Source of the DNA: Vulcanimicrobiota bacterium
GTDB lineage: Bacteria; Vulcanimicrobiota; Xenobia; Xenobiales; JADMJV01
Length of the DNA stretch: 64,000 bases
Direction of reading: 5' to 3'
Assembly: GCA_050250895.1 (NCBI GenBank)
Contig: JBFWNU010000001.1
Span: forward strand, 520,008 to 584,007
The notes beneath the pieces are model-generated. The model was not told the DNA's origin and did no database searches. It worked only from the letters and a program-made list of their open reading frames with translations. Within the stretch, counting starts at the first letter, position 1, and every line of letters begins with the position of its first letter. Below are positions 1-64,000 of the stretch, piece by piece. Made by a program: the position numbers and the translations under genes.

Positions 1-153
1 CGCTGCGCTCAGGAGAAGGGAGCCTTCGCTGCGCTCAGGAGAAGGGAGCCTTCGCTGCGCTCAGGAGAAGGGAGCCTTCGCTGCGCTCAGGAGAAGGGAG
101 CCTTCGCTGCGCTCAGGAGAAGGGAGCCTTCGCTGCGCTCAGGAGAAGGGAGC
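1..153. repeat. 26-bp tandem array, about 5.9 copies, truncated at window start
   Basis: Unit CGCTGCGCTCAGGAGAAGGGAGCCTT starts at 1, 27, 53, 79, 105, 131. Confidence 0.97.
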
Positions 154-230
154 GGCCTCCGGCTAACGCCTCGGCCGGGGAAGGAGCGAAACTCGCTGCG
201 CTCGTTTCGAGTTCTTGGCCTCCGGCCGTT

Positions 231-964
231 GCTGACAATCGCCCACTCCGGCTGGGGGATCTCGCCCACCCCGGGTGGGGCTAAGGCCGGATGCCTGGGC
301 CGAAGCTGACAGTCGCCCACTCCGGCTGGGGGATCTCGCCCACCCCGGGTGGGGCCAAGGCCGGATGCCTGGCCCGAAGCTGACAATCGCCCACTCCGGC
401 TGGGGGATCTCGCCCACCCCGGGTGGGGCCAAGGCCGACTGCCTGACCGAGGCTGACAATCGCCCACTCCGGCTAGGGGATCTCGCCCACCCCGGGTGGG
501 GCCAAGGCCGGATGCCTGGGCCGAAGCTGACAATCGCCCACTCCGGCTGGGGGATCTCGCCCACTCCGAGTGGGGCCAAGGCAAGCTGCCTGACCGAGGC
601 TGGCGATCGCCCACTCCGGCTGGGGGATCTCGCCCACTCCGAGTGGGGCCAAGGCAAGCTGCCTGGCCGAGGCTGGCGATCGCCCACCCCGGCTGGGGGA
701 TCTCGCCCACCCCGGGTGGGGCCAAGGCCGGATGCCGGGCCGAGGCTGGCGATCGCCCACTCCGGCTAGGGGATCTCGCCCACCCCGGGTGGGGCCAAGG
801 CCGGATGCCTGGGCCGAAGCTGACAATCGCCCACTCCGGCTGGGGGATCTCGCCCACTCCGGGTGGGGCCAAGGCCGGATGCCTGACCGAGGCTGACAAT
901 CGCCCACTCCGGCTAGGCCAAGGCCGCCTGGCCGAGGCTGGCGAGCGCCCACTCCGGGTGGAGC
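231..964. repeat. 73-74-bp tandem array, 9 full copies plus degenerate partial copies
   Basis: GCTGAC/GCTGGC unit starts at 231, 305, 379, 452, 526, 599, 672, 745, 819, 892; units carry a CCCAC(C/T)CCG(G/A)GTGGG hairpin. Confidence 0.95.
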
Positions 965-1044
965 CTCGGACGGCTTTGCCGCGCCAAGATTACGACGCGC
1001 AGCGTCGCCTATCTTAAGATCTCGAGGTGAGCCTAAGCGAACCT

Positions 1045-1341
1045 CGCTCCCCCCTCGGAGCTCTGCTCCGCTCCCGTCTCCGGGCAAAGCCCGGCTCCTC
1101 TCTCCGACGCAGTCGGCTCCTTTCTCGACGACGAAGTCGTCGCCGCTCCCCCCTCGGAGCTCTGCTCCGCTCCCGTCTCCGGGCAAAGCCCGGCTCCTCT
1201 CTCCGACGCAGTCGGCTCCTTTCTCGACGACGAAGTCGTCGCCGCTCCCCCCTCGGAGCTCTGCTCCGCTCCCGTCTCCGGGCAAAGCCCGGCTCCTCTC
1301 TCCGACGCAGTCGGCTCCTTTCTCGACGACGAAGTCGTCGC
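1045..1341. repeat. 99-bp tandem array, 3 identical copies, each made of four hairpin monomers
   Basis: Units start at 1045, 1144, 1243; hairpins CGGAGC-TCT-GCTCCG, CCGGGC-AAA-GCCCGG, CCGAC-GCA-GTCGG, CGACGAC-GAA-GTCGTCG. Confidence 0.97.
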
Positions 1342-1375
1342 AGGCCGACCTCGCCAGAACGTCGAATTTCCGGCC

Positions 1376-2239
1376 ATGACCAACGATCTCTCACCCAACC
1401 CGCTAGCTTCTCTCGACGAATGGGAAGACGACCTGCTCGAACGCTATCCCGAAAACGGCAAAAACCGGTTCGACCGCGAGTTTCGCGATTATGAAGACCC
1501 GGCGCGCGACAGCGTCAAGGAGTTCTATCGCCTCAACCATCTCAACCAGACGCTCGCATTCGCGCGCGCCAAGAAGGCCGATTTTGGCCGACTCAACCGG
1601 CGCCAGATGGGCATTTGGCAAGCTTGCGAGTATCTCAACGAACTGGTGGACGAGAGCGACCCCGACACCGATCTGAGCCAACTCGAGCACCTGCTCCAGA
1701 CTTCCGAGGCCATCCGCCGCGATGGTCACCCCGATTGGTTCGTGCTGGCCGGCCTGGTGCACGACCTGGGCAAGATTCTCTGCCTGTGGGACGAGCCCCA
1801 GTGGGCGGTGGTGGGCGACACCTTTCCGCTGGGCTGCGCCTTCTCGGACAAGATCGTCTATCCCGAGTTCTTCGCCAGCAACCCCGACGCGAAAGTGCCG
1901 GAGTACGCCTCCGAGTGCGGTATTTATGAGGCTGGCTGCGGCCTCGAGCAGGTGACGATGTCGTGGGGTCATGACGAGTATATCTACCTGGCTGCCGGCA
2001 AGTATCTGCCCATCGAAGCCCAGTATATGCTGCGCTATCACTCGTTCTACGCGGCCCACCGCGAGGGCGCCTACCAGCACCTGATGAACGACCAGGACCG
2101 CGAGATGTTCCACTGGGTCAGGGCTTTCAACCCTTACGACCTCTACAGCAAAGCCGATCAGCCCCCCGATGTCGAGGCACTAAAGCCCATCTATGCAGAA
2201 ATGATCGCTCGCTACTTCCCGGCTACGTTGGCCTGGTAG
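1376..2239 (+). CDS. myo-inositol oxygenase (MIOX family, HD-fold diiron)
   Basis: [60 protein letters not shown] are MIOX motifs. Confidence 0.93.
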
Positions 2240-3722
2240 TGCTAACCCCTCGAAAGCCACGCCGGGCATCGTGGCTTTCGGGGGCAAAGAGCAGACGGGC
2301 GGCGCAAGCCAGCGTGCGGGGGTCGCGGTTGGCCCAGCATCCCCCCTTGACCACCCTCCCCGGGCCCTCGGCCGTGGTCGTCCACTCCCAGACGTTGCCG
2401 GCCATGTCGAGGCAACCCTCGGGGCTGGCTCCGGCCGGATAGTGGCCCACCGGGGACGGCCCCCGCCCGTTGACCAGGTCGAGCATCGGCACGTCGCGCG
2501 AGGTGCCATGCTGGCAGGCGGCCGGATCCCACTCGTCACCGAAAGGATACTTGCGGGGCTCGGGTCCTGTCGCTGCCCGCTCCCACTCGTCTTCGGTGGG
2601 CAGGCGCTTACCGGCCCAGGCGCAGTAAGCGCGAGCGTCGTTCCAGCTCAGGCCCACGGCCGGATAGTCGGCCTGGTCACCCTTCCATTCGGGCCAACTG
2701 CCCTCGACCCGATAGCGGGTAGCCTCGACGAAGGCACGAAAGCGGCCGTTGCTGACCGGCAGCCGGTCAACCCAGAACGACTCGAGTTGCACCTCGCGGG
2801 GGCGGCTATAGTCGGGGTCGTCGCTGCGACCCAGCCGAAAGGTCCCACCGGCGATCGAGACCATCTCGGCCCCATCGGCGGCCACGGCCACCAAAGACTC
2901 GTCACCGGCCAGGGCCCGGCGAAAAGCGGACGCATCGGCGTAGCGGTCCTCGAGCTGGAGGGCCATGGCTTTGCGCAGGACCGAGTCGAGGGCGGGGGCG
3001 CCGGGGTACTGGAGTGGAGTGGGAGCGACCCCGGTCAACAGACAGAGCATGGTGGCTCCCAGGGCGTACAGATCGGAGCGCGGCTCGGCTTTGCCTTGAT
3101 ACTGCTCGAGGGGGCAATAGCCCTCGGTGCCGATGGCCGTGCCGGTAGCCGCGGCCGGGGCGGTGGCTAGCCCGAAATCGACCAGGGTGACCCGGTCGTC
3201 GGGACCGAGAATGATATTGGCGGGCTTGAGGTCGCGATACACCACGGGCGGGTCGCTGGTGTGCAAAAACTCGAGCACGTCGAGCAGTTGGTGGGCGACC
3301 TTGACCACCCGCTCGGTGGCGAGCGGCCCGTTGGCCTCAAGATAGCTCTCGAGGTCTTCCCCGGGGATGAGATCCATGGCTAGAAAGAAACAGTCGCGAT
3401 CAGAGAAGTTGTCGGTGACCCGAGGCAAGGCCGGATGGGAGAGCCGCGACAGCCAGTTGCCTTCGGCCTGGAAGCGCTCTTTGAAATAGCCTTCGTCGGC
3501 TCCCGGCAAGAGTTGCTTGAGGGCGACCGTCTTCTCGAGACGATGATCCAGGGCGCGATAGACGGCCCCCATCCCACCTTTCTTGAGCAGAGCCAGAATC
3601 TCGTAGCGGTCTTTGTCGAGCCTGGTGCCAGCGCTGAGGGGAAAGTCGGGCAGCTCGGCTCGACAGCCAGGACAGAAGCGATGCCCGCCGGTGATGGCCA
3701 GGCCACATTGTGGACAGAACAC
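2223..3722 (-). CDS. Ser/Thr protein kinase with N-terminal zinc ribbon and C-terminal FGE/SUMF1 domain
   Basis: CPQC..CPGC; [23 protein letters not shown]; [21 protein letters not shown]; start moved to GTG at 3722. Confidence 0.88.
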
Positions 3723-3779
3723 GCCAGGGTGTTCTTCTCGGCCGCAGGGATCCCCCCCGACTCGACGGAAGCCCGCCCC

Positions 3780-4949
3780 ATGGCGCCGCCAAGGCTTGTT
3801 CTGTCGGGATATTTCGGGTTTGGCAACCTGGGCGACGAGGCCATTCTCGAGGCCACCGTGGCCAGCTTGCGCAAGCACTGCCCCGAGGTCGAGATCACGG
3901 CCCTGATGGCCAACCCTGAGCTGGCCCACAGCCTCGCCATCCAGTCGGTGCCGCGCAAAAGCCCCTGGCCGGTGTTGCGCAGCCTGGCCGGCTGCGACCT
4001 TTTGCTCTCGGGGGGCGGTGGGCTCTTGCAAGACTCCACCGGGCCCGGCAGCGTCTTCTACTATCTAGGAGTGTGCGCGCTGGCAAAACTACTGGGCAAG
4101 CGAGTGATGTTCTTCTGCCAGGGGTTTGGCCCGGTGAAGAGCCGTTCCTGTCAGGCAGCCGTGCGCTGGCTGGGCAACCGCCTCGACCTCATCACCCTGC
4201 GGGATGACCAGTCGGCCGACGAGATGCGCCAGCTCGGAGTCAAGCGCCCGCCCCTACGGGTCACGGCCGATCCGGCCCTGTTGCTCGAACCGGCCCCCAC
4301 CGCTCGCCTGCGCGAGATTCTGAGCCAGGAAGGCCTCAGCGGTGAAATCGGACGACTAGAGGGCCCCACCGGGCGCCACCCCGGGGTGGGTCCGCTGGTG
4401 GCCGTGACCGTGCGCCCCTGGCCCAACCTGCCCCTGGAAGCGATCGCCCAGGCCTTGAAGGAATTTCGCGAACGCGAGCAGGCGCGCTACTTGCTGATCC
4501 CGTTTCACCCGAGCAAAGACCGCGAACCGTCGCAGCGATTGGTCGAGGCTCTCGAAGGCCAGGCCTATCTGATCAAGGGCGACTATGCGCCCCGCGAGAT
4601 CACCGGTCTTCTACGCTGCTGCGACATGGTAGTCGGCATGCGACTGCACTCGCTGATCCTGGCCTGCGCAGCCGGGATCCCCTTGATTGGACTGAGCTAC
4701 GACCCTAAAGTCGAGCGGTTTTGCCGACGAGCAGGTGGTTTGCCCCTCGACCTTGAAGAAATTTCTTCAACAAGGTTGGTCGAGGCGCTCACCCACTTGC
4801 TGGAAGGACGCGCCCATCAGCGTCGGCAACAGCAGAAATGCCTCGAGCCGATGGTGAACCAGGCCGAGCGGTCAGTCCAGGTGGCCCTCAGTCTGGCCAA
4901 AGGCGAGCCCGTCTCGACGGCGCTAGAGATACTCGACGCCTCCGATTGA
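3780..4949 (+). CDS. csaB: polysaccharide pyruvyl transferase CsaB
   Basis: SGYFGFGNLGDEA, GGGGLLQDSTG, QGFGP, GMRLHSLI, SYDPKV; start moved to ATG at 3780. Confidence 0.9.
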   Translation: MAPPRLVLSGYFGFGNLGDEAILEATVASLRKHCPEVEITALMANPELAHSLAIQSVPRKSPWPVLRSLAGCDLLLSGGGGLLQDSTGPGSVFYYLGVCALAKLLGKRVMFFCQGFGPVKSRSCQAAVRWLGNRLDLITLRDDQSADEMRQLGVKRPPLRVTADPALLLEPAPTARLREILSQEGLSGEIGRLEGPTGRHPGVGPLVAVTVRPWPNLPLEAIAQALKEFREREQARYLLIPFHPSKDREPSQRLVEALEGQAYLIKGDYAPREITGLLRCCDMVVGMRLHSLILACAAGIPLIGLSYDPKVERFCRRAGGLPLDLEEISSTRLVEALTHLLEGRAHQRRQQQKCLEPMVNQAERSVQVALSLAKGEPVSTALEILDASD

Positions 4950-4992
4950 CCTTGGCGTGCTGCTGCACGCTAGAGCAGGCGAGGAGGCAGGG

Positions 4993-5778
4993 ATGCGGAC
5001 CCTAACCAGATTTTTGCGTACGCCCAAATGGGAGAGAAGTCCCGAGCGGCGCGCTTCCAAGAGCAAGACCATGGTCGAGATGCACGACCTGAATCTGGTC
5101 TACGCCAACGGCGTTCAGGCTCTTCATGACATCGAGCTGGGCATTCGACGGGGAGAGTTCATCTTTCTGGTCGGCTCCACCGGCTCCGGCAAGTCCAGCT
5201 TGTTGAAGCTGATGTATAAAGAGCTCCAGCCCACCACCGGCGCGGTGGTCGTCGACGATCAAGACCTGGCCGAGGTGGTGCGCCGCGACGTTCCCCGGTT
5301 GCGCCGCAAGATTGGGGTAGTCTTTCAAGATTTTCGGCTCTTGCCTAACAAGACAGCCTTCGAGAACGTGGCCTACGCCCTCGAAATCACCGGCGCCTCC
5401 TGGCGTGAAATTCCGCCCAAGGTCAAGCGGGCCCTCGAAATGGTCGACCTGCACAACAAGGCCGACCGGCTTCCCGGCCAGATGTCCGGCGGCGAGCAGC
5501 AGCGGGTGGCCATTGCCCGCGCTTTGATCAACGATCCGGTCCTGCTGCTGGCCGATGAGCCCACCGGCAACCTCGACCCCGACTCGACCTGGGACATCAT
5601 GCAAATTCTTACCAAGGTCAACGCCCGCGGGACCACCGTGGTGGTGGCCACCCACAACCAGCAGATGGTCGACACCATGCGCAAGCGCGTGCTGGTGATG
5701 AAGCGGGGTCATCTGGTCCATGACATCGAGCGAGGCGCCTATTTCCAGAACGAGCGCGCCGGGGCGGTGGCGCTATGA
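4993..5778 (+). CDS. ftsE: cell division ABC ATPase FtsE
   Basis: [36 protein letters not shown]; GAGGAGG RBS before 4993; followed by ftsX. Confidence 0.93.
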
Positions 5779-6641
5779 TGATCGGCTTCTTCCTGCGGGA
5801 GGTTCTTACCAACATCCGGCGCAGCCCGCTGATGTGCATCGCCTCGGTCACCACCGTCATGGTGCTGACCCTGATTCTGGGCTACTTCACGGTCGTCATG
5901 GTCAACCTCGAACGGCTGGCCGACTCGCTCATCGCCGAGATCCAGGTGGTGGCCTACCTCGACGACGGAGCCGAGCGGTTGGCGCTCAGCCGCCAGATCC
6001 GCAAGCTGCAATACGTCGAGAACGCCCACTTCATCTCGAAAGAGACCGCTTTCAAGAAACTGATCGAGCGGATGAACGGCCGCATCGAGATGAGCGACGT
6101 GGCTGTCAACCCGTTACCCGATGCCTTTGAAATTCGGGTCAGTCACGCCAACAAACTGGGCGAGGTGGCCCACAAGGTCGAGCGCCTGCCCGGAGTGGCC
6201 CGGGTCAAATACGGTGAAGAAGTGGCCCACAAGATGTTGGCCTTCAATAGCCTGGTACGCTCGGTAGGGGTCGTGGTGCTGTCGATGCTTTTTCTGTCGA
6301 CCTTGCTGATCATCAGCAACACCATCCGACTGACCGTTTTCGCCCGCCGTCGTGATATCGAAATCATGCAAATGGTGGGCGCAGCCGAGTGGTTCATTCG
6401 CTGGCCCTTCGTGCTCGAAGGGATCTTCCAGGGGCTGCTGGGAGCCACCCTGTCGGCCGGTTTGGTGTGCGGTAGCTACCAACTGGTAGTGCCGGCCCTG
6501 AGCCAGACCGTGCCGTTCTTGCCCGTGCTGCCACCGATGTCGGTACTACCAGGCCTGGTGCCCGGACTGATCCTGCTGGGCGGTCTGGTGGGAGCCATGG
6601 GTAGCTTGTTGTCGGTCAACCGTTTCCTGAAGGTATCGTAA
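5775..6641 (+). CDS. ftsX: cell division permease FtsX
   Basis: NPLPDAFEI, ISNTIRLTVFARRRDIEIMQMVGA..WFIRWPFVLEG. Confidence 0.94.
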   Translation: MMIGFFLREVLTNIRRSPLMCIASVTTVMVLTLILGYFTVVMVNLERLADSLIAEIQVVAYLDDGAERLALSRQIRKLQYVENAHFISKETAFKKLIERMNGRIEMSDVAVNPLPDAFEIRVSHANKLGEVAHKVERLPGVARVKYGEEVAHKMLAFNSLVRSVGVVVLSMLFLSTLLIISNTIRLTVFARRRDIEIMQMVGAAEWFIRWPFVLEGIFQGLLGATLSAGLVCGSYQLVVPALSQTVPFLPVLPPMSVLPGLVPGLILLGGLVGAMGSLLSVNRFLKVS

Positions 6642-7762
6642 TGCGCAAAGTCTTCACCCTGGGGCTGTTGGTGCTGCTCACGGCCGGGGCTCTGGCCCGG
6701 CCCGACGAGGTCGACTCGACCCGCCAAAAGATCCATTCGGTTCACGAGAAAATCAACGGTGCTCGCGAGGACCTCAAAGTGGCCAACGCGCGCGAAGAGC
6801 AGATGTCGCGCAAGCTGGCGGCCACTCAGATCAAACTCGACGGAGCCCGCGAAATCTTGCGCGACATCAAGGATCGATTGGCCCGAGCCGAAGAGCGATT
6901 GGAAAAGATCCGGCACAAGGTCAAGATCACCAGGGTCCACCTGCGTCGCGCCCAGCTGGCCCTCGAGCGCCGGCTGCGCCAGCTCTACATCGAAGGCGAT
7001 GTCAGCTATCTGGCCGTGATGCTTCAATCCGAAGACTTCACCGACTTTCTCAACCAATCCGAGTTCGTCGAGCGCATCCTCGAGACCGATCACCAGTTGA
7101 TTCTCGAGGTCAGGGCTCGCAAGGCCGAACTCGAAGTCCAGAAAGCAGCCGCTCGAAAGACGGTCGAAGAGATGAAGAGCCTGCGAGCCCAGCAAGAGGT
7201 CGAGGTGGCCGCCATTCTCAAGCTCAAGAAAGAGCAGAACGCCATCTTTGCTGAGTACCAGGCTCATCGCCGCAAGCTGGCTCGCCAGGTGACCGAACTC
7301 GAGCACTCGAGTCGCGACCTCGAAGCCAAACTGCAGCGATTGATGGACCTGCGCGACATGCCCAACCTGCCGCGCAGCGCCGGCGGTTACATCTGGCCCT
7401 GCAACGGCCCCATCACCTCCGGCTTTGGCTATCGCTATCATCCGGTAACAGGCGGCACCCGCTTCCACTCAGGACTGGATCTCGGCGTGGGCTGGGGTAC
7501 TCCGATCCGAGCGGCCGACAACGGGGTCATCGTCCACGCGGGCTGGCTGGGAGGGTATGGCTATTGCGTGATCATCAATCACGGAGGCGGCTATTCCACC
7601 CTCTATGGTCACTGCTCGAGCCTCGACGTCTCGGTCGGACAGGCGGTGTCTCAGGGTCAGGTGGTAGCCCGAGTCGGCAGCACCGGAATGTCCACCGGTC
7701 CCCACCTGCATTTCGAGGTGCGCCAAAATGGCGTTCCCGTGAACCCTCTGGGAAGATTATAG
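6641..7762 (+). CDS. coiled-coil plus M23 peptidase (EnvC-like FtsEX partner)
   Basis: Signal peptide, long coiled coil, HSGLD, STGPHLHFEVR. Confidence 0.9.
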   Translation: MRKVFTLGLLVLLTAGALARPDEVDSTRQKIHSVHEKINGAREDLKVANAREEQMSRKLAATQIKLDGAREILRDIKDRLARAEERLEKIRHKVKITRVHLRRAQLALERRLRQLYIEGDVSYLAVMLQSEDFTDFLNQSEFVERILETDHQLILEVRARKAELEVQKAAARKTVEEMKSLRAQQEVEVAAILKLKKEQNAIFAEYQAHRRKLARQVTELEHSSRDLEAKLQRLMDLRDMPNLPRSAGGYIWPCNGPITSGFGYRYHPVTGGTRFHSGLDLGVGWGTPIRAADNGVIVHAGWLGGYGYCVIINHGGGYSTLYGHCSSLDVSVGQAVSQGQVVARVGSTGMSTGPHLHFEVRQNGVPVNPLGRL

Positions 7763-7854
7763 CCCCCGACTGCGAACTAATATCAAGAGAGCCGGAACCT
7801 GGCGCCTGGGCGCCGGGTTAGTAGATAACGAAATTCCCGATACGAGGTGATCTC

Positions 7855-9414
7855 TTGAAACGTGCATCTCACCTGTTGAGTGCCCTACTAGTCATTGTCA
7901 TGACCCTGGCGGCCGCGGCCGACCCCAGTGCCGAAAGCCAGGCGTCGGTAGCCCGGGTTCGTGACATGATGACCCTGATCCACACTGAATTCATTGACGA
8001 AGTGCCTTCGGCCCAACTGGTCAACGGCGCTCTCGATGGCATCGAGGCGGCCCTAGAAGAGAAGAAGATCGCTCACGCCCCTTTGCAGAAAGTGGTGCCT
8101 GAGCACGAGAAAGAAGCTTTCTCAGAGCTCGAGGCCCAGTTCCACCCCCTCACGCAGGAGCATCCCGAACTGCTCGAGGACAACTGGCTGGCCTATGAAG
8201 CGATCAAAGGAATGCTCAAAACCCTGGGTGATGATTACACCGTCTTTCTCGACCCCGACGAGTATTCCAAGCTGAAAGAATCGATGTCTGGCGGCAACTT
8301 CGGCGGGCTCGGCGTCTACATCGAACTCGACAAGAATAACGAGAACCGCCTGACCGTGGTCGAACCGATCGAAGACACTCCGGCGGCCGAGGCGGGGCTC
8401 AAACCCCGCGACGTCATCATCAAGATCGACGGCGAGAGTACCGTGGGTTATGACATCCAAATGGCTCAGACCAAACTGCGCGGTCCCATCGGCTCAGAAG
8501 TCGTGCTCACCATCCGTCGCCTCAACCAGGCCGAACCTTTCGATGTCCACGTCAAGCGCGACCGCATTCACGTCAACAGCGTGCGCCACCAAATGCTCGA
8601 CCACAACGGCACCAAGGTGGGCTACGTCCGGCTACGAATGTTCGGCGAAGATACCAACGAAGAGCTCGAAGCCGCCATGCGCGAACTCGAGCGCGACGGT
8701 GCTCAGGCTTTCATCATGGACCTGCGCAACAACGGTGGCGGCTATATCATCTCGGCCGTCGACGTATGCTCGAAATTCTTGCCGACCGGCAGCAAGGTGG
8801 TCTCGGTGCAAGAACGAGGGGCTCCCAACACCCGATATCTGTCTCGCCCCAACGTGCGCAAGAACCTGCCCCTGGCCCTGCTGGTCAACGAGTTCTCGGC
8901 CAGCGCCTCCGAAATTACGGCGGCGGCCATGCAGGATCTCCACCGCGCCAAACTGGTCGGCGTCAAGACCTTCGGCAAAGGCAGCGTCCAGAAGATCTTT
9001 CCCCTGCCCGACGGCTCGGCGCTCAAAGTCACCACCGCCCACTACCACACTCCGGCCGGCCACGACATCAACAAGATCGGCGTGGACCCTGACGTGGTGG
9101 TCAAGATGGAAGGCAAGCGTCTGGCCTCGAGCGACGACAATCAGCTGAAAACGGCCCTGGACGTCATCGTGGAAGAGCTTCAGGTGGATCAGGCCAATCA
9201 CGGCGCTGTGCGCACCGCGGGAGGCGCCGTGCGCATCTTCTCGGTCGAACAGGAGCTGGCCTATCTTCGCTCGCTGGGCAAGCACCCCGAGGTGCTCGAG
9301 CGGCGGGTCTTTGAAGAAGACGGCCAACTGGTCGAGGAACTGAAGGTCAAGTTCGCCGAAGGCGGCGAACCTCGCACCGTGAGACTGGACATTTCTGATT
9401 ACATCGGCCGCTAG
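7855..9414 (+). CDS. S41 carboxyl-terminal protease (PDZ) with C-terminal extension
   Basis: DLRNNGGG, SASASEI, KTFGKGSVQ. Confidence 0.92.
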   Translation: MKRASHLLSALLVIVMTLAAAADPSAESQASVARVRDMMTLIHTEFIDEVPSAQLVNGALDGIEAALEEKKIAHAPLQKVVPEHEKEAFSELEAQFHPLTQEHPELLEDNWLAYEAIKGMLKTLGDDYTVFLDPDEYSKLKESMSGGNFGGLGVYIELDKNNENRLTVVEPIEDTPAAEAGLKPRDVIIKIDGESTVGYDIQMAQTKLRGPIGSEVVLTIRRLNQAEPFDVHVKRDRIHVNSVRHQMLDHNGTKVGYVRLRMFGEDTNEELEAAMRELERDGAQAFIMDLRNNGGGYIISAVDVCSKFLPTGSKVVSVQERGAPNTRYLSRPNVRKNLPLALLVNEFSASASEITAAAMQDLHRAKLVGVKTFGKGSVQKIFPLPDGSALKVTTAHYHTPAGHDINKIGVDPDVVVKMEGKRLASSDDNQLKTALDVIVEELQVDQANHGAVRTAGGAVRIFSVEQELAYLRSLGKHPEVLERRVFEEDGQLVEELKVKFAEGGEPRTVRLDISDYIGR

Positions 9415-10760
9415 TGTCCCAACGCAATAACGGCAAACTCATCCTAGCAACCATCGTGGTCAGCGTGCTGGCCATGATGGTTCTATTTGGGCTTGCCCTG
9501 CGCCGGCTGGCCCACGATAACTGGGCCAGCCAGGATCCGGTCCGGGCCACCATTACGATCTTGCAGGCGCAGTATGTCAAAGAGCTGCAAGCCCGCGAGC
9601 TGCTCAACGGCGCCCTGGCCGGCTATCGCGACTATCTCAAAGAGCAAAAGAAGTCCCCCGACGAGCTCGAGGCTCTTTCGGCCGAACTCAAAGGGGACGA
9701 ACTTTTTGCCCGGTTCGACAATCTGCGCGAAAAGGCTCGTCAGCAAGTCAAGCCAGACCAGACTCAGGCTCTGGAATATGCCGGTCTGGCCGGCATGGTG
9801 GCCTCGCTCGACGACCCTTACTGCAACGTCTGGACCCCCTCCGAATATGCCGAGTTCCAAGAGCACATGAGCGGCGGCAATTTCGGCGGTATCGGCGTTT
9901 ACATCGAACTCGACAAGAACAACAACGACCAGCTGACCGTGGTCGAGCCCATGGAGGGCAGCCCGGCTATCGAGGCCGGCCTCGAGGCGGGCGACCAGAT
10001 TTTGGCCATCGATGGCTTCGACACCAAAGGCATCGACATCGAGGCTGCCGCCCAGCGTATCCGCGGCGAAGAGGGCACCGAGGTCGCCCTCACCATTCGG
10101 CGCAAGAGTCGCCCCCAGCCGTTCGAGGTCAAGGTCAAGCGAGGGCAGATCCACGTGCGCAGCGCCCACGCCCGTATGCTCGAGGACCACATCGGCTATC
10201 TGAGCCTGCGGATGTTTGGCGACTCGACCTCGAAAGAGTTTGACGAAGAGCTACAAAAGCTCGAGAAAAAGGGCGCCACGGCCCTGATTTTAGACCTCCG
10301 CAACAACGGCGGCGGCTATATTCAAGGAGCCATCGACGTGCTCTCGAACTTCTTGCCGAAGGGACAGGTGCTGGTGTCGGTGGTCAACGCCCGCACCGGC
10401 CGCGATGAGCCGAGCTACGCGGTGGGCAGGACACCGCTCGAGATGCCGGTGGTGGTGTTGATCAACCGCTACTCGGCCAGTGCTTCAGAGATCACGGCCG
10501 GCGCCCTCCAAGACACCCAGCGGGCCAAGTTGATCGGCGAGACCTCGTTCGGAAAGGCTAGCGTTCAACAGGTCTATGAATACCCCGACGGTGGGGCCTT
10601 GAAGTACACCGTGGCTCACTATCTGACCCCCAGCGGCAAAGACATCCACCGCAAAGGGATCGAGCCCGACCTGACCGTCAATCTCACCGCCGACGCCAAA
10701 GAGGATCTCGTGCTCCAAGCGGCTCAGGCCCAGCTACGCAAGGAGCTCGCCAAGAAATAG
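9414..10760 (+). CDS. S41 carboxyl-terminal protease, second paralog
   Basis: DLRNNGGG, SASASEITAGAL, SFGKASVQ. Confidence 0.92.
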   Translation: MSQRNNGKLILATIVVSVLAMMVLFGLALRRLAHDNWASQDPVRATITILQAQYVKELQARELLNGALAGYRDYLKEQKKSPDELEALSAELKGDELFARFDNLREKARQQVKPDQTQALEYAGLAGMVASLDDPYCNVWTPSEYAEFQEHMSGGNFGGIGVYIELDKNNNDQLTVVEPMEGSPAIEAGLEAGDQILAIDGFDTKGIDIEAAAQRIRGEEGTEVALTIRRKSRPQPFEVKVKRGQIHVRSAHARMLEDHIGYLSLRMFGDSTSKEFDEELQKLEKKGATALILDLRNNGGGYIQGAIDVLSNFLPKGQVLVSVVNARTGRDEPSYAVGRTPLEMPVVVLINRYSASASEITAGALQDTQRAKLIGETSFGKASVQQVYEYPDGGALKYTVAHYLTPSGKDIHRKGIEPDLTVNLTADAKEDLVLQAAQAQLRKELAKK

Positions 10761-10766
10761 CCCAAA

Positions 10767-12596
10767 ATGGCCTCGCTTCTCTCAGAAAAGCTGCGCCAAC
10801 TGCCCGATTCACCCGGAGTTTATCTGCATAAAGATAAACAGGGGAGAGTTCTCTACGTGGGCAAGGCGGCCTCGCTCAAAAGTCGGGTTCGTTCCTATTT
10901 TCAAGCAGGCAGCGACCTTTCTCCCAAGTTACGCTGGATGGTCAGCCGCGTTCACGACATCGAGACCATCCTGGTCGACAGCGAACTCGAGGCCCTGATC
11001 CTCGAGTGCAACCTGATCAAACAGTACCGTCCCTACTTTAACGTCAAGTATCGCGACGACAAGCGCTATCCCATGCTCGAGGTGACCACGGGCGACGACT
11101 ATCCCACCCTCAAGGTGGTCCGCCGGGCCCGCTCGGGCAAGCACCGCTACTTCGGTCCTTACCCCGATGCGGGGGCGCTGCGCCGCACCATCAAGATCCT
11201 GCAGCGAGTCTTCCGTTTGCGCACCTGCAAGCTCGATATGAACAAGGTTCAGGAACGGCCCTGCCTTGACTACTATATCGAGCTGTGCACGGCCCCTTGC
11301 ACCCGATTTGTGTCGGTCGACGACTATCGGGCCCAGGTGGATCAAGCCATCGAGTTTCTCGAGGGCCACTCTGACGCTCTGATCACCCGCCTCACCGACG
11401 AGATGCAGGTCCAGGCCCAGGCGCTCAACTTCGAGCGCTGTGCCCGCCTGCGCGACATGGTCACCGATTTGTCTCGCATCGCTCAGAAACAGAAGATCGT
11501 CAGTCGCAACCGCAACGACTTCGAGGACTATATCGCCATCGAGTCGCACCGGGACCTGGTCGTGGCTCACGTGCTCCAGGTACGCGAGGGCAAGCTGACG
11601 GGCCAGAGTTCCTTCTTTCTCGACTCTCACGGGGGGGCCGACCCGGCCGAGCAGATGTCGGCCTTCCTCAAGCAGTACTACGGAGCCAATATCACCGTCC
11701 CCCGCCGCGTGTTGGTCTCGCTCTGGCCTGAAGACGCGCCGGTGGTAGCCGAGTGGCTCGAATCGCGCAGCCAACACCGGGTGGAACTACGAGCCCCCCA
11801 ACGCGGCGACAAGAAACAGCTGATGGAACTGTGCCACAAGAACGCTCGCCAGGCCCTGGAAGCCGAGTCGGCTAACCCTTCTCGCTTCGAGGCCCGTCGA
11901 GTCGGCCTGGAAGAGCTGCGCAGCGCCATCGGGCTCGAAGAGCCGCCCTGGCGCCTGGAGTGCGTCGACATCTCCAACACCCACGGCAAACAGGCCGTGG
12001 GCTCGCTGGTGGTTTTCGAGCACGGTATCCCCCGCAAAGACCAGTATCGTCGCTTTCGCATTCGCTCAGGAGACACCCCCGATGACTTTCGCATGATGCA
12101 CGAAGTGCTCACCCGCCGCTTTCGCGATCTCTCCGACAGCCGTAAGTTCGAGAGCTTGCCCGAACTGCTGGTGGTCGACGGCGGTAAGGGTCAGCTGGGT
12201 ATGGCCGTACGGGCCCTGCGCGAGCTGGATTTGCTGGACCGCGTGCCGGTGGTGGGTTTGGCCAAGGAGAATGAATGGATCTTCGCTCCCGGACATCCAG
12301 AGCCGATCGAACTGGCACCCGGCTCGAAGGGGCTCGCCCTCATCACCCATCTGCGCGACGAGGCCCATCGTTTCGCCATCACCTATCACCGCAGCTTGCG
12401 CCAGCGTAAGCTGCGCCAGTCGGCCCTCGACCAGGCACCCGGCATTGGGGCCGGACGCAAGAAGGCGCTACTCACCCATTTTGGCTCCCTGAAGGGCCTC
12501 TTGGCGGCCACCCCCGAGCAGATGGCCCAGGTAGAGGGTATCGGTCCCAAGCTGGCCGGGCAACTCCATCACTATCTCCACGAGGGCGAAACTTGA
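10767..12596 (+). CDS. uvrC: excinuclease ABC subunit C
   Basis: PGVYL..LYVGKA GIY-YIG domain, DISNTHG, VVDGGKGQ, RDEAHRFA, HhH motifs. Confidence 0.96.
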   Translation: MASLLSEKLRQLPDSPGVYLHKDKQGRVLYVGKAASLKSRVRSYFQAGSDLSPKLRWMVSRVHDIETILVDSELEALILECNLIKQYRPYFNVKYRDDKRYPMLEVTTGDDYPTLKVVRRARSGKHRYFGPYPDAGALRRTIKILQRVFRLRTCKLDMNKVQERPCLDYYIELCTAPCTRFVSVDDYRAQVDQAIEFLEGHSDALITRLTDEMQVQAQALNFERCARLRDMVTDLSRIAQKQKIVSRNRNDFEDYIAIESHRDLVVAHVLQVREGKLTGQSSFFLDSHGGADPAEQMSAFLKQYYGANITVPRRVLVSLWPEDAPVVAEWLESRSQHRVELRAPQRGDKKQLMELCHKNARQALEAESANPSRFEARRVGLEELRSAIGLEEPPWRLECVDISNTHGKQAVGSLVVFEHGIPRKDQYRRFRIRSGDTPDDFRMMHEVLTRRFRDLSDSRKFESLPELLVVDGGKGQLGMAVRALRELDLLDRVPVVGLAKENEWIFAPGHPEPIELAPGSKGLALITHLRDEAHRFAITYHRSLRQRKLRQSALDQAPGIGAGRKKALLTHFGSLKGLLAATPEQMAQVEGIGPKLAGQLHHYLHEGET

Positions 12597-14470
12597 AGCG
12601 CGAGGGGCTCCTGGTGGGGGCCTTGCTACTGGCTGTCTTCGCCTGGACCTTCGAACCTCTCGTGGTTTTCGACCTCTGGTTCTATCTCCGCATGGGAGAA
12701 GAGATCGTGACCAGCGGCTCGATCCCGCACTACGTGAACTTTCTTTCGACCAACGACATCTATCCCCCCAGCTATGACATCAACCCCGAGTGGGGCACCT
12801 CGGTCCTGGTCTATCTGGTCCACCAGGCGTTCGGCAACCTGGGGCTGGTAGCCACGAAGGCCCTGCTGCTCACCGGGCTGGCGGCCCTGATCTATGCGGG
12901 GGCGCGCCTGGAAGAACTCGACCCCGTGCCGGCGGTCCTGCTGACCGCGCTCGGCATGCTGGCCTTACGGAGCCGGTTCATGCTCAGGGCCGTACTCTTC
13001 ACCGACGTTTTTCTGAGTCTGTTGGTGGTGCTGGTCTTGCTGGCCGAGCGCGGCAAGCTCAAGCACTTCGCCTGGCTGATGCTGCCGCTTTTTGCCATCT
13101 GGTCCAACTTTCACCAGGGCTCGATCAGCGGACTCATCCTGCTGGGTGCCTACGGTTTCGGTAGCCTGCTGGAGCGCAAAGAGGCGCCGCTACGGCCCGG
13201 CCAACTGGGGCTGGCCGGCGGCCTGGCCCTGCTGGGCACCATCTGCCGCCCGGGAGGTTATCTTCTCTATCCGTGGACGCTCGAGCACATGCGACGCAAG
13301 CTGCCCCTGGACTGGGTGCTCGAGTGGGAACCGATCGGCCACGGCTGGTGGCTGACACCGCTTGGACCCTACGTGGCTGTAGCCGTCGTGGCCTTCGCTC
13401 TGGCCACCCGGCGCCGGATTCGCTGGTCTCATCTACTGGTGTGCCTGACCTATTTCTTCTTTGCCTTTCGCTACAATCGGGCCCTGGGCGAACTGATTCC
13501 GGTAGCGACCCCGCTCATCGGGGCCGCCCTGGCCCGCGGTGGACTGCGACTCGACCCCGTCTGGGGCCGGCGACTGATGGCGGCCCTGGCGGGTACCGGG
13601 CTAATTCTGACAGGGGTCTTTGCGGCCAGCCCGCGGCGCCATGACTTCAATCTGAGTGCTGGTCTCTACCCTTTAGGAGCGGTCGAATACCTGGCTCAAC
13701 ATCCGCCCACGGGTCGAATCTTCAACTCGTATGAATACGGAGGTTTTCTGGCCTGGCGCCACCTGCCCCCCTTCGTCCACGGGATCACCTCGATCTATCC
13801 CGATCAGTTGCTCACCGACCACATCGACATTCTCTATCAGGACAAGCGAGCCGAACTGCTGGACCGCTACCAGATCGAAGTGGTGCTGATGCACTCTCCC
13901 CAGGGCGCCGAGATCGGCCTGGTCCACTATCTCTATCAGGCTCCCCAGTGGCAGCTGGTGTATTTCGACGACGCCGGGCTCATGTTCTGGCGCGGCAAAA
14001 GCCCTACCCCACCTTTCAAGTGGCTGCGCCCGGGCACGGACCAGCCGCTCGACGGCCCGCCCGACCAGTTGGCCGCCGAACTCGAACGGGCCCGCCAATT
14101 GGCCCCCCGGGCCGGTAAGCCGATCGAGCTAGAGGCCGAGCTGGCCCTTAGCCAGCAGCAACTCGACCGAGCTCTGGAGTTGTGCCGGCAGGGCTTGGAG
14201 CTGCATCCCGATTATTATCTCTTCTGGCTCAAGCAAGGCGCCATTTTGCATCGGATGGGCCGGTCGCAAGAAGCGGTCACAGCGCTCCGCCAGGCTACCC
14301 GGTTCGCTCCCGATTCGCCCATCGCCCACTTCAACCTGGCGGTGGCCTGCGTCGCGCTGGCCAGGACCGAGCCCGGTTATCTAGCCGAGGCACGCCGGGC
14401 CGCCCATCGGGCCCTCGAACTCGATCCCGGCATGCAGGCCGCCCGTCAGTTAGTCGACGGGCTGGAATAA
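12593..14470 (+). CDS. polytopic membrane protein (GT-C-like) with C-terminal TPRs
   Basis: DLWFYLRMGEEIV..G.IP N-terminal loop, about 11 hydrophobic segments, IFNSYEYGGFL, TPR-like APDSPIAHFNLA. Confidence 0.7.
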   Translation: MKREGLLVGALLLAVFAWTFEPLVVFDLWFYLRMGEEIVTSGSIPHYVNFLSTNDIYPPSYDINPEWGTSVLVYLVHQAFGNLGLVATKALLLTGLAALIYAGARLEELDPVPAVLLTALGMLALRSRFMLRAVLFTDVFLSLLVVLVLLAERGKLKHFAWLMLPLFAIWSNFHQGSISGLILLGAYGFGSLLERKEAPLRPGQLGLAGGLALLGTICRPGGYLLYPWTLEHMRRKLPLDWVLEWEPIGHGWWLTPLGPYVAVAVVAFALATRRRIRWSHLLVCLTYFFFAFRYNRALGELIPVATPLIGAALARGGLRLDPVWGRRLMAALAGTGLILTGVFAASPRRHDFNLSAGLYPLGAVEYLAQHPPTGRIFNSYEYGGFLAWRHLPPFVHGITSIYPDQLLTDHIDILYQDKRAELLDRYQIEVVLMHSPQGAEIGLVHYLYQAPQWQLVYFDDAGLMFWRGKSPTPPFKWLRPGTDQPLDGPPDQLAAELERARQLAPRAGKPIELEAELALSQQQLDRALELCRQGLELHPDYYLFWLKQGAILHRMGRSQEAVTALRQATRFAPDSPIAHFNLAVACVALARTEPGYLAEARRAAHRALELDPGMQAARQLVDGLE

Positions 14471-15030
14471 CCGCCGAAGAGCCAGTTGCCGAGCGCGGCC
14501 GGGTCGTCCGAGAAGTAGAACTCCAACACCATGTCGATGACCTCGTCGCGACCCAGGCGACCGTCACCATGAACATCGAGCTTGCCGAAGCACTCCTGGA
14601 CCCTGCCCGCATCGACTCCGTGGGCCAGGCAAAAAGCTCGGTATTCCTCCAGGCTCACCGTCCCGTTGCCGCGGACATCGAGCAACTCGAAAAACTGGCG
14701 AGCCATCGCTTCGAACGGACTGCGATAGTCACTCGACTCAGCGCGCTGGCGACGGTCTTCCTCCAGAGCGGCGTTGAGATAATCCAGCCACTCTTGCAGG
14801 CTGATCTGGCCGTCTCCGTTAGCGTCGCACAGGCTCTGCAGCAATCGCCACATGCCATAGTAGCGCTCGCTCAGGCGCTCGAGGGTGCCTGGATCGTCTT
14901 GCACGCCGCGGTCCTGGGCCAGGCGATGCAAGGCCTTCTCGAAGTCACGCCGCTCGACCACACCGTTTTTGTCGACATCCAGAAAGTCGAACTTGCTCTG
15001 GAACTTCTCGATTTGCAGATCGCTGAGCAC
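14446..15030 (-). CDS. EF-hand calcium-binding protein (calerythrin-like)
   Basis: Four loops: DVDKNGVVE, DANGDGQIS, DVRGNGTVS, DVHGDGRLG; C-terminal GNWLFG. Confidence 0.9.
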   Translation of the reverse strand: MLSDLQIEKFQSKFDFLDVDKNGVVERRDFEKALHRLAQDRGVQDDPGTLERLSERYYGMWRLLQSLCDANGDGQISLQEWLDYLNAALEEDRRQRAESSDYRSPFEAMARQFFELLDVRGNGTVSLEEYRAFCLAHGVDAGRVQECFGKLDVHGDGRLGRDEVIDMVLEFYFSDDPAALGNWLFGGYSSPSTN

Positions 15031-15080
15031 AAGGCGGCGTTCGACGCCCGTCGCAGCGCTACCTCCGCCGCCTGGCGGGG

Positions 15081-16823
15081 CTAAAGCCCAATGTCCTTAA
15101 GAGTCTGCTCCAGGGTCGAGATGGTATACGGCTTCATCATCACGCCATCGGCCTGCTCCAGGTCTCCCCCGTCGAGGGCGCGGCGATAGCCGGTGGAGAG
15201 AATGATCCGGGCTGACGGCGCCAGCTGGCGAAGGATGGGCAGGACCTCGAGCCCGCTGACGCCCGGCATCACCAGATCGAGAATGATCACATCAATCTCG
15301 CCACCCTCTCGCTCCAGATAGCTGCGCGCTTCTTCGGCGCTGGCCACCGAATCGACTCGGTAGCCGAGATAGACCAAGAGCTGGGTGGCAGTCTCACGAA
15401 CCACCTGCATGTCGTCGACCACCAGCGCCCGCCGGCTGTCTCGGTTCAAATTGGCCGGAGGAGTTTCGGCGGGAACGCTCTTCAAAGCCGGAAACCTCAC
15501 TTCGAAGGTCGTACCTTTGCCGGGGGCTGACTCGACCGTCATCTGGCCTTCGTGACTTTCGACCAGGGCGTAGACCATAGGCAGACCCATGCCTGTTCCC
15601 TCGCCCCGGGCCTTGGTGGTGAAGAACGGCTCGAAGATGCGCTCCTTGACCTCAGGCTCCATGCCGGCCCCGGTGTCCTCGACCCGCAACACCAGCTGAG
15701 AGCCCTCGAGGCTGGTGTGGAAAGTCAGGGTTCCGCCGTCGGGCATGGCGTCGCGGGCGTTGACGGCCAGGTTCACCAAAATCTGGCACAACTGGGTCGA
15801 ATCACCCAGCAAAACGGCCGGACTGGCCTCGAAGCTGCAGCGCGTGTGCACGTCTTTGCCCAAGGTAGGCCTGACCAGTTCGAGACTCTCGCGAACGCTG
15901 GCGTTGAGATCCAGGGGCACCCGTTCGCGCACCTCGCGGCGAGCGAACCCCAGCAATTGGCGGGTAAGGTGAGAAGCCTTCTCGGCCGCATTGACGATGG
16001 ATTCGAGCGAGGCTCTGGTGGTCTGGGGGTCGGTAGCCACCCCTCTCAGTAAGATGTCGGCGTGAGCCAGAATGCCCATCAGCAGATTGTTGAAATCGTG
16101 AGCGACTCCCCCGGCCAGACGCCCGATGGCGTCCATCTTCTGGGTCTGCAACAACTGCGCCTGAGCTTCACGCAGGTTCTCTTCGGCGGCCTTGCGGGCA
16201 GTGATGTCGCGCAATGAGAAAAGGCGGGCCGGTACGCCCTCCCAATCGAGTTCGACCACCCGAGACTCGAGGATAAGCTGGCCGGGACTGACCCACTCTT
16301 CCGCCTCGGGATCGAGCTCGACCTGCAGGCCAGGCTTCCAACCCATGAGCTGCTCGGCCACCTCATTGCTGTAAAGCACCTTACCCTCGAGGCTGATGAC
16401 GCCCACCCCGTCGGCGCTGACCCGCAGCGCCTTCTTGATGGTGGCCCGCGAGGCGTGGCGCTCGATGGCGTGGCGTAGGGCACGGGCGATGACCCGCCCC
16501 GAATCGACCCCCTTGATGAGATAGTCTTCAGCCTCTGCCTGCAAGGCCCGACTGGCCATTTCGCGGTCGTCGAGCCCGGTCAAGACCACCACCGGGATAT
16601 CGGATTCGAACGACCTCACCCGAAAGATGGAGTCGGGCCCGCGGCCGTCGGGCAAGCCCATGTCGAGCAAGACGGCGTCGAACTCCTGAGCTTCAAGCAA
16701 CTGCGAAGCCTCGGCCAGCGAGCTTGCCAGAGTTACCGAGACCTTGTCGGCCATGCTGGTCTCGAGTTCATCCTGCAAAAGCATCGCGTCGGCTGGATTG
16801 TCCTCTACCAGTAGCACCCTCAC
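15081..16823 (-). CDS. hybrid histidine kinase REC-PAS-HisKA-HATPase-REC
   Basis: [43 protein letters not shown]. Confidence 0.93.
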
Positions 16824-16870
16824 GCAGCGGGTTTCGATCTCGTCAGGCCGATCTCTTCTCGATCGCGCCC

Positions 16871-16897
16871 TTAAGTCTTCGGGCTTTCTGCCGAGAA
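16871..16897 (+). promoter_or_regulatory. putative sigma-28 promoter
   Basis: TTAA-N15-GCCGAGAA upstream of the response regulator. Confidence 0.5.
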
Positions 16898-16946
16898 ACT
16901 CGGTGAGAACAACCCCAATATTCTCACCGAGAGACTCGGAGGAAAC

Positions 16947-17327
16947 ATGAAGAACATCCTGATTATCGACGACCAGGCCTTGCTCCGGCGGCTTGTCTTT
17001 GATGCTTTAACCCGAAGCTATCCCCAAGCATGCGTGACCCAGGCCGAAAATGGCCGACAGGCAATCGAACTCATGAGCTCGAACCGCTATGACCTGGTCA
17101 TCTGTGACGTGGTCATGCCCCAGGTCGACGGCTTCGAAGTGCTGCGCTGGCTACGAGAAGAGAGTTCACAGACCGAGGTTCCCTGTGTCATGTTGACGGG
17201 CGAAACCAGGGCCGACGACATCGTCAATGGCTGGCGCCTGGGCGCGACCAGCTATGTAACCAAGCCCTTCAATGTGGATACCCTGATCGAGGCCGTAGAA
17301 GCTTACCTTACGGAAGCCGCCGCCTAG
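16947..17327 (+). CDS. single-domain response regulator
   Basis: ILIIDD, CDVVMP, MLTG, TKPF. Confidence 0.92.
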   Translation: MKNILIIDDQALLRRLVFDALTRSYPQACVTQAENGRQAIELMSSNRYDLVICDVVMPQVDGFEVLRWLREESSQTEVPCVMLTGETRADDIVNGWRLGATSYVTKPFNVDTLIEAVEAYLTEAAA

Positions 17328-17348
17328 GGCCGACAGCCTGAACCCACG

Positions 17349-17379
17349 AAGAGGGCCCGTAGGATTACGGGCCCTCTTT
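17349..17379. terminator. intrinsic terminator between convergent genes
   Basis: AAGAGGGCCCGTA-GGAT-TACGGGCCCTCTT. Confidence 0.8.
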
Positions 17380-17390
17380 GCATGAGCTTC

Positions 17391-18866
17391 TCAGACGCTG
17401 ACCCTGGCCCGGCCCAGCCCCGCCTCGATCATCTTGATCAACTCGCTGAGATCGAACGGTTTGCGCAGAAACGACAGACAGCCATTCTTGAGCATCTCGG
17501 ACACGCGCACATTGGCCGTATATCCGCTCATCAAGACCACCTTGACCTGGGGATTGATGGCCCGCAGCTTTTCGAAGCAGGCGGCGCCGCCCATCTCGGG
17601 CATCACCAGGTCGAGCACCACCAGATCGATCGATTCTGGCTCATAGAGCTCGAGCGCTTCTATCCCATTGCTAGCCAGCACGACGTTGTAGCCCGACTTG
17701 GTAAGCGCAGCGCGGCCCACGGCCCGGATGGCCTCTTCGTCGTCGACCAGAAGAATGGTTTCGCCCCGACCGGGCCGAGCCAGCCCTTCTCGTCGCGGTG
17801 CCGCAGGCGCAGGCACGCCTTCGCTGCGACGACCCGGCAGGCTGAGGATGCGGGCCCGATCCGAGCCGACCGAACTCAGAGCGACTCTGCCCCCCAATTC
17901 GCGGGCAGCCTTCTGAATAGCCATCAAGCGAGGGCTCTGATCGGCTTCAAATCCAAGACCGGTAAAGGTCTCGCCGTGGGAAACGATCTCTACCAGCAAA
18001 TTATGACCGGTAAGATTCGCCCGAAATGTCAAAACCCCCCGCCCGCTCAGCTCATCGGCGCCATCGAGAGCCATCATCATCAACAGGCGCCGCAATCGCT
18101 CGGCGTCGACCGCAAGGCTGGCTTCTTGAAAGACGATTTCTGAACGAACCTCGAGAGTTCGCGGCAGAGTGTGGCGCAAAAGCGGAATCAGCTCTCGTAG
18201 CAGCTCGAAGGGGTTGACGTCCACCACTTGCGAGGCGGCCTCGCCTTCGAAGCTGGCCAGGCGATTGGTCAGTGACAAACCTCGACTGATGGCCTTTTGG
18301 ATCTGCTCGACCAGCTCGGCCGCCGGTCCCTGGTGGGGGATTTCGCGGACCAGCAACTCGGTCAGGCCTGCCACCGCCGTCAAAAGATTGTTGAAGGTGT
18401 GGGCCGTCCCGGCCGCCAGCAGGGAGTTCGAAGTCACTTCTTCGCCCGTCTCCAAATCCAACTCGGGCAGGGCGCAGATCCTGACCTCCACCAGTGAGCC
18501 ATCGCCAAAGCGAGTGTTTTGGCCACGCACCTCAAGCCCATGTCCCGGCAGACGCCGTTGAAAGACTTCGTTCGCAGTCAGAGCCTCGCGCAGGACCGCT
18601 ACCAGGGCGGCCCATCGGGCATCCCCACTGGGGGGGAGCATTTCCGACAGCTCGCGATGAGTCGAGATGAATCCGACCGAGGGCAGGCCCAGCAACGTCT
18701 TGGCCTGGCGGTTGGCAAATAGAAGTCGCCCGTCCTGCAGCACGAGAACCCCATCAGGAGAGGCCTCGTTGAGGATCTTGAGCTTTTCGAGCGGATCGAC
18801 CAGGGCTCGAATCAAGTCGGTGACGCTGCGGCTGCCGTAGCTCTTGGTTTCATGATTTTCTCTCAC
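17391..18866 (-). CDS. hybrid kinase-like protein: PAS, HisKA, degenerate HATPase, intact REC
   Basis: AHTFNNLL keeps the His; N, G1, F and G2 boxes not recognisable; ILLVDDE..LDLVMP..KPF. Confidence 0.82.
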   Translation of the reverse strand: MRENHETKSYGSRSVTDLIRALVDPLEKLKILNEASPDGVLVLQDGRLLFANRQAKTLLGLPSVGFISTHRELSEMLPPSGDARWAALVAVLREALTANEVFQRRLPGHGLEVRGQNTRFGDGSLVEVRICALPELDLETGEEVTSNSLLAAGTAHTFNNLLTAVAGLTELLVREIPHQGPAAELVEQIQKAISRGLSLTNRLASFEGEAASQVVDVNPFELLRELIPLLRHTLPRTLEVRSEIVFQEASLAVDAERLRRLLMMMALDGADELSGRGVLTFRANLTGHNLLVEIVSHGETFTGLGFEADQSPRLMAIQKAARELGGRVALSSVGSDRARILSLPGRRSEGVPAPAAPRREGLARPGRGETILLVDDEEAIRAVGRAALTKSGYNVVLASNGIEALELYEPESIDLVVLDLVMPEMGGAACFEKLRAINPQVKVVLMSGYTANVRVSEMLKNGCLSFLRKPFDLSELIKMIEAGLGRARVSV

Positions 18867-18873
18867 CTATCGC

Positions 18874-18923
18874 CTATCGGCGGGTCGGGACCCGACTTAA
18901 GTCTTTTCTCAAAATGCCGAAGA
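18874..18923. promoter_or_regulatory. divergent sigma-28 promoters sharing one TTAA -35
   Basis: Minus strand TTAA-N15-GCCGATAG; plus strand TTAA-N15-GCCGAAGA; both use 18897-18900. Confidence 0.6.
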
Positions 18924-18944
18924 AACGGGCAGATGGAGGATCCA

Positions 18945-20006
18945 ATGAACCTACCTCAACGAACCTTCGAGTCGCATTTCCTGGAGCCAACGGACCTGCT
19001 CCTCTGCATCGCCGAAGAACTGCGCCAGAATCTGGGCCGGGCCAGCGGCTCGCTACGCTCGGCGCTCGATGAAGCCAGTCTGAGCAAGCCTGTCCGAACG
19101 CATTTGGACGAAGTCTGGCTAGCCTTCTTGAAACTGCAAACCTTCGCCGGCAACCTCCAGGACCTGGGACTGCTCGCCGCCCAGGGGCTGCGCCTCGAAG
19201 AGCAGTCCTTTCAGCTGATCGACTGTTTGGTCGATACGGCCGGGTCGCTGGGCATTCCCCTGGAGTGCAAGGTCACCGAAGGAACTCCCGCCCGAGTCAA
19301 GGCCGACCCCGGGCGGTTGCGTCAACTCTTCTCCTTACTGCTGGCTCGAGCCTCGCGGGGTCAAGCACTGGTCCTGTGTGTCTTGCCCGACCAACAGCAG
19401 GTCCGGTTCGAACTGGAAGAAGCCAATTGCGTGGCCCTGGCCGCGCGCCGACCCCAGGACCGCCTCAAAGGGTCCCTCTGTCGAGCCATCGTCGAGCAAC
19501 TCGGAGGTCGCCTGGAACTGCTCGATTGCGGCAGCTTCAGGCTCTGGCTGCCCCTGGCCGCGGTCGAGCAGCAGAGCGACCTGAGCGTCGGCTTAGACCT
19601 CGAGGGAGCCTCGGTGCTTCTGGCCGACCGAACCGAGGCCGGCGCCTCGATCCTGGCCACCTGGCTGGTCGGTCTGGGGCTAATCTGCGATCAGGTCAAT
19701 CAGCCTGCGGGGTGTCTCGAGCGCGTGCGCCAGCATCCCCCAGAGTTCCTCGTGGTCGATCTCAATCTGGGCGGGTTCGACTTTGTGGCCCGGCTACGCC
19801 AGGAGGTCCCTTTGACCACCCACCTGATCGTGACCACGGGTCGGGGCGAACGCGGCGATGCCGCCCGTTGCCTCGAGTTGTCGGTGTCGGCTTATCTGAC
19901 CCGTCCCCTCCAGGTGGAGGATCTCTATCTGGCGCTGGCCCTGGTTCGCGGCCAGGTCAGAGAACTGGTGACTCGCCACACCCTGCGGGAGGCTCGCAAT
20001 GCGTAG
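18945..20006 (+). CDS. degenerate hybrid kinase (pseudo-HisKA/HATPase plus REC)
   Basis: IAEELRQNL in place of the H-box, ADPGRLRQL, C-terminal receiver ending LVTRHTLREA; GGAGG RBS. Confidence 0.75.
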   Translation: MNLPQRTFESHFLEPTDLLLCIAEELRQNLGRASGSLRSALDEASLSKPVRTHLDEVWLAFLKLQTFAGNLQDLGLLAAQGLRLEEQSFQLIDCLVDTAGSLGIPLECKVTEGTPARVKADPGRLRQLFSLLLARASRGQALVLCVLPDQQQVRFELEEANCVALAARRPQDRLKGSLCRAIVEQLGGRLELLDCGSFRLWLPLAAVEQQSDLSVGLDLEGASVLLADRTEAGASILATWLVGLGLICDQVNQPAGCLERVRQHPPEFLVVDLNLGGFDFVARLRQEVPLTTHLIVTTGRGERGDAARCLELSVSAYLTRPLQVEDLYLALALVRGQVRELVTRHTLREARNA

Positions 20007-20640
20007 AATTCTCAGCCTGATGCTGCTGGGCTTGGTGTTTCTGCCCGGCTGCAAGAAAGCCAAGACCGTGCTCGACCAGAATCCGGGCTTCCAGCTGGAG
20101 ATCCCGGCCGGGTTTACCGTCGATACCAACCTCAATCCCAACAACGAGCAGGGCACGACCTGGCTTCGTGAAGATGGTCGGGCCTTGTTCGCCATCGATT
20201 TTCAACCCATGGAGGGCAGCCGCCGCTCGGCCTTGCTCGACCACGGCAAGAAGGCCTATCTGGGGCAGGTGGCCCGGGAACTCGAGCACGACCTCAGCTC
20301 CCATCTGGAAGAGTTTCACGACTTCGACAGCCGTCTGGTCGACGCGGCCGGCCAGCCTGCCCTGGAAATATCCTTTCAGACCCGCCAGGAAGGGCAGCCT
20401 TACGATGTCCATCTGCTCTTGCTGGTGGCCGACAATCAGCCTCCGAGCGAGATCATGCTCGACTATCGGCTGCCGCACGAAGACGGCGAGAAAGACGAAG
20501 CCTGGGCCAGAGTGCGAGAGACCTTTGCCTGGGTGAGCGAAGACGCCGGTGGCGAACACGGCCAGAAAGACGAGGAGCCCGCTGACGGCGAGGCAGAGCC
20601 GAAAAAAGAGAAGGCATCGGCCCATGGCAAGAGTCACTAG
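19999..20640 (+). CDS. putative lipoprotein
   Basis: MRRILSLMLLGLVFLPGC lipobox. Confidence 0.7.
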   Translation: MRRILSLMLLGLVFLPGCKKAKTVLDQNPGFQLEIPAGFTVDTNLNPNNEQGTTWLREDGRALFAIDFQPMEGSRRSALLDHGKKAYLGQVARELEHDLSSHLEEFHDFDSRLVDAAGQPALEISFQTRQEGQPYDVHLLLLVADNQPPSEIMLDYRLPHEDGEKDEAWARVRETFAWVSEDAGGEHGQKDEEPADGEAEPKKEKASAHGKSH

Positions 20641-21490
20641 ACTGATCTGTCTGCTGGGATTAGTAGGCGTACTGATCGGTTGTGGTTCCCATCAGGCCCC
20701 GAACGAGCCCGAGGAGCAGCCAACCGCGGCGGCCCACGAGACGCCCGCGGCCGAACACGGCCCGGTGCCCGAGGACGCACACGGCAAATCTGCCGAGGAA
20801 GGTCACGGCCAGAAGGCTGAGGCCTCGCCCTGGCAGCAGGCCACCCGTCAAGCACAAGAAGCGCTGACCAATCACGAGATTGATGAAGCCGAGCGACTCT
20901 GCATCGAGGCCCTGGAATTGGCCCGCCAGCCCGATCAACAGACGAATCTGGTGACCAGCCTGCACAACCTGGGTAAGGTGCGACTGGCCCAGGGTCGGCC
21001 GGATGAGGGCATCGAGCTTTTTCAGGAAGCGATACGGCTGGAAGAGCGAAAGGTCCACCCCGACCGGGCCATGCTGGCCGCCTGCTGGAACAAGTTGGGC
21101 GCCGCTCGCTACGCCGCCGAGCGCAATGATGAGGCGATCGAAGCTTTAAAACGCGGCCTGGAGGTGCTGGAGGAAGAGAACTTCTATCGCGGTCAGCGCG
21201 GTGAGATGCTCTCGAACCTGACCAAGCTGTATCAGGCCACCGGGCGCAAAACCGATATGGAGGCTGTCCAGGAACGGTTGCGCCGGCTCAGGGTGCCGGA
21301 TGCCCCGCCGCCAGAGAAGGGCACCCCCTGTGCCTGGTGGATGGTCCGGGTTTACCCCGAGCCTCTCTACCGCCGCGCCGCAGTCCGCTATCGGCAACGT
21401 CAGGTGCCTCCCGACCGGAGGATGGCGGTCACTCGCTTTCTTCAGAGGAGTTGGCCGAGTTCTGAGCCTGAGAAAGAATCGGGTCACTAG
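20624..21490 (+). CDS. TPR lipoprotein
   Basis: LIGC lipobox; TSLHNLGKV, WNKLGAA, LSNLTKLY TPR-like repeats. Confidence 0.75.
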   Translation: MARVTRLICLLGLVGVLIGCGSHQAPNEPEEQPTAAAHETPAAEHGPVPEDAHGKSAEEGHGQKAEASPWQQATRQAQEALTNHEIDEAERLCIEALELARQPDQQTNLVTSLHNLGKVRLAQGRPDEGIELFQEAIRLEERKVHPDRAMLAACWNKLGAARYAAERNDEAIEALKRGLEVLEEENFYRGQRGEMLSNLTKLYQATGRKTDMEAVQERLRRLRVPDAPPPEKGTPCAWWMVRVYPEPLYRRAAVRYRQRQVPPDRRMAVTRFLQRSWPSSEPEKESGH

Positions 21491-23339
21491 CCCCAAAAAA
21501 AGGCTGCAGGACCTCGACCAGTTCGGCCAGGCGATAGGGCTTCTGTAGATATCCTCCGATGCGCCTGGAGGCCATCTCGGGCGGTAACGAGTCGGCGCTA
21601 TAACCGCTGCTGACGACGACCGGAACGTCAATCTTTAGCTCGCGCAGCTTGCGAAAGGTCTCGACTCCGCTCAGGCCCGGCATGGTCAAATCGAGCACCA
21701 GCAGGTCAATGTGAGGGCTGCTGCGTAGGATGTCGATGGCCTCGAACCCCCCCGAGGCCGGCACCGCCGTTAGGCCCAGAGCGTTGAGCAAACTGACGCT
21801 GGTCTGGCGAACCACCGGATCGTCATCGCACACCAGTACCGTGCCGCCCTTGAACACGGCCGTGGCCGGAGGGGTCGACTCAGCCAATTCTTTCGAGATC
21901 GGAAAGAGCAACTTCACTGCCGTTCCCCGGTCCGGCTCGCTGTAAATGCGCAAGGTCCCCCCGTGAGCCCGCATGATTCCCAGTACGGCCGACATGCCCA
22001 ACCCTCGACCGGCAAATTTGGTAGTAAAGAAGGGATCGAAGACCTGTTTGAGCACGTCCGGGGTCATACCGCAACCGGTATCCGCCACCTCGAGATAGAC
22101 GAACCAGCCAGGCTCTGTCTCGGGCACAACGGTAGCCTCGATGTACTCCTTCGAGACTTCCATGCGACCGCCCGAGATAGTGATGAGCCCACCCTTGCTG
22201 CGCTGGCTCTCGACCGCGTTGGTGACCAGATTCAGGATGGCCTGGCGCAACTGGCCCAGGTCGGCTTCGATCTCGGGCAGATCGTCACTCAGGTTGGTCT
22301 GCAGGGTGGCCTCGGTGGCCACCGACGAACGCAAGAGCTCGAACATCTCCTTGACGACCCGACTCAAGCTGACCGGTTGTTTGTTGAAAGGGGACTTGCC
22401 GGCGTAGGCCAGCATCTGGTTGGTCAATTCAGAGGCCCGCACGGCCGCCGCCTCGATCTGGGCCAGATACTGCCTCACCGAAGAGTTCTCGGGAACCTCG
22501 AGCGCGGCCAGACTGGCGTTGCCCAGCACGCCCACTAACAGGTTGTTGAAATCGTGGGCCACTCCCCCGGCCAACATGCCCAGGCTCTCGAGGCGCTGGC
22601 TCTGCATCAGGCGGGCCTCGAGTGTCCGACTTCGCTGCAGCGCGTCGTATTCGTCAGCCAGCCGATCCGCTCTGGCCTTGATCCCTTCAAATTTGCGGCG
22701 CTCGCTAATGTCGCGCACGGCTGCCACCACGAACTGCCGGTTGGCGGTGGTGTAAGGACTGAGACTGATTTCGACGGGAAAGGTCGAGCCGTCCGCGCGC
22801 CGGCCTTCGAGTTCCATTCCCGATCCCATGCCCCGGGTGGCGGGCGCCGCCTGATAGCCCTGGCGGTGGGCGCGGTGGGCCTGGCGCAGTGTTTCGGGCA
22901 AGAGAGCCTCGACCTCGAGCCCGAGCAGAGTCTCTTGAGCATAGCCGAACATCTCGGTCGCCTGGCGGTTGGTTTGGTGAATGGTTCCCTCGGCATCCAC
23001 TACTATAGTGGCGTCGGGGATGGTCTCGAGAAAGGCCCCCAGAGTGCGGATGGAGGTGTCCTCGACTGGCGCTACCAGCCACACCTCTCCCAGCGGCTGA
23101 AGATGCAAACGAAAAGCCCGGCCGACCGAGATCGCCTCGACCTGGCAGGTAGCCGGCCTTGGCCCCAACACGGGAGCCGGTCGAAAAGTCTCGTCCAACC
23201 TCTCGGAAACAACGCCTAACGCTTCAAAGGCGGCGGCATTGGAACGCCTGATTCGGCCTTCGCTGTCGACCAGCAACATCGGCACAGGCAAAAGGTCCAA
23301 GAACTCGAAATCTGGGTGATTGACTTCCGTTGCACACAT
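21429..23339 (-). CDS. PAS-PAS hybrid histidine kinase
   Basis: [41 protein letters not shown] domain. Confidence 0.93.
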   Translation of the reverse strand: MCATEVNHPDFEFLDLLPVPMLLVDSEGRIRRSNAAAFEALGVVSERLDETFRPAPVLGPRPATCQVEAISVGRAFRLHLQPLGEVWLVAPVEDTSIRTLGAFLETIPDATIVVDAEGTIHQTNRQATEMFGYAQETLLGLEVEALLPETLRQAHRAHRQGYQAAPATRGMGSGMELEGRRADGSTFPVEISLSPYTTANRQFVVAAVRDISERRKFEGIKARADRLADEYDALQRSRTLEARLMQSQRLESLGMLAGGVAHDFNNLLVGVLGNASLAALEVPENSSVRQYLAQIEAAAVRASELTNQMLAYAGKSPFNKQPVSLSRVVKEMFELLRSSVATEATLQTNLSDDLPEIEADLGQLRQAILNLVTNAVESQRSKGGLITISGGRMEVSKEYIEATVVPETEPGWFVYLEVADTGCGMTPDVLKQVFDPFFTTKFAGRGLGMSAVLGIMRAHGGTLRIYSEPDRGTAVKLLFPISKELAESTPPATAVFKGGTVLVCDDDPVVRQTSVSLLNALGLTAVPASGGFEAIDILRSSPHIDLLVLDLTMPGLSGVETFRKLRELKIDVPVVVSSGYSADSLPPEMASRRIGGYLQKPYRLAELVEVLQPFFGASDPILSQAQNSANSSEESE

Positions 23340-23432
23340 CCGCTAGACTTAGTGAACCCCCCGGTCATCGTTAGTTCTGTCGTCTTGGCATCTGCTCCTG
23401 TTGAACGGATGTTGAACAACGACTGATAGGTT

Positions 23433-23951
23433 GTGGACATGTATATCGATTCCATGGATCAGGTTGGACTTACACAGACCGAAGTCGGGGTGCTCGCGGA
23501 TCAGCTTCGAACTTTGTGTCACGACTCGGGGGCAAGCTACGGTCGCCTCTGGCTGACCAGCCCCCAGGGGGCAGGGCCGCTGGCGGAATACGGGGATCGC
23601 TCGGGGGCCGAGCTCTCCTACCGAAGACAGATGGGGGACTTCGAAATCGAGGCGAGTCTGGGGCTCTCTGAGTCAGCCCCCGAAGAGATCCAGGCCCGCC
23701 TCGAGACGCTGGCAACCGAAAGTGCGCATACTCTAGCAGACGCCCGCCTGAAAGCCTTGTCTTCAGTCCACCACGCTCTCTCCAAACGCCTTCACGATAA
23801 GGTCTGCCAGGATTTGACCGCGGCCAAACTCGAATTGGAACTTTTGCAGCTACAAGGGCAGGCGCCCCCGGCTGTGGAAAAGGTCATTCGGTTTCTGCAC
23901 GCGGCCAGCGTGGAGGTCCGCGACATTCTCGGGGATTTAAAGAGTGGGTAA
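23433..23951 (+). CDS. small protein with HisKA_3-like DHp and no ATPase domain
   Basis: SKRLHDKVCQDLTAAKLEL resembles the ARELHD H-box; protein ends after the helices; overlaps the NarL gene; start uncertain. Confidence 0.62.
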   Translation: MDMYIDSMDQVGLTQTEVGVLADQLRTLCHDSGASYGRLWLTSPQGAGPLAEYGDRSGAELSYRRQMGDFEIEASLGLSESAPEEIQARLETLATESAHTLADARLKALSSVHHALSKRLHDKVCQDLTAAKLELELLQLQGQAPPAVEKVIRFLHAASVEVRDILGDLKSG

Positions 23952-24573
23952 AGTCTTTCTGATCGATGACCACTCCCTGGTTCGGGGAGGGTTTTCGCGT
24001 CTGGTCTGTCAACTGCCAGGCTTCGAGGTGGTTGGCGAAGCAAGCTCTATCGAAGAAGCGCTGCCGCTGCTGCGGGAGTGCCAGGTCGATATTGTCACCC
24101 TCGACCTGGCCCTGCCAGGTCTATCGGGCCGCAACGCCGTGACGCTGCTGCAAGAGTCGGTTCCCGAGGCGCGCATCCTGGTCATTTCAGCCCGGCTGGA
24201 TCCGGCCGAGGTCCAATCTCTGCTCGAATTAGGGGTGCTGGGCTATCTGTCCAAAGAATCGCCGGCCACCGAGTTTCTAGAAGCCCTGCGCTCGGTCAAG
24301 ACCAACCAGACCTATCTCTCGCGCGCCGCCGCCGGCGCCCTGGCCACGGCCGTGCGAACCCGCACCCAGAGCCCCACCAACCCCCTTTCGGGCCGCTTGC
24401 TCGAAGTCTTGCAAATGATTTCCGACGGCCTCACTACCCGCGAGATCGCCAGCAAGCTCTATCTAAGTCCCCGGACGGTCGAGAAATACCGCGGTCAGAT
24501 CTTGCGTAAGCTCGACTGTCGCAACCAGATCGAGGCTCTGGGACGGGCCAAAGAATTGGGCCTGCTGAACTAA
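23944..24573 (+). CDS. NarL/LuxR-family response regulator
   Basis: LIDDHSLVR, LDLALP, EIASKLYLSPRTVEKYR. Confidence 0.92.
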   Translation: MGKVFLIDDHSLVRGGFSRLVCQLPGFEVVGEASSIEEALPLLRECQVDIVTLDLALPGLSGRNAVTLLQESVPEARILVISARLDPAEVQSLLELGVLGYLSKESPATEFLEALRSVKTNQTYLSRAAAGALATAVRTRTQSPTNPLSGRLLEVLQMISDGLTTREIASKLYLSPRTVEKYRGQILRKLDCRNQIEALGRAKELGLLN

Positions 24574-24597
24574 ACCACCGGGCTAGCTGGCCGATAC
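24571..24597 (+). promoter_or_regulatory. putative sigma-28 promoter
   Basis: TAAA-N15-GCCGATAC. Confidence 0.6.
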
Positions 24598-24607
24598 CAT
24601 AGATGTC

Positions 24608-25189
24608 GTGAAAATTCTTGTCGTAGAGGATCATCCTCTCAATCGAACCATCATCCAGTCAGCCCTGGGCGATCGCCTGGGCTGCAACACCCTGCTGGCC
24701 TGCGACGGGCGCGAAGCCCTGTCGATGCTGGCCAAGAACCAGGATGTCGGCCTGATCATCACTGACCTCAACATGCCCGAGATGGACGGCCTCGAACTGA
24801 TCGAGACCGTGCGCAGCCACCCCACCCACAAGAAGATCCCGATCATCGTCTGCACCATGGATAGTTCGGTCGAGAAGGTCGTTCAGGTGGCTCGCCTGGG
24901 GGTGACTCATTTCATCGCCAAGCCCATCAAAGTTCAGCAACTCCAAGAAAAGGTGCGAGAGGCGCTTCAATCGAGCCCGGTCGCCCCGCCGGCCCAGTTA
25001 GAGATCTTGCTGATGCTCGGGATCGACCGCCGCGCCTATACCGAGCTGGTCCAAAAGACCGGCCAGGCGATGGCCGATCTCTTCGCTCAACTCGAAAGTG
25101 TCAACGGCGGTCGCAAGCTCGCCAATAGCGAGATTCGCAAGCTCTCTCGGATGATCTGGCCCGACGTTTTCAAGGCCATTGCCAGCTAG
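24608..25189 (+). CDS. CheY-like response regulator with short C-terminal extension
   Basis: ILVVED, TDLNMPEMDG, AKPI. Confidence 0.88.
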   Translation: MKILVVEDHPLNRTIIQSALGDRLGCNTLLACDGREALSMLAKNQDVGLIITDLNMPEMDGLELIETVRSHPTHKKIPIIVCTMDSSVEKVVQVARLGVTHFIAKPIKVQQLQEKVREALQSSPVAPPAQLEILLMLGIDRRAYTELVQKTGQAMADLFAQLESVNGGRKLANSEIRKLSRMIWPDVFKAIAS

Positions 25190-25196
25190 CCGCCGC

Positions 25197-26141
25197 TTAA
25201 ACCGCTGAGCGGGCGGCTCGACGAGGGCGACCCGAGACCATTTCGAGCACTTTCACACCAAAGCGTTCGTCGACGACCACCACTTCTCCGTAAGCCACCA
25301 GTCGATCGTGGACAAACAGCTCGACCGGTTCGCCGGCCATCTTGTCAAGCTCCAGGACCGATCCCTCGCCGATGCTCAGCAGATCCTCGATCATCAACGA
25401 AGTCTTGCCCAGCACCACCATCACTTCGAGGGGTACGTCGAGCAGGATGTCGAGGGCGCCGCCGGACACCGACGGACCCTCGCGGCCTGCGGGCAGGGCC
25501 GAGAAACTCGCCTGCGAAACATTGGCCTGCACTCGCGGCGAGTCACTGCGAGTCCTTTCTTCCGGCTCATCGTCATCCTTTGACTGATCATCGACCAGCA
25601 CCGAGGGTCCGGCCGCAGCCGAGAGTTCCTCGGCCAGGGTGGCCGGCAAGAAGAGATACAGCGAAATGGTGTCGCTTTTACTGACCTTGACCGGGAACTC
25701 GAGCGAGACGTAGAGAGGAGCTCCCAGATCGGGGAGCGGTCCGTAGCTCGGTTCGGTGGACCGCACCGTGACCTCCTGGCCCAGGGCGCGAGTGAGGGCG
25801 GCGGGTAAGAAACTCACCATCTGCCGAAAGGCCTCACCGAGAACCTCGCCGTGGAGAGCGCCGAAGGTCTCTCCCGGGCTCTCTTCGCCCAGCATGCTCG
25901 AGGCCAACATGACCGCCTCGGCACCGTCGATGGCCAGGATCAGTGGCCCGGTGAGAGCCCCTCCCGTGGTGATGGGGATATGGAAGGCGCCATCGTGAAA
26001 CTGCCCTGTCATCTCGCTGGGCGTCACGATAAAGGATGAGCCCGGCTGGGGGACAGCTGGTTGGCTCAACAGTGCCGCCAAAGTCTCGGCGGAATTCTTG
26101 ATCCAGGTTTGAAATACCAGCACAGTAGGATCGCTGCTCAT
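25197..26141 (-). CDS. fliN: flagellar switch protein FliN/FliY (CheC-like plus SpoA domain)
   Basis: LDILLDVPLEVMVVLG..LELDKMAGEPVEL..GEVVVVDERFGV; ATGA overlap with fliM. Confidence 0.85.
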   Translation of the reverse strand: MSSDPTVLVFQTWIKNSAETLAALLSQPAVPQPGSSFIVTPSEMTGQFHDGAFHIPITTGGALTGPLILAIDGAEAVMLASSMLGEESPGETFGALHGEVLGEAFRQMVSFLPAALTRALGQEVTVRSTEPSYGPLPDLGAPLYVSLEFPVKVSKSDTISLYLFLPATLAEELSAAAGPSVLVDDQSKDDDEPEERTRSDSPRVQANVSQASFSALPAGREGPSVSGGALDILLDVPLEVMVVLGKTSLMIEDLLSIGEGSVLELDKMAGEPVELFVHDRLVAYGEVVVVDERFGVKVLEMVSGRPRRAARSAV

Positions 26142-27136
26142 GTTCTTTCCCTCCAAGGGCCTTCGATAATAACTGCCATCTTACGGGCCACCATACCGGG
26201 GCGGCCAGCGAAACGCGGCACCCCCCCTACCCGAACTCTGAGTGGTTTGGATTGTTCTTGCTGCAAACTGATTACGTCGCCTGGGGCCAGCTTGGTCAGG
26301 TCGGCCGCGGACATGCGAGCCGTCCCGAGTTCCACCGTGACCGGCAGCGGCAGGGTGGCGAGATTTGGCGGCAGCTCGCGGTGCCGATGCTCGGTCTCGC
26401 TGTCTCGCTTGGCTCTGTTCACGCCGCCCACCAGCCGGGTGAGGGCCGATAGAGGGGTGTAGATGCTCAGGTGCCCACTGGTCGCGCCCAGACGCAGGTC
26501 GTAGAGGGCACGGACCATGAACTCGTCAGGAGCCAGGGTGCGCGGAATGACCCGTTCGTCGGTGTCGATCAGCTCGACCACCGGGGCGGTGGGCAGTTCG
26601 ACCGCGTCGGCATAGAAGTTGAGGATCTTCTGGCAAATCTCGCCCATCAACCCCCGCTCGAACTCGGTCAGGGGACGGCTGATGATACTGCCGCTTCCCG
26701 GCCCGCCCATCAGGCGGTCCAGAGCGGCGTAGAGCTGGTTGAGGTTGACCTTGAGCATCCCGTGGCGTTCTTCGTCGAGGGCGAAGGTGCACATCAGCGT
26801 GGGAATGCCGTGAGATTTGAAGATCTCACCGTAATTTGTCTGATCTACCTCGACCAGAGTAGTGTCGATGCTGGTCCGGGTCAGTCCGGTCAGATAGTTG
26901 GTCAGGCTACGTGTAAAGCGACCGAAGTTCGTGCGAAGCAGCCGAATCTGCTCCTTTGACAGCTTCTCGGGTCGACGAAAGTCGTAGAGCCGATAGCCTC
27001 GCGAGCTGCGAAACGTCTTGCGGTGGCGCCCTGCACCCATTTCGCCCGGAGTGATGGTCGTAGGCGAAGCCATCTCTTGTTGACCAAGAGAACTGATCAG
27101 AGCATCAATTTCTAACTGGCTTAAATTGGCCGACAT
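26138..27136 (-). CDS. fliM: flagellar switch protein FliM
   Basis: LSQLEIDALI, YDFRRPEKLSKEQIR, DRLMGGPG, RPLTEFE. Confidence 0.93.
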   Translation of the reverse strand: MSANLSQLEIDALISSLGQQEMASPTTITPGEMGAGRHRKTFRSSRGYRLYDFRRPEKLSKEQIRLLRTNFGRFTRSLTNYLTGLTRTSIDTTLVEVDQTNYGEIFKSHGIPTLMCTFALDEERHGMLKVNLNQLYAALDRLMGGPGSGSIISRPLTEFERGLMGEICQKILNFYADAVELPTAPVVELIDTDERVIPRTLAPDEFMVRALYDLRLGATSGHLSIYTPLSALTRLVGGVNRAKRDSETEHRHRELPPNLATLPLPVTVELGTARMSAADLTKLAPGDVISLQQEQSKPLRVRVGGVPRFAGRPGMVARKMAVIIEGPWRERT

Positions 27137-27194
27137 CGATTCACCTCACTGGGGTCATTGTCATGGGGTCAGGCAAACCCTTGTCGCTCCAGAC

Positions 27195-27225
27195 AAAAAA
27201 CGGCGAGAGGACTCTCGCCGTTTTT
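27195..27225. terminator. intrinsic terminator after cheX
   Basis: AAAAAACGGCGAGAG-GA-CTCTCGCCGTTTTT. Confidence 0.8.
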
Positions 27226-27243
27226 GACTCGCCCCGCCCATCT

Positions 27244-27714
27244 TCAACGATGTTCTCGAAGGGCAATGTTGACGGTCAGACGACCCAGCTCGGTGTCGAT
27301 AGGAATGATCATCGTCGTACTCAGGACACCGGAGGCTCGCATACCGATGCCACAGAGGATGACCGGAGGGGTGATGGAAAACGCCGAGCCGTTGTCGTTG
27401 AGAAGGGTCACCGCCCGCCCTGCGATCAGATTGGCCAACTCGGCCAGCGTCGATCTGGCCATGGGGTTCAGGCTGTCGAACGGCTCGCCAAAGTTCATCG
27501 CCTCACAGACCCTCAGAGCGCAAGCTGTGTCTAGTTCGAGCACCAGCCGACCTTCCATCCCTCCGGTAATGCCGATGATCACGGCTACCTCTTGAAGTTC
27601 TTGAGGGTCAGCCACTTCGGTGGGACGGCCGGTCGTGGCCGGCTTCTCGAGATAAGTGGCCAGCACGTCGGTCGCGGCTTCCGCGAAGGCGGTGGCAAAA
27701 TTGGTTTTCAGCAA
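27244..27714 (-). CDS. cheX: chemotaxis phosphatase CheX
   Basis: IIGITGGMEG, STLAELANLIAG, ITPP. Confidence 0.88.
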   Translation of the reverse strand: MLKTNFATAFAEAATDVLATYLEKPATTGRPTEVADPQELQEVAVIIGITGGMEGRLVLELDTACALRVCEAMNFGEPFDSLNPMARSTLAELANLIAGRAVTLLNDNGSAFSITPPVILCGIGMRASGVLSTTMIIPIDTELGRLTVNIALREHR

Positions 27715-27744
27715 GGGGCACCTCCGTTATGTCTAGCCTCCAAG

Positions 27745-27771
27745 ACATCGGCCAGATACGCCTCCCCTTAA
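27745..27771 (-). promoter_or_regulatory. putative sigma-28 promoter for cheX
   Basis: TTAA-N15-GCCGATGT. Confidence 0.62.
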
Positions 27772-28538
27772 GGTCCCCGGGGCGATTTGGGGACGGCGGC
27801 GATGACGTAGTCCGCGCCCCAGGGCAAACCACCCTCGTGCTCGCCCACATAGGCCAGGGCGCGCTGGCGCAACTCGCGCTCATAGGCGTCTAGACTCGCT
27901 CGCAGAGCGGCCGGAACCCCTTCGAGAGCCCGCCGGCAGACATCAAGCTCGGCCTGCACGAAGGGCTGTCCATAGAGGATGGGAAAGGCTCGCTCCGAGA
28001 TCACCTCGTAGCCCTGCAAAGCCAGTTGCTCGAGCACCCACCAACGGGGATACTCGCGATGCGGCCGCTGCCGCGCCAGCAGCAGAGTAGCGTCGCGCAA
28101 GTTGGCGATCTCGTTGACCAGTCGGCCGGCCGCGTGCTGGCCTGCGGGCGGATAGGGTTCTAGACCGATGACGTAGAGGCGCTGGCCGACATGACGCTTG
28201 AGCCGGCCCAGCAATCGGGTCTGATAATATGGGGCCAGCCTATCGACGGCTCCGATCAGATAGTCGACCAGCACCACCTCGAACCGCTCGCCCAACAGCA
28301 GGTCGGGGTCGGTCCAATTGCCCACCACCACTCGGTCCTGGGCCCGCAGTCGGGGTCCCAGGTCGTGCTCGAGCCGCTCCTTCCATGCACTGTCGCCGGT
28401 GACAGCCGTGATGGACTCGGTCTCGAGACCGGCCAGCCATTCCAACGACCCCCAGCCCGTGCCGGCGTCGAGCACCCGCCCCCAGGGGGCGCCACCGTGA
28501 AGCTGCTCGAGATAAGCAAACAGCGAATCGAAGGGCAC
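27768..28538 (-). CDS. class I SAM-dependent methyltransferase-like protein
   Basis: VLDAGTGWGS motif I; DYLIGA. Confidence 0.78.
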   Translation of the reverse strand: MPFDSLFAYLEQLHGGAPWGRVLDAGTGWGSLEWLAGLETESITAVTGDSAWKERLEHDLGPRLRAQDRVVVGNWTDPDLLLGERFEVVLVDYLIGAVDRLAPYYQTRLLGRLKRHVGQRLYVIGLEPYPPAGQHAAGRLVNEIANLRDATLLLARQRPHREYPRWWVLEQLALQGYEVISERAFPILYGQPFVQAELDVCRRALEGVPAALRASLDAYERELRQRALAYVGEHEGGLPWGADYVIAAVPKSPRGP

Positions 28539-28552
28539 TCCCGCAGTTTGCT

Positions 28553-29209
28553 CTATTTGGCGGGCAGGGTCAAGGTAGCGTACATCACCCTGGTATCGGC
28601 ATCAGGGTTACCAACCAGCGGCTCTATGTGTTCGACTTTGAGCACCAGCAACCCATCGGGCCGGGAAAGGCTGAAGTTGCCCTGGGCGTTCGCGGTAGCC
28701 ACCGTCTTATGCTCGGTATAAAGCTCGGCTCCTGGCAGGGGCTTGCCGTTGAGCAGGACCTGGCCTTCGACAGTCTTGCCCACCGAGCGCAGCACGATCT
28801 CGAGGGGATGGCCAACCTTCTGGGTGTAGTCGGGACCCTCGACCAGCTTGGCGTAATGCAGGTCCCAGGTGCTCTTGAGATAGCTGCTCTGTTCCCGCTT
28901 GGAATGGTGCTTCCAACCGTGCACCGTCTTGACCCAGAAGCGGTTGTCGATGTCGACCGCCAGAGTCCTGGCCTGAGGGGCCACCAGATGAAGTGTTTGG
29001 CCCTGGTAGGCGCTGTCGACCTTGACGCTCTTTCCCTGGGCCGACCAGCCGGCGACGCCTTTGAGCACATCGCGCTCATAGGGCGTATTCTCGCCTGCGT
29101 GACCATAGACCAGCACGGCCCCGTCTTTGTCAGGTTTGAGCCAGAAGTCGTGGGCCCAGGCCGGCAGAGCGCAGACCAGAAGGCAAAAGAAGACGAAGCG
29201 ATGTCGCAT
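28553..29209 (-). CDS. DUF4198-like periplasmic Ni/Co-associated protein
   Basis: Signal peptide followed by AHDFWL, YGH, PLEIV, VLLNGKPL, ATLT. Confidence 0.8.
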   Translation of the reverse strand: MRHRFVFFCLLVCALPAWAHDFWLKPDKDGAVLVYGHAGENTPYERDVLKGVAGWSAQGKSVKVDSAYQGQTLHLVAPQARTLAVDIDNRFWVKTVHGWKHHSKREQSSYLKSTWDLHYAKLVEGPDYTQKVGHPLEIVLRSVGKTVEGQVLLNGKPLPGAELYTEHKTVATANAQGNFSLSRPDGLLVLKVEHIEPLVGNPDADTRVMYATLTLPAK

Positions 29210-29483
29210 TTTGAGTTTCTCCTTAGAAGATGGTGGATAGAGTCAGCCGACGGCTGAAACGGAACGAGTCGGTGTTGTTAGGCTGCGGACCCTGGGAGGT
29301 GCTGGACCCACCCTGGTAGGCCCAGGCCGGGCTAAAAGTCAATACAACCAGGAGCACCCAAATGCATCTGAAACAACATCTTTCTGCAAAGAAAGTCACC
29401 TGCAACCATTTTCATCCCCAAGCAAAACTCCTCCTGAGCTAGATTTACTCCCACTCCGAGAGGCGCCGAGCGTCAGGGTGCAG

Positions 29484-29918
29484 TTACCCTGGTGGGACTT
29501 TCGCACAGGCAGAACACAGCCCGGCCAGGCTCAGGTGTTCGCGATCGATCTGGAATCCGTAGGTAGCCCGGACCTTTTTGGCCAGGCCCAAGATCAAGTC
29601 ATAATCGCACTCTTCGACCTGGCCGCATTGCTTGCAGCAAAGGTGGCCGTGCAGGTGACCGGGGTCGCGAAAAGAGTAATGGATCTGGTCGACCGCGGCG
29701 TCGAGGCGGTCTACTAGACCGGCTTCGTGCAGGCCCTCGAGGGTTCGATAGACGGTGGCCAGGTTGAGACCCGGCATCGTCGGAGAAGCCATCTCATAAA
29801 GTTCTTTGGCGGTCAGGTGCTGGTGCCCCTCGACCTCCCGGAGCAAGCCCAGCAAGGTCGTCCGCTGGGCGGTCACTCGAAGCCCGTGGGAGCGCAGAAG
29901 GTCAGCGTGTTCTTTCAC
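29484..29918 (-). CDS. Fur-family transcriptional regulator
   Basis: GLRVTAQR, HLTAKELY, LATVYRTL, HGHLCCKQCG, GLCSAC; GTG start at 29918. Confidence 0.92.
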   Translation of the reverse strand: MKEHADLLRSHGLRVTAQRTTLLGLLREVEGHQHLTAKELYEMASPTMPGLNLATVYRTLEGLHEAGLVDRLDAAVDQIHYSFRDPGHLHGHLCCKQCGQVEECDYDLILGLAKKVRATYGFQIDREHLSLAGLCSACAKVPPG

Positions 29919-29993
29919 GAGCGCCCCTTCGAGACGGTGGCTGCATCTCCCGCCCTTGAAGGAGCCCAAGGGGAGTGTGCGGTAGACGGCCGG

Positions 29994-31547
29994 GTGAGAC
30001 ACTTGCGGCTTTGGCTCCTCCTCTTCTTCCTGCTCTTGGGCTGGCCGGCCTGGGCCCATGACGAGACGGCCGATTCTCTATTGAAGTTGGTGGTCGAACC
30101 CGGAGTGATCCGATTGGACTACGAGATCCACTTTTCGGGAACCGAGAGCTTCACCCGCATCCGCTCGCTCGACAGCAACGGCGACGAGACATACTCTGAT
30201 TTCGAGAAAGAGGCTTTTCTGGGGGTCCGCGAGTTGGATTTTCTTGAGCAGGCCAGTTTACGCATGGACGGCAAAGGATTAGCCCTGCGACCCATTGCCC
30301 GCAAGGTCGAAGTCGATACTAACTCCGTCACCGGCTTGAGCAAAATCAGTGTCTATCATTCCTTTGAATCCGACCCCTTCGAGTCACCTTCTGCTCACGC
30401 TCGCCTGGAGTTTAGCGATAAAGCTTTCGGATGGACTCGACTCGAACTGGGGGGTGGGCTTGGCCCCGGGCTGGTCGAAGAGGGTCCCAGCCGAGGACGC
30501 AAGCACCAGTTGGTGGTCGACCTGGGCAGCCAGGCGCGAGCGCGAACTGCGACCGAGCAGTCGACCACCGCCTCGGACGACCGGCTACTCGAACTGGTGG
30601 GCGCCAACCTGACCCCCGGAATCATCGCCACCGCCCTCTTGCTGGCCTTTGTCTTCGGAGCCCTGCATGCGCTCACGCCCGGGCACGGAAAGACCATGGT
30701 GGCGGCCTACCTGGTCGGTTCGCGAGGAACGTTCTCACAGGCTGTCTTTCTTGGACTGGTGGTCACTTTCACCCACACCATCAGTGTCTTTCTGTTGGGA
30801 ATCGCCTGCTTCTATTACTTCGACAAGGTGGTACCCGAGCAGACCATTCCCTGGATCGCCTTCGCCTCGGGCGTGTTGGTGGTAGTGGTCGGGGCTGTGC
30901 TGCTGGTTGGGCGCTTGCGCGGGGCAGACTGGGGGCATGGCCACTCCCACTCCCATGGTCACGACCACTCCCACGACCATCATAGTCACGCTCACGACCA
31001 CGACCACCACGGTCACGACCACTCCCACGACCATCACAGTCACGCTCACGACCACGACCACCACGGTCACGACCACTCCCACGACCATCACGGTCACGCC
31101 GCCGACCATCGGGGGAGCTGCCAGGAAACCGACCTGGCGGCTTCCCTCGAGGGGCATCATCACCTGGGGCACCACCACGCCGAGGGCAACCCTCCTTCGC
31201 ATCCCCACCAGCCAGAGGTCGCCAAGAAGGTCTCTGGTTGGGCTTTGCTGAGCCTTGGCATCAGCGGAGGCCTGGTGCCCTGCCCCGACGCGCTGCTGGT
31301 GCTGTTGAGCGCCATCGCTCTCAATCGCCTGGCCTTCGGACTGCTGGTGCTGGTGGCCTTTAGCCTCGGTCTGGCGGCCGTGCTGGTGGCCATCGGAGTG
31401 GCGGTAGTATCGGCCGCCCGGGTGGCCGATCGCTTCATGCCCGGTCGAGAAACGGTGGCCCGCATCTCGGTGGTGGCCTACGGGTTGGTCTGTCTGCTGG
31501 GGCTGGTCATGGCCTGGCGGGCGCTCGTCAGCGCCGGGGTGCTATGA
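29994..31547 (+). CDS. RcnA/NicO-family Ni/Co transporter with N-terminal periplasmic domain and His-rich loop
   Basis: Signal AWAH, GALHALTPGHGKT, THT, GLVPCPDA. Confidence 0.88.
   Translation: MRHLRLWLLLFFLLLGWPAWAHDETADSLLKLVVEPGVIRLDYEIHFSGTESFTRIRSLDSNGDETYSDFEKEAFLGVRELDFLEQASLRMDGKGLALRPIARKVEVDTNSVTGLSKISVYHSFESDPFESPSAHARLEFSDKAFGWTRLELGGGLGPGLVEEGPSRGRKHQLVVDLGSQARARTATEQSTTASDDRLLELVGANLTPGIIATALLLAFVFGALHALTPGHGKTMVAAYLVGSRGTFSQAVFLGLVVTFTHTISVFLLGIACFYYFDKVVPEQTIPWIAFASGVLVVVVGAVLLVGRLRGADWGHGHSHSHGHDHSHDHHSHAHDHDHHGHDHSHDHHSHAHDHDHHGHDHSHDHHGHAADHRGSCQETDLAASLEGHHHLGHHHAEGNPPSHPHQPEVAKKVSGWALLSLGISGGLVPCPDALLVLLSAIALNRLAFGLLVLVAFSLGLAAVLVAIGVAVVSAARVADRFMPGRETVARISVVAYGLVCLLGLVMAWRALVSAGVL
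30957..31099 (+). repeat. 54-bp coding tandem repeat (GHDHSHDHHSHAHDHDHH), about 2.6 copies
   Basis: Units start at 30957, 31011, 31065. Confidence 0.9.
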
Positions 31548-32347
31548 TGCTGGCCCTGCACATACCCGACGGCTTTCTGCCCGGACCCGTCGGGGCAGCC
31601 GGCTGGTTGTTGGCCCTGCCGGCCCTGCTCTGGAGCCTCTATCAAGCCTCACGCCAGGAGGAGGACGAACTACCCCTGGCCGGACTGCTGGCCGCCTTCG
31701 TGTTCGCGGCCCAGAGTTTCCAATTTCCCATCCCCGGAGGCACGACCGGACACCTTATCGGAGCCACCCTGGTAACCATCCTGGCCGGCCCCGGCCTGGC
31801 CTTTCTGGTGCTCACCTGCGTCATCTTGCTGCAGGCTCTGCTGTTCGGCGACGGCGGCCTGGTGGTGATGGGCTGGAACCTCACCAACATGGGGGTCCTC
31901 TCCGGATTTTGCGGCGGCAGCCTCTTCCTGTGGCTGACCCGTGGAGGCGCCCCCCGCCCGGCGGCTGGCCTGGTGGCGGCCTGGATCGCTACGCAGGCGG
32001 CCAGTCTGGCCACCTGCCTGGAGCTGGCCGCTGGCAACGCCTCGCCACTGGTGGTCTCGTTGCCCGCCATGGCAGCCACCCAGAGTCTGGTGGGCGTAGG
32101 CGAAGGACTGGTCACGGCCGGCGCTATCGGTTTTTTGGCCCGCACGCGCCCCGGATTGCTCCGGCGACAAGACTCGGCCTGGCCCGGAGGGGTGGGGTTT
32201 GGCCTTCTTCTGGCCGGTTGCCTGGCTGCAGCTCTCTTACTGCCGAGCCGGCCCCTGGCCCCGCTGTTCTGCTGGCTGGCGCTTTGTGGCTTGAGTCTTA
32301 TTGGCTATGGGGTGACCCGCTTCATCGGCTGGCGAGGCAAGCCATGA
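31544..32347 (+). CDS. cbiM: ECF Co/Ni transporter S component CbiM/NikM
   Basis: LHIPDGFL, FPIPGGTTGHLIG, QALLFGDGG. Confidence 0.9.
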   Translation: MMLALHIPDGFLPGPVGAAGWLLALPALLWSLYQASRQEEDELPLAGLLAAFVFAAQSFQFPIPGGTTGHLIGATLVTILAGPGLAFLVLTCVILLQALLFGDGGLVVMGWNLTNMGVLSGFCGGSLFLWLTRGGAPRPAAGLVAAWIATQAASLATCLELAAGNASPLVVSLPAMAATQSLVGVGEGLVTAGAIGFLARTRPGLLRRQDSAWPGGVGFGLLLAGCLAAALLLPSRPLAPLFCWLALCGLSLIGYGVTRFIGWRGKP

Positions 32348-33093
32348 TCGCGACCTTCAGCCCCAGGGCCAGCCGGCCCTGGCAGTTGGATCCCCGGGCC
32401 CTAATGCTGAGCGCGCTGCTGGCCATCGCGGCTATTACCTGGACCGAAAGCTGGGCAGGCCTGGGCTTGACCGCGCTGGCCCTGACGCTTCTGGCTTTGC
32501 TGTGGGGAGTGCCGTTGCTGGCCTGGTGGCTGCGTTCGGCACTGGTCTTGCCGTTTTGCCTGGCGGCTTTGCCCCTGGTCTTCACCGATCCCGGTCCGGC
32601 CTGGATTCAGGTGATGGGCCTGACCGCCAGCCACACCGGGGTCGAGCACTTTCTCTCCATCGTCGTTCATTGCTGGCTCTGCCTGCAGGCGCTCCTACTA
32701 GCAATGGCGGTCGGCGGCCCCACCCAGCTGGTCGAAGCCCTGGGAGGTCTGGGCATGCCGGCCCGCTTGTTGATGGTGGTGCGCCTCTGCGTGCGCTATC
32801 TCGACCTGCTCAAACAAGAGGCCGCTCGCATGGCCCGGGCCCGCCAGTGCCGCAGCTGTGGTCCGGGGCGCCCTGGCCTGGGCTTTCGTCTGGCGGTGGT
32901 GGGCCAACAGGTGGGCTCTCTCTTTCTGCGAGCGCTCGACCGCGCTCAGCGAGTCCACCTGGCTATGCGCTGCCGAGGCTACAGCTCGGCCGACCCCATG
33001 TTCGCGGTCGAGTTCCGCCCCTGGCGGGGCGCCGACTTCGCCCTGGTCGGCCTGAGCTTGGGCTGGCTAGGGACAGCGGTCTGGCCCGGGTGA
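32344..33093 (+). CDS. cbiQ: ECF T component CbiQ/NikQ
   Basis: LDPR, RYLDLL..E..RM.RAR..R, LFLRALDRA..AM.CRGY. Confidence 0.88.
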   Translation: MIATFSPRASRPWQLDPRALMLSALLAIAAITWTESWAGLGLTALALTLLALLWGVPLLAWWLRSALVLPFCLAALPLVFTDPGPAWIQVMGLTASHTGVEHFLSIVVHCWLCLQALLLAMAVGGPTQLVEALGGLGMPARLLMVVRLCVRYLDLLKQEAARMARARQCRSCGPGRPGLGFRLAVVGQQVGSLFLRALDRAQRVHLAMRCRGYSSADPMFAVEFRPWRGADFALVGLSLGWLGTAVWPG

Positions 33094-33794
33094 GTTGGCT
33101 GCGGGCTACCGACCTGAGCTTTGCCTATCCCGATGGCCAGCGGGCCCTCGACCAGGTCTCGTTCGCACTCGCCAGCGGCGAAAAGGCTGTGCTACTTGGG
33201 CCCAACGGAGCCGGCAAGTCCACTCTCTTACTGCATCTCAACGGCATCCACCACGGCCAGGGACGGCTGGAAATCGGCCAGGTCGAGGTAGCTCGCCACA
33301 ACCTCGACCAGATCCGAGCCCGGGTGGGACTGGTCTTTCAGAACCCCGACGACCAGCTGTTTTGCCCTACCGTGGCGGAAGATGTGGCCTATGGCCCTCG
33401 CTATCAGGGCCTGACCGGAGCCGAACTTGAAGCCCGGGTCAAAGCAGCCCTCGAGCAGGTGGATCTGCTGGAAGCCGCCGACCGGTTTCCCCAGAACCTG
33501 AGCGGCGGAGAGAAAAAGAGAGCGGCCCTGGCCACCGTCCTGTCGATGCGTCCCGATTTGCTGGTGCTAGACGAGCCTACCGCCGGGCTGGATGCGCGCG
33601 CCCGGCGCAGCGTCATCGAGGTGCTCAAGGCTCTGGCTACCACCATGCTGGTGGCGACCCATGACCTGGAGCTAGCCAGGGAAATGTTTGAGCGGGGACT
33701 GATTCTCGACGGGGGAAAGCTGGTTTACGACGGACCCCTCGAGGCCGCCCTGGCCGACCGCGAACTGTTGCTACGCCACGGTCTAGTCGCTTGA
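33090..33794 (+). CDS. cbiO: ECF ATPase CbiO/NikO
   Basis: GPNGAGKST, VFQNPDDQLF, LSGGEKKR; GTG start overlaps the cbiQ stop. Confidence 0.92.
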   Translation: MSWLRATDLSFAYPDGQRALDQVSFALASGEKAVLLGPNGAGKSTLLLHLNGIHHGQGRLEIGQVEVARHNLDQIRARVGLVFQNPDDQLFCPTVAEDVAYGPRYQGLTGAELEARVKAALEQVDLLEAADRFPQNLSGGEKKRAALATVLSMRPDLLVLDEPTAGLDARARRSVIEVLKALATTMLVATHDLELAREMFERGLILDGGKLVYDGPLEAALADRELLLRHGLVA

Positions 33795-34220
33795 GCTGCG
33801 GCGACCGCGCAGCAGACTCAAGCCGCCGAAGATACCGAAGAGAACGCTGATGCCGACCAGCAGGCGGGTGTGAGTGGCCACCAGCGGCTGCGAGAACGAC
33901 TTCACCACCTGGTGCTCGTCCACTTCGACCTCTACCGTGGCGCCATGCAAGCCATGGGTGGAATCGGCCTTGACCTTGACCGTCCATTGGCCGGGCTGGT
34001 CTGGCACGAACACGACCCGGCCATGAAAATCGGTGCGGCCAATGGCAAAGGGGTTGCCCTCGGCACCTCCGGGTGGGAAGACCTCGTATTCAGAATAGCT
34101 GGCTTCTTCATCGCCGAGCTGAACCGTGACCACCACCGCCTCGGCCTGGGTCACCTCGTGGTTCACCGTGTGGGCCAGAGCAAGAGTGGATAGCAGCAAA
34201 CAGATCGCCAGGACTCGCAT
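33783..34220 (-). CDS. CbiL/NikL-like membrane-anchored accessory protein
   Basis: Signal ALAH, GRTD..G.VVF.PD.PG.W.V...HG, C-terminal transmembrane segment. Confidence 0.68.
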   Translation of the reverse strand: MRVLAICLLLSTLALAHTVNHEVTQAEAVVVTVQLGDEEASYSEYEVFPPGGAEGNPFAIGRTDFHGRVVFVPDQPGQWTVKVKADSTHGLHGATVEVEVDEHQVVKSFSQPLVATHTRLLVGISVLFGIFGGLSLLRGRRSSSD

Positions 34221-34275
34221 GGCCCCAGTCTATACCGAAAACGGATGCACTTGCAACCGTTCGCGGGAGGGGCGG

Positions 34276-35463
34276 TTAGCGTCGGAACCTCTGGGGAGTT
34301 GCCAGCGCCCGCCGAATCTGGCGAAGCACCTCGGAGGACAGATCGGGTTCGACCACTTCCAAGCTGAATTCTTCCACCGAGAAACTCGGCTTCTCTTCAA
34401 CCACCAGCACACTGGTGTTGGAATGTCGGGCCAGGGCCATCAGTTGCTCGCGGTTCTCGGCCAGCAACACCCGGTAACCAGCCTCCTCCAGCTGGCGGTG
34501 AAGCACTCCGCCCAGCTGGCCCAGGAGCAAGATACACTCTTTGCCCCCCGGGGCGGCGGCGCTCCCGGCACGGGGCAAAACCAGGGTCAACGTGGTGCCC
34601 TGACCCGGGGCTGATTCGATTTCGATCTTGCCCCCCATACTACGAACCCAGCCATACACCCGGGCCAGGCCCAGACCGGGCTGCCCCAGGCGGGTGGTGT
34701 AGAACGGTTCGAACAGGTGCCGAGCCGTACTTCGATCCATGCCATGACCGCTATCCGAGACCGATAGGCGAAGCCAGCCGTCGGGAGAATCCTCGGCTTC
34801 TATCTGAAGCCAACCGCTCCCTGAGGCCATTGCCTCGAGCGAGTTCTGACAGATCTCTCGCAACATCTCTTCACAAACCGAGGACCGAGCCAACAACGTC
34901 AGGCTGGGCGGACACTTCGTCTCGCAACGGGTGCCGGGGGATCGCTCTTTCACCCAGCGGGCCAGGTTGCCCAGCAAAGGCACGACGGCCGTGCCCTCCA
35001 TCGCTTGATCGATGGCACCATAGAAAACCGAGAAGGCGTTGGCTCGGTCTTCGAGCTTGCGACAAGATTCCAGGATCGACTGCAGACCCTCGGTCACCTC
35101 GGGTTGATTACAATCCAGCAGGGCCAACTCGGCCTCGCCCTTGACCCCCGCCAATACGTTACGAAGGTCGTGAGCCACTCGGTCGGCCATGCGGCGCAGC
35201 GCCGCGAAGGCAGGCGCCTCGCGCCCTTCGGCCATCTGGTCGAGCAACTGCCGGCGAAACGTCTCGAGTTCTTCCGGCAAGGTGTCGCAGGCGGCCTGGT
35301 TCTGACGACGCACCTCTTCCAGCAGTTCGCCCCGCACCACCGACACCTCGCGGGGAGCCTCGATACCCAGCCGAACCTGATCGGCTCGGGACTCGAGCAC
35401 GGTGATGATGACATCGTCCCCCACTTTGAGGGATTGCTTCTTCTTGCGCGAGATTACGAGCAT
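34276..35463 (-). CDS. csrA: CsrA-histidine kinase fusion (CsrA-HisKA-HATPase-pseudo-REC)
   Basis: MLVISRKKKQSLKVGDDVIITVL..DQVRLGIEAPREVSVVRGE then AHDLRN, QNSLEAM, DSGHGM, FEPFYTT, GLGL in one frame; overlaps fliW. Confidence 0.9.
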   Translation of the reverse strand: MLVISRKKKQSLKVGDDVIITVLESRADQVRLGIEAPREVSVVRGELLEEVRRQNQAACDTLPEELETFRRQLLDQMAEGREAPAFAALRRMADRVAHDLRNVLAGVKGEAELALLDCNQPEVTEGLQSILESCRKLEDRANAFSVFYGAIDQAMEGTAVVPLLGNLARWVKERSPGTRCETKCPPSLTLLARSSVCEEMLREICQNSLEAMASGSGWLQIEAEDSPDGWLRLSVSDSGHGMDRSTARHLFEPFYTTRLGQPGLGLARVYGWVRSMGGKIEIESAPGQGTTLTLVLPRAGSAAAPGGKECILLLGQLGGVLHRQLEEAGYRVLLAENREQLMALARHSNTSVLVVEEKPSFSVEEFSLEVVEPDLSSEVLRQIRRALATPQRFRR

Positions 35464-35888
35464 GCTACCGGCCTCCTGGATAAGCTGTGACAGGTTCCGA
35501 ACCGAGTGTCGTCAAGTACGACCTGACCGCCCGTCCGGGTTCGCTGGTGCAATACCACCGGGGCCGCCAGATTCATGGTCCAGCCGTCCTGGTCGCAAGT
35601 CACCACGCAATAGATGGCCAGTTCGTCGCCCCGTTCCACTCGCAAAGCCTGCAGAAAGGCGCTGTCGAGATCGGGTTCATAGTCCGAGAAAAAGGTGAAC
35701 GGGTCGGCCAGAGCCAGGGCCAGGTCGGCCTGGTCCACCGACTGAAGCCAGACGAAGGGGCGATACTTGGGCATTTCCAAGAGCACGAACCGGCGACTTT
35801 CTTCGAGACCCACCAGGGGTCGGGTGAACTCGATCAAGCTGCTCTCTGGAACCTCTAACTGGCCGAATCTCAGGCTATCCAACTGCAT
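35454..35888 (-). CDS. fliW: flagellar assembly factor FliW
   Basis: RFG, F.WLQSVD..LAL...DPF.FF.DY, TMNLAAPVV, GGQVVL. Confidence 0.93.
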   Translation of the reverse strand: MQLDSLRFGQLEVPESSLIEFTRPLVGLEESRRFVLLEMPKYRPFVWLQSVDQADLALALADPFTFFSDYEPDLDSAFLQALRVERGDELAIYCVVTCDQDGWTMNLAAPVVLHQRTRTGGQVVLDDTRFGTCHSLSRRPVACS

Positions 35889-35909
35889 TCTAATCTCCTC
35901 GACTGTTTT

Positions 35910-36809
35910 CTATCTAAGATAATTGACCAGACTCAGCTGAGACACTCGTGAGGCCACCTGCATCGTGGCCTGGACGGTGGTCTCGGCAGAGAGCATCTGG
36001 GTGATGGCGGTGGGCAGGTCGACTCCGCTCAAATCCTGCAGTTCCATGTTCAAGTTGATCAGCTTCTCGCCGGTGTGGGTCGACAGGCTCTCGAGATACT
36101 GACCGGCGCTGGCAGCCTCGGCTCGCCGAGTCAGCAAATTGTTCTCGATTTTCTCGAGCTTGTCGAGAAAGGGAGCGGCGTCGAAGTCTGGCTTTTGCAG
36201 GGCGTCGCGCAGCTCGATCACGGTCTGGAAGAAGTCTTCTCCCGACCCGCCCGAAACCGACTGCCCGTTGAGGCTGATGTTGAGGGTCTTGCCGTCGGGC
36301 AGGTTCAAAGGCGGAGAGCCTAGATCGCCTGCGTAATTCACCGAGGTGATTTTGCCCCCCGATTCGGTAGTCTGGAAAGGGGGAGTGCGGCTCTTGAAGC
36401 CGCTCAACAAGTAGCTGCCGTTGATCTCGCTGTTGCTCAAGTTGAGGGCCGACTGCAGGATGCTGTCGACCTCCTGAGCCAGCGACTCTCCCAACTGAGG
36501 TCCAGTGCTACCGTTGGCGGCTCGCTGGGTGATGGTGCGCAAGCTGCGCACTTTAGAGGTCAGGTCGCCCAGCATCTCGTCGACGTAGCGTAGAGAGCCG
36601 GCGCTTTCTGCGACCATGCCCTGATCGGTCTCTAGCCGCGTGATCGCCGCCTGCACTCGGGTCTTGCGGGCGTAGGCCGAGGGGTCCTCGCTGGGGCGGG
36701 TGAGCTTCTGGCCCGAGGCGATCTGTTCTTGCAGGCCGTTGAGACGGCTACGGGCCGATTCTAGATTGTTGAGGATGGCTCGCTGAAAGCGGGCATCGTT
36801 AGCACGCAT
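35910..36809 (-). CDS. flgL: hook-associated protein FlgL
   Basis: QIASGQKLTRPSEDP, YLLSG, SLVNYLR. Confidence 0.9.
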   Translation of the reverse strand: MRANDARFQRAILNNLESARSRLNGLQEQIASGQKLTRPSEDPSAYARKTRVQAAITRLETDQGMVAESAGSLRYVDEMLGDLTSKVRSLRTITQRAANGSTGPQLGESLAQEVDSILQSALNLSNSEINGSYLLSGFKSRTPPFQTTESGGKITSVNYAGDLGSPPLNLPDGKTLNISLNGQSVSGGSGEDFFQTVIELRDALQKPDFDAAPFLDKLEKIENNLLTRRAEAASAGQYLESLSTHTGEKLINLNMELQDLSGVDLPTAITQMLSAETTVQATMQVASRVSQLSLVNYLR

Positions 36810-36810
36810 A

Positions 36811-38481
36811 CTATCTGGCTCCCATGCTGATCAAAGTCGACATGATTTCGTCGGCCACGGTGGCCACCCGAGCCGCGGCCGCAAACGATTGCTGGTAACG
36901 CTGCAGGTTGAGCAACTCCTCGTCGGAGTTGACTCCCGAGATCTGCTGGCGGCGCTCGTCGGCATCGGTTTCTAGCAGAGTGTTCCGTTGAGCCATCACC
37001 ATCTCGCGACTGCGAGCGGCTCCGGCCGAGGTGGCCAAATCGTCGATGGACTCTTGAAAAGTGCGGTCGCCACCCGAGCCGAAAGCGGCGCTATCGAGCT
37101 TGGAGGCCATCTGACGCAACATCCGACCGTCGCCAGGCACGGCTGGCGCAGACACGGCACCGGTGAGGCCGAGCACCTGCGAAAGGTTGCCGCCGAGATC
37201 GTTGACGGTGATACCAGGCGGACCGGCCATTGAGGGGTCGCGCTCGAGCACCACCCGACCACTGGGTGAGTCGAATCGAGCTTTGACTCCGGCGGCGCTG
37301 AGGTTGCTCAGAATCTGGTCGGTGGATTGGCTATCATCCCAGCTGACGGCGATTCCGTTGATTTCGATGGTGCCAGAGGCGGTGGCCGGGGTATTGAGGT
37401 TGGCCGCCTGGTTGACCAGGCTGTCGCCGGCAGTGAAGCTAGCGTTGCCCACCCCGCTGGTGCCCTCGACTCGGGCCAGGGCTCCGGCGATGGCCCGGGG
37501 ATCGGTGAGGGCCAGGCGGAGGTCGCCAGCCCCGCTGCCCTGCAAGAGGTCACGCCCGGCCACGCCGTCAAGACCGTAGCCGAGTTGGTGAACGCTATTG
37601 AGCTGATCTTTGAAGCTGTTGGCGCTGGCATCGAGGGCGGTGCGAAAGCCGGCCAATTCGGTCTGGGCGAAATTCAGGTTGGCGGCCAGCGAGCCGCCGC
37701 GGGGGCTCAAGCTTTGGCCGGTCTGGGTGCGGAGGCCATTGGTGGCGTCCCACTGCAGCTGGTCGAGCTGGACGCCATAGAGAAGCTGCTTGCCATCGAG
37801 ATAGACCGAGGTGGCCCCGCCGTGAGATTCGCGCACTTGCACGTTGACCAGGCCGCTCAATTCGTCGAGCAGCACGTCGCGCCGGTCGAGCAGCACGTTC
37901 TTGCCGGCGCTGCCGTCGAGAGGCGGCAGTTGCTTATTGATGCCCTGCAGCTCGACCAAAATCTGGTTGGCCCGGTCGGTCAGATCGCCGACGCGAGCGC
38001 GGGCCTCGTCGCCCAGCTGGTCAAGCGAGTTCGAGGTGTCCTGAAAGGTCCGCGTGAATCCGTCGAGCTTGCTCAACAGGTCGCTGCGTAAAGCTATATC
38101 GTCGGGATGGGTGGCCACCTCGAGCAGGGCCGCTCGGACGTCCTGTGCCTGGCTGCTCAGACCCTCGGAATTGTTGAAGATCGACTCCAGGCGACTGGTC
38201 AGGGGGTCAAGACTGCGCGAGGCCTCGGCGTTGCGATGGTGAAGGCGATAGGCAGTATCCAGTAAGCCATCGCGAACTCGCTCGAAGCCCTCGACCTGCA
38301 CGCCCAGCCCGTCGTGGTGCTGTTGGAAGGTCGAAATCGCCGGTCCGACATTGCTGACCACAGCCCTCTGCCGGCTGTAGCCGGGCAGATCGACACCTTC
38401 CAGGTTGCGACCGGTGAGCTCGATCTGGAGCTGACTCGAGCGCAGCAGGCTGGAGGCGATATTTAGTGAGTTGAGAGCCAT
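36811..38481 (-). CDS. flgK: hook-associated protein FlgK
   Basis: PGYSRQR, LLDRRDVLLDELS, ISGVNSDEE; start moved to 38481. Confidence 0.9.
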   Translation of the reverse strand: MALNSLNIASSLLRSSQLQIELTGRNLEGVDLPGYSRQRAVVSNVGPAISTFQQHHDGLGVQVEGFERVRDGLLDTAYRLHHRNAEASRSLDPLTSRLESIFNNSEGLSSQAQDVRAALLEVATHPDDIALRSDLLSKLDGFTRTFQDTSNSLDQLGDEARARVGDLTDRANQILVELQGINKQLPPLDGSAGKNVLLDRRDVLLDELSGLVNVQVRESHGGATSVYLDGKQLLYGVQLDQLQWDATNGLRTQTGQSLSPRGGSLAANLNFAQTELAGFRTALDASANSFKDQLNSVHQLGYGLDGVAGRDLLQGSGAGDLRLALTDPRAIAGALARVEGTSGVGNASFTAGDSLVNQAANLNTPATASGTIEINGIAVSWDDSQSTDQILSNLSAAGVKARFDSPSGRVVLERDPSMAGPPGITVNDLGGNLSQVLGLTGAVSAPAVPGDGRMLRQMASKLDSAAFGSGGDRTFQESIDDLATSAGAARSREMVMAQRNTLLETDADERRQQISGVNSDEELLNLQRYQQSFAAAARVATVADEIMSTLISMGAR

Positions 38482-38735
38482 CTCGAAGAGTGGGCCGCCT
38501 TTTGCGAATAGGTCGTCCTGACGGGTCCACCGAGGGTGTCCAGAAGATCCCGGTTGAGTGCCCACACGTGGCGAAGCTCGTCAGGGTCGAGTTGGTGACG
38601 GGGCAGCTCTTCGAGCAAGGCTTGCTTCTCGAACAGGATCTCCCCCAACACTTCAGGTCGCGGATCGAGCAGGCACTCGATCTCTAGAGTCATCAGCTCG
38701 GCCAGTCGGGCGAGCAAACCAGCTTCAGATGACAT
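38463..38735 (-). CDS. short helical protein, FlgN-like by position
   Basis: Lies between flgM and flgK; EK..LL..L, LN..LL, TYS. Confidence 0.55.
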   Translation of the reverse strand: MSSEAGLLARLAELMTLEIECLLDPRPEVLGEILFEKQALLEELPRHQLDPDELRHVWALNRDLLDTLGGPVRTTYSQKAAHSSRWLSTH

Positions 38736-39009
38736 CGCTGAGCTTGTCGGCCAGCTGGTCGAGGTCGACCTTGTAGTCGCCCGAGGCGATGCGGGACTTG
38801 AAGCTCTCGACCACATCGGTGCGAACGTCGGGCGAGTCCTGGACCAGCTTCGAGAGTTCGCTCATCTCTTTGGCGGAAGTCGACACCTCGACGCTGCTGG
38901 AGCCGCCCTTCGAGCACGAAGAGGCGCAGCTAGTCGAGGCCGGGGTCCGGACCTCGCTGACCCCGTTGATTTTGCTGGGAATGTTGTTTGAACTACCTGA
39001 TACAGTCAT
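38725..39009 (-). CDS. flgM: anti-sigma-28 factor FlgM
   Basis: VEVS, DVRTDVVESFKSRIASGDYKVDLDQLADKL. Confidence 0.9.
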   Translation of the reverse strand: MTVSGSSNNIPSKINGVSEVRTPASTSCASSCSKGGSSSVEVSTSAKEMSELSKLVQDSPDVRTDVVESFKSRIASGDYKVDLDQLADKLSDVI

Positions 39010-39046
39010 TGCCTATTCCTCCTACTAGCACTATTGTCTGCTAGTA

Positions 39047-39073
39047 TTATCGACCGGGTGGGGGTTTCCTTAA
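39047..39073 (-). promoter_or_regulatory. sigma-28 promoter for the flgM operon
   Basis: TTAA-N15-GTCGATAA. Confidence 0.72.
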
Positions 39074-39094
39074 TACCCCGTATGGGGGTTTTCC

Positions 39095-39982
39095 CTATGA
39101 GGCTCGGGAGTTAGCACCCACACCAACGTAGTTGCCGATCTCACAGAACTCGTCCTGAGCGGCCGCAACGGCCCGTTCGACTTCCTCGACGGTCAAGTCG
39201 AGCAACTCGAGATAGAGGGAGTTGACCTCCTGCCCCTCCCAGGCTGAACAGGCCAGGGCGACCAGGGCGGCGGGCTTCTCGTGCTTGCCGGCCTTGTTCG
39301 GGCTATGGTGATAGCGCACGCACTCGATCAGCATTTCGGGAAGCTTCCACGCCTCGCAGGTGGTGGCCCCAATCTCGGCGTGGTCGGTTCCCAGAAACTC
39401 GCGCTCGGCCGCCAGGGGGTCCTCGGCGTCGGCCAGCCTGGCCATCAACATCGTGTGCTCGCGGGGAGCATACTTCCGCAGGACCGAGTAGCCGACATCA
39501 TGCAGCATCCCGGCCACGAAGAGTTCCTCGGGACAGCCCTGGCGGGCGAGTCTGGCCAGGTTCTTGGCTACCAGACCGGTGCCCATGGCTCGCTTCCAAT
39601 GGACGGCCTGGTCGTTGCCGGTACCGGCGAAGAACGAGTCGTACGAGGCCAGACAGAAACACAAGCTGCGGACCACGTTGAGTCCCAGCATGCTGACCGC
39701 CTGGGTCACCGACATCACCCGCTGGGTGACGCCGTAGTAGGCCGAGTTCACCATTCTCAATACCCGAATGGAGAGTGACTGGTCGGTCGAAATGACCTTG
39801 CCCAGGTCGCGGGCCGAGACGAACGGCGAGTTCAACAGGCTCAGCAGTTTGCGATACACAAACGGCATCGTATCCAGATCGCTGAGTCGCGAGTGGATCT
39901 TTTGTTTGAGTGCCTCGGTGTCGAGATTCTCGATTTCCACGGGTTGCTCGGCAGCGGCTCTGCCGTAGGTAATCCTCTTCAC
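39095..39982 (-). CDS. HDOD domain protein
   Basis: DQSLSIRVLRMVNSAYYG, AGMLHDVG, DHAEIG, WKLP, RYHH. Confidence 0.9.
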   Translation of the reverse strand: MKRITYGRAAAEQPVEIENLDTEALKQKIHSRLSDLDTMPFVYRKLLSLLNSPFVSARDLGKVISTDQSLSIRVLRMVNSAYYGVTQRVMSVTQAVSMLGLNVVRSLCFCLASYDSFFAGTGNDQAVHWKRAMGTGLVAKNLARLARQGCPEELFVAGMLHDVGYSVLRKYAPREHTMLMARLADAEDPLAAEREFLGTDHAEIGATTCEAWKLPEMLIECVRYHHSPNKAGKHEKPAALVALACSAWEGQEVNSLYLELLDLTVEEVERAVAAAQDEFCEIGNYVGVGANSRAS

Positions 39983-41109
39983 GCTGGAACCTCCTGGGGT
40001 TTTGAGTCTTGACTGGTTTGATAGCGACCGTTGCCAGAATTAAAGGGCTCGCCCTCACGCGAATATCTCTCCTTGATGTCGAGAATCTCGGGCAAAACCT
40101 GCATAAAGATGTTCACCAGCCTGGGATCGAACTGGGTCCCAGAACAGCGTTGGATCTCGGCGACCGCGTCTTCGACCGTCCAGGCCTGCTTGTAGGGTCG
40201 CTCCGAAGTAAGCGCGTCGAAAACGTCGCACACGGTGGAGATCCTGGCTTCGAGAGGAATCTGCTCGCCCCGTAAGCCGTCAGGATAGCCCTTGCCGTCC
40301 CAACGCTCGTGGTGCCAGCGAGCCACTCGCTCGGCCATCTTCATCAGCTCGGAACTCCCACCCCGCATGAGCTCGGCGCCGATCTTGGCGTGGCTTTTCA
40401 TGATCTCCCACTCCTCGGGGGTGAGCTTGCCCTTCTTGAGCAGCACGTGGTCGGGAATACCGATCTTGCCGACATCGTGCAGGGCGGCCGCGTGCAGCAG
40501 CTGCTCGCGCTGCTCGATGGGCATTCCCATGGCTCGGGCCACGACCACGGCGTAGCGGCTCATCCGGCTGATGTGCAGACCCGTTTCGTCGTCGCGATAC
40601 TCGGCGGCCATGCCCAGGCGCCTTACCATCTCGAAATGAGCCTCTTGGAGAGCCAGAGTGCGCTCGCGCACCCGGTTCTCCAAATCCTTGTTCTGAGCAT
40701 AAAGTTTGCGATGCAGCAAACGAACCTCGAGCAGATTCTCTACTCGGCAAAAGAGTTCGAAGCGGTCAAAAGGCTTGCAGACGAAGTCGCGAGCCCCCAA
40801 ACCCAGGGCGCGACGACGGGTTTCGGGATTGGTGTCCCCGGTCAGCACCAGCACCGGCAAATAGGTGCCGTCGTGAAACTCTTCGGTCTCTAAGATAGTG
40901 AAGCCGTCCAGGACCGGCATGTTGAGGTCCAGTATCACCAGATCGGGCCTGAACTCTCGAAAGGCTTTCTCGAAGTGAAGCGGATTGCTGATCCCTTTGA
41001 GGTCCTGATAACCCGCTTTGCCGAGCAAGCGCTCGACGATCCTGACGTTAATCTCCTCGTCGTCGACGATGAGAATCCGTGCTGTTTTTCGCTCTTGATC
41101 CGTGATCAC
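39979..41109 (-). CDS. REC-HD-GYP c-di-GMP phosphodiesterase (RpfG family)
   Basis: LHDVGKIGIPD, HHERWDGKGYP, DVFDAL..RPYK. Confidence 0.94.
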   Translation of the reverse strand: MITDQERKTARILIVDDEEINVRIVERLLGKAGYQDLKGISNPLHFEKAFREFRPDLVILDLNMPVLDGFTILETEEFHDGTYLPVLVLTGDTNPETRRRALGLGARDFVCKPFDRFELFCRVENLLEVRLLHRKLYAQNKDLENRVRERTLALQEAHFEMVRRLGMAAEYRDDETGLHISRMSRYAVVVARAMGMPIEQREQLLHAAALHDVGKIGIPDHVLLKKGKLTPEEWEIMKSHAKIGAELMRGGSSELMKMAERVARWHHERWDGKGYPDGLRGEQIPLEARISTVCDVFDALTSERPYKQAWTVEDAVAEIQRCSGTQFDPRLVNIFMQVLPEILDIKERYSREGEPFNSGNGRYQTSQDSKPQEVPA

Positions 41110-41144
41110 TGAGCACTCCTTTCGGAACCCGATTTCACCCCTGT

Positions 41145-41202
41145 CTATCGGTGGCTAGCAAAAAAACTTGAGGCCTTTAGCCCAAAAAGTTGCGGCCGAT
41201 AG
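41145..41202. promoter_or_regulatory. back-to-back sigma-28 promoters
   Basis: Minus strand TCAA-N15-ACCGATAG (41145-41171); plus strand TTTA-N15-GCCGATAG (41176-41202). Confidence 0.7.
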
Positions 41203-41221
41203 ATTCAACTGGAGGTGAACT

Positions 41222-41893
41222 ATGCTCGTACCCGGTATTGACAAGGTAACCAGGCGCCTGGGCGAAGAGTTCTGGCGGCTCGACCAGTTGGCCAACAACC
41301 AGGCCAACGCCGACACACCCGGCTTTCAAGCCACGATGAGCGGCCTGCGGGCCGGCAAGCTCGAACAGTGGCGCGACGCTCGGGCGGGCTCGCAGACGGT
41401 CACCGAGCGCCAGCTCGACCTGGGACTGCCCGAGGGTTCTTATCTACAGGTTAAAAGCCAGGGGGTGACCTTCTTCACCCGCCGCGGAGACCTGAAGATG
41501 GACCAGGACGGCTTTCTTACCACCGGCTCCGGCGAACAGGTCCTGGACGCCACCGGCAACCCCATCAAGATAGAGAAGATGGACAGTACCCGCATCGCCG
41601 AAGATGGCAGCGTCAGCGTGGACGGAAAATCGATAGGCCGCATTCCTCGCTACACGGTCAGCGCCGTCAATGAGAAGGGTGGAGTTCTGTTCACGCCGGC
41701 GCCCAACGCCGACATCACCGAGGACATTCGCCCCATCTCCGCTGGCAGCCTCGAGCGCTCCAACGTGGAGGTAGCCGATAGCATGGCGGAACTGGTGGCC
41801 ACCATGAATCGGGCCAGGGTCTTTCAAACCACCGCCAGCTTGCAAGATTCGACCGTGGAACGGGCCTTACGAGAAATGACCGGCGGCCGATAG
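41222..41893 (+). CDS. flgF: flagellar rod protein FlgF-like
   Basis: LANNQANADTPGF, FTRRG, LERSNV. Confidence 0.8.
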   Translation: MLVPGIDKVTRRLGEEFWRLDQLANNQANADTPGFQATMSGLRAGKLEQWRDARAGSQTVTERQLDLGLPEGSYLQVKSQGVTFFTRRGDLKMDQDGFLTTGSGEQVLDATGNPIKIEKMDSTRIAEDGSVSVDGKSIGRIPRYTVSAVNEKGGVLFTPAPNADITEDIRPISAGSLERSNVEVADSMAELVATMNRARVFQTTASLQDSTVERALREMTGGR

Positions 41894-41911
41894 AGTGCTC
41901 GGAGGATTACT

Positions 41912-42697
41912 ATGATTCGTGCACTTCGCACCGCTGCCACCGGCATGCGGGCCCAGCAGATGAACGTGGACACCATCGCCAACAACCTGTCCAACGTCAA
42001 CACCACCGGGTTCAAGCGGACCCGCATGGACTTTCAAGATCTCTTCTATCAGGGGCTGCGCGCGGCCGGTTCGCCAACGGCCGATCGCCAGTTGCCCACC
42101 GGGCTCGAAGTCGGCCTTGGCGTGCGCGCCGCGGCCACCCAGAAGATTTTCGTTCAGGGCACCTTCGAGCAAACCGACAACCCTCTCGACCTCGCCATCG
42201 AGGGACAGGGCTTCTTCCAGGTCACCATGCCGGACGGCACCGTCGCCTTCACCCGCGACGGCTCGTTCAAGCGTGACGCCGAGGGCACCATGGTGACCTC
42301 GGACGGCTATGCTCTCGAGCCCAGCATCGTCATCCCGCCCGATGCGACCAGCGTCACCATTTCGTCGGACGGCACCGTGTCGGCTCAGGTGGCCGGCCAG
42401 CAGGACGCCCAGGTGCTGGGAGAGATCAACCTGGCCAGCTTCAGTAATCCGGCCGGCTTGCACTCGATGGGCAAGAACCTATACGCCCGCACCCCCGCCA
42501 GCGGCGAGCCGGTGGTCAACCCGCCGGGAACCGCCGGATTTGGCACTGTCTCGCAAGGCTTTCTCGAAAAGTCCAACGTAGATGTCGTGGAAGAGATGGT
42601 CAACATGATCGCCGCCCAGCGCGCCTACGAGATCAACTCGCGGGTCATCCAGGGCGCCGACCAGATGCTCGAAGTCGCCAGCGGACTGGTCCGATGA
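41912..42697 (+). CDS. flgG: distal rod protein FlgG
   Basis: IANNLSNVNTTGFK, FQDLFYQ, VEEMVNMIAAQRAYEINS. Confidence 0.96.
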   Translation: MIRALRTAATGMRAQQMNVDTIANNLSNVNTTGFKRTRMDFQDLFYQGLRAAGSPTADRQLPTGLEVGLGVRAAATQKIFVQGTFEQTDNPLDLAIEGQGFFQVTMPDGTVAFTRDGSFKRDAEGTMVTSDGYALEPSIVIPPDATSVTISSDGTVSAQVAGQQDAQVLGEINLASFSNPAGLHSMGKNLYARTPASGEPVVNPPGTAGFGTVSQGFLEKSNVDVVEEMVNMIAAQRAYEINSRVIQGADQMLEVASGLVR

Positions 42698-43374
42698 GAA
42701 ATCTGATCCTCGTGCTGATGGCCCTGAGCGGGGTCTGCTTGGCCGCGCCCACCTGGCTGGAGGGTGAAAAAGTGCTCGCCCAGGCCTACCAGGCCCTGGG
42801 CGAAAGGCCCGAGACGCTGACGGTGGTTTATCGACCGGGTGGTACTCAGGTCGCCGCCGGCAAACTGCACTGGAATACCTCGGTGCTAGAATCGGGCGAG
42901 ATGCCGCGAGTGCGGGTCGAGGCCACCGTGGACGGTCGCAGCGCCCACGTCTGGACGGTGGTCTTTCGCCGCCGCCAGATGGTCGACTGTCTGGTGGCCG
43001 CCCACGACCTTCCTCCCGGTCAACTCGTCACCAAAGACGACATCAAGGTGGTTCACGCCCCCTTCGACGGACCCGGTCGCCCGCTGGGTGACCCCGACGA
43101 ACTGCTGGGCCGCCAAACTCGACGCTACCTGCCCGCCGGCACCGTGCTCGAAAAGCGCGATCTGGTGGTCCGCCCCATCATCGAGCGGGGCCAACGCGTC
43201 GTCGTTACTCACAACAGCGACGGCATGGTCTTGACCATCGAGGGCAAGGCCACCCGTCCGGGCTATCCCGGGCGCATCCTGCCCATCAAGACCGCCGCCG
43301 GCACCACCGTCAAGGTGTGGCTCGACTATGAGGGCAACGTGCGCGAACTTTCTGATTCGGGAGCAAGGGAATGA
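42694..43374 (+). CDS. flgA: P-ring assembly protein FlgA
   Basis: Signal peptide, SAF-like domain, PIIERGQRV; follows flgG. Confidence 0.8.
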   Translation: MRNLILVLMALSGVCLAAPTWLEGEKVLAQAYQALGERPETLTVVYRPGGTQVAAGKLHWNTSVLESGEMPRVRVEATVDGRSAHVWTVVFRRRQMVDCLVAAHDLPPGQLVTKDDIKVVHAPFDGPGRPLGDPDELLGRQTRRYLPAGTVLEKRDLVVRPIIERGQRVVVTHNSDGMVLTIEGKATRPGYPGRILPIKTAAGTTVKVWLDYEGNVRELSDSGARE

Positions 43375-43925
43375 ATCTCCTCAAGGCAATGCTACTAATA
43401 GCCCTGCTCACTACGGGAGCGTGGGCCGACTCGCTCCTGCCCGAAGGCCACCCTGACCTCTACAAGGCGGTGTGCCTGCAGGCCGGAGACCTGGTCACCA
43501 TCGTGATCACCGATCGCGTCACGACCACCCAGTCGGTCGACCTCAAGTCGCAGGACAAATCCCAAGCGGGAGGACCCCTGGTGCAACTACTATCCGCCGC
43601 CATTCTCGGCATCGCGCCCCAACACGAAGACTCGGCCGACCGCAAGGAAGCGGCCAGCTCGGTCAGCCAGTTCCAAGATACGGTCACGGCCACCGTCACC
43701 GAGGTCAAAGGAAATGTCCTGACCCTGCAGGCCAGCCGGGTGGTTCAGCTCGATGGCAAGACGCGCACCCTGACCCTGCAGGGCCAGGTTCGCAACCAGG
43801 ATGTCAACCCCGATAACACCGTCTCGTCGTCGCTTTTGGCCAACTCGGTGGTCAAGGTCGACGGCCTGCACCAGAGCCCGGTGGAGCCGGGCATCCTTAC
43901 CAGAATCCTGCGGGTACTCTTCTGA
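43371..43925 (+). CDS. flgH: L-ring protein FlgH
   Basis: GDLVTIVI, TATVTEV.GN.L, G.VR.QDV..DNTVSS. Confidence 0.85.
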   Translation: MNLLKAMLLIALLTTGAWADSLLPEGHPDLYKAVCLQAGDLVTIVITDRVTTTQSVDLKSQDKSQAGGPLVQLLSAAILGIAPQHEDSADRKEAASSVSQFQDTVTATVTEVKGNVLTLQASRVVQLDGKTRTLTLQGQVRNQDVNPDNTVSSSLLANSVVKVDGLHQSPVEPGILTRILRVLF

Positions 43926-44926
43926 TGCGGCTGGTGCTGTTGATGCTCGTGGCCCTGCTGACACCGGCCCTGGCTCAGGAGCCCCCGGCCAGCGCCTGGA
44001 CGATCCACGATCCGATCCCTCGCGGCCAGCGCCTCAAGGATATCGCTCGGCCGGCCGGCCTCAACAACCATAGCCTGACTGGCTATGGCCTGGTGGTAGG
44101 CCTGCCCGGCACGGGCGATTCGTCGATGTCGCTGAGTTCGCCGATGATGACCAACATGCTCAAGCGCCTGGGTCTCGACGCCGGGCCTGGCGCCGTCACC
44201 GGCCTGAAAAGCAAAAACGTAGCCGTGGTTGCGGTCACGGCCGCGCTGCCGGCCGTGGTTCGCTCGGGCGACCCCATCCATGTCGAAGTGGCCTCGATGG
44301 GAGACGCCAAGGATCTTACCGGCGGCGTGCTCTTGCAGTCGTTGTTGACCGGCCCCGATGGCCAGGTCTACGGAGCCGCCCAGGGCAAGGTGAGCGGTGG
44401 CTCGGACCCCGGCAAGAAGGGCCCTGTCACCGGCCGCATCGAGATGGGCGGCACCGTCAGCCGCGAACTGACCAGCCCGGCCCTCTCGCGCCCCCGCCTG
44501 ATTCTCGAACTGCATAAGCCCGATTACTCGACCGCCCAGAAAGTCGCCGACGCCATCTCGTTGCGCCTGTCGGTGACGGCCCGGCCGCTCTCTGACTCGA
44601 TGGTCGAGGTCAACCTGGAGGGAACCGGGTTGACCGTCGTCGGGGCCCTGGCCCAGATGGAAGACATCACCGTCGAACCCGACCGTCGCGCCACCATCGT
44701 GGTCGACCGCCGCAGTGGAGTGGTGGTGGTCGGCTCGACCAGCCACATTCGTCAAGCTTTGATCAACCATAAGGGAATCACCGTCGACATCGGGCCGCAA
44801 GGCGTCCCGCTGAAGTCGGTGCTCGACTCGCTATCCAAAGCGGGTGCCGGACCCGACGATGTCGTGGCCGTGCTCGAAGCCCTGCACCAGGCCGGCGCTC
44901 TGCCCGGCGAGATCGAATATCGTTAG
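43925..44926 (+). CDS. flgI: P-ring protein FlgI
   Basis: RLKDI, LTGYGLVVGLPGTGD, KNVAVVAVTA, GDAKDL.GG.LL, AGAL. Confidence 0.93.
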   Translation: MRLVLLMLVALLTPALAQEPPASAWTIHDPIPRGQRLKDIARPAGLNNHSLTGYGLVVGLPGTGDSSMSLSSPMMTNMLKRLGLDAGPGAVTGLKSKNVAVVAVTAALPAVVRSGDPIHVEVASMGDAKDLTGGVLLQSLLTGPDGQVYGAAQGKVSGGSDPGKKGPVTGRIEMGGTVSRELTSPALSRPRLILELHKPDYSTAQKVADAISLRLSVTARPLSDSMVEVNLEGTGLTVVGALAQMEDITVEPDRRATIVVDRRSGVVVVGSTSHIRQALINHKGITVDIGPQGVPLKSVLDSLSKAGAGPDDVVAVLEALHQAGALPGEIEYR

Positions 44927-44934
44927 GAGGCCCC

Positions 44935-45789
44935 ATGCGGACCGACATGGACATTCGGAGCTTAGGAACTTTAGCTCCCAGGGCGACTCCCGTCCCCATC
45001 GTGCCGAGCGAGAGCTTTCGCTCGATGCTGGCCCGCACATGCACCCTGGCCACTCCTGGGGTCGAGGCCGAAGCGCCCCAGCCGACCCGAGTCGAGTTGC
45101 CCGAGGTCGAGCCGTTCGAGGGCCTCAAACGCGGCGCCCGCGGGGCCGATGTCAGTCGGGTCCAAAAGGTGCTGGCCAAGTGGAACGACAAACTCGGGGT
45201 CAAAGACACGGGTCGCTACGACGAGGCCACCCAGAAAGCGCTGACTCTCTACAAAGCCATCTATGGAGGCCAGGGTGGAGGAGCCGAGATCGACAACAAG
45301 ACCGCCGGCTATCTTCGCCAGATGGAGGATGGCTCGTTCTGGGACAACCCCCCCGAGAAGACTCCGGCCCAATCGATGCTCTACCACGCCTCGCGCCAAC
45401 TGGGAGTCCCCTACCGCCTGGGCGGCGACGGCAAATCCAGCACCGACTGCGGCATGCTGACCTCGTCGGCCCTGCGCCAGGCCGGTGTCGACGACACCCC
45501 CAGCCGACTGGCCGACCTGCAGTATCTGGCCGCTCGCCAAAATCAGGGCGGATTGTCCTTCCGACGCCAACACCCCGAATCAGGCGACCTGGTCTTTTTC
45601 AACGTGCCCACCCGCCAGAGTCACCTGGCTTACAACGGAGTGACCCACGTGGGAATGTACGTTGGCGACGGCCTGATGCTGGCTGCCTCGTCCTCGGCCG
45701 GCAAGGTGGTCATGCAACCCGTCAACCAGCTCGGTGACTACGTGGCCGGCTACGGCCGCCCGGAAGGCCCGGCCCTGGCCAGCTTCTAG
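44935..45789 (+). CDS. peptidoglycan-binding plus NlpC/P60 hydrolase
   Basis: LKRGARGADV..VQ, LGVPYRLGG, DCG, GDLVFF, THVGMYVG. Confidence 0.9.
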   Translation: MRTDMDIRSLGTLAPRATPVPIVPSESFRSMLARTCTLATPGVEAEAPQPTRVELPEVEPFEGLKRGARGADVSRVQKVLAKWNDKLGVKDTGRYDEATQKALTLYKAIYGGQGGGAEIDNKTAGYLRQMEDGSFWDNPPEKTPAQSMLYHASRQLGVPYRLGGDGKSSTDCGMLTSSALRQAGVDDTPSRLADLQYLAARQNQGGLSFRRQHPESGDLVFFNVPTRQSHLAYNGVTHVGMYVGDGLMLAASSSAGKVVMQPVNQLGDYVAGYGRPEGPALASF

Positions 45790-46796
45790 TTAACCCAGTC
45801 GAGGCCTTCGGCCAGGCTGTCGCTCCCCTGTCCCATTGCCTGGTTGCGTTGGGCCTCGGTGATGCCCACCAGCCAGAGCAGATTGATCGGATCGCCGCGA
45901 AAACCCGGCATCGCGATGTCTGGACCGGCCTTACAAAGCAACACCGCCGGCTTACCCGCAAGCCCGGTAAAAGGCACGGTGTGTCCCTGTCCAAACCAGG
46001 TCATCAATCCCCACGGATAGCGAGCCAACCCACTCAGCTGGCGGGCCAACGCCTCGGTGTCGTGGCCCCTGAGAGCGATGGCCAACTCGACCCGCCGGTG
46101 ACCCACCGGGTCCTCGAGAGCCATCTCGACCCCGGGCATAGGCCTCACGCTCATGCCCACCGTGGCCAGCACGGTCACGCCATCGCCGGTCGATAGCTGC
46201 ACCACGCCCATCGGCGGCCATCCTCCACTGTCGATGGAGTAGTAGTTGGTCTGGGTTCCCAGGCTCTGATAGGCTTTCAACAAACTATCCTGATAGCCGG
46301 GCCAGAACATCTTGCCGGGAGGCTGATGCCAGCTGGCCCAGTATTCGCGAGCTCGCTCGATGCGCTCGAGCATGTCCTCGCCCTCGGGCAGCGGCCAGCA
46401 GAGCGGCGAGTCGGCGATGCAGTCGCGGGCATAGCCGGCAAAGCCCTGAATACCGCTCCAGCCGGGAATGATCGCCAGCAGCTGATCGCGCTCGAACAGG
46501 GCCACCCCGTCACCCTCTTCAAACCAGACCACGCTCAGGCTCTTAGGATCGATGGGCGCCCCGCCCTGAGGATGACCGCAGCATTCGGCCGGCAAGGCCG
46601 GCGGGCGCCCCCGCCCGTCGAGGGCCACCGTCTTGGGGGCGGCCTTGAGATTGCGCACCCAGCACGCCTTCATGCCGAAGGTCTTGCCCTCGGTCAACTC
46701 TTGCAGATAGAGATACACGACGCCGTCGGTAGCGTCGACCACTGCCCCCAGTCGGCCATCCATGGAACGCTCGGTGAATAGAATCGTATCAGCCAT
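45786..46796 (-). CDS. suppressor-of-fused (SUFU) domain protein
   Basis: TVGMS.RPMP.VE, RVELAI, LARYPW..TWFG.GHTVP, LWLV.IT. Confidence 0.78.
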   Translation of the reverse strand: MADTILFTERSMDGRLGAVVDATDGVVYLYLQELTEGKTFGMKACWVRNLKAAPKTVALDGRGRPPALPAECCGHPQGGAPIDPKSLSVVWFEEGDGVALFERDQLLAIIPGWSGIQGFAGYARDCIADSPLCWPLPEGEDMLERIERAREYWASWHQPPGKMFWPGYQDSLLKAYQSLGTQTNYYSIDSGGWPPMGVVQLSTGDGVTVLATVGMSVRPMPGVEMALEDPVGHRRVELAIALRGHDTEALARQLSGLARYPWGLMTWFGQGHTVPFTGLAGKPAVLLCKAGPDIAMPGFRGDPINLLWLVGITEAQRNQAMGQGSDSLAEGLDWVN

Positions 46797-46915
46797 CGCG
46801 GGCGTTTCGCCTCGCCCAGGCTTTTTCCCCGGGCTAGAGCCCGAAAAGCCGCTGGGGGAGCCCGCGGCCACGAGGTCTTTGTTTCCGGCCCGAAGAAGTG
46901 CCCTATCGCAAGTCT

Positions 46916-47698
46916 ATGTGCATTTTCACCGGCGAAGTCGAGGCCGTCAGCAATACGAGCATCTTCGCCCGGGTCAACCCGGCGAAAGAGCAGTATCTGG
47001 CCTACGAGATGGCGGCGACGCTGCCTGAGGAGATGGCCATGGTCCTACCGCTGCCTACCGCTGGTCCTCGCGATGTCGCCGTGACGTTCATCGATTTAAG
47101 CGGCTGTCCCGACCTTTTCACCTGGCTTCGCGAGGCGTTCGAGCCAGCCTCGCTCGGGTTCGATCTCGATGAGGCGAGCGGCTCGCTCTCGCTCGACCTT
47201 CTTCCCGTCGTCGATGTCGGAAGCTTCGAGGCGTCGTACGTCCCTCAACTCAAGGACTTCGAGAGGCTCGACCCTCGTTTCCGGCTAGACGCCACGGTGT
47301 GGGCTCAGCTTCCCGACTACGCCGACTATGGCTTCGCGGTGTTCAAGCTCAAAGCCGGCAACCTCGAAGTGCATCCCATGGGGCTCAAGTTCACGACTCG
47401 ATTTCCGGATCATGCCTTTTTTCCGACGGTGCATGTGCACCACCGCACGGTCCCCGAGCGAGAGACCTTCGATCACGAGCTCTACCTGCAGTCCGAGGGG
47501 GAGGCAGGGAACGAAGGATGGAGTGGCTTTCTAGAGTCGCCCGGCCCCCTCGGCCAGATTGTTCCTGAGGGTCACGACACCGGTGGGATGATCAATCCGT
47601 CGCGATTCGGATTTCGCAGGGTCATGAAAGGTATCTTCCCCAACCAGGATGTCCTGGTCCCGATTTCCCCCGTGCCCGACTTCATCGCCCGAAGCTAA
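46916..47698 (+). CDS. hypothetical protein
   Basis: Long open frame with coding-like codon use; MCIF..AMVLPLP, FFPTVHVH, FDHELY; no family recognised. Confidence 0.7.
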   Translation: MCIFTGEVEAVSNTSIFARVNPAKEQYLAYEMAATLPEEMAMVLPLPTAGPRDVAVTFIDLSGCPDLFTWLREAFEPASLGFDLDEASGSLSLDLLPVVDVGSFEASYVPQLKDFERLDPRFRLDATVWAQLPDYADYGFAVFKLKAGNLEVHPMGLKFTTRFPDHAFFPTVHVHHRTVPERETFDHELYLQSEGEAGNEGWSGFLESPGPLGQIVPEGHDTGGMINPSRFGFRRVMKGIFPNQDVLVPISPVPDFIARS

Positions 47699-47706
47699 GC
47701 CCAGCT

Positions 47707-48855
47707 TTAGTCCTCGGCCACGAAGCCGGGCCCGCACATGCGCACCATCCGGGGCCAGAATCGTCCCAATCGGTCGAGCACCGGGCCGTGGGCGGTGACC
47801 ACCGACTCGATGTCGCGATAGACGGCCGGCCACTCGTCGCTGGCCGACTGCAGCACACGAACTCGTCCTAGCGAGGCGGCCACAGCCCGACCGCGGTAGG
47901 CCCGGTGGGCGGTGGCGCGGCTAAGCAACCGACCCGCCCCGTGGGCAGCCGAAAACAGCAGTTGCGGGTCGTCGCGGCCCCGGACTAGATAGGTCGGCGC
48001 CGTCATCGAACCGGCGATCAAGCCCAGCTCGCCTGGTCCCAGCCGAATCGCTCCCTTGCGGTGGACGACCACTCGCTCGCCCTGGTAATCTTCGAGGCTG
48101 GCGAAGTTGTGTGGACAAGACAAACCAAAGATCGCGCTCAAGCCCAGGCTTTGAGTGATGCGCTGGTGCAGCCAGCGGTGGCTCGCTTCAGAATACGCCA
48201 GACAAACCGCGGCCGCGCGCCAGAAGGGTTCGTAATCGGCCGAGTCCTGTGAGAGCCAGGCCCATTCACGCAACTCGGGGGGCAGGCGCGGGCTCTGCTG
48301 ACGGGCTAACCGGTGATAGTGGCGGGCCAAACCGCCGCGCGGAAGCAGGGCCGGGAATTTGAGTCGCGAGGCGCCTCTCTGCCAAGAAGCGCCGAACGCA
48401 TAATACCGAGCTGTATTTGAGAGAGGCGCGACGCCGGCAGAGAGGATGGATCGCGGCTCAAAAATTGGCAATGCTTTCGTGCGGCGGTTTCAGTCCAGGC
48501 CAAGGCCGCGGCTGCCGCTGTGGGTGAGCAGCGCCTGGTAGCGCCGGGCGGGGCTAAGACCCCCCACCGCCTCGAGGGGCTCGAACAGACCGAAGTCGAC
48601 GAAGTGATTGCCCGTGCCGCTCGAGCCGAACCACTGGCGAGCCAACCCGAGCAGGCCGGCCAAGATTGGCGGGCCCAATCCGGCTCATCAAAGAGGGGCA
48701 CTGCGGCGGGCTCGGCAAAGAACTCGTCACCAAAGCGTGTGTCGCTATTCAGGCACGAGCGGATCTGGTCGAGGCGGGCGCGGTCCGAAAAGACGGTCAA
48801 GCTGATTCGACAGCCCAGGTCGCGACCCATGGCCCTGGGAATGACCGCTCCATTT
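47707..48855 (-). pseudogene. rtcB: RtcB RNA ligase pseudogene
   Basis: AVIP.AMG.DLGC, GSSGTGNHFVDF, THSGSRGLG, HNFA, VHRKGA, GSM, SAAHGAGR; frameshift near 48670, insertion with TGA, 5' end missing. Confidence 0.85.
48329..48490. mobile_element. 162-bp palindromic MITE-like insertion in rtcB
   Basis: 19-bp terminal inverted repeats (17/19) AAACCGCCGC...GCGGCGGTTT plus nested internal inverted repeats; interrupts otherwise colinear RtcB motifs. Confidence 0.75.
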
Positions 48856-48949
48856 TACACTTTGTTCACATCTCGGGATGCCTGAACACATGGGTCACAC
48901 TGCTGGCGAGTAACCTGGGCTGGCAGGACAACTTAAGGAGCACACCACG

Positions 48950-50515
48950 ATGACCACAAGCAACGCATTTGGCACCTTCAACAGCACAGCAATCGGGGGA
49001 TTCGCCCAGGCCGCCCATCTTCACAACGCCAGCCAATGGGGAACGCCAGCCCCGCTCGCGTCCCCGATGTCAGAGATCCTCCCGGTGCTGGAACTTATGG
49101 TCACCGCATTGGCCCAGATGCAGCAGGGCTGGGGAGGCCTGGCTGCGCCCGCCTCCGCCCAATCCCCCGTGTCCAACTCTGGTATCCAGGCCTATGCCTC
49201 ACCTGTGGCCGACTTGCAGCGTTACATCGACGCCGTCGACAACTCGGGGGGCGTCAACAGCCAGCGGCTGGGCGTCGGCCAGGTGGGCGAATACGAGGCC
49301 CGTTCCAGTCTCGTTAACGGCTACGCTTCCGAGTTCTACGCCGGCGGGCGCGTCACCGACGTCAACACCCTCAGTCAGCACCAGAGCACGCTCTACCGCG
49401 ACCTGTCCGGCCAGAGTGGCGCCAACGCCCAACAGGCGGCGACCTTCGCTCTGGTGGCCAGTCGTTTTAAGAATGCCAACGGAAACTATAGCAAGCGGGA
49501 ACTGGTCCGCCTCTTGAAGGCCACCGGCAACCAGGACCTGGTATCCTCAGGCGTGGGCACCGCTGACGTCCAGACCCTGAGCGCGGTGACCGCGGCGCTC
49601 AAGCGCGGGACGCTGAGCCTGAGCCAGATCTACGACCCCCAGACCGGCCAGGACGCGCTCGGTCGTCACTCCATCGAGATCGCCGACAATGACCTCTACG
49701 ACCGGGCCATCCAGGCCGTCACTCAGAATCCACCCAACCTGGGCACCTCCATCACCAAGCAAGAAGCCGGCGCCGCTCGTCCCGACCTGTTGACCTATCT
49801 GGGCGGCTCCGCTCAGGGAATCGGGGGCACCGGCAACGCGGGCAACGCTGGCAACGCGGGTAACGCCGGTAATGCTGGGAACGCCGGCAACGCGGGTAAT
49901 GCGGGTAACGCCGGGAATGCTGGCAACACGGGCAACGCCGGGCCCCTGAGCCGCCTCGGTAACGCGGCCATCTCGCTGGGGGACCTGGCCAGCGATACCG
50001 TCAGCGACCTGGTTCTGGGCGTGGGGGGCAAGGCGCAGGAAGCCGTGGGCCTGGTCGGGGATCTCCTCCACGGCGACGTAGGGGGTGCGCTCACGGGCGC
50101 CGTGAGCCTGGTGACCGACACCGTCGGACAAGCCGCCACGCTGCTGGGCGGCAAGATCAACAACGCCCTGGGCATCGTCTGCGAGCTGATTCACCCCGGC
50201 AAGCACCACCCTGGCACCAAGAAGGCCACCCCACCCGTCGCCTACGCCCCCGCGCCTAACGCCTATGGGGCGACGAGCTATGGCTATGCGAGCGCTCCCA
50301 GCCCCACCACTTCAACCCCTGCCGAGGCCGCCGCCGTGCAGTCACTGGTGTGCCTCGTGCAAACGCTGAGCGGCCAATACCTCGGGGCCGCCCCCTACGG
50401 CTTGTATCAACCGGCTCCCGCCTACTCACCGACCAGCGCCGGCGGGACCAGCTACGCCGCGCCCGCTTCGGTCAGCTGGGGCCAGGCTTCTCAGCTGGTT
50501 GGGGGTGCCTACTAG
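48950..50515 (+). CDS. hypothetical Gly/Ala-rich protein with a 12-unit GNA tract
   Basis: AAGGAG RBS, 521-aa frame, GNA repeat at 49832-49939 with varied synonymous codons. Confidence 0.8.
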   Translation: MTTSNAFGTFNSTAIGGFAQAAHLHNASQWGTPAPLASPMSEILPVLELMVTALAQMQQGWGGLAAPASAQSPVSNSGIQAYASPVADLQRYIDAVDNSGGVNSQRLGVGQVGEYEARSSLVNGYASEFYAGGRVTDVNTLSQHQSTLYRDLSGQSGANAQQAATFALVASRFKNANGNYSKRELVRLLKATGNQDLVSSGVGTADVQTLSAVTAALKRGTLSLSQIYDPQTGQDALGRHSIEIADNDLYDRAIQAVTQNPPNLGTSITKQEAGAARPDLLTYLGGSAQGIGGTGNAGNAGNAGNAGNAGNAGNAGNAGNAGNAGNTGNAGPLSRLGNAAISLGDLASDTVSDLVLGVGGKAQEAVGLVGDLLHGDVGGALTGAVSLVTDTVGQAATLLGGKINNALGIVCELIHPGKHHPGTKKATPPVAYAPAPNAYGATSYGYASAPSPTTSTPAEAAAVQSLVCLVQTLSGQYLGAAPYGLYQPAPAYSPTSAGGTSYAAPASVSWGQASQLVGGAY

Positions 50516-51089
50516 GGCCTTGGGGCTCGTCAGGGGCCGAGAAGATGGGCTCGAGTTCCAGGCTCAGATTCGGCAGAAGCTTGGACTGAAGGCGCTGGTC
50601 GACGCCAAACGTCTTCCAGCACTCGAGCTCTGCATCCTGACTGGCCACGTGGACCTCGATGGTGTTCGCGGCGGGGTCCACCAGCCATAGCTCTTGAGCC
50701 CCGTAACGCGAGTAAGTGGACCGTTTGACTCCGCGGTCGCGCTTTTCGGTAGCCGGCGAGAGGGTCTCGACCACCAGGTCAGGGCAACCCTGAAGAAACT
50801 TGGGCTTGATGATGCTCTTTCGACCCCGGGCAAGGACCACGAGGTCGGGCTGCAACACGTCATGCTCGGAGAGTTTGACGTCGATTGGAGCATTGAACAG
50901 TAACCCCCACCTGGTTTCGCGTAGATAGAGTTCCAGAGCAAATTGCAGCTCGCGCGAGATCCATTGATGGCGGGTCGTCGGGGCTGGTGTTATCCTGAAG
51001 AAGTCTCCGTCTAGAAGCTCGAACCGCAGCCCCTCAGGCAACTGAGTGTAGTGCTCATAGGTGAATTTGTGCTTGGACTCGACGGCCAT
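50472..51089 (-). CDS. Uma2-family endonuclease
   Basis: ELLDG, PAPTTRHQ, LQPDLVV, PDLVVETLSP, DRGVK..Y, WLVDP. Confidence 0.92.
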   Translation of the reverse strand: MAVESKHKFTYEHYTQLPEGLRFELLDGDFFRITPAPTTRHQWISRELQFALELYLRETRWGLLFNAPIDVKLSEHDVLQPDLVVLARGRKSIIKPKFLQGCPDLVVETLSPATEKRDRGVKRSTYSRYGAQELWLVDPAANTIEVHVASQDAELECWKTFGVDQRLQSKLLPNLSLELEPIFSAPDEPQGPSRHPQPAEKPGPS

Positions 51090-51141
51090 AGTCTGATTTT
51101 AGCAAGCGATGCCAGTCACAGCAAGTTCTTCCGGGTCAGGG

Positions 51142-51168
51142 TTACGAAGCTCAGGCCGGTGCCGATAA
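51142..51168 (+). promoter_or_regulatory. sigma-28 promoter of flagellin
   Basis: TTAC-N15-GCCGATAA with a perfect -10. Confidence 0.75.
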
Positions 51169-51246
51169 CCCCAACCGGAAGGAGTTTCTCCCGGGACCTG
51201 CTCTCGCAAAATTCGCCGTCCCGCGATCTTCGGGCTTTCGAGCCCC

Positions 51247-51303
51247 GGGCGACAAGGATGTCGCTCGCTCACAGAGAGCGTGAGGAAGCACTCAAGGAGG
51301 AGT
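51247..51303 (+). promoter_or_regulatory. CsrA-binding sites in the flagellin leader
   Basis: Hairpin GCGACA-AGGA-TGTCGC (ACAAGGATGT consensus), a second GTG-AGGAAG-CAC loop, and CAAGGAGG over the SD. Confidence 0.8.
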
Positions 51304-51310
51304 AACAAAC

Positions 51311-53164
51311 ATGGGTTTCAGAATCAACCAGAACATCGGCGCGATGGTCGCGCTGAACAACTTGCAGCAGAACGACATGTCGATCAGTAAATCGATCGAA
51401 CGTCTCTCGACCGGCTTGCGCATCGTTCGCGGCGCCGACGACCCGTCTGGACTGGTCATCTCGGAGCGCTTTCGCGCCCAGGTGGAAGGTCTCGGACAGG
51501 CGGTCAGCAACGCCAAAGACGGTATCAACATGGTTCAGACTGCGGAAGGTGCGCTCGACGAGGTCAGCCAGGTGCTGCGCAATATGCGCAACGTGGCGGT
51601 TCACGCGGCCAACACCGGCCCCAACGACGCAGCCACCCTCGAAGCTGACCAGAACCAGATGCGTGAAGCCATCAAGACCCTGGACCGCATCGCCAGCCAG
51701 ACCCAATTCGGTGCCAAGAAGGTGCTCGATGGTTCGGCCGGCGTAACGGGCACGGTCACCAACGCCAACGTCAGGTTCGTATCGGGAACCACCAAGACTG
51801 CCGATGGCACCTACGCGGTGAATATCACCACCGCCGCCGCCAAGGGCAAGGTGACCTCGAACGCCAACGGTGGCGCGGCCGTGGCTCGCGGCACTCAGAA
51901 CACCACCGGGGCTAACGCCACCGACGGCAACGCTCTGACCGGTGCCGAGACCCTCACCATCACGGGAGCCATGTCCGGTGGCGCTAACATCGCCATCGCT
52001 CTGACCACCGGCGACGACGTCGACGACATGATCGACAAGATCAACCAGAACGCCGATGTCAAGTCGGCTGGTCTGACCGCCTCCAACGTGGGTGGCAAGA
52101 TCCAGCTGGCCTCTGATCGACTCGGAGCGGGAACCGCCGCCGAGCTCGACATGACCATCACCAACGCCAACGGCGGGACGGCCGTGAGTGGCCTGGCCGC
52201 TGCTGGCGCCAACACCTACTCCCAAGACGATGCCACCGGCGCGACCAAGCTGCGCAATGACGAGTTGCTGACCTTCTCGAACGGCACCAACACCGTCAAC
52301 GTCTCTTTGACCGCCGGTATGACCACTGCAGCCGCGGTGAGCGCCATCAATACCGCCCTCGACAACGCGGGCATCGGCGTCACGGCCGGCTTCGACAGCA
52401 CCGACGCGGTGTTTACCCTCGAGAACGATGCTTACGGCTCGAGCAGCACCGTGTCCAACACCTTCTCGTCGAACTTGTCGGGCGCTAACAGCACCGGACT
52501 AGCCGGCGCAGCGGGCACCAGCTACAACATCGCTGGCTCCGGCGCGGCCCTTTCGGGCGCGGACGGTTCTGACGGTGCCGACGTAGCCGGGACCATCGGC
52601 GGCTTTGCGGCTACCGGTTCGGGCCAGTTCCTGACCGGCAACGCAGGCACCGACGTAGAAGGACTCGAGATCAAAGTCAGCGGTGGTGGCACCGGCGCTC
52701 ACGGAACGGTGACCGCCGCCAACAACTCGCTGACCTTCCAAATCGGCGCCTTCGCCGACCAGACCGCCACCCTCGCCATCGGAGCGATGACCTCCACCAG
52801 TCTCGGAACCGACGCCGCTGGCGTCAGCATCATGAGTTCGGTGAGCGTGTCTAACATCGATGTCTCGTCGGGTGACGGCCAGGGCGCGCAGGATGCCATC
52901 AAGGTCCTCGACGCCGCCATCTCCCAGGTCTCCAAGCTCCGCTCTCAGATCGGTTCGTTCCAAAAGGACATCCTCGAGAGCACCGTGCGGACCCTGGGCG
53001 TGGCCAAGCAGAACCTGGCTTCCAGCGAATCGAACATCCGCGACGCTGACTTTGCGGCCGAGATGATGACCTTCTCTCGCTCGCAGATCCTCAGCCAGAC
53101 CGGTATGTCGATGTTGACCCAGGCCAACCAGGCCGGCCAGTCCGTCCTGAGTCTGTTCCGATAA
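51311..53164 (+). CDS. fliC: flagellin
   Basis: FRINQNI, ERLSTGLRI...DDPSGL, QTAEGALDE, ESNIRDADFAAE. Confidence 0.96.
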   Translation: MGFRINQNIGAMVALNNLQQNDMSISKSIERLSTGLRIVRGADDPSGLVISERFRAQVEGLGQAVSNAKDGINMVQTAEGALDEVSQVLRNMRNVAVHAANTGPNDAATLEADQNQMREAIKTLDRIASQTQFGAKKVLDGSAGVTGTVTNANVRFVSGTTKTADGTYAVNITTAAAKGKVTSNANGGAAVARGTQNTTGANATDGNALTGAETLTITGAMSGGANIAIALTTGDDVDDMIDKINQNADVKSAGLTASNVGGKIQLASDRLGAGTAAELDMTITNANGGTAVSGLAAAGANTYSQDDATGATKLRNDELLTFSNGTNTVNVSLTAGMTTAAAVSAINTALDNAGIGVTAGFDSTDAVFTLENDAYGSSSTVSNTFSSNLSGANSTGLAGAAGTSYNIAGSGAALSGADGSDGADVAGTIGGFAATGSGQFLTGNAGTDVEGLEIKVSGGGTGAHGTVTAANNSLTFQIGAFADQTATLAIGAMTSTSLGTDAAGVSIMSSVSVSNIDVSSGDGQGAQDAIKVLDAAISQVSKLRSQIGSFQKDILESTVRTLGVAKQNLASSESNIRDADFAAEMMTFSRSQILSQTGMSMLTQANQAGQSVLSLFR

Positions 53165-53173
53165 ACCTAGCTC

Positions 53174-53225
53174 GGGCCGGGGGGGGACCCCCCGTATCAT
53201 GCCCCCTCCGGCCCATTTCTTTTCT
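53174..53225 (+). terminator. intrinsic terminator after fliC
   Basis: GGGCCGGGGGGG...CCCCCTCCGGCCC followed by ATTTCTTTTCT. Confidence 0.7.
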
Positions 53226-53239
53226 GAGAGGAGCCCACC

Positions 53240-54637
53240 GTGGCCGTCACCTCCACATCCAATTCAGGCTTTCAAGTCAGCGGCATCATCTCGGGCCTCG
53301 ACACCGATGGAATCATCCAGAGCCTGGTCGGCATCGAGAAAGCGCCCTTGACCAACCTGGACGAACGCGAGGCGGAGTATAACAACGAGCTGACTGCCTG
53401 GCGCTCCTTGAACACGCGCCTGCTGGCCATGGATACCACCGCCAGTCGGCTGACCTCCGACACGCTCTATGAAGCCCGCAAAGCCTCTCTCTCGGATTCA
53501 GCGGCGGCCACCGTGATAGCCTCACCGGGCAAGGACCTGGGTACCTTCAGCTTCTCGGTCGAGAGCCTGGCCACCCGTCACCAACAGATTTCTCAAGGTT
53601 TCGCCGAGACGACTTCGTCGGTGGGCTCGGGGACCATCACCATCAAGATTGGCAGTGCCCAATTCAATCCCATCACCATCGACAGCCAAAACTCGACCCT
53701 GGCCGGCGTGCGCGACGCCATCAACCAGGCCAATGTGGGAGTCACCGCCTCCATCGTCGACTCGGGCGAAGCCGCCGGGAGCGACCGTTATCACCTGATC
53801 CTCAACAGCAAGAACACCGGCACCAAAGGAGCCATGGACATCAGCTTCAACCTGGCCGGTGGCACCGCCCCGGCCCTGTCCGATTTGCAAACGGCCGCCG
53901 ACGCAACCATCAAGTTCGGTAAGGGCGCCAACGCCATTACCATCACCTCGAGCAGCAACACCATCAGCGACGTGCTGCCCGGCGTCACGCTCGACCTCAA
54001 ACAGGCCAAACCGGGCGAGTCGATCGACCTGACCATCAGCTCGGACCGCACCGCCGCGCGCACGGCCGTGACCAACTTCCTCAGTCAATTCAACGCCATG
54101 TCGGATTTCTTCAAAGAGCAATTCGAATACGATGCGGCCACCGGAGCGACCGGCACTCTGTTCGGCGACGCGGGTCTGCTCTCACTACAGGATCAGCTCT
54201 CGAGCACCGTCACCTCCACCCGTTACGTCAAGGGCGACTACTACTCTCTGGCCCAGATCGGTATCACGCTGGACCAGGGCGGGCATCTGTCCATCAGCGA
54301 CGAGGCTGCCTTCTCGAAGGCCCTCGAAAATCCCGAGTCACTGAAAGCCCTGTTCAACGATTCGAGTCACGGCGTCATCACCAAGACCCGCAAACTCATC
54401 GACCAGACCAAGACCGTCTCGACCGGACTGGTCGACATTCAAGAAAAGAGTATCAACACCGAACTCGAGGCCATCCACGACAAGCGCCTCGATATTCTGC
54501 GCCGGGCCGACGCCACCGAGCTCTTGCTACGAAAGCAATTCGCCGCCATGGAAACGGCTCTGGCCGCCCTACGCTCTCAAAGTTCTCAACTAGCCAGCCA
54601 GATTAGCAGCGCGACGGTCTCGACCTCGGGCACTTAG
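53240..54637 (+). CDS. fliD: filament cap protein FliD
   Basis: SGIISGLDT, SSSNTISDVLPGVTLDLK, G.LFGD, QFAAME. Confidence 0.93.
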   Translation: MAVTSTSNSGFQVSGIISGLDTDGIIQSLVGIEKAPLTNLDEREAEYNNELTAWRSLNTRLLAMDTTASRLTSDTLYEARKASLSDSAAATVIASPGKDLGTFSFSVESLATRHQQISQGFAETTSSVGSGTITIKIGSAQFNPITIDSQNSTLAGVRDAINQANVGVTASIVDSGEAAGSDRYHLILNSKNTGTKGAMDISFNLAGGTAPALSDLQTAADATIKFGKGANAITITSSSNTISDVLPGVTLDLKQAKPGESIDLTISSDRTAARTAVTNFLSQFNAMSDFFKEQFEYDAATGATGTLFGDAGLLSLQDQLSSTVTSTRYVKGDYYSLAQIGITLDQGGHLSISDEAAFSKALENPESLKALFNDSSHGVITKTRKLIDQTKTVSTGLVDIQEKSINTELEAIHDKRLDILRRADATELLLRKQFAAMETALAALRSQSSQLASQISSATVSTSGT

Positions 54638-54651
54638 AACGGAGGATCTCG

Positions 54652-55035
54652 ATGAACAACCTGGCCAAGAAGTATAGAAACGTCCAGCATTCGACTACCG
54701 ACAAAGGTGGCGTGCTCCTGCTCTTGCACGATGGAATCCTGCGAGAGTTACGCAAAGCTCAAGAGGCCTTCTCGGAGCCCCAGGGAGGCGAACTCAGCCT
54801 GCTAAAAGCCCAGATGGGGGTGGTGGAGCTCGACCGCACTCTCAACTTCGAGGCCGGACCCGAGCTGGCCGACAGTCTGCACAACCTTTACCTGCATATG
54901 CTGTGGGTCATGTCCGAGGCCCTGGAAAAGCGCGACGCTCTGGGACTGGTCCCGGTCATCAAGATGCTCACCGAGTTGCGCGAGGCCTGGTCGGTGGCCT
55001 GCACCGAGACGCGCCAGGCCAAGAGAGCGGTCTAG
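54652..55035 (+). CDS. fliS: flagellin chaperone FliS
   Basis: LLLHDG, EL..TLN..G.ELA..L..LY, ELREAW. Confidence 0.88.
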   Translation: MNNLAKKYRNVQHSTTDKGGVLLLLHDGILRELRKAQEAFSEPQGGELSLLKAQMGVVELDRTLNFEAGPELADSLHNLYLHMLWVMSEALEKRDALGLVPVIKMLTELREAWSVACTETRQAKRAV

Positions 55036-55037
55036 CC

Positions 55038-55328
55038 ATGGAACTGTTCTCAGTGGGCGACGAGCTGCTGCGGGCCTTGCAGCAACCCGAGCCGAACGTC
55101 AACGAGATCCTCCGGCTCGTGAACTGCCGTCAGGGCTGGCTCGACGCGGCCGTGGTCAAAGGCCTGTCGCAGGGCGACCAGCAGCGCCTGGTGGAACAGG
55201 ACCGACAACTGGTGCGCAGCGCTCACCATTGCTGGCAAAGCCTGGGCGACGCCCTCACCCGGGTGGGTCCGGCCAAACGCCTCAAAGCTCGGGGCAAGCC
55301 CAGTCGCTTTATCGACTGCCGCACCTGA
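55038..55328 (+). CDS. small helical protein, FliT-like by position
   Basis: Immediately follows fliS; LVN.RQ..L, FID at the C-terminus. Confidence 0.5.
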   Translation: MELFSVGDELLRALQQPEPNVNEILRLVNCRQGWLDAAVVKGLSQGDQQRLVEQDRQLVRSAHHCWQSLGDALTRVGPAKRLKARGKPSRFIDCRT

Positions 55329-55816
55329 CCAAAGAGAATAGACGAGGCGCTAGCGACCTCAGCAGTGCGGCAAGCCTCCTCTCTCAAGCTATTCTCGTCA
55401 CCTTAGGACTGGCCGGCAATCCCGCCGGCCTTTTGCCTTGGCTGCCGGGGCTGACCTGCGGGCTGGCCGGGCTGGCCGGCTGCTGTCGACGAAGATGAAC
55501 CGGCAACGGTGGTGAGCCTGGGCTCTGGGGCCTTCTGGCCTATTTCTGGACCGCGTCTGCTGGTGGTCATGATCTCTTTGGCCAGCGACCGCGCTACTCC
55601 GGCGTCGGCTCGGCGGCGGGTATGTGGGTGCTTGGCCTGGTGGCCTTCGACCGGACCACTCGTCGCCTCGAGCGTGAGGCCAAAGAGGCGCTGGCATCCA
55701 GGCTTAGCGAAGCGGAACGCCAGCACCTCGACCGGTTTAGGCCGCCTGCTCTTCGAACAACGCAAACTGACCCGGGGGCGCCGTCCCCGGGTCAGTCATC
55801 CGCGCTGTCGGTTCCC

Positions 55817-56608
55817 CTAATGAGCGACTTTGAGCGTCTCCAGGCTGGTGTTCTCGAGGTACTCCCGAAGCTTCTTGAGAGCTCTTCCGTGCAACTGCGA
55901 GACACGGGCTTCGGAGACTTCGAGGATGGCCGCGATCTCGCGGATGTTGAGGTCCTCGAAGTAATACAGCGATAACAACAGACGGTCCCTCTCCTTGAGG
56001 ATCTTGAGGCCCTCTTTGAGCAGTTGTTTCTTGGTGGCCTTGTCGGCCAGGGCGTCCACGCTCGGGCCTTCGTCGGCCAGCGAATCCAACCATGTCTCGC
56101 CCTCTTCGTTGCGCAGGCGCGACTCTTGCAAAGAACCCACGAAGCCCGTCTTGCTCTCGTTGCGACGGCGCTCGATCTCGTTCTCGGTGATACCCATCTC
56201 GGCGGCCAGCTCGACCCGTTCGGGATAGCGTCCCAGGCGATGACAGAGGGTCTCTTCAGCCTGGTTGAGTTCGCGTAAGCGGCGGCGCGCACCTCGACTA
56301 GCGAAGTCCTTGCTGCGCAGGGCATCCAGGATGGCACCGCGGATGCGGTTGGAGACGAAAGTCTTGAATTGAATTCCCTTACTGGGATCAAAGCGATGCA
56401 GGGCGTCCATTAGCCCCACCACTCCATCGTGAAGCAGGTCCTCTGTATCTACATGACTTGGTAGCGTCATGGCGATTCTCGAGGCGATGTGTTTGACCAG
56501 GCCCGCGTGCTTTTTGGCATACAGGTCCCGCTCTTCTGGACTCAGGCGATTCTTCTCGGCGCTCGCTCCCATTTGGCGATTCCTCCTATCCGATTTCGCT
56601 TGTATCAT
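55817..56608 (-). CDS. fliA: sigma-28 factor FliA/SigD
   Basis: LPSHVD.EDL..G..GL, FDPSKG, RIRGAILDALR, EARVSQLH. Confidence 0.94.
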   Translation of the reverse strand: MIQAKSDRRNRQMGASAEKNRLSPEERDLYAKKHAGLVKHIASRIAMTLPSHVDTEDLLHDGVVGLMDALHRFDPSKGIQFKTFVSNRIRGAILDALRSKDFASRGARRRLRELNQAEETLCHRLGRYPERVELAAEMGITENEIERRRNESKTGFVGSLQESRLRNEEGETWLDSLADEGPSVDALADKATKKQLLKEGLKILKERDRLLLSLYYFEDLNIREIAAILEVSEARVSQLHGRALKKLREYLENTSLETLKVAH

Positions 56609-56793
56609 TGCCAGCCGAGGGCCAACCCCCTTGAGAGGGATCCAGAATGCGGGTTTCCCCTCCCGAGGTCGTACAAGTACGCCCTCGGGAGGGTGGTTTT
56701 CATACCGGCCTCTACACCGTCTATCCCCACTACAAGCAGCCTCTGGCCAGACCTATGATGGAGCCACAAGAGAGACACGGAGGACGGAACAAA

Positions 56794-57384
56794 ATGGGGA
56801 CTCACAAGATGGAATACACGCAAGAGCAGCTGGTGGAGATCGTGGAAGGCGCCCAGGCCGGCGACCAGACAGACTGCCAGATCCTTTTCGAGAAATTCGA
56901 GGGCTACGCCCACTACCTGACCCGGCGCTTCTTCCTGCCCGGGGCCGAGAAGGAAGACCTGTTCCAAGAGGCCGTGGCCGGCTTCGCCAAAGCCCTCGAC
57001 GGCTATCGCGCCCAGCACGGCACCCGGGTAGAAGACTACTTCTGCATGTGCATGCGCAACTCGGTAGTGGCCAGTGTGCGCAAGGCCACGCGCAAGAAAC
57101 AGCAGGTACTCTCTGACGCCACCGCCCTGGAAGATGTGGTGCCGGTAGCCTCCTCGACCTGGTCACCCGAGCGTGTGGTGGAAGGCAAAATGGCCTTCGA
57201 GCAAATGCTGCGCGGTCTGAAAGAAGCTCTATCCAGCCTGGAATTCGAAGCTCTGTTCGCCCGCATCCGCGGTATCACGGTAGCCGAAATCGGCGAGGCC
57301 ATGGGTATCTCGCCGAAAACCGTCGAGAACGCCCTTTTCCGGGCTCGCCACAAAGCTCGCAAGGTTGCAATCGCTATGGCTTAG
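56794..57384 (+). CDS. sigH: SigH-like sigma factor
   Basis: FFLPGAEKEDLFQE, A.RKKQQ.L, LSSLE, KTVENALFRAR.K. Confidence 0.75.
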   Translation: MGTHKMEYTQEQLVEIVEGAQAGDQTDCQILFEKFEGYAHYLTRRFFLPGAEKEDLFQEAVAGFAKALDGYRAQHGTRVEDYFCMCMRNSVVASVRKATRKKQQVLSDATALEDVVPVASSTWSPERVVEGKMAFEQMLRGLKEALSSLEFEALFARIRGITVAEIGEAMGISPKTVENALFRARHKARKVAIAMA

Positions 57385-57387
57385 GCC

Positions 57388-57414
57388 TTTAGCTCTCGGG
57401 GTTTGGACCGATAA
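57388..57414 (+). promoter_or_regulatory. sigma-28 promoter for motAB
   Basis: TTTA-N15-ACCGATAA. Confidence 0.7.
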
Positions 57415-57456
57415 CCTCCGTAAGAACCGGAACACCGGACTTACGGAGGTTTCTTC

Positions 57457-58326
57457 ATGCTGATCATTGTTGGGGTGATTGTCGTCTTTGGCTGCGTGGC
57501 CGGGGGTTTCGCCATGCACCACGGACCATTCGGGGTGCTTTGGCAGCCCTCAGAGTTCGTCATCATCGGCGGCGCAGCCCTGGGCTCGATGATCATTATG
57601 GCTCCCGGTCACGTGCTCAAAGAAATCTTGCACGGTCTCATCGGCCTGCTCAAGGGCAAGAGCGGCGGGAAAGCCCAGATGCTGGGCTTGCTGGCCACCC
57701 TCTTCCATCTGGTAAAGGTTGGGTCGTATCAGGGCAGCAACGGTCTCGAGCCCCACGTCGAGAACCCGGAAAGTAGCGACATCATCAGCAAGAATCACGA
57801 CCTGGTGCACGACCACCACGTCATCGAGTTCTTGTGTGATACGCTCAAAGTCATCATCATCGGGGGCGTGCCCGAGCACCAGATCGCCGAACTGACCGAC
57901 ATGAGCCTCGATGTCCACTCGGAGGAGGCTCATCACCCACCGGCCGTCCTGACCAAGATTGCCGACTCCCTTCCAGGTATGGGAATCGTCGCGGCCGTGC
58001 TGGGCATCATCATTACGATGCAGCACATCGATGGCGAACCCGCCGAGATCGGCCACAGCGTAGCCGCCGCCCTGGTAGGAACCTTCCTCGGTATTCTGAT
58101 GGCCTACGGGGTCATCGGCCCCCTGGCGTCCAAGCTCGAATTCGCCAGCCATGAGACTCACTTCAAACTCAACGCGGTGCGCGGCTGCGTGCTGGCCTAC
58201 GCCCGCGGGCTGCATCCACTACTCTGCGCCGAATTTGGCCGCCGAGCCCTGCCTTCTCACCTTCGCCCGAGCTTTAGTGAACTAGAAGCCGCCTGTCGTG
58301 ACGGCGCATCAGTGGAGGCCGCATGA
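57457..58326 (+). CDS. motA: flagellar stator MotA
   Basis: QPSEFVIIGG, PGMGIVAAVLG, AALVGTFLGIL.AYG, EFGR. Confidence 0.95.
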   Translation: MLIIVGVIVVFGCVAGGFAMHHGPFGVLWQPSEFVIIGGAALGSMIIMAPGHVLKEILHGLIGLLKGKSGGKAQMLGLLATLFHLVKVGSYQGSNGLEPHVENPESSDIISKNHDLVHDHHVIEFLCDTLKVIIIGGVPEHQIAELTDMSLDVHSEEAHHPPAVLTKIADSLPGMGIVAAVLGIIITMQHIDGEPAEIGHSVAAALVGTFLGILMAYGVIGPLASKLEFASHETHFKLNAVRGCVLAYARGLHPLLCAEFGRRALPSHLRPSFSELEAACRDGASVEAA

Positions 58327-59189
58327 GCGACTTCGATGGACCTCCGATCATCGTCAAAAAGATCGTCAAGGGTGGTCACGGTCACCACGGTGGCAGTTGG
58401 AAGGTGGCCTACGCCGACTTCGTCACGGCCATGATGGCGCTCTTCATCGTGCTCTGGGTTATCGGACAGAGCGACCCGGTCAAGCAAGCCGTCTCGGAAT
58501 ACTTCATCGATCCCTCGCTGAGCCCCGAAGAGATCGCCATCAAATTGAGCCGGGCCAAGGCCGAAGCGGAAGAGATCAAGCCCGAGCCGATGCTCGAACC
58601 GCAAGAAGACAAGCCCGACGAAGAGATGGTCGATCTTGCCGACCGCATCCGCAATGCGCTCGAGGCCCTGGATTGGGAAGACAAACTCGAAGGCCAGATC
58701 ATCATCGAACTCACCGACGAAGGTCTGCGCATCGAACTGATCGACCTGGCCACGTCCCCCTTCTTCGACATCGGCAGCGCTCTGCCCAAGCCTCACACCC
58801 AGCAAGCCTTGCGCGCCATCGGTAAGCAATTGGCCAACAGCGACAAGCCGATCGCCCTGGAAGGCCATACCGACTCCAGGCCATTTCACAACGGGTACTA
58901 CGGCAATTGGGAACTCTCGGCCGACAGAGCCAACGCCGCCCGCCGCCTGCTGGAGGAAGCCGGCGTCTCGGCCAGTCGCATCCAGGCCGTGCGCGGCTAT
59001 GCCGACCAGCGCCTGCGGGACAAGAAGAACCCGATGAGCGCCAGCAATCGCCGCGTCAGTATCGTGGTTTTCCACAAAAAGCAACCCGGCTCGAAGAAGA
59101 AGCCACCCAGGGAGAAACACGACGAGTCTCACAGTGAGGACATCCACCCGAGCGAACGCCACGCCTCGACCGGCCCTCACGAAGACTAG
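58323..59189 (+). CDS. motB: flagellar stator MotB
   Basis: HHGGSWKVAYADFVTAMMALF, EGHTDS, NWELSADRAN, NRRVSI. Confidence 0.95.
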   Translation: MSDFDGPPIIVKKIVKGGHGHHGGSWKVAYADFVTAMMALFIVLWVIGQSDPVKQAVSEYFIDPSLSPEEIAIKLSRAKAEAEEIKPEPMLEPQEDKPDEEMVDLADRIRNALEALDWEDKLEGQIIIELTDEGLRIELIDLATSPFFDIGSALPKPHTQQALRAIGKQLANSDKPIALEGHTDSRPFHNGYYGNWELSADRANAARRLLEEAGVSASRIQAVRGYADQRLRDKKNPMSASNRRVSIVVFHKKQPGSKKKPPREKHDESHSEDIHPSERHASTGPHED

Positions 59190-59469
59190 ATCTTAGGGGA
59201 CCAACCCGCCGGGTCTGCTGGTCAGCTGTGGCGACCGCTCAGGCTCCCAGTGTGTGCCCGAGGACTGGTTGGTGACGCCTTCGCCGCTACTGGTCGAGGT
59301 GCCCGATCCCGACCTCAGCCTTGACCGTGACGAGGTGTTGGCCGCGCTACCGCCGCAACCGCCCCTCGACGAGGTACGAGAGTCGACACCCGAATACACC
59401 CGGGCTTGAGTCCGGGAATGGTTCTTCCGACCGGCAAGAATTTGTCGAGCAGACGCGAATGGGCGCCGA

Positions 59470-60168
59470 GTGAACGAAGTCCTGCGGTTCTTGCGGCTCG
59501 AGGGCGGAAACACCGATGTGCTTCCCCTCTGGGAGGTCATTTTGGCCCTCTGCGTCGCCCTGTTCTGCGCCCTGGTGATCGGGGCCACCTACCGCGCCTG
59601 CCATCGCAGTGCGGGATACTCCCAGTCCTACGTCCATTCGCTAGTGCTCACTTCGCTGGTCACGACCGTCATCATGATCGTGATCGGGTCCAATATTGCC
59701 CGAGCCTTCTCGCTGGTAGGCGCTCTCTCGATCATCCGCTTTCGCAATGCCATCAAAGAGACGCGCGACGTGGGCTACATCTTCTTTTCGATGGCCATGG
59801 CCATGGCCGCCGGAACGAGATTCTACGCCGTAGCGTTTGTGGCCACGGCGTTTATCTGCCTGACCTTGATGCTGCTGACCCGACTAGACTACGCATCAAG
59901 CCCGCTTGCGCCCGAGCGCCTCTTGAGAGTCCAAATGCCGGTGGGGGTCGATCCGGTTACCCTGCTTGACGCGACCTTCCAGAAGGTATTCACGAGCTAT
60001 AGCCTGGCCCTGGTGAGAACGGCCAAGCAGGGGCTGGCGGTCGAGGCCGTGTTTTCGGTTCGCCAGCGCCCTGACCTCAACGCGGTCGAGGTGCTAGAGC
60101 AGATCCGGGCGGCCGGCGAGAACATCAAAGTCACTTACCACTACGACTTTCACACCGAGGATGTCTGA
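59470..60168 (+). CDS. DUF4956 membrane protein
   Basis: IGSNIARAFSLVGALSIIRFR.AIK. Confidence 0.88.
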   Translation: MNEVLRFLRLEGGNTDVLPLWEVILALCVALFCALVIGATYRACHRSAGYSQSYVHSLVLTSLVTTVIMIVIGSNIARAFSLVGALSIIRFRNAIKETRDVGYIFFSMAMAMAAGTRFYAVAFVATAFICLTLMLLTRLDYASSPLAPERLLRVQMPVGVDPVTLLDATFQKVFTSYSLALVRTAKQGLAVEAVFSVRQRPDLNAVEVLEQIRAAGENIKVTYHYDFHTEDV

Positions 60169-60172
60169 CCAG

Positions 60173-62815
60173 CTAGTCGCCTACCAGGTCGTGCCATTCG
60201 GAACTGGGAACACGGGTGATCTTCACTTCAGGAGTGGCCCGAGCCGTGGTCTGACAGAGTTCGATAGAGGAAGCTCCACCGGTCTTTAGATCGAGCTGAT
60301 TGCCGACCAGTTCGACCCCCCACAACAGGGCCGAGCCTCCAACCGGGAAGAGCCACTTCTCTTGAGCGCAAGCCACCCCAATCTGATTGCCCTCAAACCG
60401 ACAATCGATAAGGGCGGCCCGCGAGCTGTCCCTGACCTCGACGCCGAGGTTGCAACGGCGCGTAGTCAGGTCCCGCCCCGTCAGCAGACTTCCCTCGCCG
60501 ACGCTTAAAGCCTTGTCACCACAGTCTGCGAAGGTCGTGTTGCCAAGCTTTACCCGGGAAGTCCTCACGGTCAGGCCAGCCTTGCCACAGCCAGAAAACG
60601 CACAGCCTTCGATGACGGCCTGACAGCGGTCGAGGTCCAGTCCGTGCGCGCGGGCCTCACGCCAGCGACAGTTCCGGATGACCACCCCGGTTTCGGCCAG
60701 ACTCACGCTAACGTCGCCAACCTGGTTGGGGCCCACCTCGCACTCTTCCATCACCACTCCAGAACTGGTATAGACGTTGACCATTCCCTGAAAGCGGATG
60801 CCGCGAAAACGGCCCCTACTACCCCCCGAGACCCTCAAGTGACGAAACTGGCTGCCGGCACTACCGGCGCCCTGCAGACCGAGACAGCCCCAGGGCCGCT
60901 CGGTGGCGGCCGCGATCTCGACAGGGGCAGCCCGGGTGCCTTGAATCAAAAGCTTGCCCCGGCCATAGAGGCTCACGTCGGGACCCATCAACAGGCGAGT
61001 GCCGGGCGCTATCTCGAGAGTCTGGCCCTCTTCGACGACCAGGTCCTGGTCGACCCTGACTATACCGGGCCCAAGACGGGAGCGCCGCGGCTTCGGGCGC
61101 AGTCGCTCCAGGAACCAGGGGTGGATGCAGAACAACTCGCCCTGGAAGGCGGCTGGCGGGGGCGATGGCTGAACCGCTTCACCGGTGATGGCGTTGCGAA
61201 AGCTCAGGCTTTCCGGGGGGGTCTTGAAGAAGTAGACCAGCGGGGCTGGACTGTGGTAGAAGATGGCGCCGCCCGGCTCGTCGACCCGTTCAAACTGCTT
61301 GCTCAAGCCAGGGTAGACACGCTGACTGGGATTGGTCTGGTCCCAGGGGTCGGTGACGCCATTGGGGGAGAACACATCCACGGCCACCACCCCAAAGCAG
61401 GTCACCTGGCTACCGCCGTCCTTCCAGGGTTCGACCGAGACATAGGCTTGCCCAAGCTGTTGCTCGAGAAAGCGATTGCGCTGCTCGACGTAAGCGAGAA
61501 ATTGCTCCCGTCGCGCGGCCAGCGACGAGGCCGAAGGCGATACCGGTTCGAGCCAGGCCAGCACATAGCCCAGCTTGAGTGTGTCGGGCCAATGGAAGCG
61601 TAGCTGTCCCAGTTTGGGGTCGGACCTCAAGTAGGGCAGAGTCGACTCGAGCTGGGTATCGACCCGGGCTCGGACCGCCTCGAGACTGGCGCTGGAGTGG
61701 AGCAACTCATAAACCTTCTGATTGCGCAAATGACGCCAGCGGGGATCATAGCCGGCCGTGATCAACAGCTGATGGGAATAGCTGTCGAGCCTGGCCTCGG
61801 GACCGAGATTGATTCCATAGCTATTGAAGTCCCAAACGACCGGTTCCAGGCGCCCGCGGGTCGAGTCGTAGAAAAAGTTCTGGTTGTGAAAGCTATCGAC
61901 GTGGCCCGTGCCGGTCACGGCGGTGAGCGCGACAAAGGAAGCGTACTGCTCGAAATCGAGGATGTCCCAGAGCTTTACGATGAGCTCGGGGGTGGGGGGC
62001 TGAGCGACCAGCCTCCGCAGGTCTTGCAGCCGAGAAAGATCGGCCTCGTCGCCGGTGAGTTTCCAGCCCACCGGCTCGGGCTCACGCCACAGCTCGCCTC
62101 CCCCGAACCGGTCACCCTTAAAAAAGGTGCCGTTCAGGCGTGAATTGGCTAAGGCCAGATCTTCACCCAGGCGATGAGAGCGGAGGTAGAGGCCGGCATA
62201 GTGGTTATTGATATAAACGGCGACGTGGTCACTGACTCCGGTCACGACTCCCATTTCGCGGCCCAACTCCTCGGGCAGCCAGTTGCATAGAGCCAGGGCG
62301 TCCTCGGGCCGCGACAACTCGACGAAGCGACGACCCGCTCTAATCTCGGATTTCTTGATCTTGACGCGGAACGAAGGCTTAGCGGGCGAATGGTGCCAGT
62401 CGTTGGCTCCGCGCAGGGTGACCTTGCAGGCCGAGGGCGCCCCATCGGCCTCGCGATAGTAGGCAGGCAGGTATAGCTTGGATTCCTCTCCTTTGCGGCT
62501 CGAGCGCACCAGCGTTTCGATGGCCCCGTCGGCCAGGTAAAGCCTCACCTCGGGAAGCCCGCCGTGCAATGGCGGCGCAGGTGCCCAGGCTGCGTCCCAA
62601 GAGGCCTGCAGATGCTGGCCCATCAGCCGGCGGGCGTAGGGCCAGCCATCTTGGCGTGAGAGAAACACGGCCACCGTCGAATCTTCTCGATTGATCGCCA
62701 AGAACGTCCCCGCCAGACAAGCCATAACCGTCAGAGCCAGTAGCCCAAGAATCCCCGGCAAGTGCAGAAAGCGCGCGCGACCAGGACCGAGCCTGCGCCA
62801 GAAACCGAGTTTCAT
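60173..62815 (-). CDS. CotH-family kinase with C-terminal right-handed beta-helix
   Basis: LRG, K.SFRVK, IN..Y.GLY, HN..FY, EPVVWD; DGLD-type and GDKALSVGE beta-helix repeats; start moved to 62815. Confidence 0.8.
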   Translation of the reverse strand: MKLGFWRRLGPGRARFLHLPGILGLLALTVMACLAGTFLAINREDSTVAVFLSRQDGWPYARRLMGQHLQASWDAAWAPAPPLHGGLPEVRLYLADGAIETLVRSSRKGEESKLYLPAYYREADGAPSACKVTLRGANDWHHSPAKPSFRVKIKKSEIRAGRRFVELSRPEDALALCNWLPEELGREMGVVTGVSDHVAVYINNHYAGLYLRSHRLGEDLALANSRLNGTFFKGDRFGGGELWREPEPVGWKLTGDEADLSRLQDLRRLVAQPPTPELIVKLWDILDFEQYASFVALTAVTGTGHVDSFHNQNFFYDSTRGRLEPVVWDFNSYGINLGPEARLDSYSHQLLITAGYDPRWRHLRNQKVYELLHSSASLEAVRARVDTQLESTLPYLRSDPKLGQLRFHWPDTLKLGYVLAWLEPVSPSASSLAARREQFLAYVEQRNRFLEQQLGQAYVSVEPWKDGGSQVTCFGVVAVDVFSPNGVTDPWDQTNPSQRVYPGLSKQFERVDEPGGAIFYHSPAPLVYFFKTPPESLSFRNAITGEAVQPSPPPAAFQGELFCIHPWFLERLRPKPRRSRLGPGIVRVDQDLVVEEGQTLEIAPGTRLLMGPDVSLYGRGKLLIQGTRAAPVEIAAATERPWGCLGLQGAGSAGSQFRHLRVSGGSRGRFRGIRFQGMVNVYTSSGVVMEECEVGPNQVGDVSVSLAETGVVIRNCRWREARAHGLDLDRCQAVIEGCAFSGCGKAGLTVRTSRVKLGNTTFADCGDKALSVGEGSLLTGRDLTTRRCNLGVEVRDSSRAALIDCRFEGNQIGVACAQEKWLFPVGGSALLWGVELVGNQLDLKTGGASSIELCQTTARATPEVKITRVPSSEWHDLVGD

Positions 62816-63609
62816 CGGGGCACCGCCAGAGCCAACATGCCCTGAGCATATTTCGAGAAGCGGACCGGCATCACTCCCTCGAGGGCCAGGATGTCCCTGA
62901 GCCAGGCCGGGATGCGATGGTTGAACTTGGTCTCGAGAATGAACTGATGGGGAGCTAGAAAGCTCGCTCCGGCCACCCGTCCGGGCGACTCGATATCGGC
63001 GGGCCCGAACGCCTCGCATTGGTGGTCGAAAGTAACCCGCAAGTGATCGTCGTAGCGGCCCACCCAGGCCTCACGCAAGTACGAGATCACAGCCGTGGCT
63101 TGCAGCTTCTGCTGGGCCGCCTGCAGTTCGATGGCGGCCAGAAGGTAGCGCTCGTCGACGCTCAACGAGGCCAGGTCGGTGAACTGGTGCAGACGCGGAA
63201 GATTCCAGGCCGAGTCTTCCAGCAGGGCCGCCACCGTGGCCGGCGATAAAGGCAGACGGTGTTTCGAAACCAGGTTATTCTGGCGCGCTTTGATCTCGAG
63301 ATGGTAAGAGCGAGCCGGGGCCAGTCCGTAAAAGCGCACGCGCAGCTTGCGCCTCAGGGCCACTCCGTCGAGTTTTTCGGTCAGGGCCGTATGCTGGGGT
63401 GAGTCGAAGTACTGACTGGTGACGCGATACACTCCCTGGTCGCCATTGGGGTCATCGCGCAGTCCCGGCGCAGCCGCCTGCAGCAGTCGAGCCTTCACCT
63501 GCGCGTCGACCAGGAATTTTAACTCATAGCGCTGCACCGCGCCTCCTCGAACTCGCCGAATGTCTTGGTCGTCTTCGAGGTCCGTTCGCCGCGGCCCCTT
63601 CGGCGGCAT
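62812..63609 (-). CDS. VTC/polyphosphate polymerase domain protein
   Basis: RYELKF, Y.V.S.YFD, RRKLRVRFY, LEIK, Y.REA, RVTFD, ILETKF, FSKY. Confidence 0.9.
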   Translation of the reverse strand: MPPKGPRRTDLEDDQDIRRVRGGAVQRYELKFLVDAQVKARLLQAAAPGLRDDPNGDQGVYRVTSQYFDSPQHTALTEKLDGVALRRKLRVRFYGLAPARSYHLEIKARQNNLVSKHRLPLSPATVAALLEDSAWNLPRLHQFTDLASLSVDERYLLAAIELQAAQQKLQATAVISYLREAWVGRYDDHLRVTFDHQCEAFGPADIESPGRVAGASFLAPHQFILETKFNHRIPAWLRDILALEGVMPVRFSKYAQGMLALAVPR

Positions 63610-63646
63610 CGGCCAGATTCCGTGGCCGCTAAAGCAGCCTTAACCT

Positions 63647-64000
63647 TCACCTCTGGCTTTGAACCAGGGAGTCCATCCATTCCAGCACCCTGGCCACCAT
63701 GGTATGGTCGAAACGGCCATAATCCTGGCCATAGAGTTCGTGCACCATACCCTCCTGGTAGAAAATCGTCAAGTCAGTCTTCTGGTGAAGTTTGTCTGCT
63801 TTGGTCCGCAACAAGCGCTCGGGACATTTCAGGTCCTCGCTTCCGTTGACGATCAAGACCGGAGAGCTCACCGTCACGATCTTCTCCACCACTTCGGCAC
63901 CCAGGCGGTCCGACTCGAGATAGAACTCTCGAGAGGCGCCAGCCATCATCTGCCCCGGACCCACCTGGCCACTGTCGAGCGCCGCATAGACCTGGCGGAA
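63647..64000 (-). CDS. alpha/beta hydrolase, C-terminal part (runs off the window)
   Basis: PVLIVNGSED, YQEGMVHEL. Confidence 0.65.
   Translation of the reverse strand, partial: FRQVYAALDSGQVGPGQMMAGASREFYLESDRLGAEVVEKIVTVSSPVLIVNGSEDLKCPERLLRTKADKLHQKTDLTIFYQEGMVHELYGQDYGRFDHTMVARVLEWMDSLVQSQR

What the first reader, a model, noticed from the sequence alone, without database searches (positions are those of the whole stretch)
34276..35888. CsrA fused to a histidine kinase beside fliW: a possible flagellin-sensing RNA-binding kinase
Seen: residues 1-58 form a complete CsrA domain, with R6, R44 and N55 present. It runs in frame into a kinase with H-box (AHDLRN), N, G1, F and G2 boxes and a degenerate receiver (Glu at the apparent phospho-Asp site). 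No other sensor domain is present, and the gene sits at the usual csrA position after flgKL-fliW. Established: in Bacillus subtilis FliW switches between flagellin and CsrA (CsrA N55 is needed), and CsrA is normally a standalone dimer of about 60-80 aa. Inference: FliW or RNA binding to the CsrA dimer could set kinase activity, turning filament-assembly status into a phosphorelay signal, or phosphorylation could tune translational repression. I do not know of this architecture being described.
Basis: partly seen in the sequence, partly recalled or inferred. Interest (0 to 1): 0.9.

Follow-up and report, generated by a model that had tools for sequence, protein, structure and literature searches.

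The report
CsrA fused to a histidine kinase
In one group of uncultured soil-type bacteria, the small RNA-binding protein that normally throttles flagellin synthesis is permanently joined to a signalling kinase, which may let the cell report the state of flagellum assembly to other pathways.

Summary
Window 34276..35463 (-) is one 395-aa ORF: a FliW-type CsrA domain (1-58), a helical linker, a HisKA/HATPase_c kinase core (85-300) and a stripped half-receiver tail. It overlaps fliW by 10 nt at the end of flgM-flgN-flgK-flgL-fliW and is the only CsrA in a 9.5-Mb, 99.6 %-complete genome.

It is not an assembly error. The same architecture occurs in an 88 % relative, in another genus at 34 % identity with the same flgL-fliW context, and in 9 clusters (50 % identity) among 1.84 billion proteins.

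Across 11 members, CsrA R6, R44 and N55 and the kinase H, N, G1 and G2 residues are invariant. The flagellin leader keeps two GGA hairpins. FliW is modelled onto residues 38-76, next to the kinase helices, although a like complex has been solved.

Best reading (about 0.5): a working CsrA whose FliW/RNA occupancy sets kinase output to an unlinked receiver. The coupling is inferred, the linker length varies from 39 to 48 residues, and no partner is adjacent.

I found no paper on a CsrA-kinase. Earlier scan notes describe CsrA-receiver fusions on other DNA (Planctomycetota), none like this sequence.

Verdict: new variant of a known kind.

The parts
34276..35463 (-). csrA::histidine-kinase ORF, 395 aa plus stop (P0001)
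35290..35463 (-). CsrA domain, residues 1-58 (R6, R44, E46, N55 invariant in 11 family members)
35212..35289 (-). Linker, residues 59-84: modelled helix 63-78, low confidence, variable length. Residues up to 76 touch FliW in the model.
35005..35211 (-). DHp (HisKA) helical hairpin, residues 85-153, phospho-acceptor His98 in HDLRN
34564..35004 (-). Catalytic ATP-binding domain, residues 154-300 (N207; D237-G239-G241; G263-G265; G287-G289)
34279..34563 (-). Vestigial receiver-like tail, residues 301-395 (beta-alpha-beta-alpha-beta). It lacks the acidic pair, has Glu for the phospho-Asp, and lacks the second half of the domain.
35472..35477 (-). AGGAGG Shine-Dalgarno, 8 nt before the ATG, inside the end of fliW
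   Evidence: read directly
35454..35888 (-). fliW, 144 aa. Its TAA stop overlaps the csrA start by 10 nt. N106, A109 and Q122 are invariant.
35910..36809 (-). flgL
36811..38565 (-). flgK
38463..38816 (-). flgN-like gene (weak Pfam match)
38725..39009 (-). flgM anti-sigma-28
51311..53164 (+). Flagellin gene, the likely mRNA target
51249..51264 (+). Flagellin-leader hairpin 1, with GGA (51256-51258) in the loop
51290..51303 (+). Flagellin-leader hairpin 2, with GGA (51296-51298) in the loop, overlapping the Shine-Dalgarno
51161..51167 (+). GCCGATA, a sigma-28-type -10 motif upstream of the flagellin leader (the motif name is recalled)
17391..18866 (-). Candidate phospho-acceptor partner (a lead only): PAS, HisKA, no detectable ATPase domain, intact receiver. 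A full-length orthologue was found only in the other fusion-bearing genome.

Best explanation
This is a genuine, conserved two-function protein. Its N-terminal FliW-type CsrA domain still represses flagellin translation by binding two GGA hairpins in the flagellin leader, and FliW still antagonises it. That is the Hag-FliW-CsrA partner switch known from Bacillus subtilis. The domain occupies the usual sensor position of a soluble class-I histidine kinase that descends from a hybrid kinase whose receiver has decayed. Both modules are obligate homodimers. The state of the CsrA dimer (FliW-bound, RNA-bound or free), which tracks cytoplasmic flagellin and so filament export, is proposed to shift the kinase/phosphatase balance of the DHp-CA core. 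The core would then signal to a receiver encoded elsewhere. Shown here: the architecture, its conservation, residue conservation in both halves, the locus, the target-site motifs and a modelled FliW interface. Inferred: RNA binding, catalysis, the coupling between the two halves, and the identity of the receiver.
For: The fusion is real:
- One open frame with a strong AGGAGG 8 nt upstream and a 10-nt overlap with fliW.
- The exact protein is on record from two sources, with a 28-substitution variant (P0287) and a 48-substitution variant (P0002), all 395 aa.
- A 34 %-identical, 350-aa orthologue in another genus follows flgL-fliW in a genome (L009/L044) and in a separate metagenome contig (L124).
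- That orthologue's 90 % cluster has 14 members, 11 of them full length, with 75 contig sightings.
- 9 of the 150 best 50 %-identity cluster representatives, out of 1.84 billion proteins, align from residue 1.

Both halves look functional:
- Invariant across 11 sequences of 28-88 % identity: R6, R44, E46, N55, H98, N102, N207, D237, G239, G241, G263, G265, G287, G289.
- Between P0001 and P0002, only 2 of 48 changes fall in CsrA and 1 in DHp.
- Of the 9 nucleotide changes between L009 and L124, 7 are synonymous.
- The H, N, G1, F and G2 boxes align with ZraS and KinB. Foldseek's best matches are ZraS, DivL, CckA and HK853.

It has the CsrA role:
- It is the only CsrA match in a 99.64 %-complete genome.
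- The best solved relative is the FliW-bound CsrA 5dmb_D over residues 2-74, and FliW's best solved relative is 5dmb_A.
- The flagellin leader has two hairpin-presented GGA sites, one over the Shine-Dalgarno. The GGA is invariant in the leaders of all 5 flagellated genomes of the family.
- The same-genus genome G001 lacks both CsrA and flagellin.

FliW could bind:
- The complex model of FliW with two copies of residues 1-84 scored 0.87, against a best control of 0.00.
- That mark was reached by 58 of 80 solved complexes and 2 of 110 mismatched pairs. The runs agree in at least 95 % of contacts, and the partner's pLDDT is at least 87.
- Contacts include N55 with FliW Q122 and run along residues 38-76. 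Passages of bioRxiv 10.1101/2020.07.02.184341 state that CsrA N55 and FliW Q124 are the key contact pair in B. subtilis.
- A like complex (5DMB) is solved, so this pass shows likeness, not that this copy binds.

The CsrA domain sits in sensor position:
- It lies directly N-terminal to DHp and no other input domain is detected.

The fusion arose once:
- The kinase cores of all 11 fusions fall in one starred set of 13 among 105 rows (SH-aLRT 96).
Against: - No experiment or expression data exist, and no sequencing run could be listed.
- The N55-to-His spacing takes the values 39, 39, 41, 41, 42, 43, 43, 43, 43, 45 and 48. The linker is poorly conserved and poorly modelled (pLDDT under 50 at 58-60). 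This argues against a rigid, phase-preserving signalling helix.
- No response regulator is adjacent in either genus.
- The upstream REC-HD-GYP is one of 18 paralogues, and its best G009 match lies on a different contig from the csrA locus.
- The G009 lineage has Gln instead of Asp/Glu after the phospho-His, which may weaken autophosphorylation.
- HisKA is 0.7 bits under Pfam's cut-off, and the NCBIfam CsrA equivalogs are below cut-off.
- Two kinase-only proteins (P0187 and, probably, P0154) sit in or next to the fusion clade, so the kinase can exist without CsrA.
- Other members of the family carry CsrA with a different C-terminal domain or only a tail, so CsrA does not need the kinase.
Confidence: 0.5

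Rival explanations
1. Reverse wiring. The kinase core and the pseudo-receiver tail are the input, and CsrA is the output. ATP binding, His98 phosphorylation or a partner docking on the tail would change how the CsrA dimer binds RNA or FliW, so that another signal tunes flagellin translation.
For: The tail keeps a folded beta-alpha-beta-alpha-beta module in 10 of 11 members, although it cannot be phosphorylated; such a module could be a docking site. Earlier scan notes (e1-3973766, e1-4273482, e1-4281866; not tested here) describe CsrA joined to receivers, where CsrA is clearly the output. A PAS-bearing dead kinase with a live receiver co-occurs with the fusion and could feed in a signal.
Against: The domain order (CsrA before DHp) is that of an input domain. 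One member (P0133) lacks the tail entirely. The tail is the least conserved part: 19 of the 48 changes between P0001 and P0002 fall there.
Confidence: 0.2
2. Tether without allostery. The fusion only fixes stoichiometry and location. A constitutive or otherwise regulated kinase is held on the CsrA dimer, which may simply replace a lost dimerising or sensor region and keep the kinase 1:1 with FliW.
For: Linker length is variable and not heptad-phased, and the linker is poorly conserved. Translational coupling to fliW is conserved. Other lineages of the family attach unrelated C-terminal parts to CsrA.
Against: The fusion has been kept across at least 9 clusters at 50 % identity, with both active sites invariant. 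The modelled FliW footprint reaches residue 76, nine residues from the DHp helix, so steric effects would be hard to avoid.
Confidence: 0.15
3. Pseudokinase or phosphatase-only scaffold. The core no longer autophosphorylates and acts as a phosphatase or a binding platform, in the manner of DivL.
For: DivL is among the best structural and sequence matches. The G009 lineage has His-Gln instead of His-Asp/Glu. HisKA is marginally below the Pfam cut-off.
Against: His98, N102, the N box and the G1 and G2 glycines are invariant in 11 of 11 members, and 10 of 11 keep Asp/Glu after the His. DivL itself has Tyr in place of His (recalled).
Confidence: 0.1
4. Artefact: a mis-assembly, a frameshift or a merged gene call joining a normal csrA to a neighbouring kinase gene.
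For: None was found. Reads could not be inspected.
Against: Independent assemblies and lineages keep one frame without stops. There is no second csrA in the genome.
Confidence: 0.02

Closest known systems
Hag-FliW-CsrA partner switch of Bacillus subtilis and Geobacillus (structure 5DMB), also studied in Campylobacter and Clostridioides
   Same: The gene order is flgM-flgN-flgK-flgL-fliW-csrA (the B. subtilis order is recalled). fliW and csrA are translationally coupled. CsrA N55 and FliW Gln are conserved. The best solved relatives are the two 5DMB chains. The flagellin leader has two GGA hairpins, one over the Shine-Dalgarno.
   Different: CsrA is here the first 58 residues of a 395-aa kinase rather than a stand-alone protein of about 60-80 aa. 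The C-terminal helix that FliW grips runs on into a DHp domain.
Soluble class-I (HisKA) histidine kinases and hybrid kinases such as ZraS, CckA, DivL, KinB and HK853
   Same: It has the DHp hairpin with an H-D-x-R-N box and a CA domain with N, G1, F and G2 boxes. The nearest sequence relatives are hybrid kinases with receivers.
   Different: The input domain is an RNA-binding protein and not PAS, GAF, HAMP or a membrane sensor. The receiver is truncated and unphosphorylatable. No cognate regulator gene is adjacent.
Response regulators and phosphorelay proteins carrying a CsrA domain (CsrA-REC, CsrA-helix pair-REC), reported for Planctomycetota in earlier notes of this scan and, by recall, listed in Galperin 2006, J Bacteriol 188:4169 (not read here)
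   Same: CsrA is covalently joined to two-component modules. One noted branch has CsrA, a helical hairpin and a dead receiver, which is what this protein would be without its ATPase domain.
   Different: This protein has a complete catalytic kinase core and sits at the fliW locus in another phylum. No sequence likeness to those notes was found by the scan's own look-up. Homology beyond the CsrA domain was not tested.

Membership tests
CsrA/RsmA family (PF02599) | Match to the family profile above its curated score | tested here: met
   71.7 bits against a cut-off of 27, residues 1-52. However, the NCBIfam equivalogs PRK01712 (65.9 vs 73) and TIGR00202 (59.8 vs 70.1) are below their whole-protein cut-offs.
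CsrA/RsmA family (PF02599) | RNA-binding residues kept (R6 region, GxxAP strand, R44; their role is recalled from E. coli mutagenesis) | tested here: met
   R6, L32-G33-I34, A36-P37, R44 and E46 are invariant in 11 of 11 fusion proteins.
CsrA/RsmA family (PF02599) | Small stand-alone protein of about 55-80 aa | tested here: not met
   The protein is 395 aa. Relatives with the fusion are 310-395 aa.
CsrA/RsmA family (PF02599) | Binds GGA-containing RNA | not testable with these tools
   Only the candidate sites in the flagellin leader were seen.
FliW-regulated CsrA (partner-switch type) | Adjacent fliW, N55 and a C-terminal helix extension that FliW binds | tested here: met
   fliW overlaps by 10 nt. 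N55 is invariant. The alignment to 5dmb_D runs to residue 74. The modelled interface covers 38-76, with a score of 0.87 against a best control of 0.00; the mark was reached by 58 of 80 solved complexes and 2 of 110 mismatched pairs, and a like complex is solved.
Class-I histidine kinase (HisKA + HATPase_c) | DHp domain with a phospho-acceptor His in an H box | tested here: inconclusive
   HisKA scores 26.2 bits, 0.7 under the cut-off. Against that, H98-D-L-R-N aligns with the H boxes of ZraS and KinB, H98 and N102 are invariant, and a two-helix hairpin is modelled at 85-153.
Class-I histidine kinase (HisKA + HATPase_c) | ATP-binding domain with N, G1, F and G2 boxes | tested here: met
   HATPase_c scores 75.9 bits. 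N207, D237, G239, G241, G263 and G265 are invariant. The model's pLDDT is 80-92 over this part, and Foldseek E-values to solved kinases reach 8e-17.
Class-I histidine kinase (HisKA + HATPase_c) | Autophosphorylation and transfer to a cognate receiver | not testable with these tools
   No adjacent response-regulator gene was found.
Hybrid histidine kinase (with a functional receiver) | Receiver domain with an acidic pair, phospho-Asp, Thr/Ser and Lys | tested here: not met
   No PF00072 match at E<=1. In the alignment to hybrid kinase P0142, Gly-Gln replaces the acidic pair, Glu replaces Asp, and the second half is missing. The orthologue P0121 ends right after the third strand and P0133 has no tail.
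CsrA-output response regulators (catalogued CsrA-REC proteins) | Phosphorylatable receiver controlling a CsrA domain, with no catalytic kinase domain | tested here: not met
   The receiver is dead and a full HATPase_c domain is present.

The most novel reading that the evidence does not exclude
The CsrA-kinase would be the sensor of a flagellum-assembly phosphorelay. The FliW/flagellin-mRNA occupancy of its CsrA dimer would gate a live kinase whose own receiver has died. The phosphate would go in trans to the complementary protein about 15 kb away (17391..18866: PAS, His helix, dead ATPase domain, live receiver). That protein is found full length only in the two fusion-bearing genomes of the family and lies on the same contig in both. 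An RNA-binding translational repressor would then double as the input domain of a two-component system, turning the flagellin export status into a phosphorylation signal.
Probability: 0.25. Interest if true: 0.88.

Novelty: new variant of a known kind. Interest (0 to 1): 0.72.

Why it matters
CsrA is one of the best-studied bacterial translational regulators. It is treated as a free-standing dimer controlled by decoy RNAs or by FliW. Histidine kinases are known with dozens of input domains, but in the papers I searched I found none whose input is an RNA-binding repressor or a partner-switch module.

A conserved CsrA-kinase at the fliW locus gives a directly testable case in which an RNA/protein occupancy state could be read out as phosphorylation, or phosphorylation could set translation. 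It would link flagellin homeostasis to wider signalling in a poorly known phylum. All parts are small soluble proteins that can be made and assayed in vitro, so the open question is tractable even though the organisms are uncultured.

Tried and rejected
The neighbourhoods of P0125-P0133, P0154 and P0187 are therefore unknown, including whether P0187 has a separate csrA upstream.

Reads and expression. The look-up of sequencing runs listed no run and no RNA holder. The junction was checked only through independent assemblies.

Word-index searches.
- The search restricted to residues 1-62 found only P0001 and P0002 among 36 candidates.
- The search with alignment A1 scored mostly ordinary kinases and returned 3 fusions among 5 hits. 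It gives no census.

Screening by open-frame length. Long open frames around CsrA in the phylum search looked like further fusions. The one I inspected (L041, 612 aa) was an upstream read-through in GC-rich DNA around a normal CsrA of about 78 aa. I dropped this measure and did not inspect the others.

Collection scans.
- Only 1 of the 80 kept loci in each scan was a full-length fusion (L044, L124).
- L047 and L131 matched the kinase part only.
- L064 and L149 (matched over residues 1-132): in L064, the ORF listing at 100 aa or more showed no kinase fusion at the match. L149 was not inspected.

- The domains are confirmed.
- The regulator has 18 matches in G000 and matches in 16 of 16 family genomes.
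- Its best G009 match is on another contig.
- HDOD, but not REC-HD-GYP, is syntenic in L044.
- It is kept only as one candidate.

Paralogy of the 491-aa protein with the fusion was rejected: BLASTP E=0.051. The fusion's kinase core has no close paralogue in G000; the best is 38 % identical.

Sigma-28 motif. GCCGATA is enriched in the window (14 found against 4.91 expected; 0 of 100 shuffles reach 14) and lies just upstream of the 491-aa gene. In the G009 locus L220 the only copy is not upstream of the orthologue.

Other steps that added nothing.
- The terminator and promoter scan of 33600..41400 gave nothing decisive.
- The Atlas look-up of residues 1-160 gave only generic HisKA or CsrA clusters.
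- The model of the CsrA-glyoxalase-like protein was poor (pLDDT 48), so I made no fold search with it.
- Galperin 2006 was not held under the id I recalled. Two reviews I opened say nothing on fusions.
- Supplementary files of papers were not consulted. The NAR 2026 CsrA survey (PMC13443453, passages seen) trimmed everything outside the Pfam region, so its supplements might list long CsrA proteins that I could not see.
Full report
**What is there**

Window 34276..35463 on the minus strand is a single 395-aa open frame, P0001. Pfam finds three domains:
- CsrA at residues 1-52 (71.7 bits, cut-off 27).
- HisKA at 89-138 (26.2 bits, 0.7 under the cut-off).
- HATPase_c at 198-298 (75.9 bits).

Pfam reports no other domain and no receiver at E<=1. 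The NCBIfam CsrA equivalogs match but stay below their whole-protein cut-offs.

The gene has an AGGAGG 8 nt before its ATG, and it overlaps the TAA stop of fliW (35454..35888; FliW 114.1 bits) by 10 nt. Upstream on the same strand lie flgL and flgK (both above the NCBIfam cut-offs), a weak flgN, flgM, an HDOD gene and a REC-HD-GYP gene. This is the csrA slot of the flgM...fliW-csrA operon; the B. subtilis gene order is recalled.

**It is not an artefact**

- The genome (9,497,728 bases, 17 contigs, 99.64 % complete) has exactly one CsrA match, and it is this gene.
- The same 395-aa architecture exists in P0002 (88 % identity, named 'carbon storage regulator' by NCBI) and in P0287. These differ from P0001 by 48 and 28 substitutions and have no length change.
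- Within the GTDB family, 5 of 16 genomes have CsrA.
- G009, in another genus, has a 350-aa CsrA-kinase that is 34 % identical over the full length. It again overlaps fliW after flgL.
- The same gene appears on an independent metagenome contig, L124. Its 90 % cluster has 14 members, 11 of them full length, with 75 contig sightings.
- An exhaustive phmmer search of 1.84 billion cluster representatives listed 150 best hits. Nine of them, P0001 included, align from residue 1. CsrA was confirmed by Pfam on P0001, P0002, P0121, P0125, P0130 and P0133. For the other five it is seen in the alignment only.
- The fusion is rare.
- Record titles of the nearest plain CsrA loci place the lineage in Eremiobacterota/Vulcanimicrobiota.

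**Anatomy and conservation**

The AlphaFold model (pLDDT 71, 11-row alignment) shows these parts:
- CsrA strands, then helix 45-58.
- A low-confidence break, then helix 63-78.
- A DHp hairpin (85-117 and 121-153).
- A well-modelled CA domain (pLDDT 80-92).
- A beta-alpha-beta-alpha-beta tail (308-355).

Foldseek's best solved matches are ZraS, DivL, CckA and HK853.

Across 11 members of 28-88 % identity, the invariant residues are:
- In CsrA: R6, the LGI-AP strand, R44, E46 and N55.
- In the kinase: H98, N102, N207, D237, G239, G241, G263, G265, G287 and G289.

These kinase residues align with the H, N, G1, F and G2 boxes of ZraS and KinB.

Other conservation measures:
- Ten of 11 members keep Asp/Glu after the His. 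The G009 type has Gln.
- Between P0001 and P0002, substitutions are fewest in CsrA (2) and DHp (1), and most frequent in CA (21), the tail (19) and the linker (5).
- Between L009 and L124, 7 of 9 changed codons are synonymous.

The tail aligns with the first half of the receiver of hybrid kinases. It has Gly-Gln for the acidic pair and Glu for the phospho-Asp, and it lacks the second half. P0121 stops right after the third strand and P0133 has no tail at all. The kinase therefore descends from a hybrid kinase whose receiver has decayed.

In a tree of 105 kinase cores, the 11 fusions lie in one starred set of 13 rows (SH-aLRT 96). I gave the tree 107 sequences: 11 fusions and 96 others taken. 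Two were dropped for short matches. The smallest clade holding all the fusions adds only P0187, a 339-aa kinase without CsrA. This fits one origin with one later split or loss.

**The CsrA side still looks like a flagellin regulator**

- The best solved relative of residues 1-85 is the FliW-bound CsrA of 5DMB, aligned to residue 74. FliW's best relative is the FliW of 5DMB.
- Passages of bioRxiv 10.1101/2020.07.02.184341 state that CsrA N55 is required for FliW binding and that FliW Q124 contacts it.
- Here N55 is invariant. FliW N106, A109 and Q122 are invariant in the five FliW proteins of the family.
- The only flagellin gene of the genome is in the window (51311..53164). Its leader has a GCCGATA motif and then two hairpins with GGA in the loop: 51249-51264, and 51290-51303 over the Shine-Dalgarno.
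- The overall fold energy of the leader is not unusual (z = -1.05).
- The first GGA and the Shine-Dalgarno GGA are invariant in the flagellin leaders of all five flagellated genomes of the family.
- G001, of the same genus and 98 % complete, has neither CsrA nor flagellin.

**FliW and the junction**

A complex model of FliW with two copies of residues 1-84 scored 0.87, against 0.00 for the best of three controls. That mark was reached by 58 of 80 solved complexes and 2 of 110 mismatched pairs. The runs agree in at least 95 % of contacts, and the partner's pLDDT is at least 87.

The footprint on the fusion runs from residue 38 to 76. It includes N55 against FliW Q122 and touches residues 15-16 of the second copy. 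Because a like complex is solved, this shows that the interface is kept, not that this copy binds. It does place FliW within nine residues of the DHp helix.

**Mechanism**

The most economical reading is that the CsrA dimer is the input module of the kinase. Its occupancy by FliW or by flagellin mRNA would report cytoplasmic flagellin and bias the kinase/phosphatase output. I put this at about 0.5.

Points against it:
- The linker is variable in length (39-48 residues from N55 to the His, in non-heptad steps) and is poorly conserved.
- No receiver gene is adjacent.
- The kinase core and CsrA can each exist without the other in relatives.

The rivals are reverse wiring (the kinase or tail state tunes CsrA), a tether without allostery, and a pseudokinase.

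**A lead on the partner**

It has PAS, HisKA (27.2 bits), no HATPase_c at E<=0.1, and a strong receiver (91.5 bits). Its defects therefore complement those of the fusion.

- A full-length orthologue (34 %, residues 13-482) was found only in G009 among the 15 other family genomes. G004 has a partial match inside a larger kinase.
- In both genomes the gene lies on the same contig, about 14-15 kb from the CsrA-kinase, beside a divergent receiver gene.
- By eye, the G009 copy does not keep the His.
- It is not a paralogue of the fusion.

This is two genomes of one family, so it is a hypothesis and not a result.

The REC-HD-GYP proposed by another note has 18 paralogues and no conserved synteny.

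**Novelty**

Six full-text searches returned no natural CsrA-kinase fusion; the 'CsrA fusion' hits are reporter or tag constructs:
- CsrA / histidine kinase / fusion / FliW.
- CsrA domain / domain architecture / fused.
- PF02599.
- CsrA / HATPase.
- Five phrases for CsrA fusions.
- Eremiobacterota / flagell / CsrA.

Two further searches on CsrA as a response-regulator output found nothing relevant.

The 2026 NAR survey of CsrA diversity trimmed sequences to the Pfam region (passages).

Earlier notes of this scan report CsrA joined to receivers, and to a helix pair plus receiver, in Planctomycetota. They cite Galperin 2006 as having catalogued CsrA-output regulators. I could not read that paper and did not test homology with those families. 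The scan's sequence look-up found no stretch like P0001 on other DNA.

I therefore rate this as a new variant of a known kind: a known regulator and a known kinase core in an arrangement not described in the papers searched, within a wider and little-studied theme of CsrA wired into two-component modules.

Noticed in passing
L011 1501-1953 (+) and L012 1153-1653 (-): In a sister genus (G006, G008) the csrA after fliW encodes a 151-166-aa protein: CsrA plus a C-terminal part with weak glyoxalase/bleomycin-resistance-like matches (E 0.0058 and 0.00078, below cut-offs). A PilZ gene and a receiver gene follow. The model was too poor (pLDDT 48) to confirm the fold.
   Followed up: partly
L013 1501-1875 (+): G007, of the same genus as the fusion-bearing G009, has a 124-aa CsrA with a proline-rich tail and no kinase. 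A FliN-type gene follows. The C-terminus of CsrA is therefore a variable attachment point in this family.
   Followed up: partly
window 17391-20006: A divergent pair of genes. One encodes a 491-aa PAS/HisKA/receiver protein with no detectable ATPase domain; the other encodes a 384-aa protein with only a receiver match. The 491-aa protein has a full-length orthologue only in G009, on the same contig as that genome's CsrA-kinase.
   Followed up: partly
window, 14 sites (for example 18875-18881, 41195-41201, 51161-51167): GCCGATA, a sigma-28-type -10 motif, occurs 14 times against 4.91 expected (0 of 100 shuffles reach 14). This fits a large late-flagellar regulon in this region.
   Followed up: partly
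window 39095-41109 (-): A REC-HD-GYP gene overlaps an HDOD gene by 4 nt directly upstream of flgM. HDOD is also upstream of flgK in G009 (L044 1524-2423), but REC-HD-GYP is not.
   Followed up: partly
P0187 (339 aa) and P0154 (355 aa), metagenome proteins: These are kinase-only relatives with no CsrA. P0187 is nested in the fusion clade of the kinase-core tree, and P0154 is among the rows nearest to P0001. They may be split or secondarily separated forms. Their gene context could not be fetched.
   Followed up: partly
window 29484-33794: A Fur-family-like regulator ORF lies opposite a 606-aa frame whose membrane part carries a long run of His-Asp/His-Ser repeats. Cobalt/nickel-type transporter-like ORFs and an ABC ATPase follow. 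This looks like a metal-uptake cluster. It was read from the translations only.
   Followed up: no
window 33783-34220 (-): A 145-aa protein with a signal-peptide-like start lies 55 nt downstream of the CsrA-kinase on the same strand. It has no significant family match and no terminator before it, so it may be co-transcribed.
   Followed up: no
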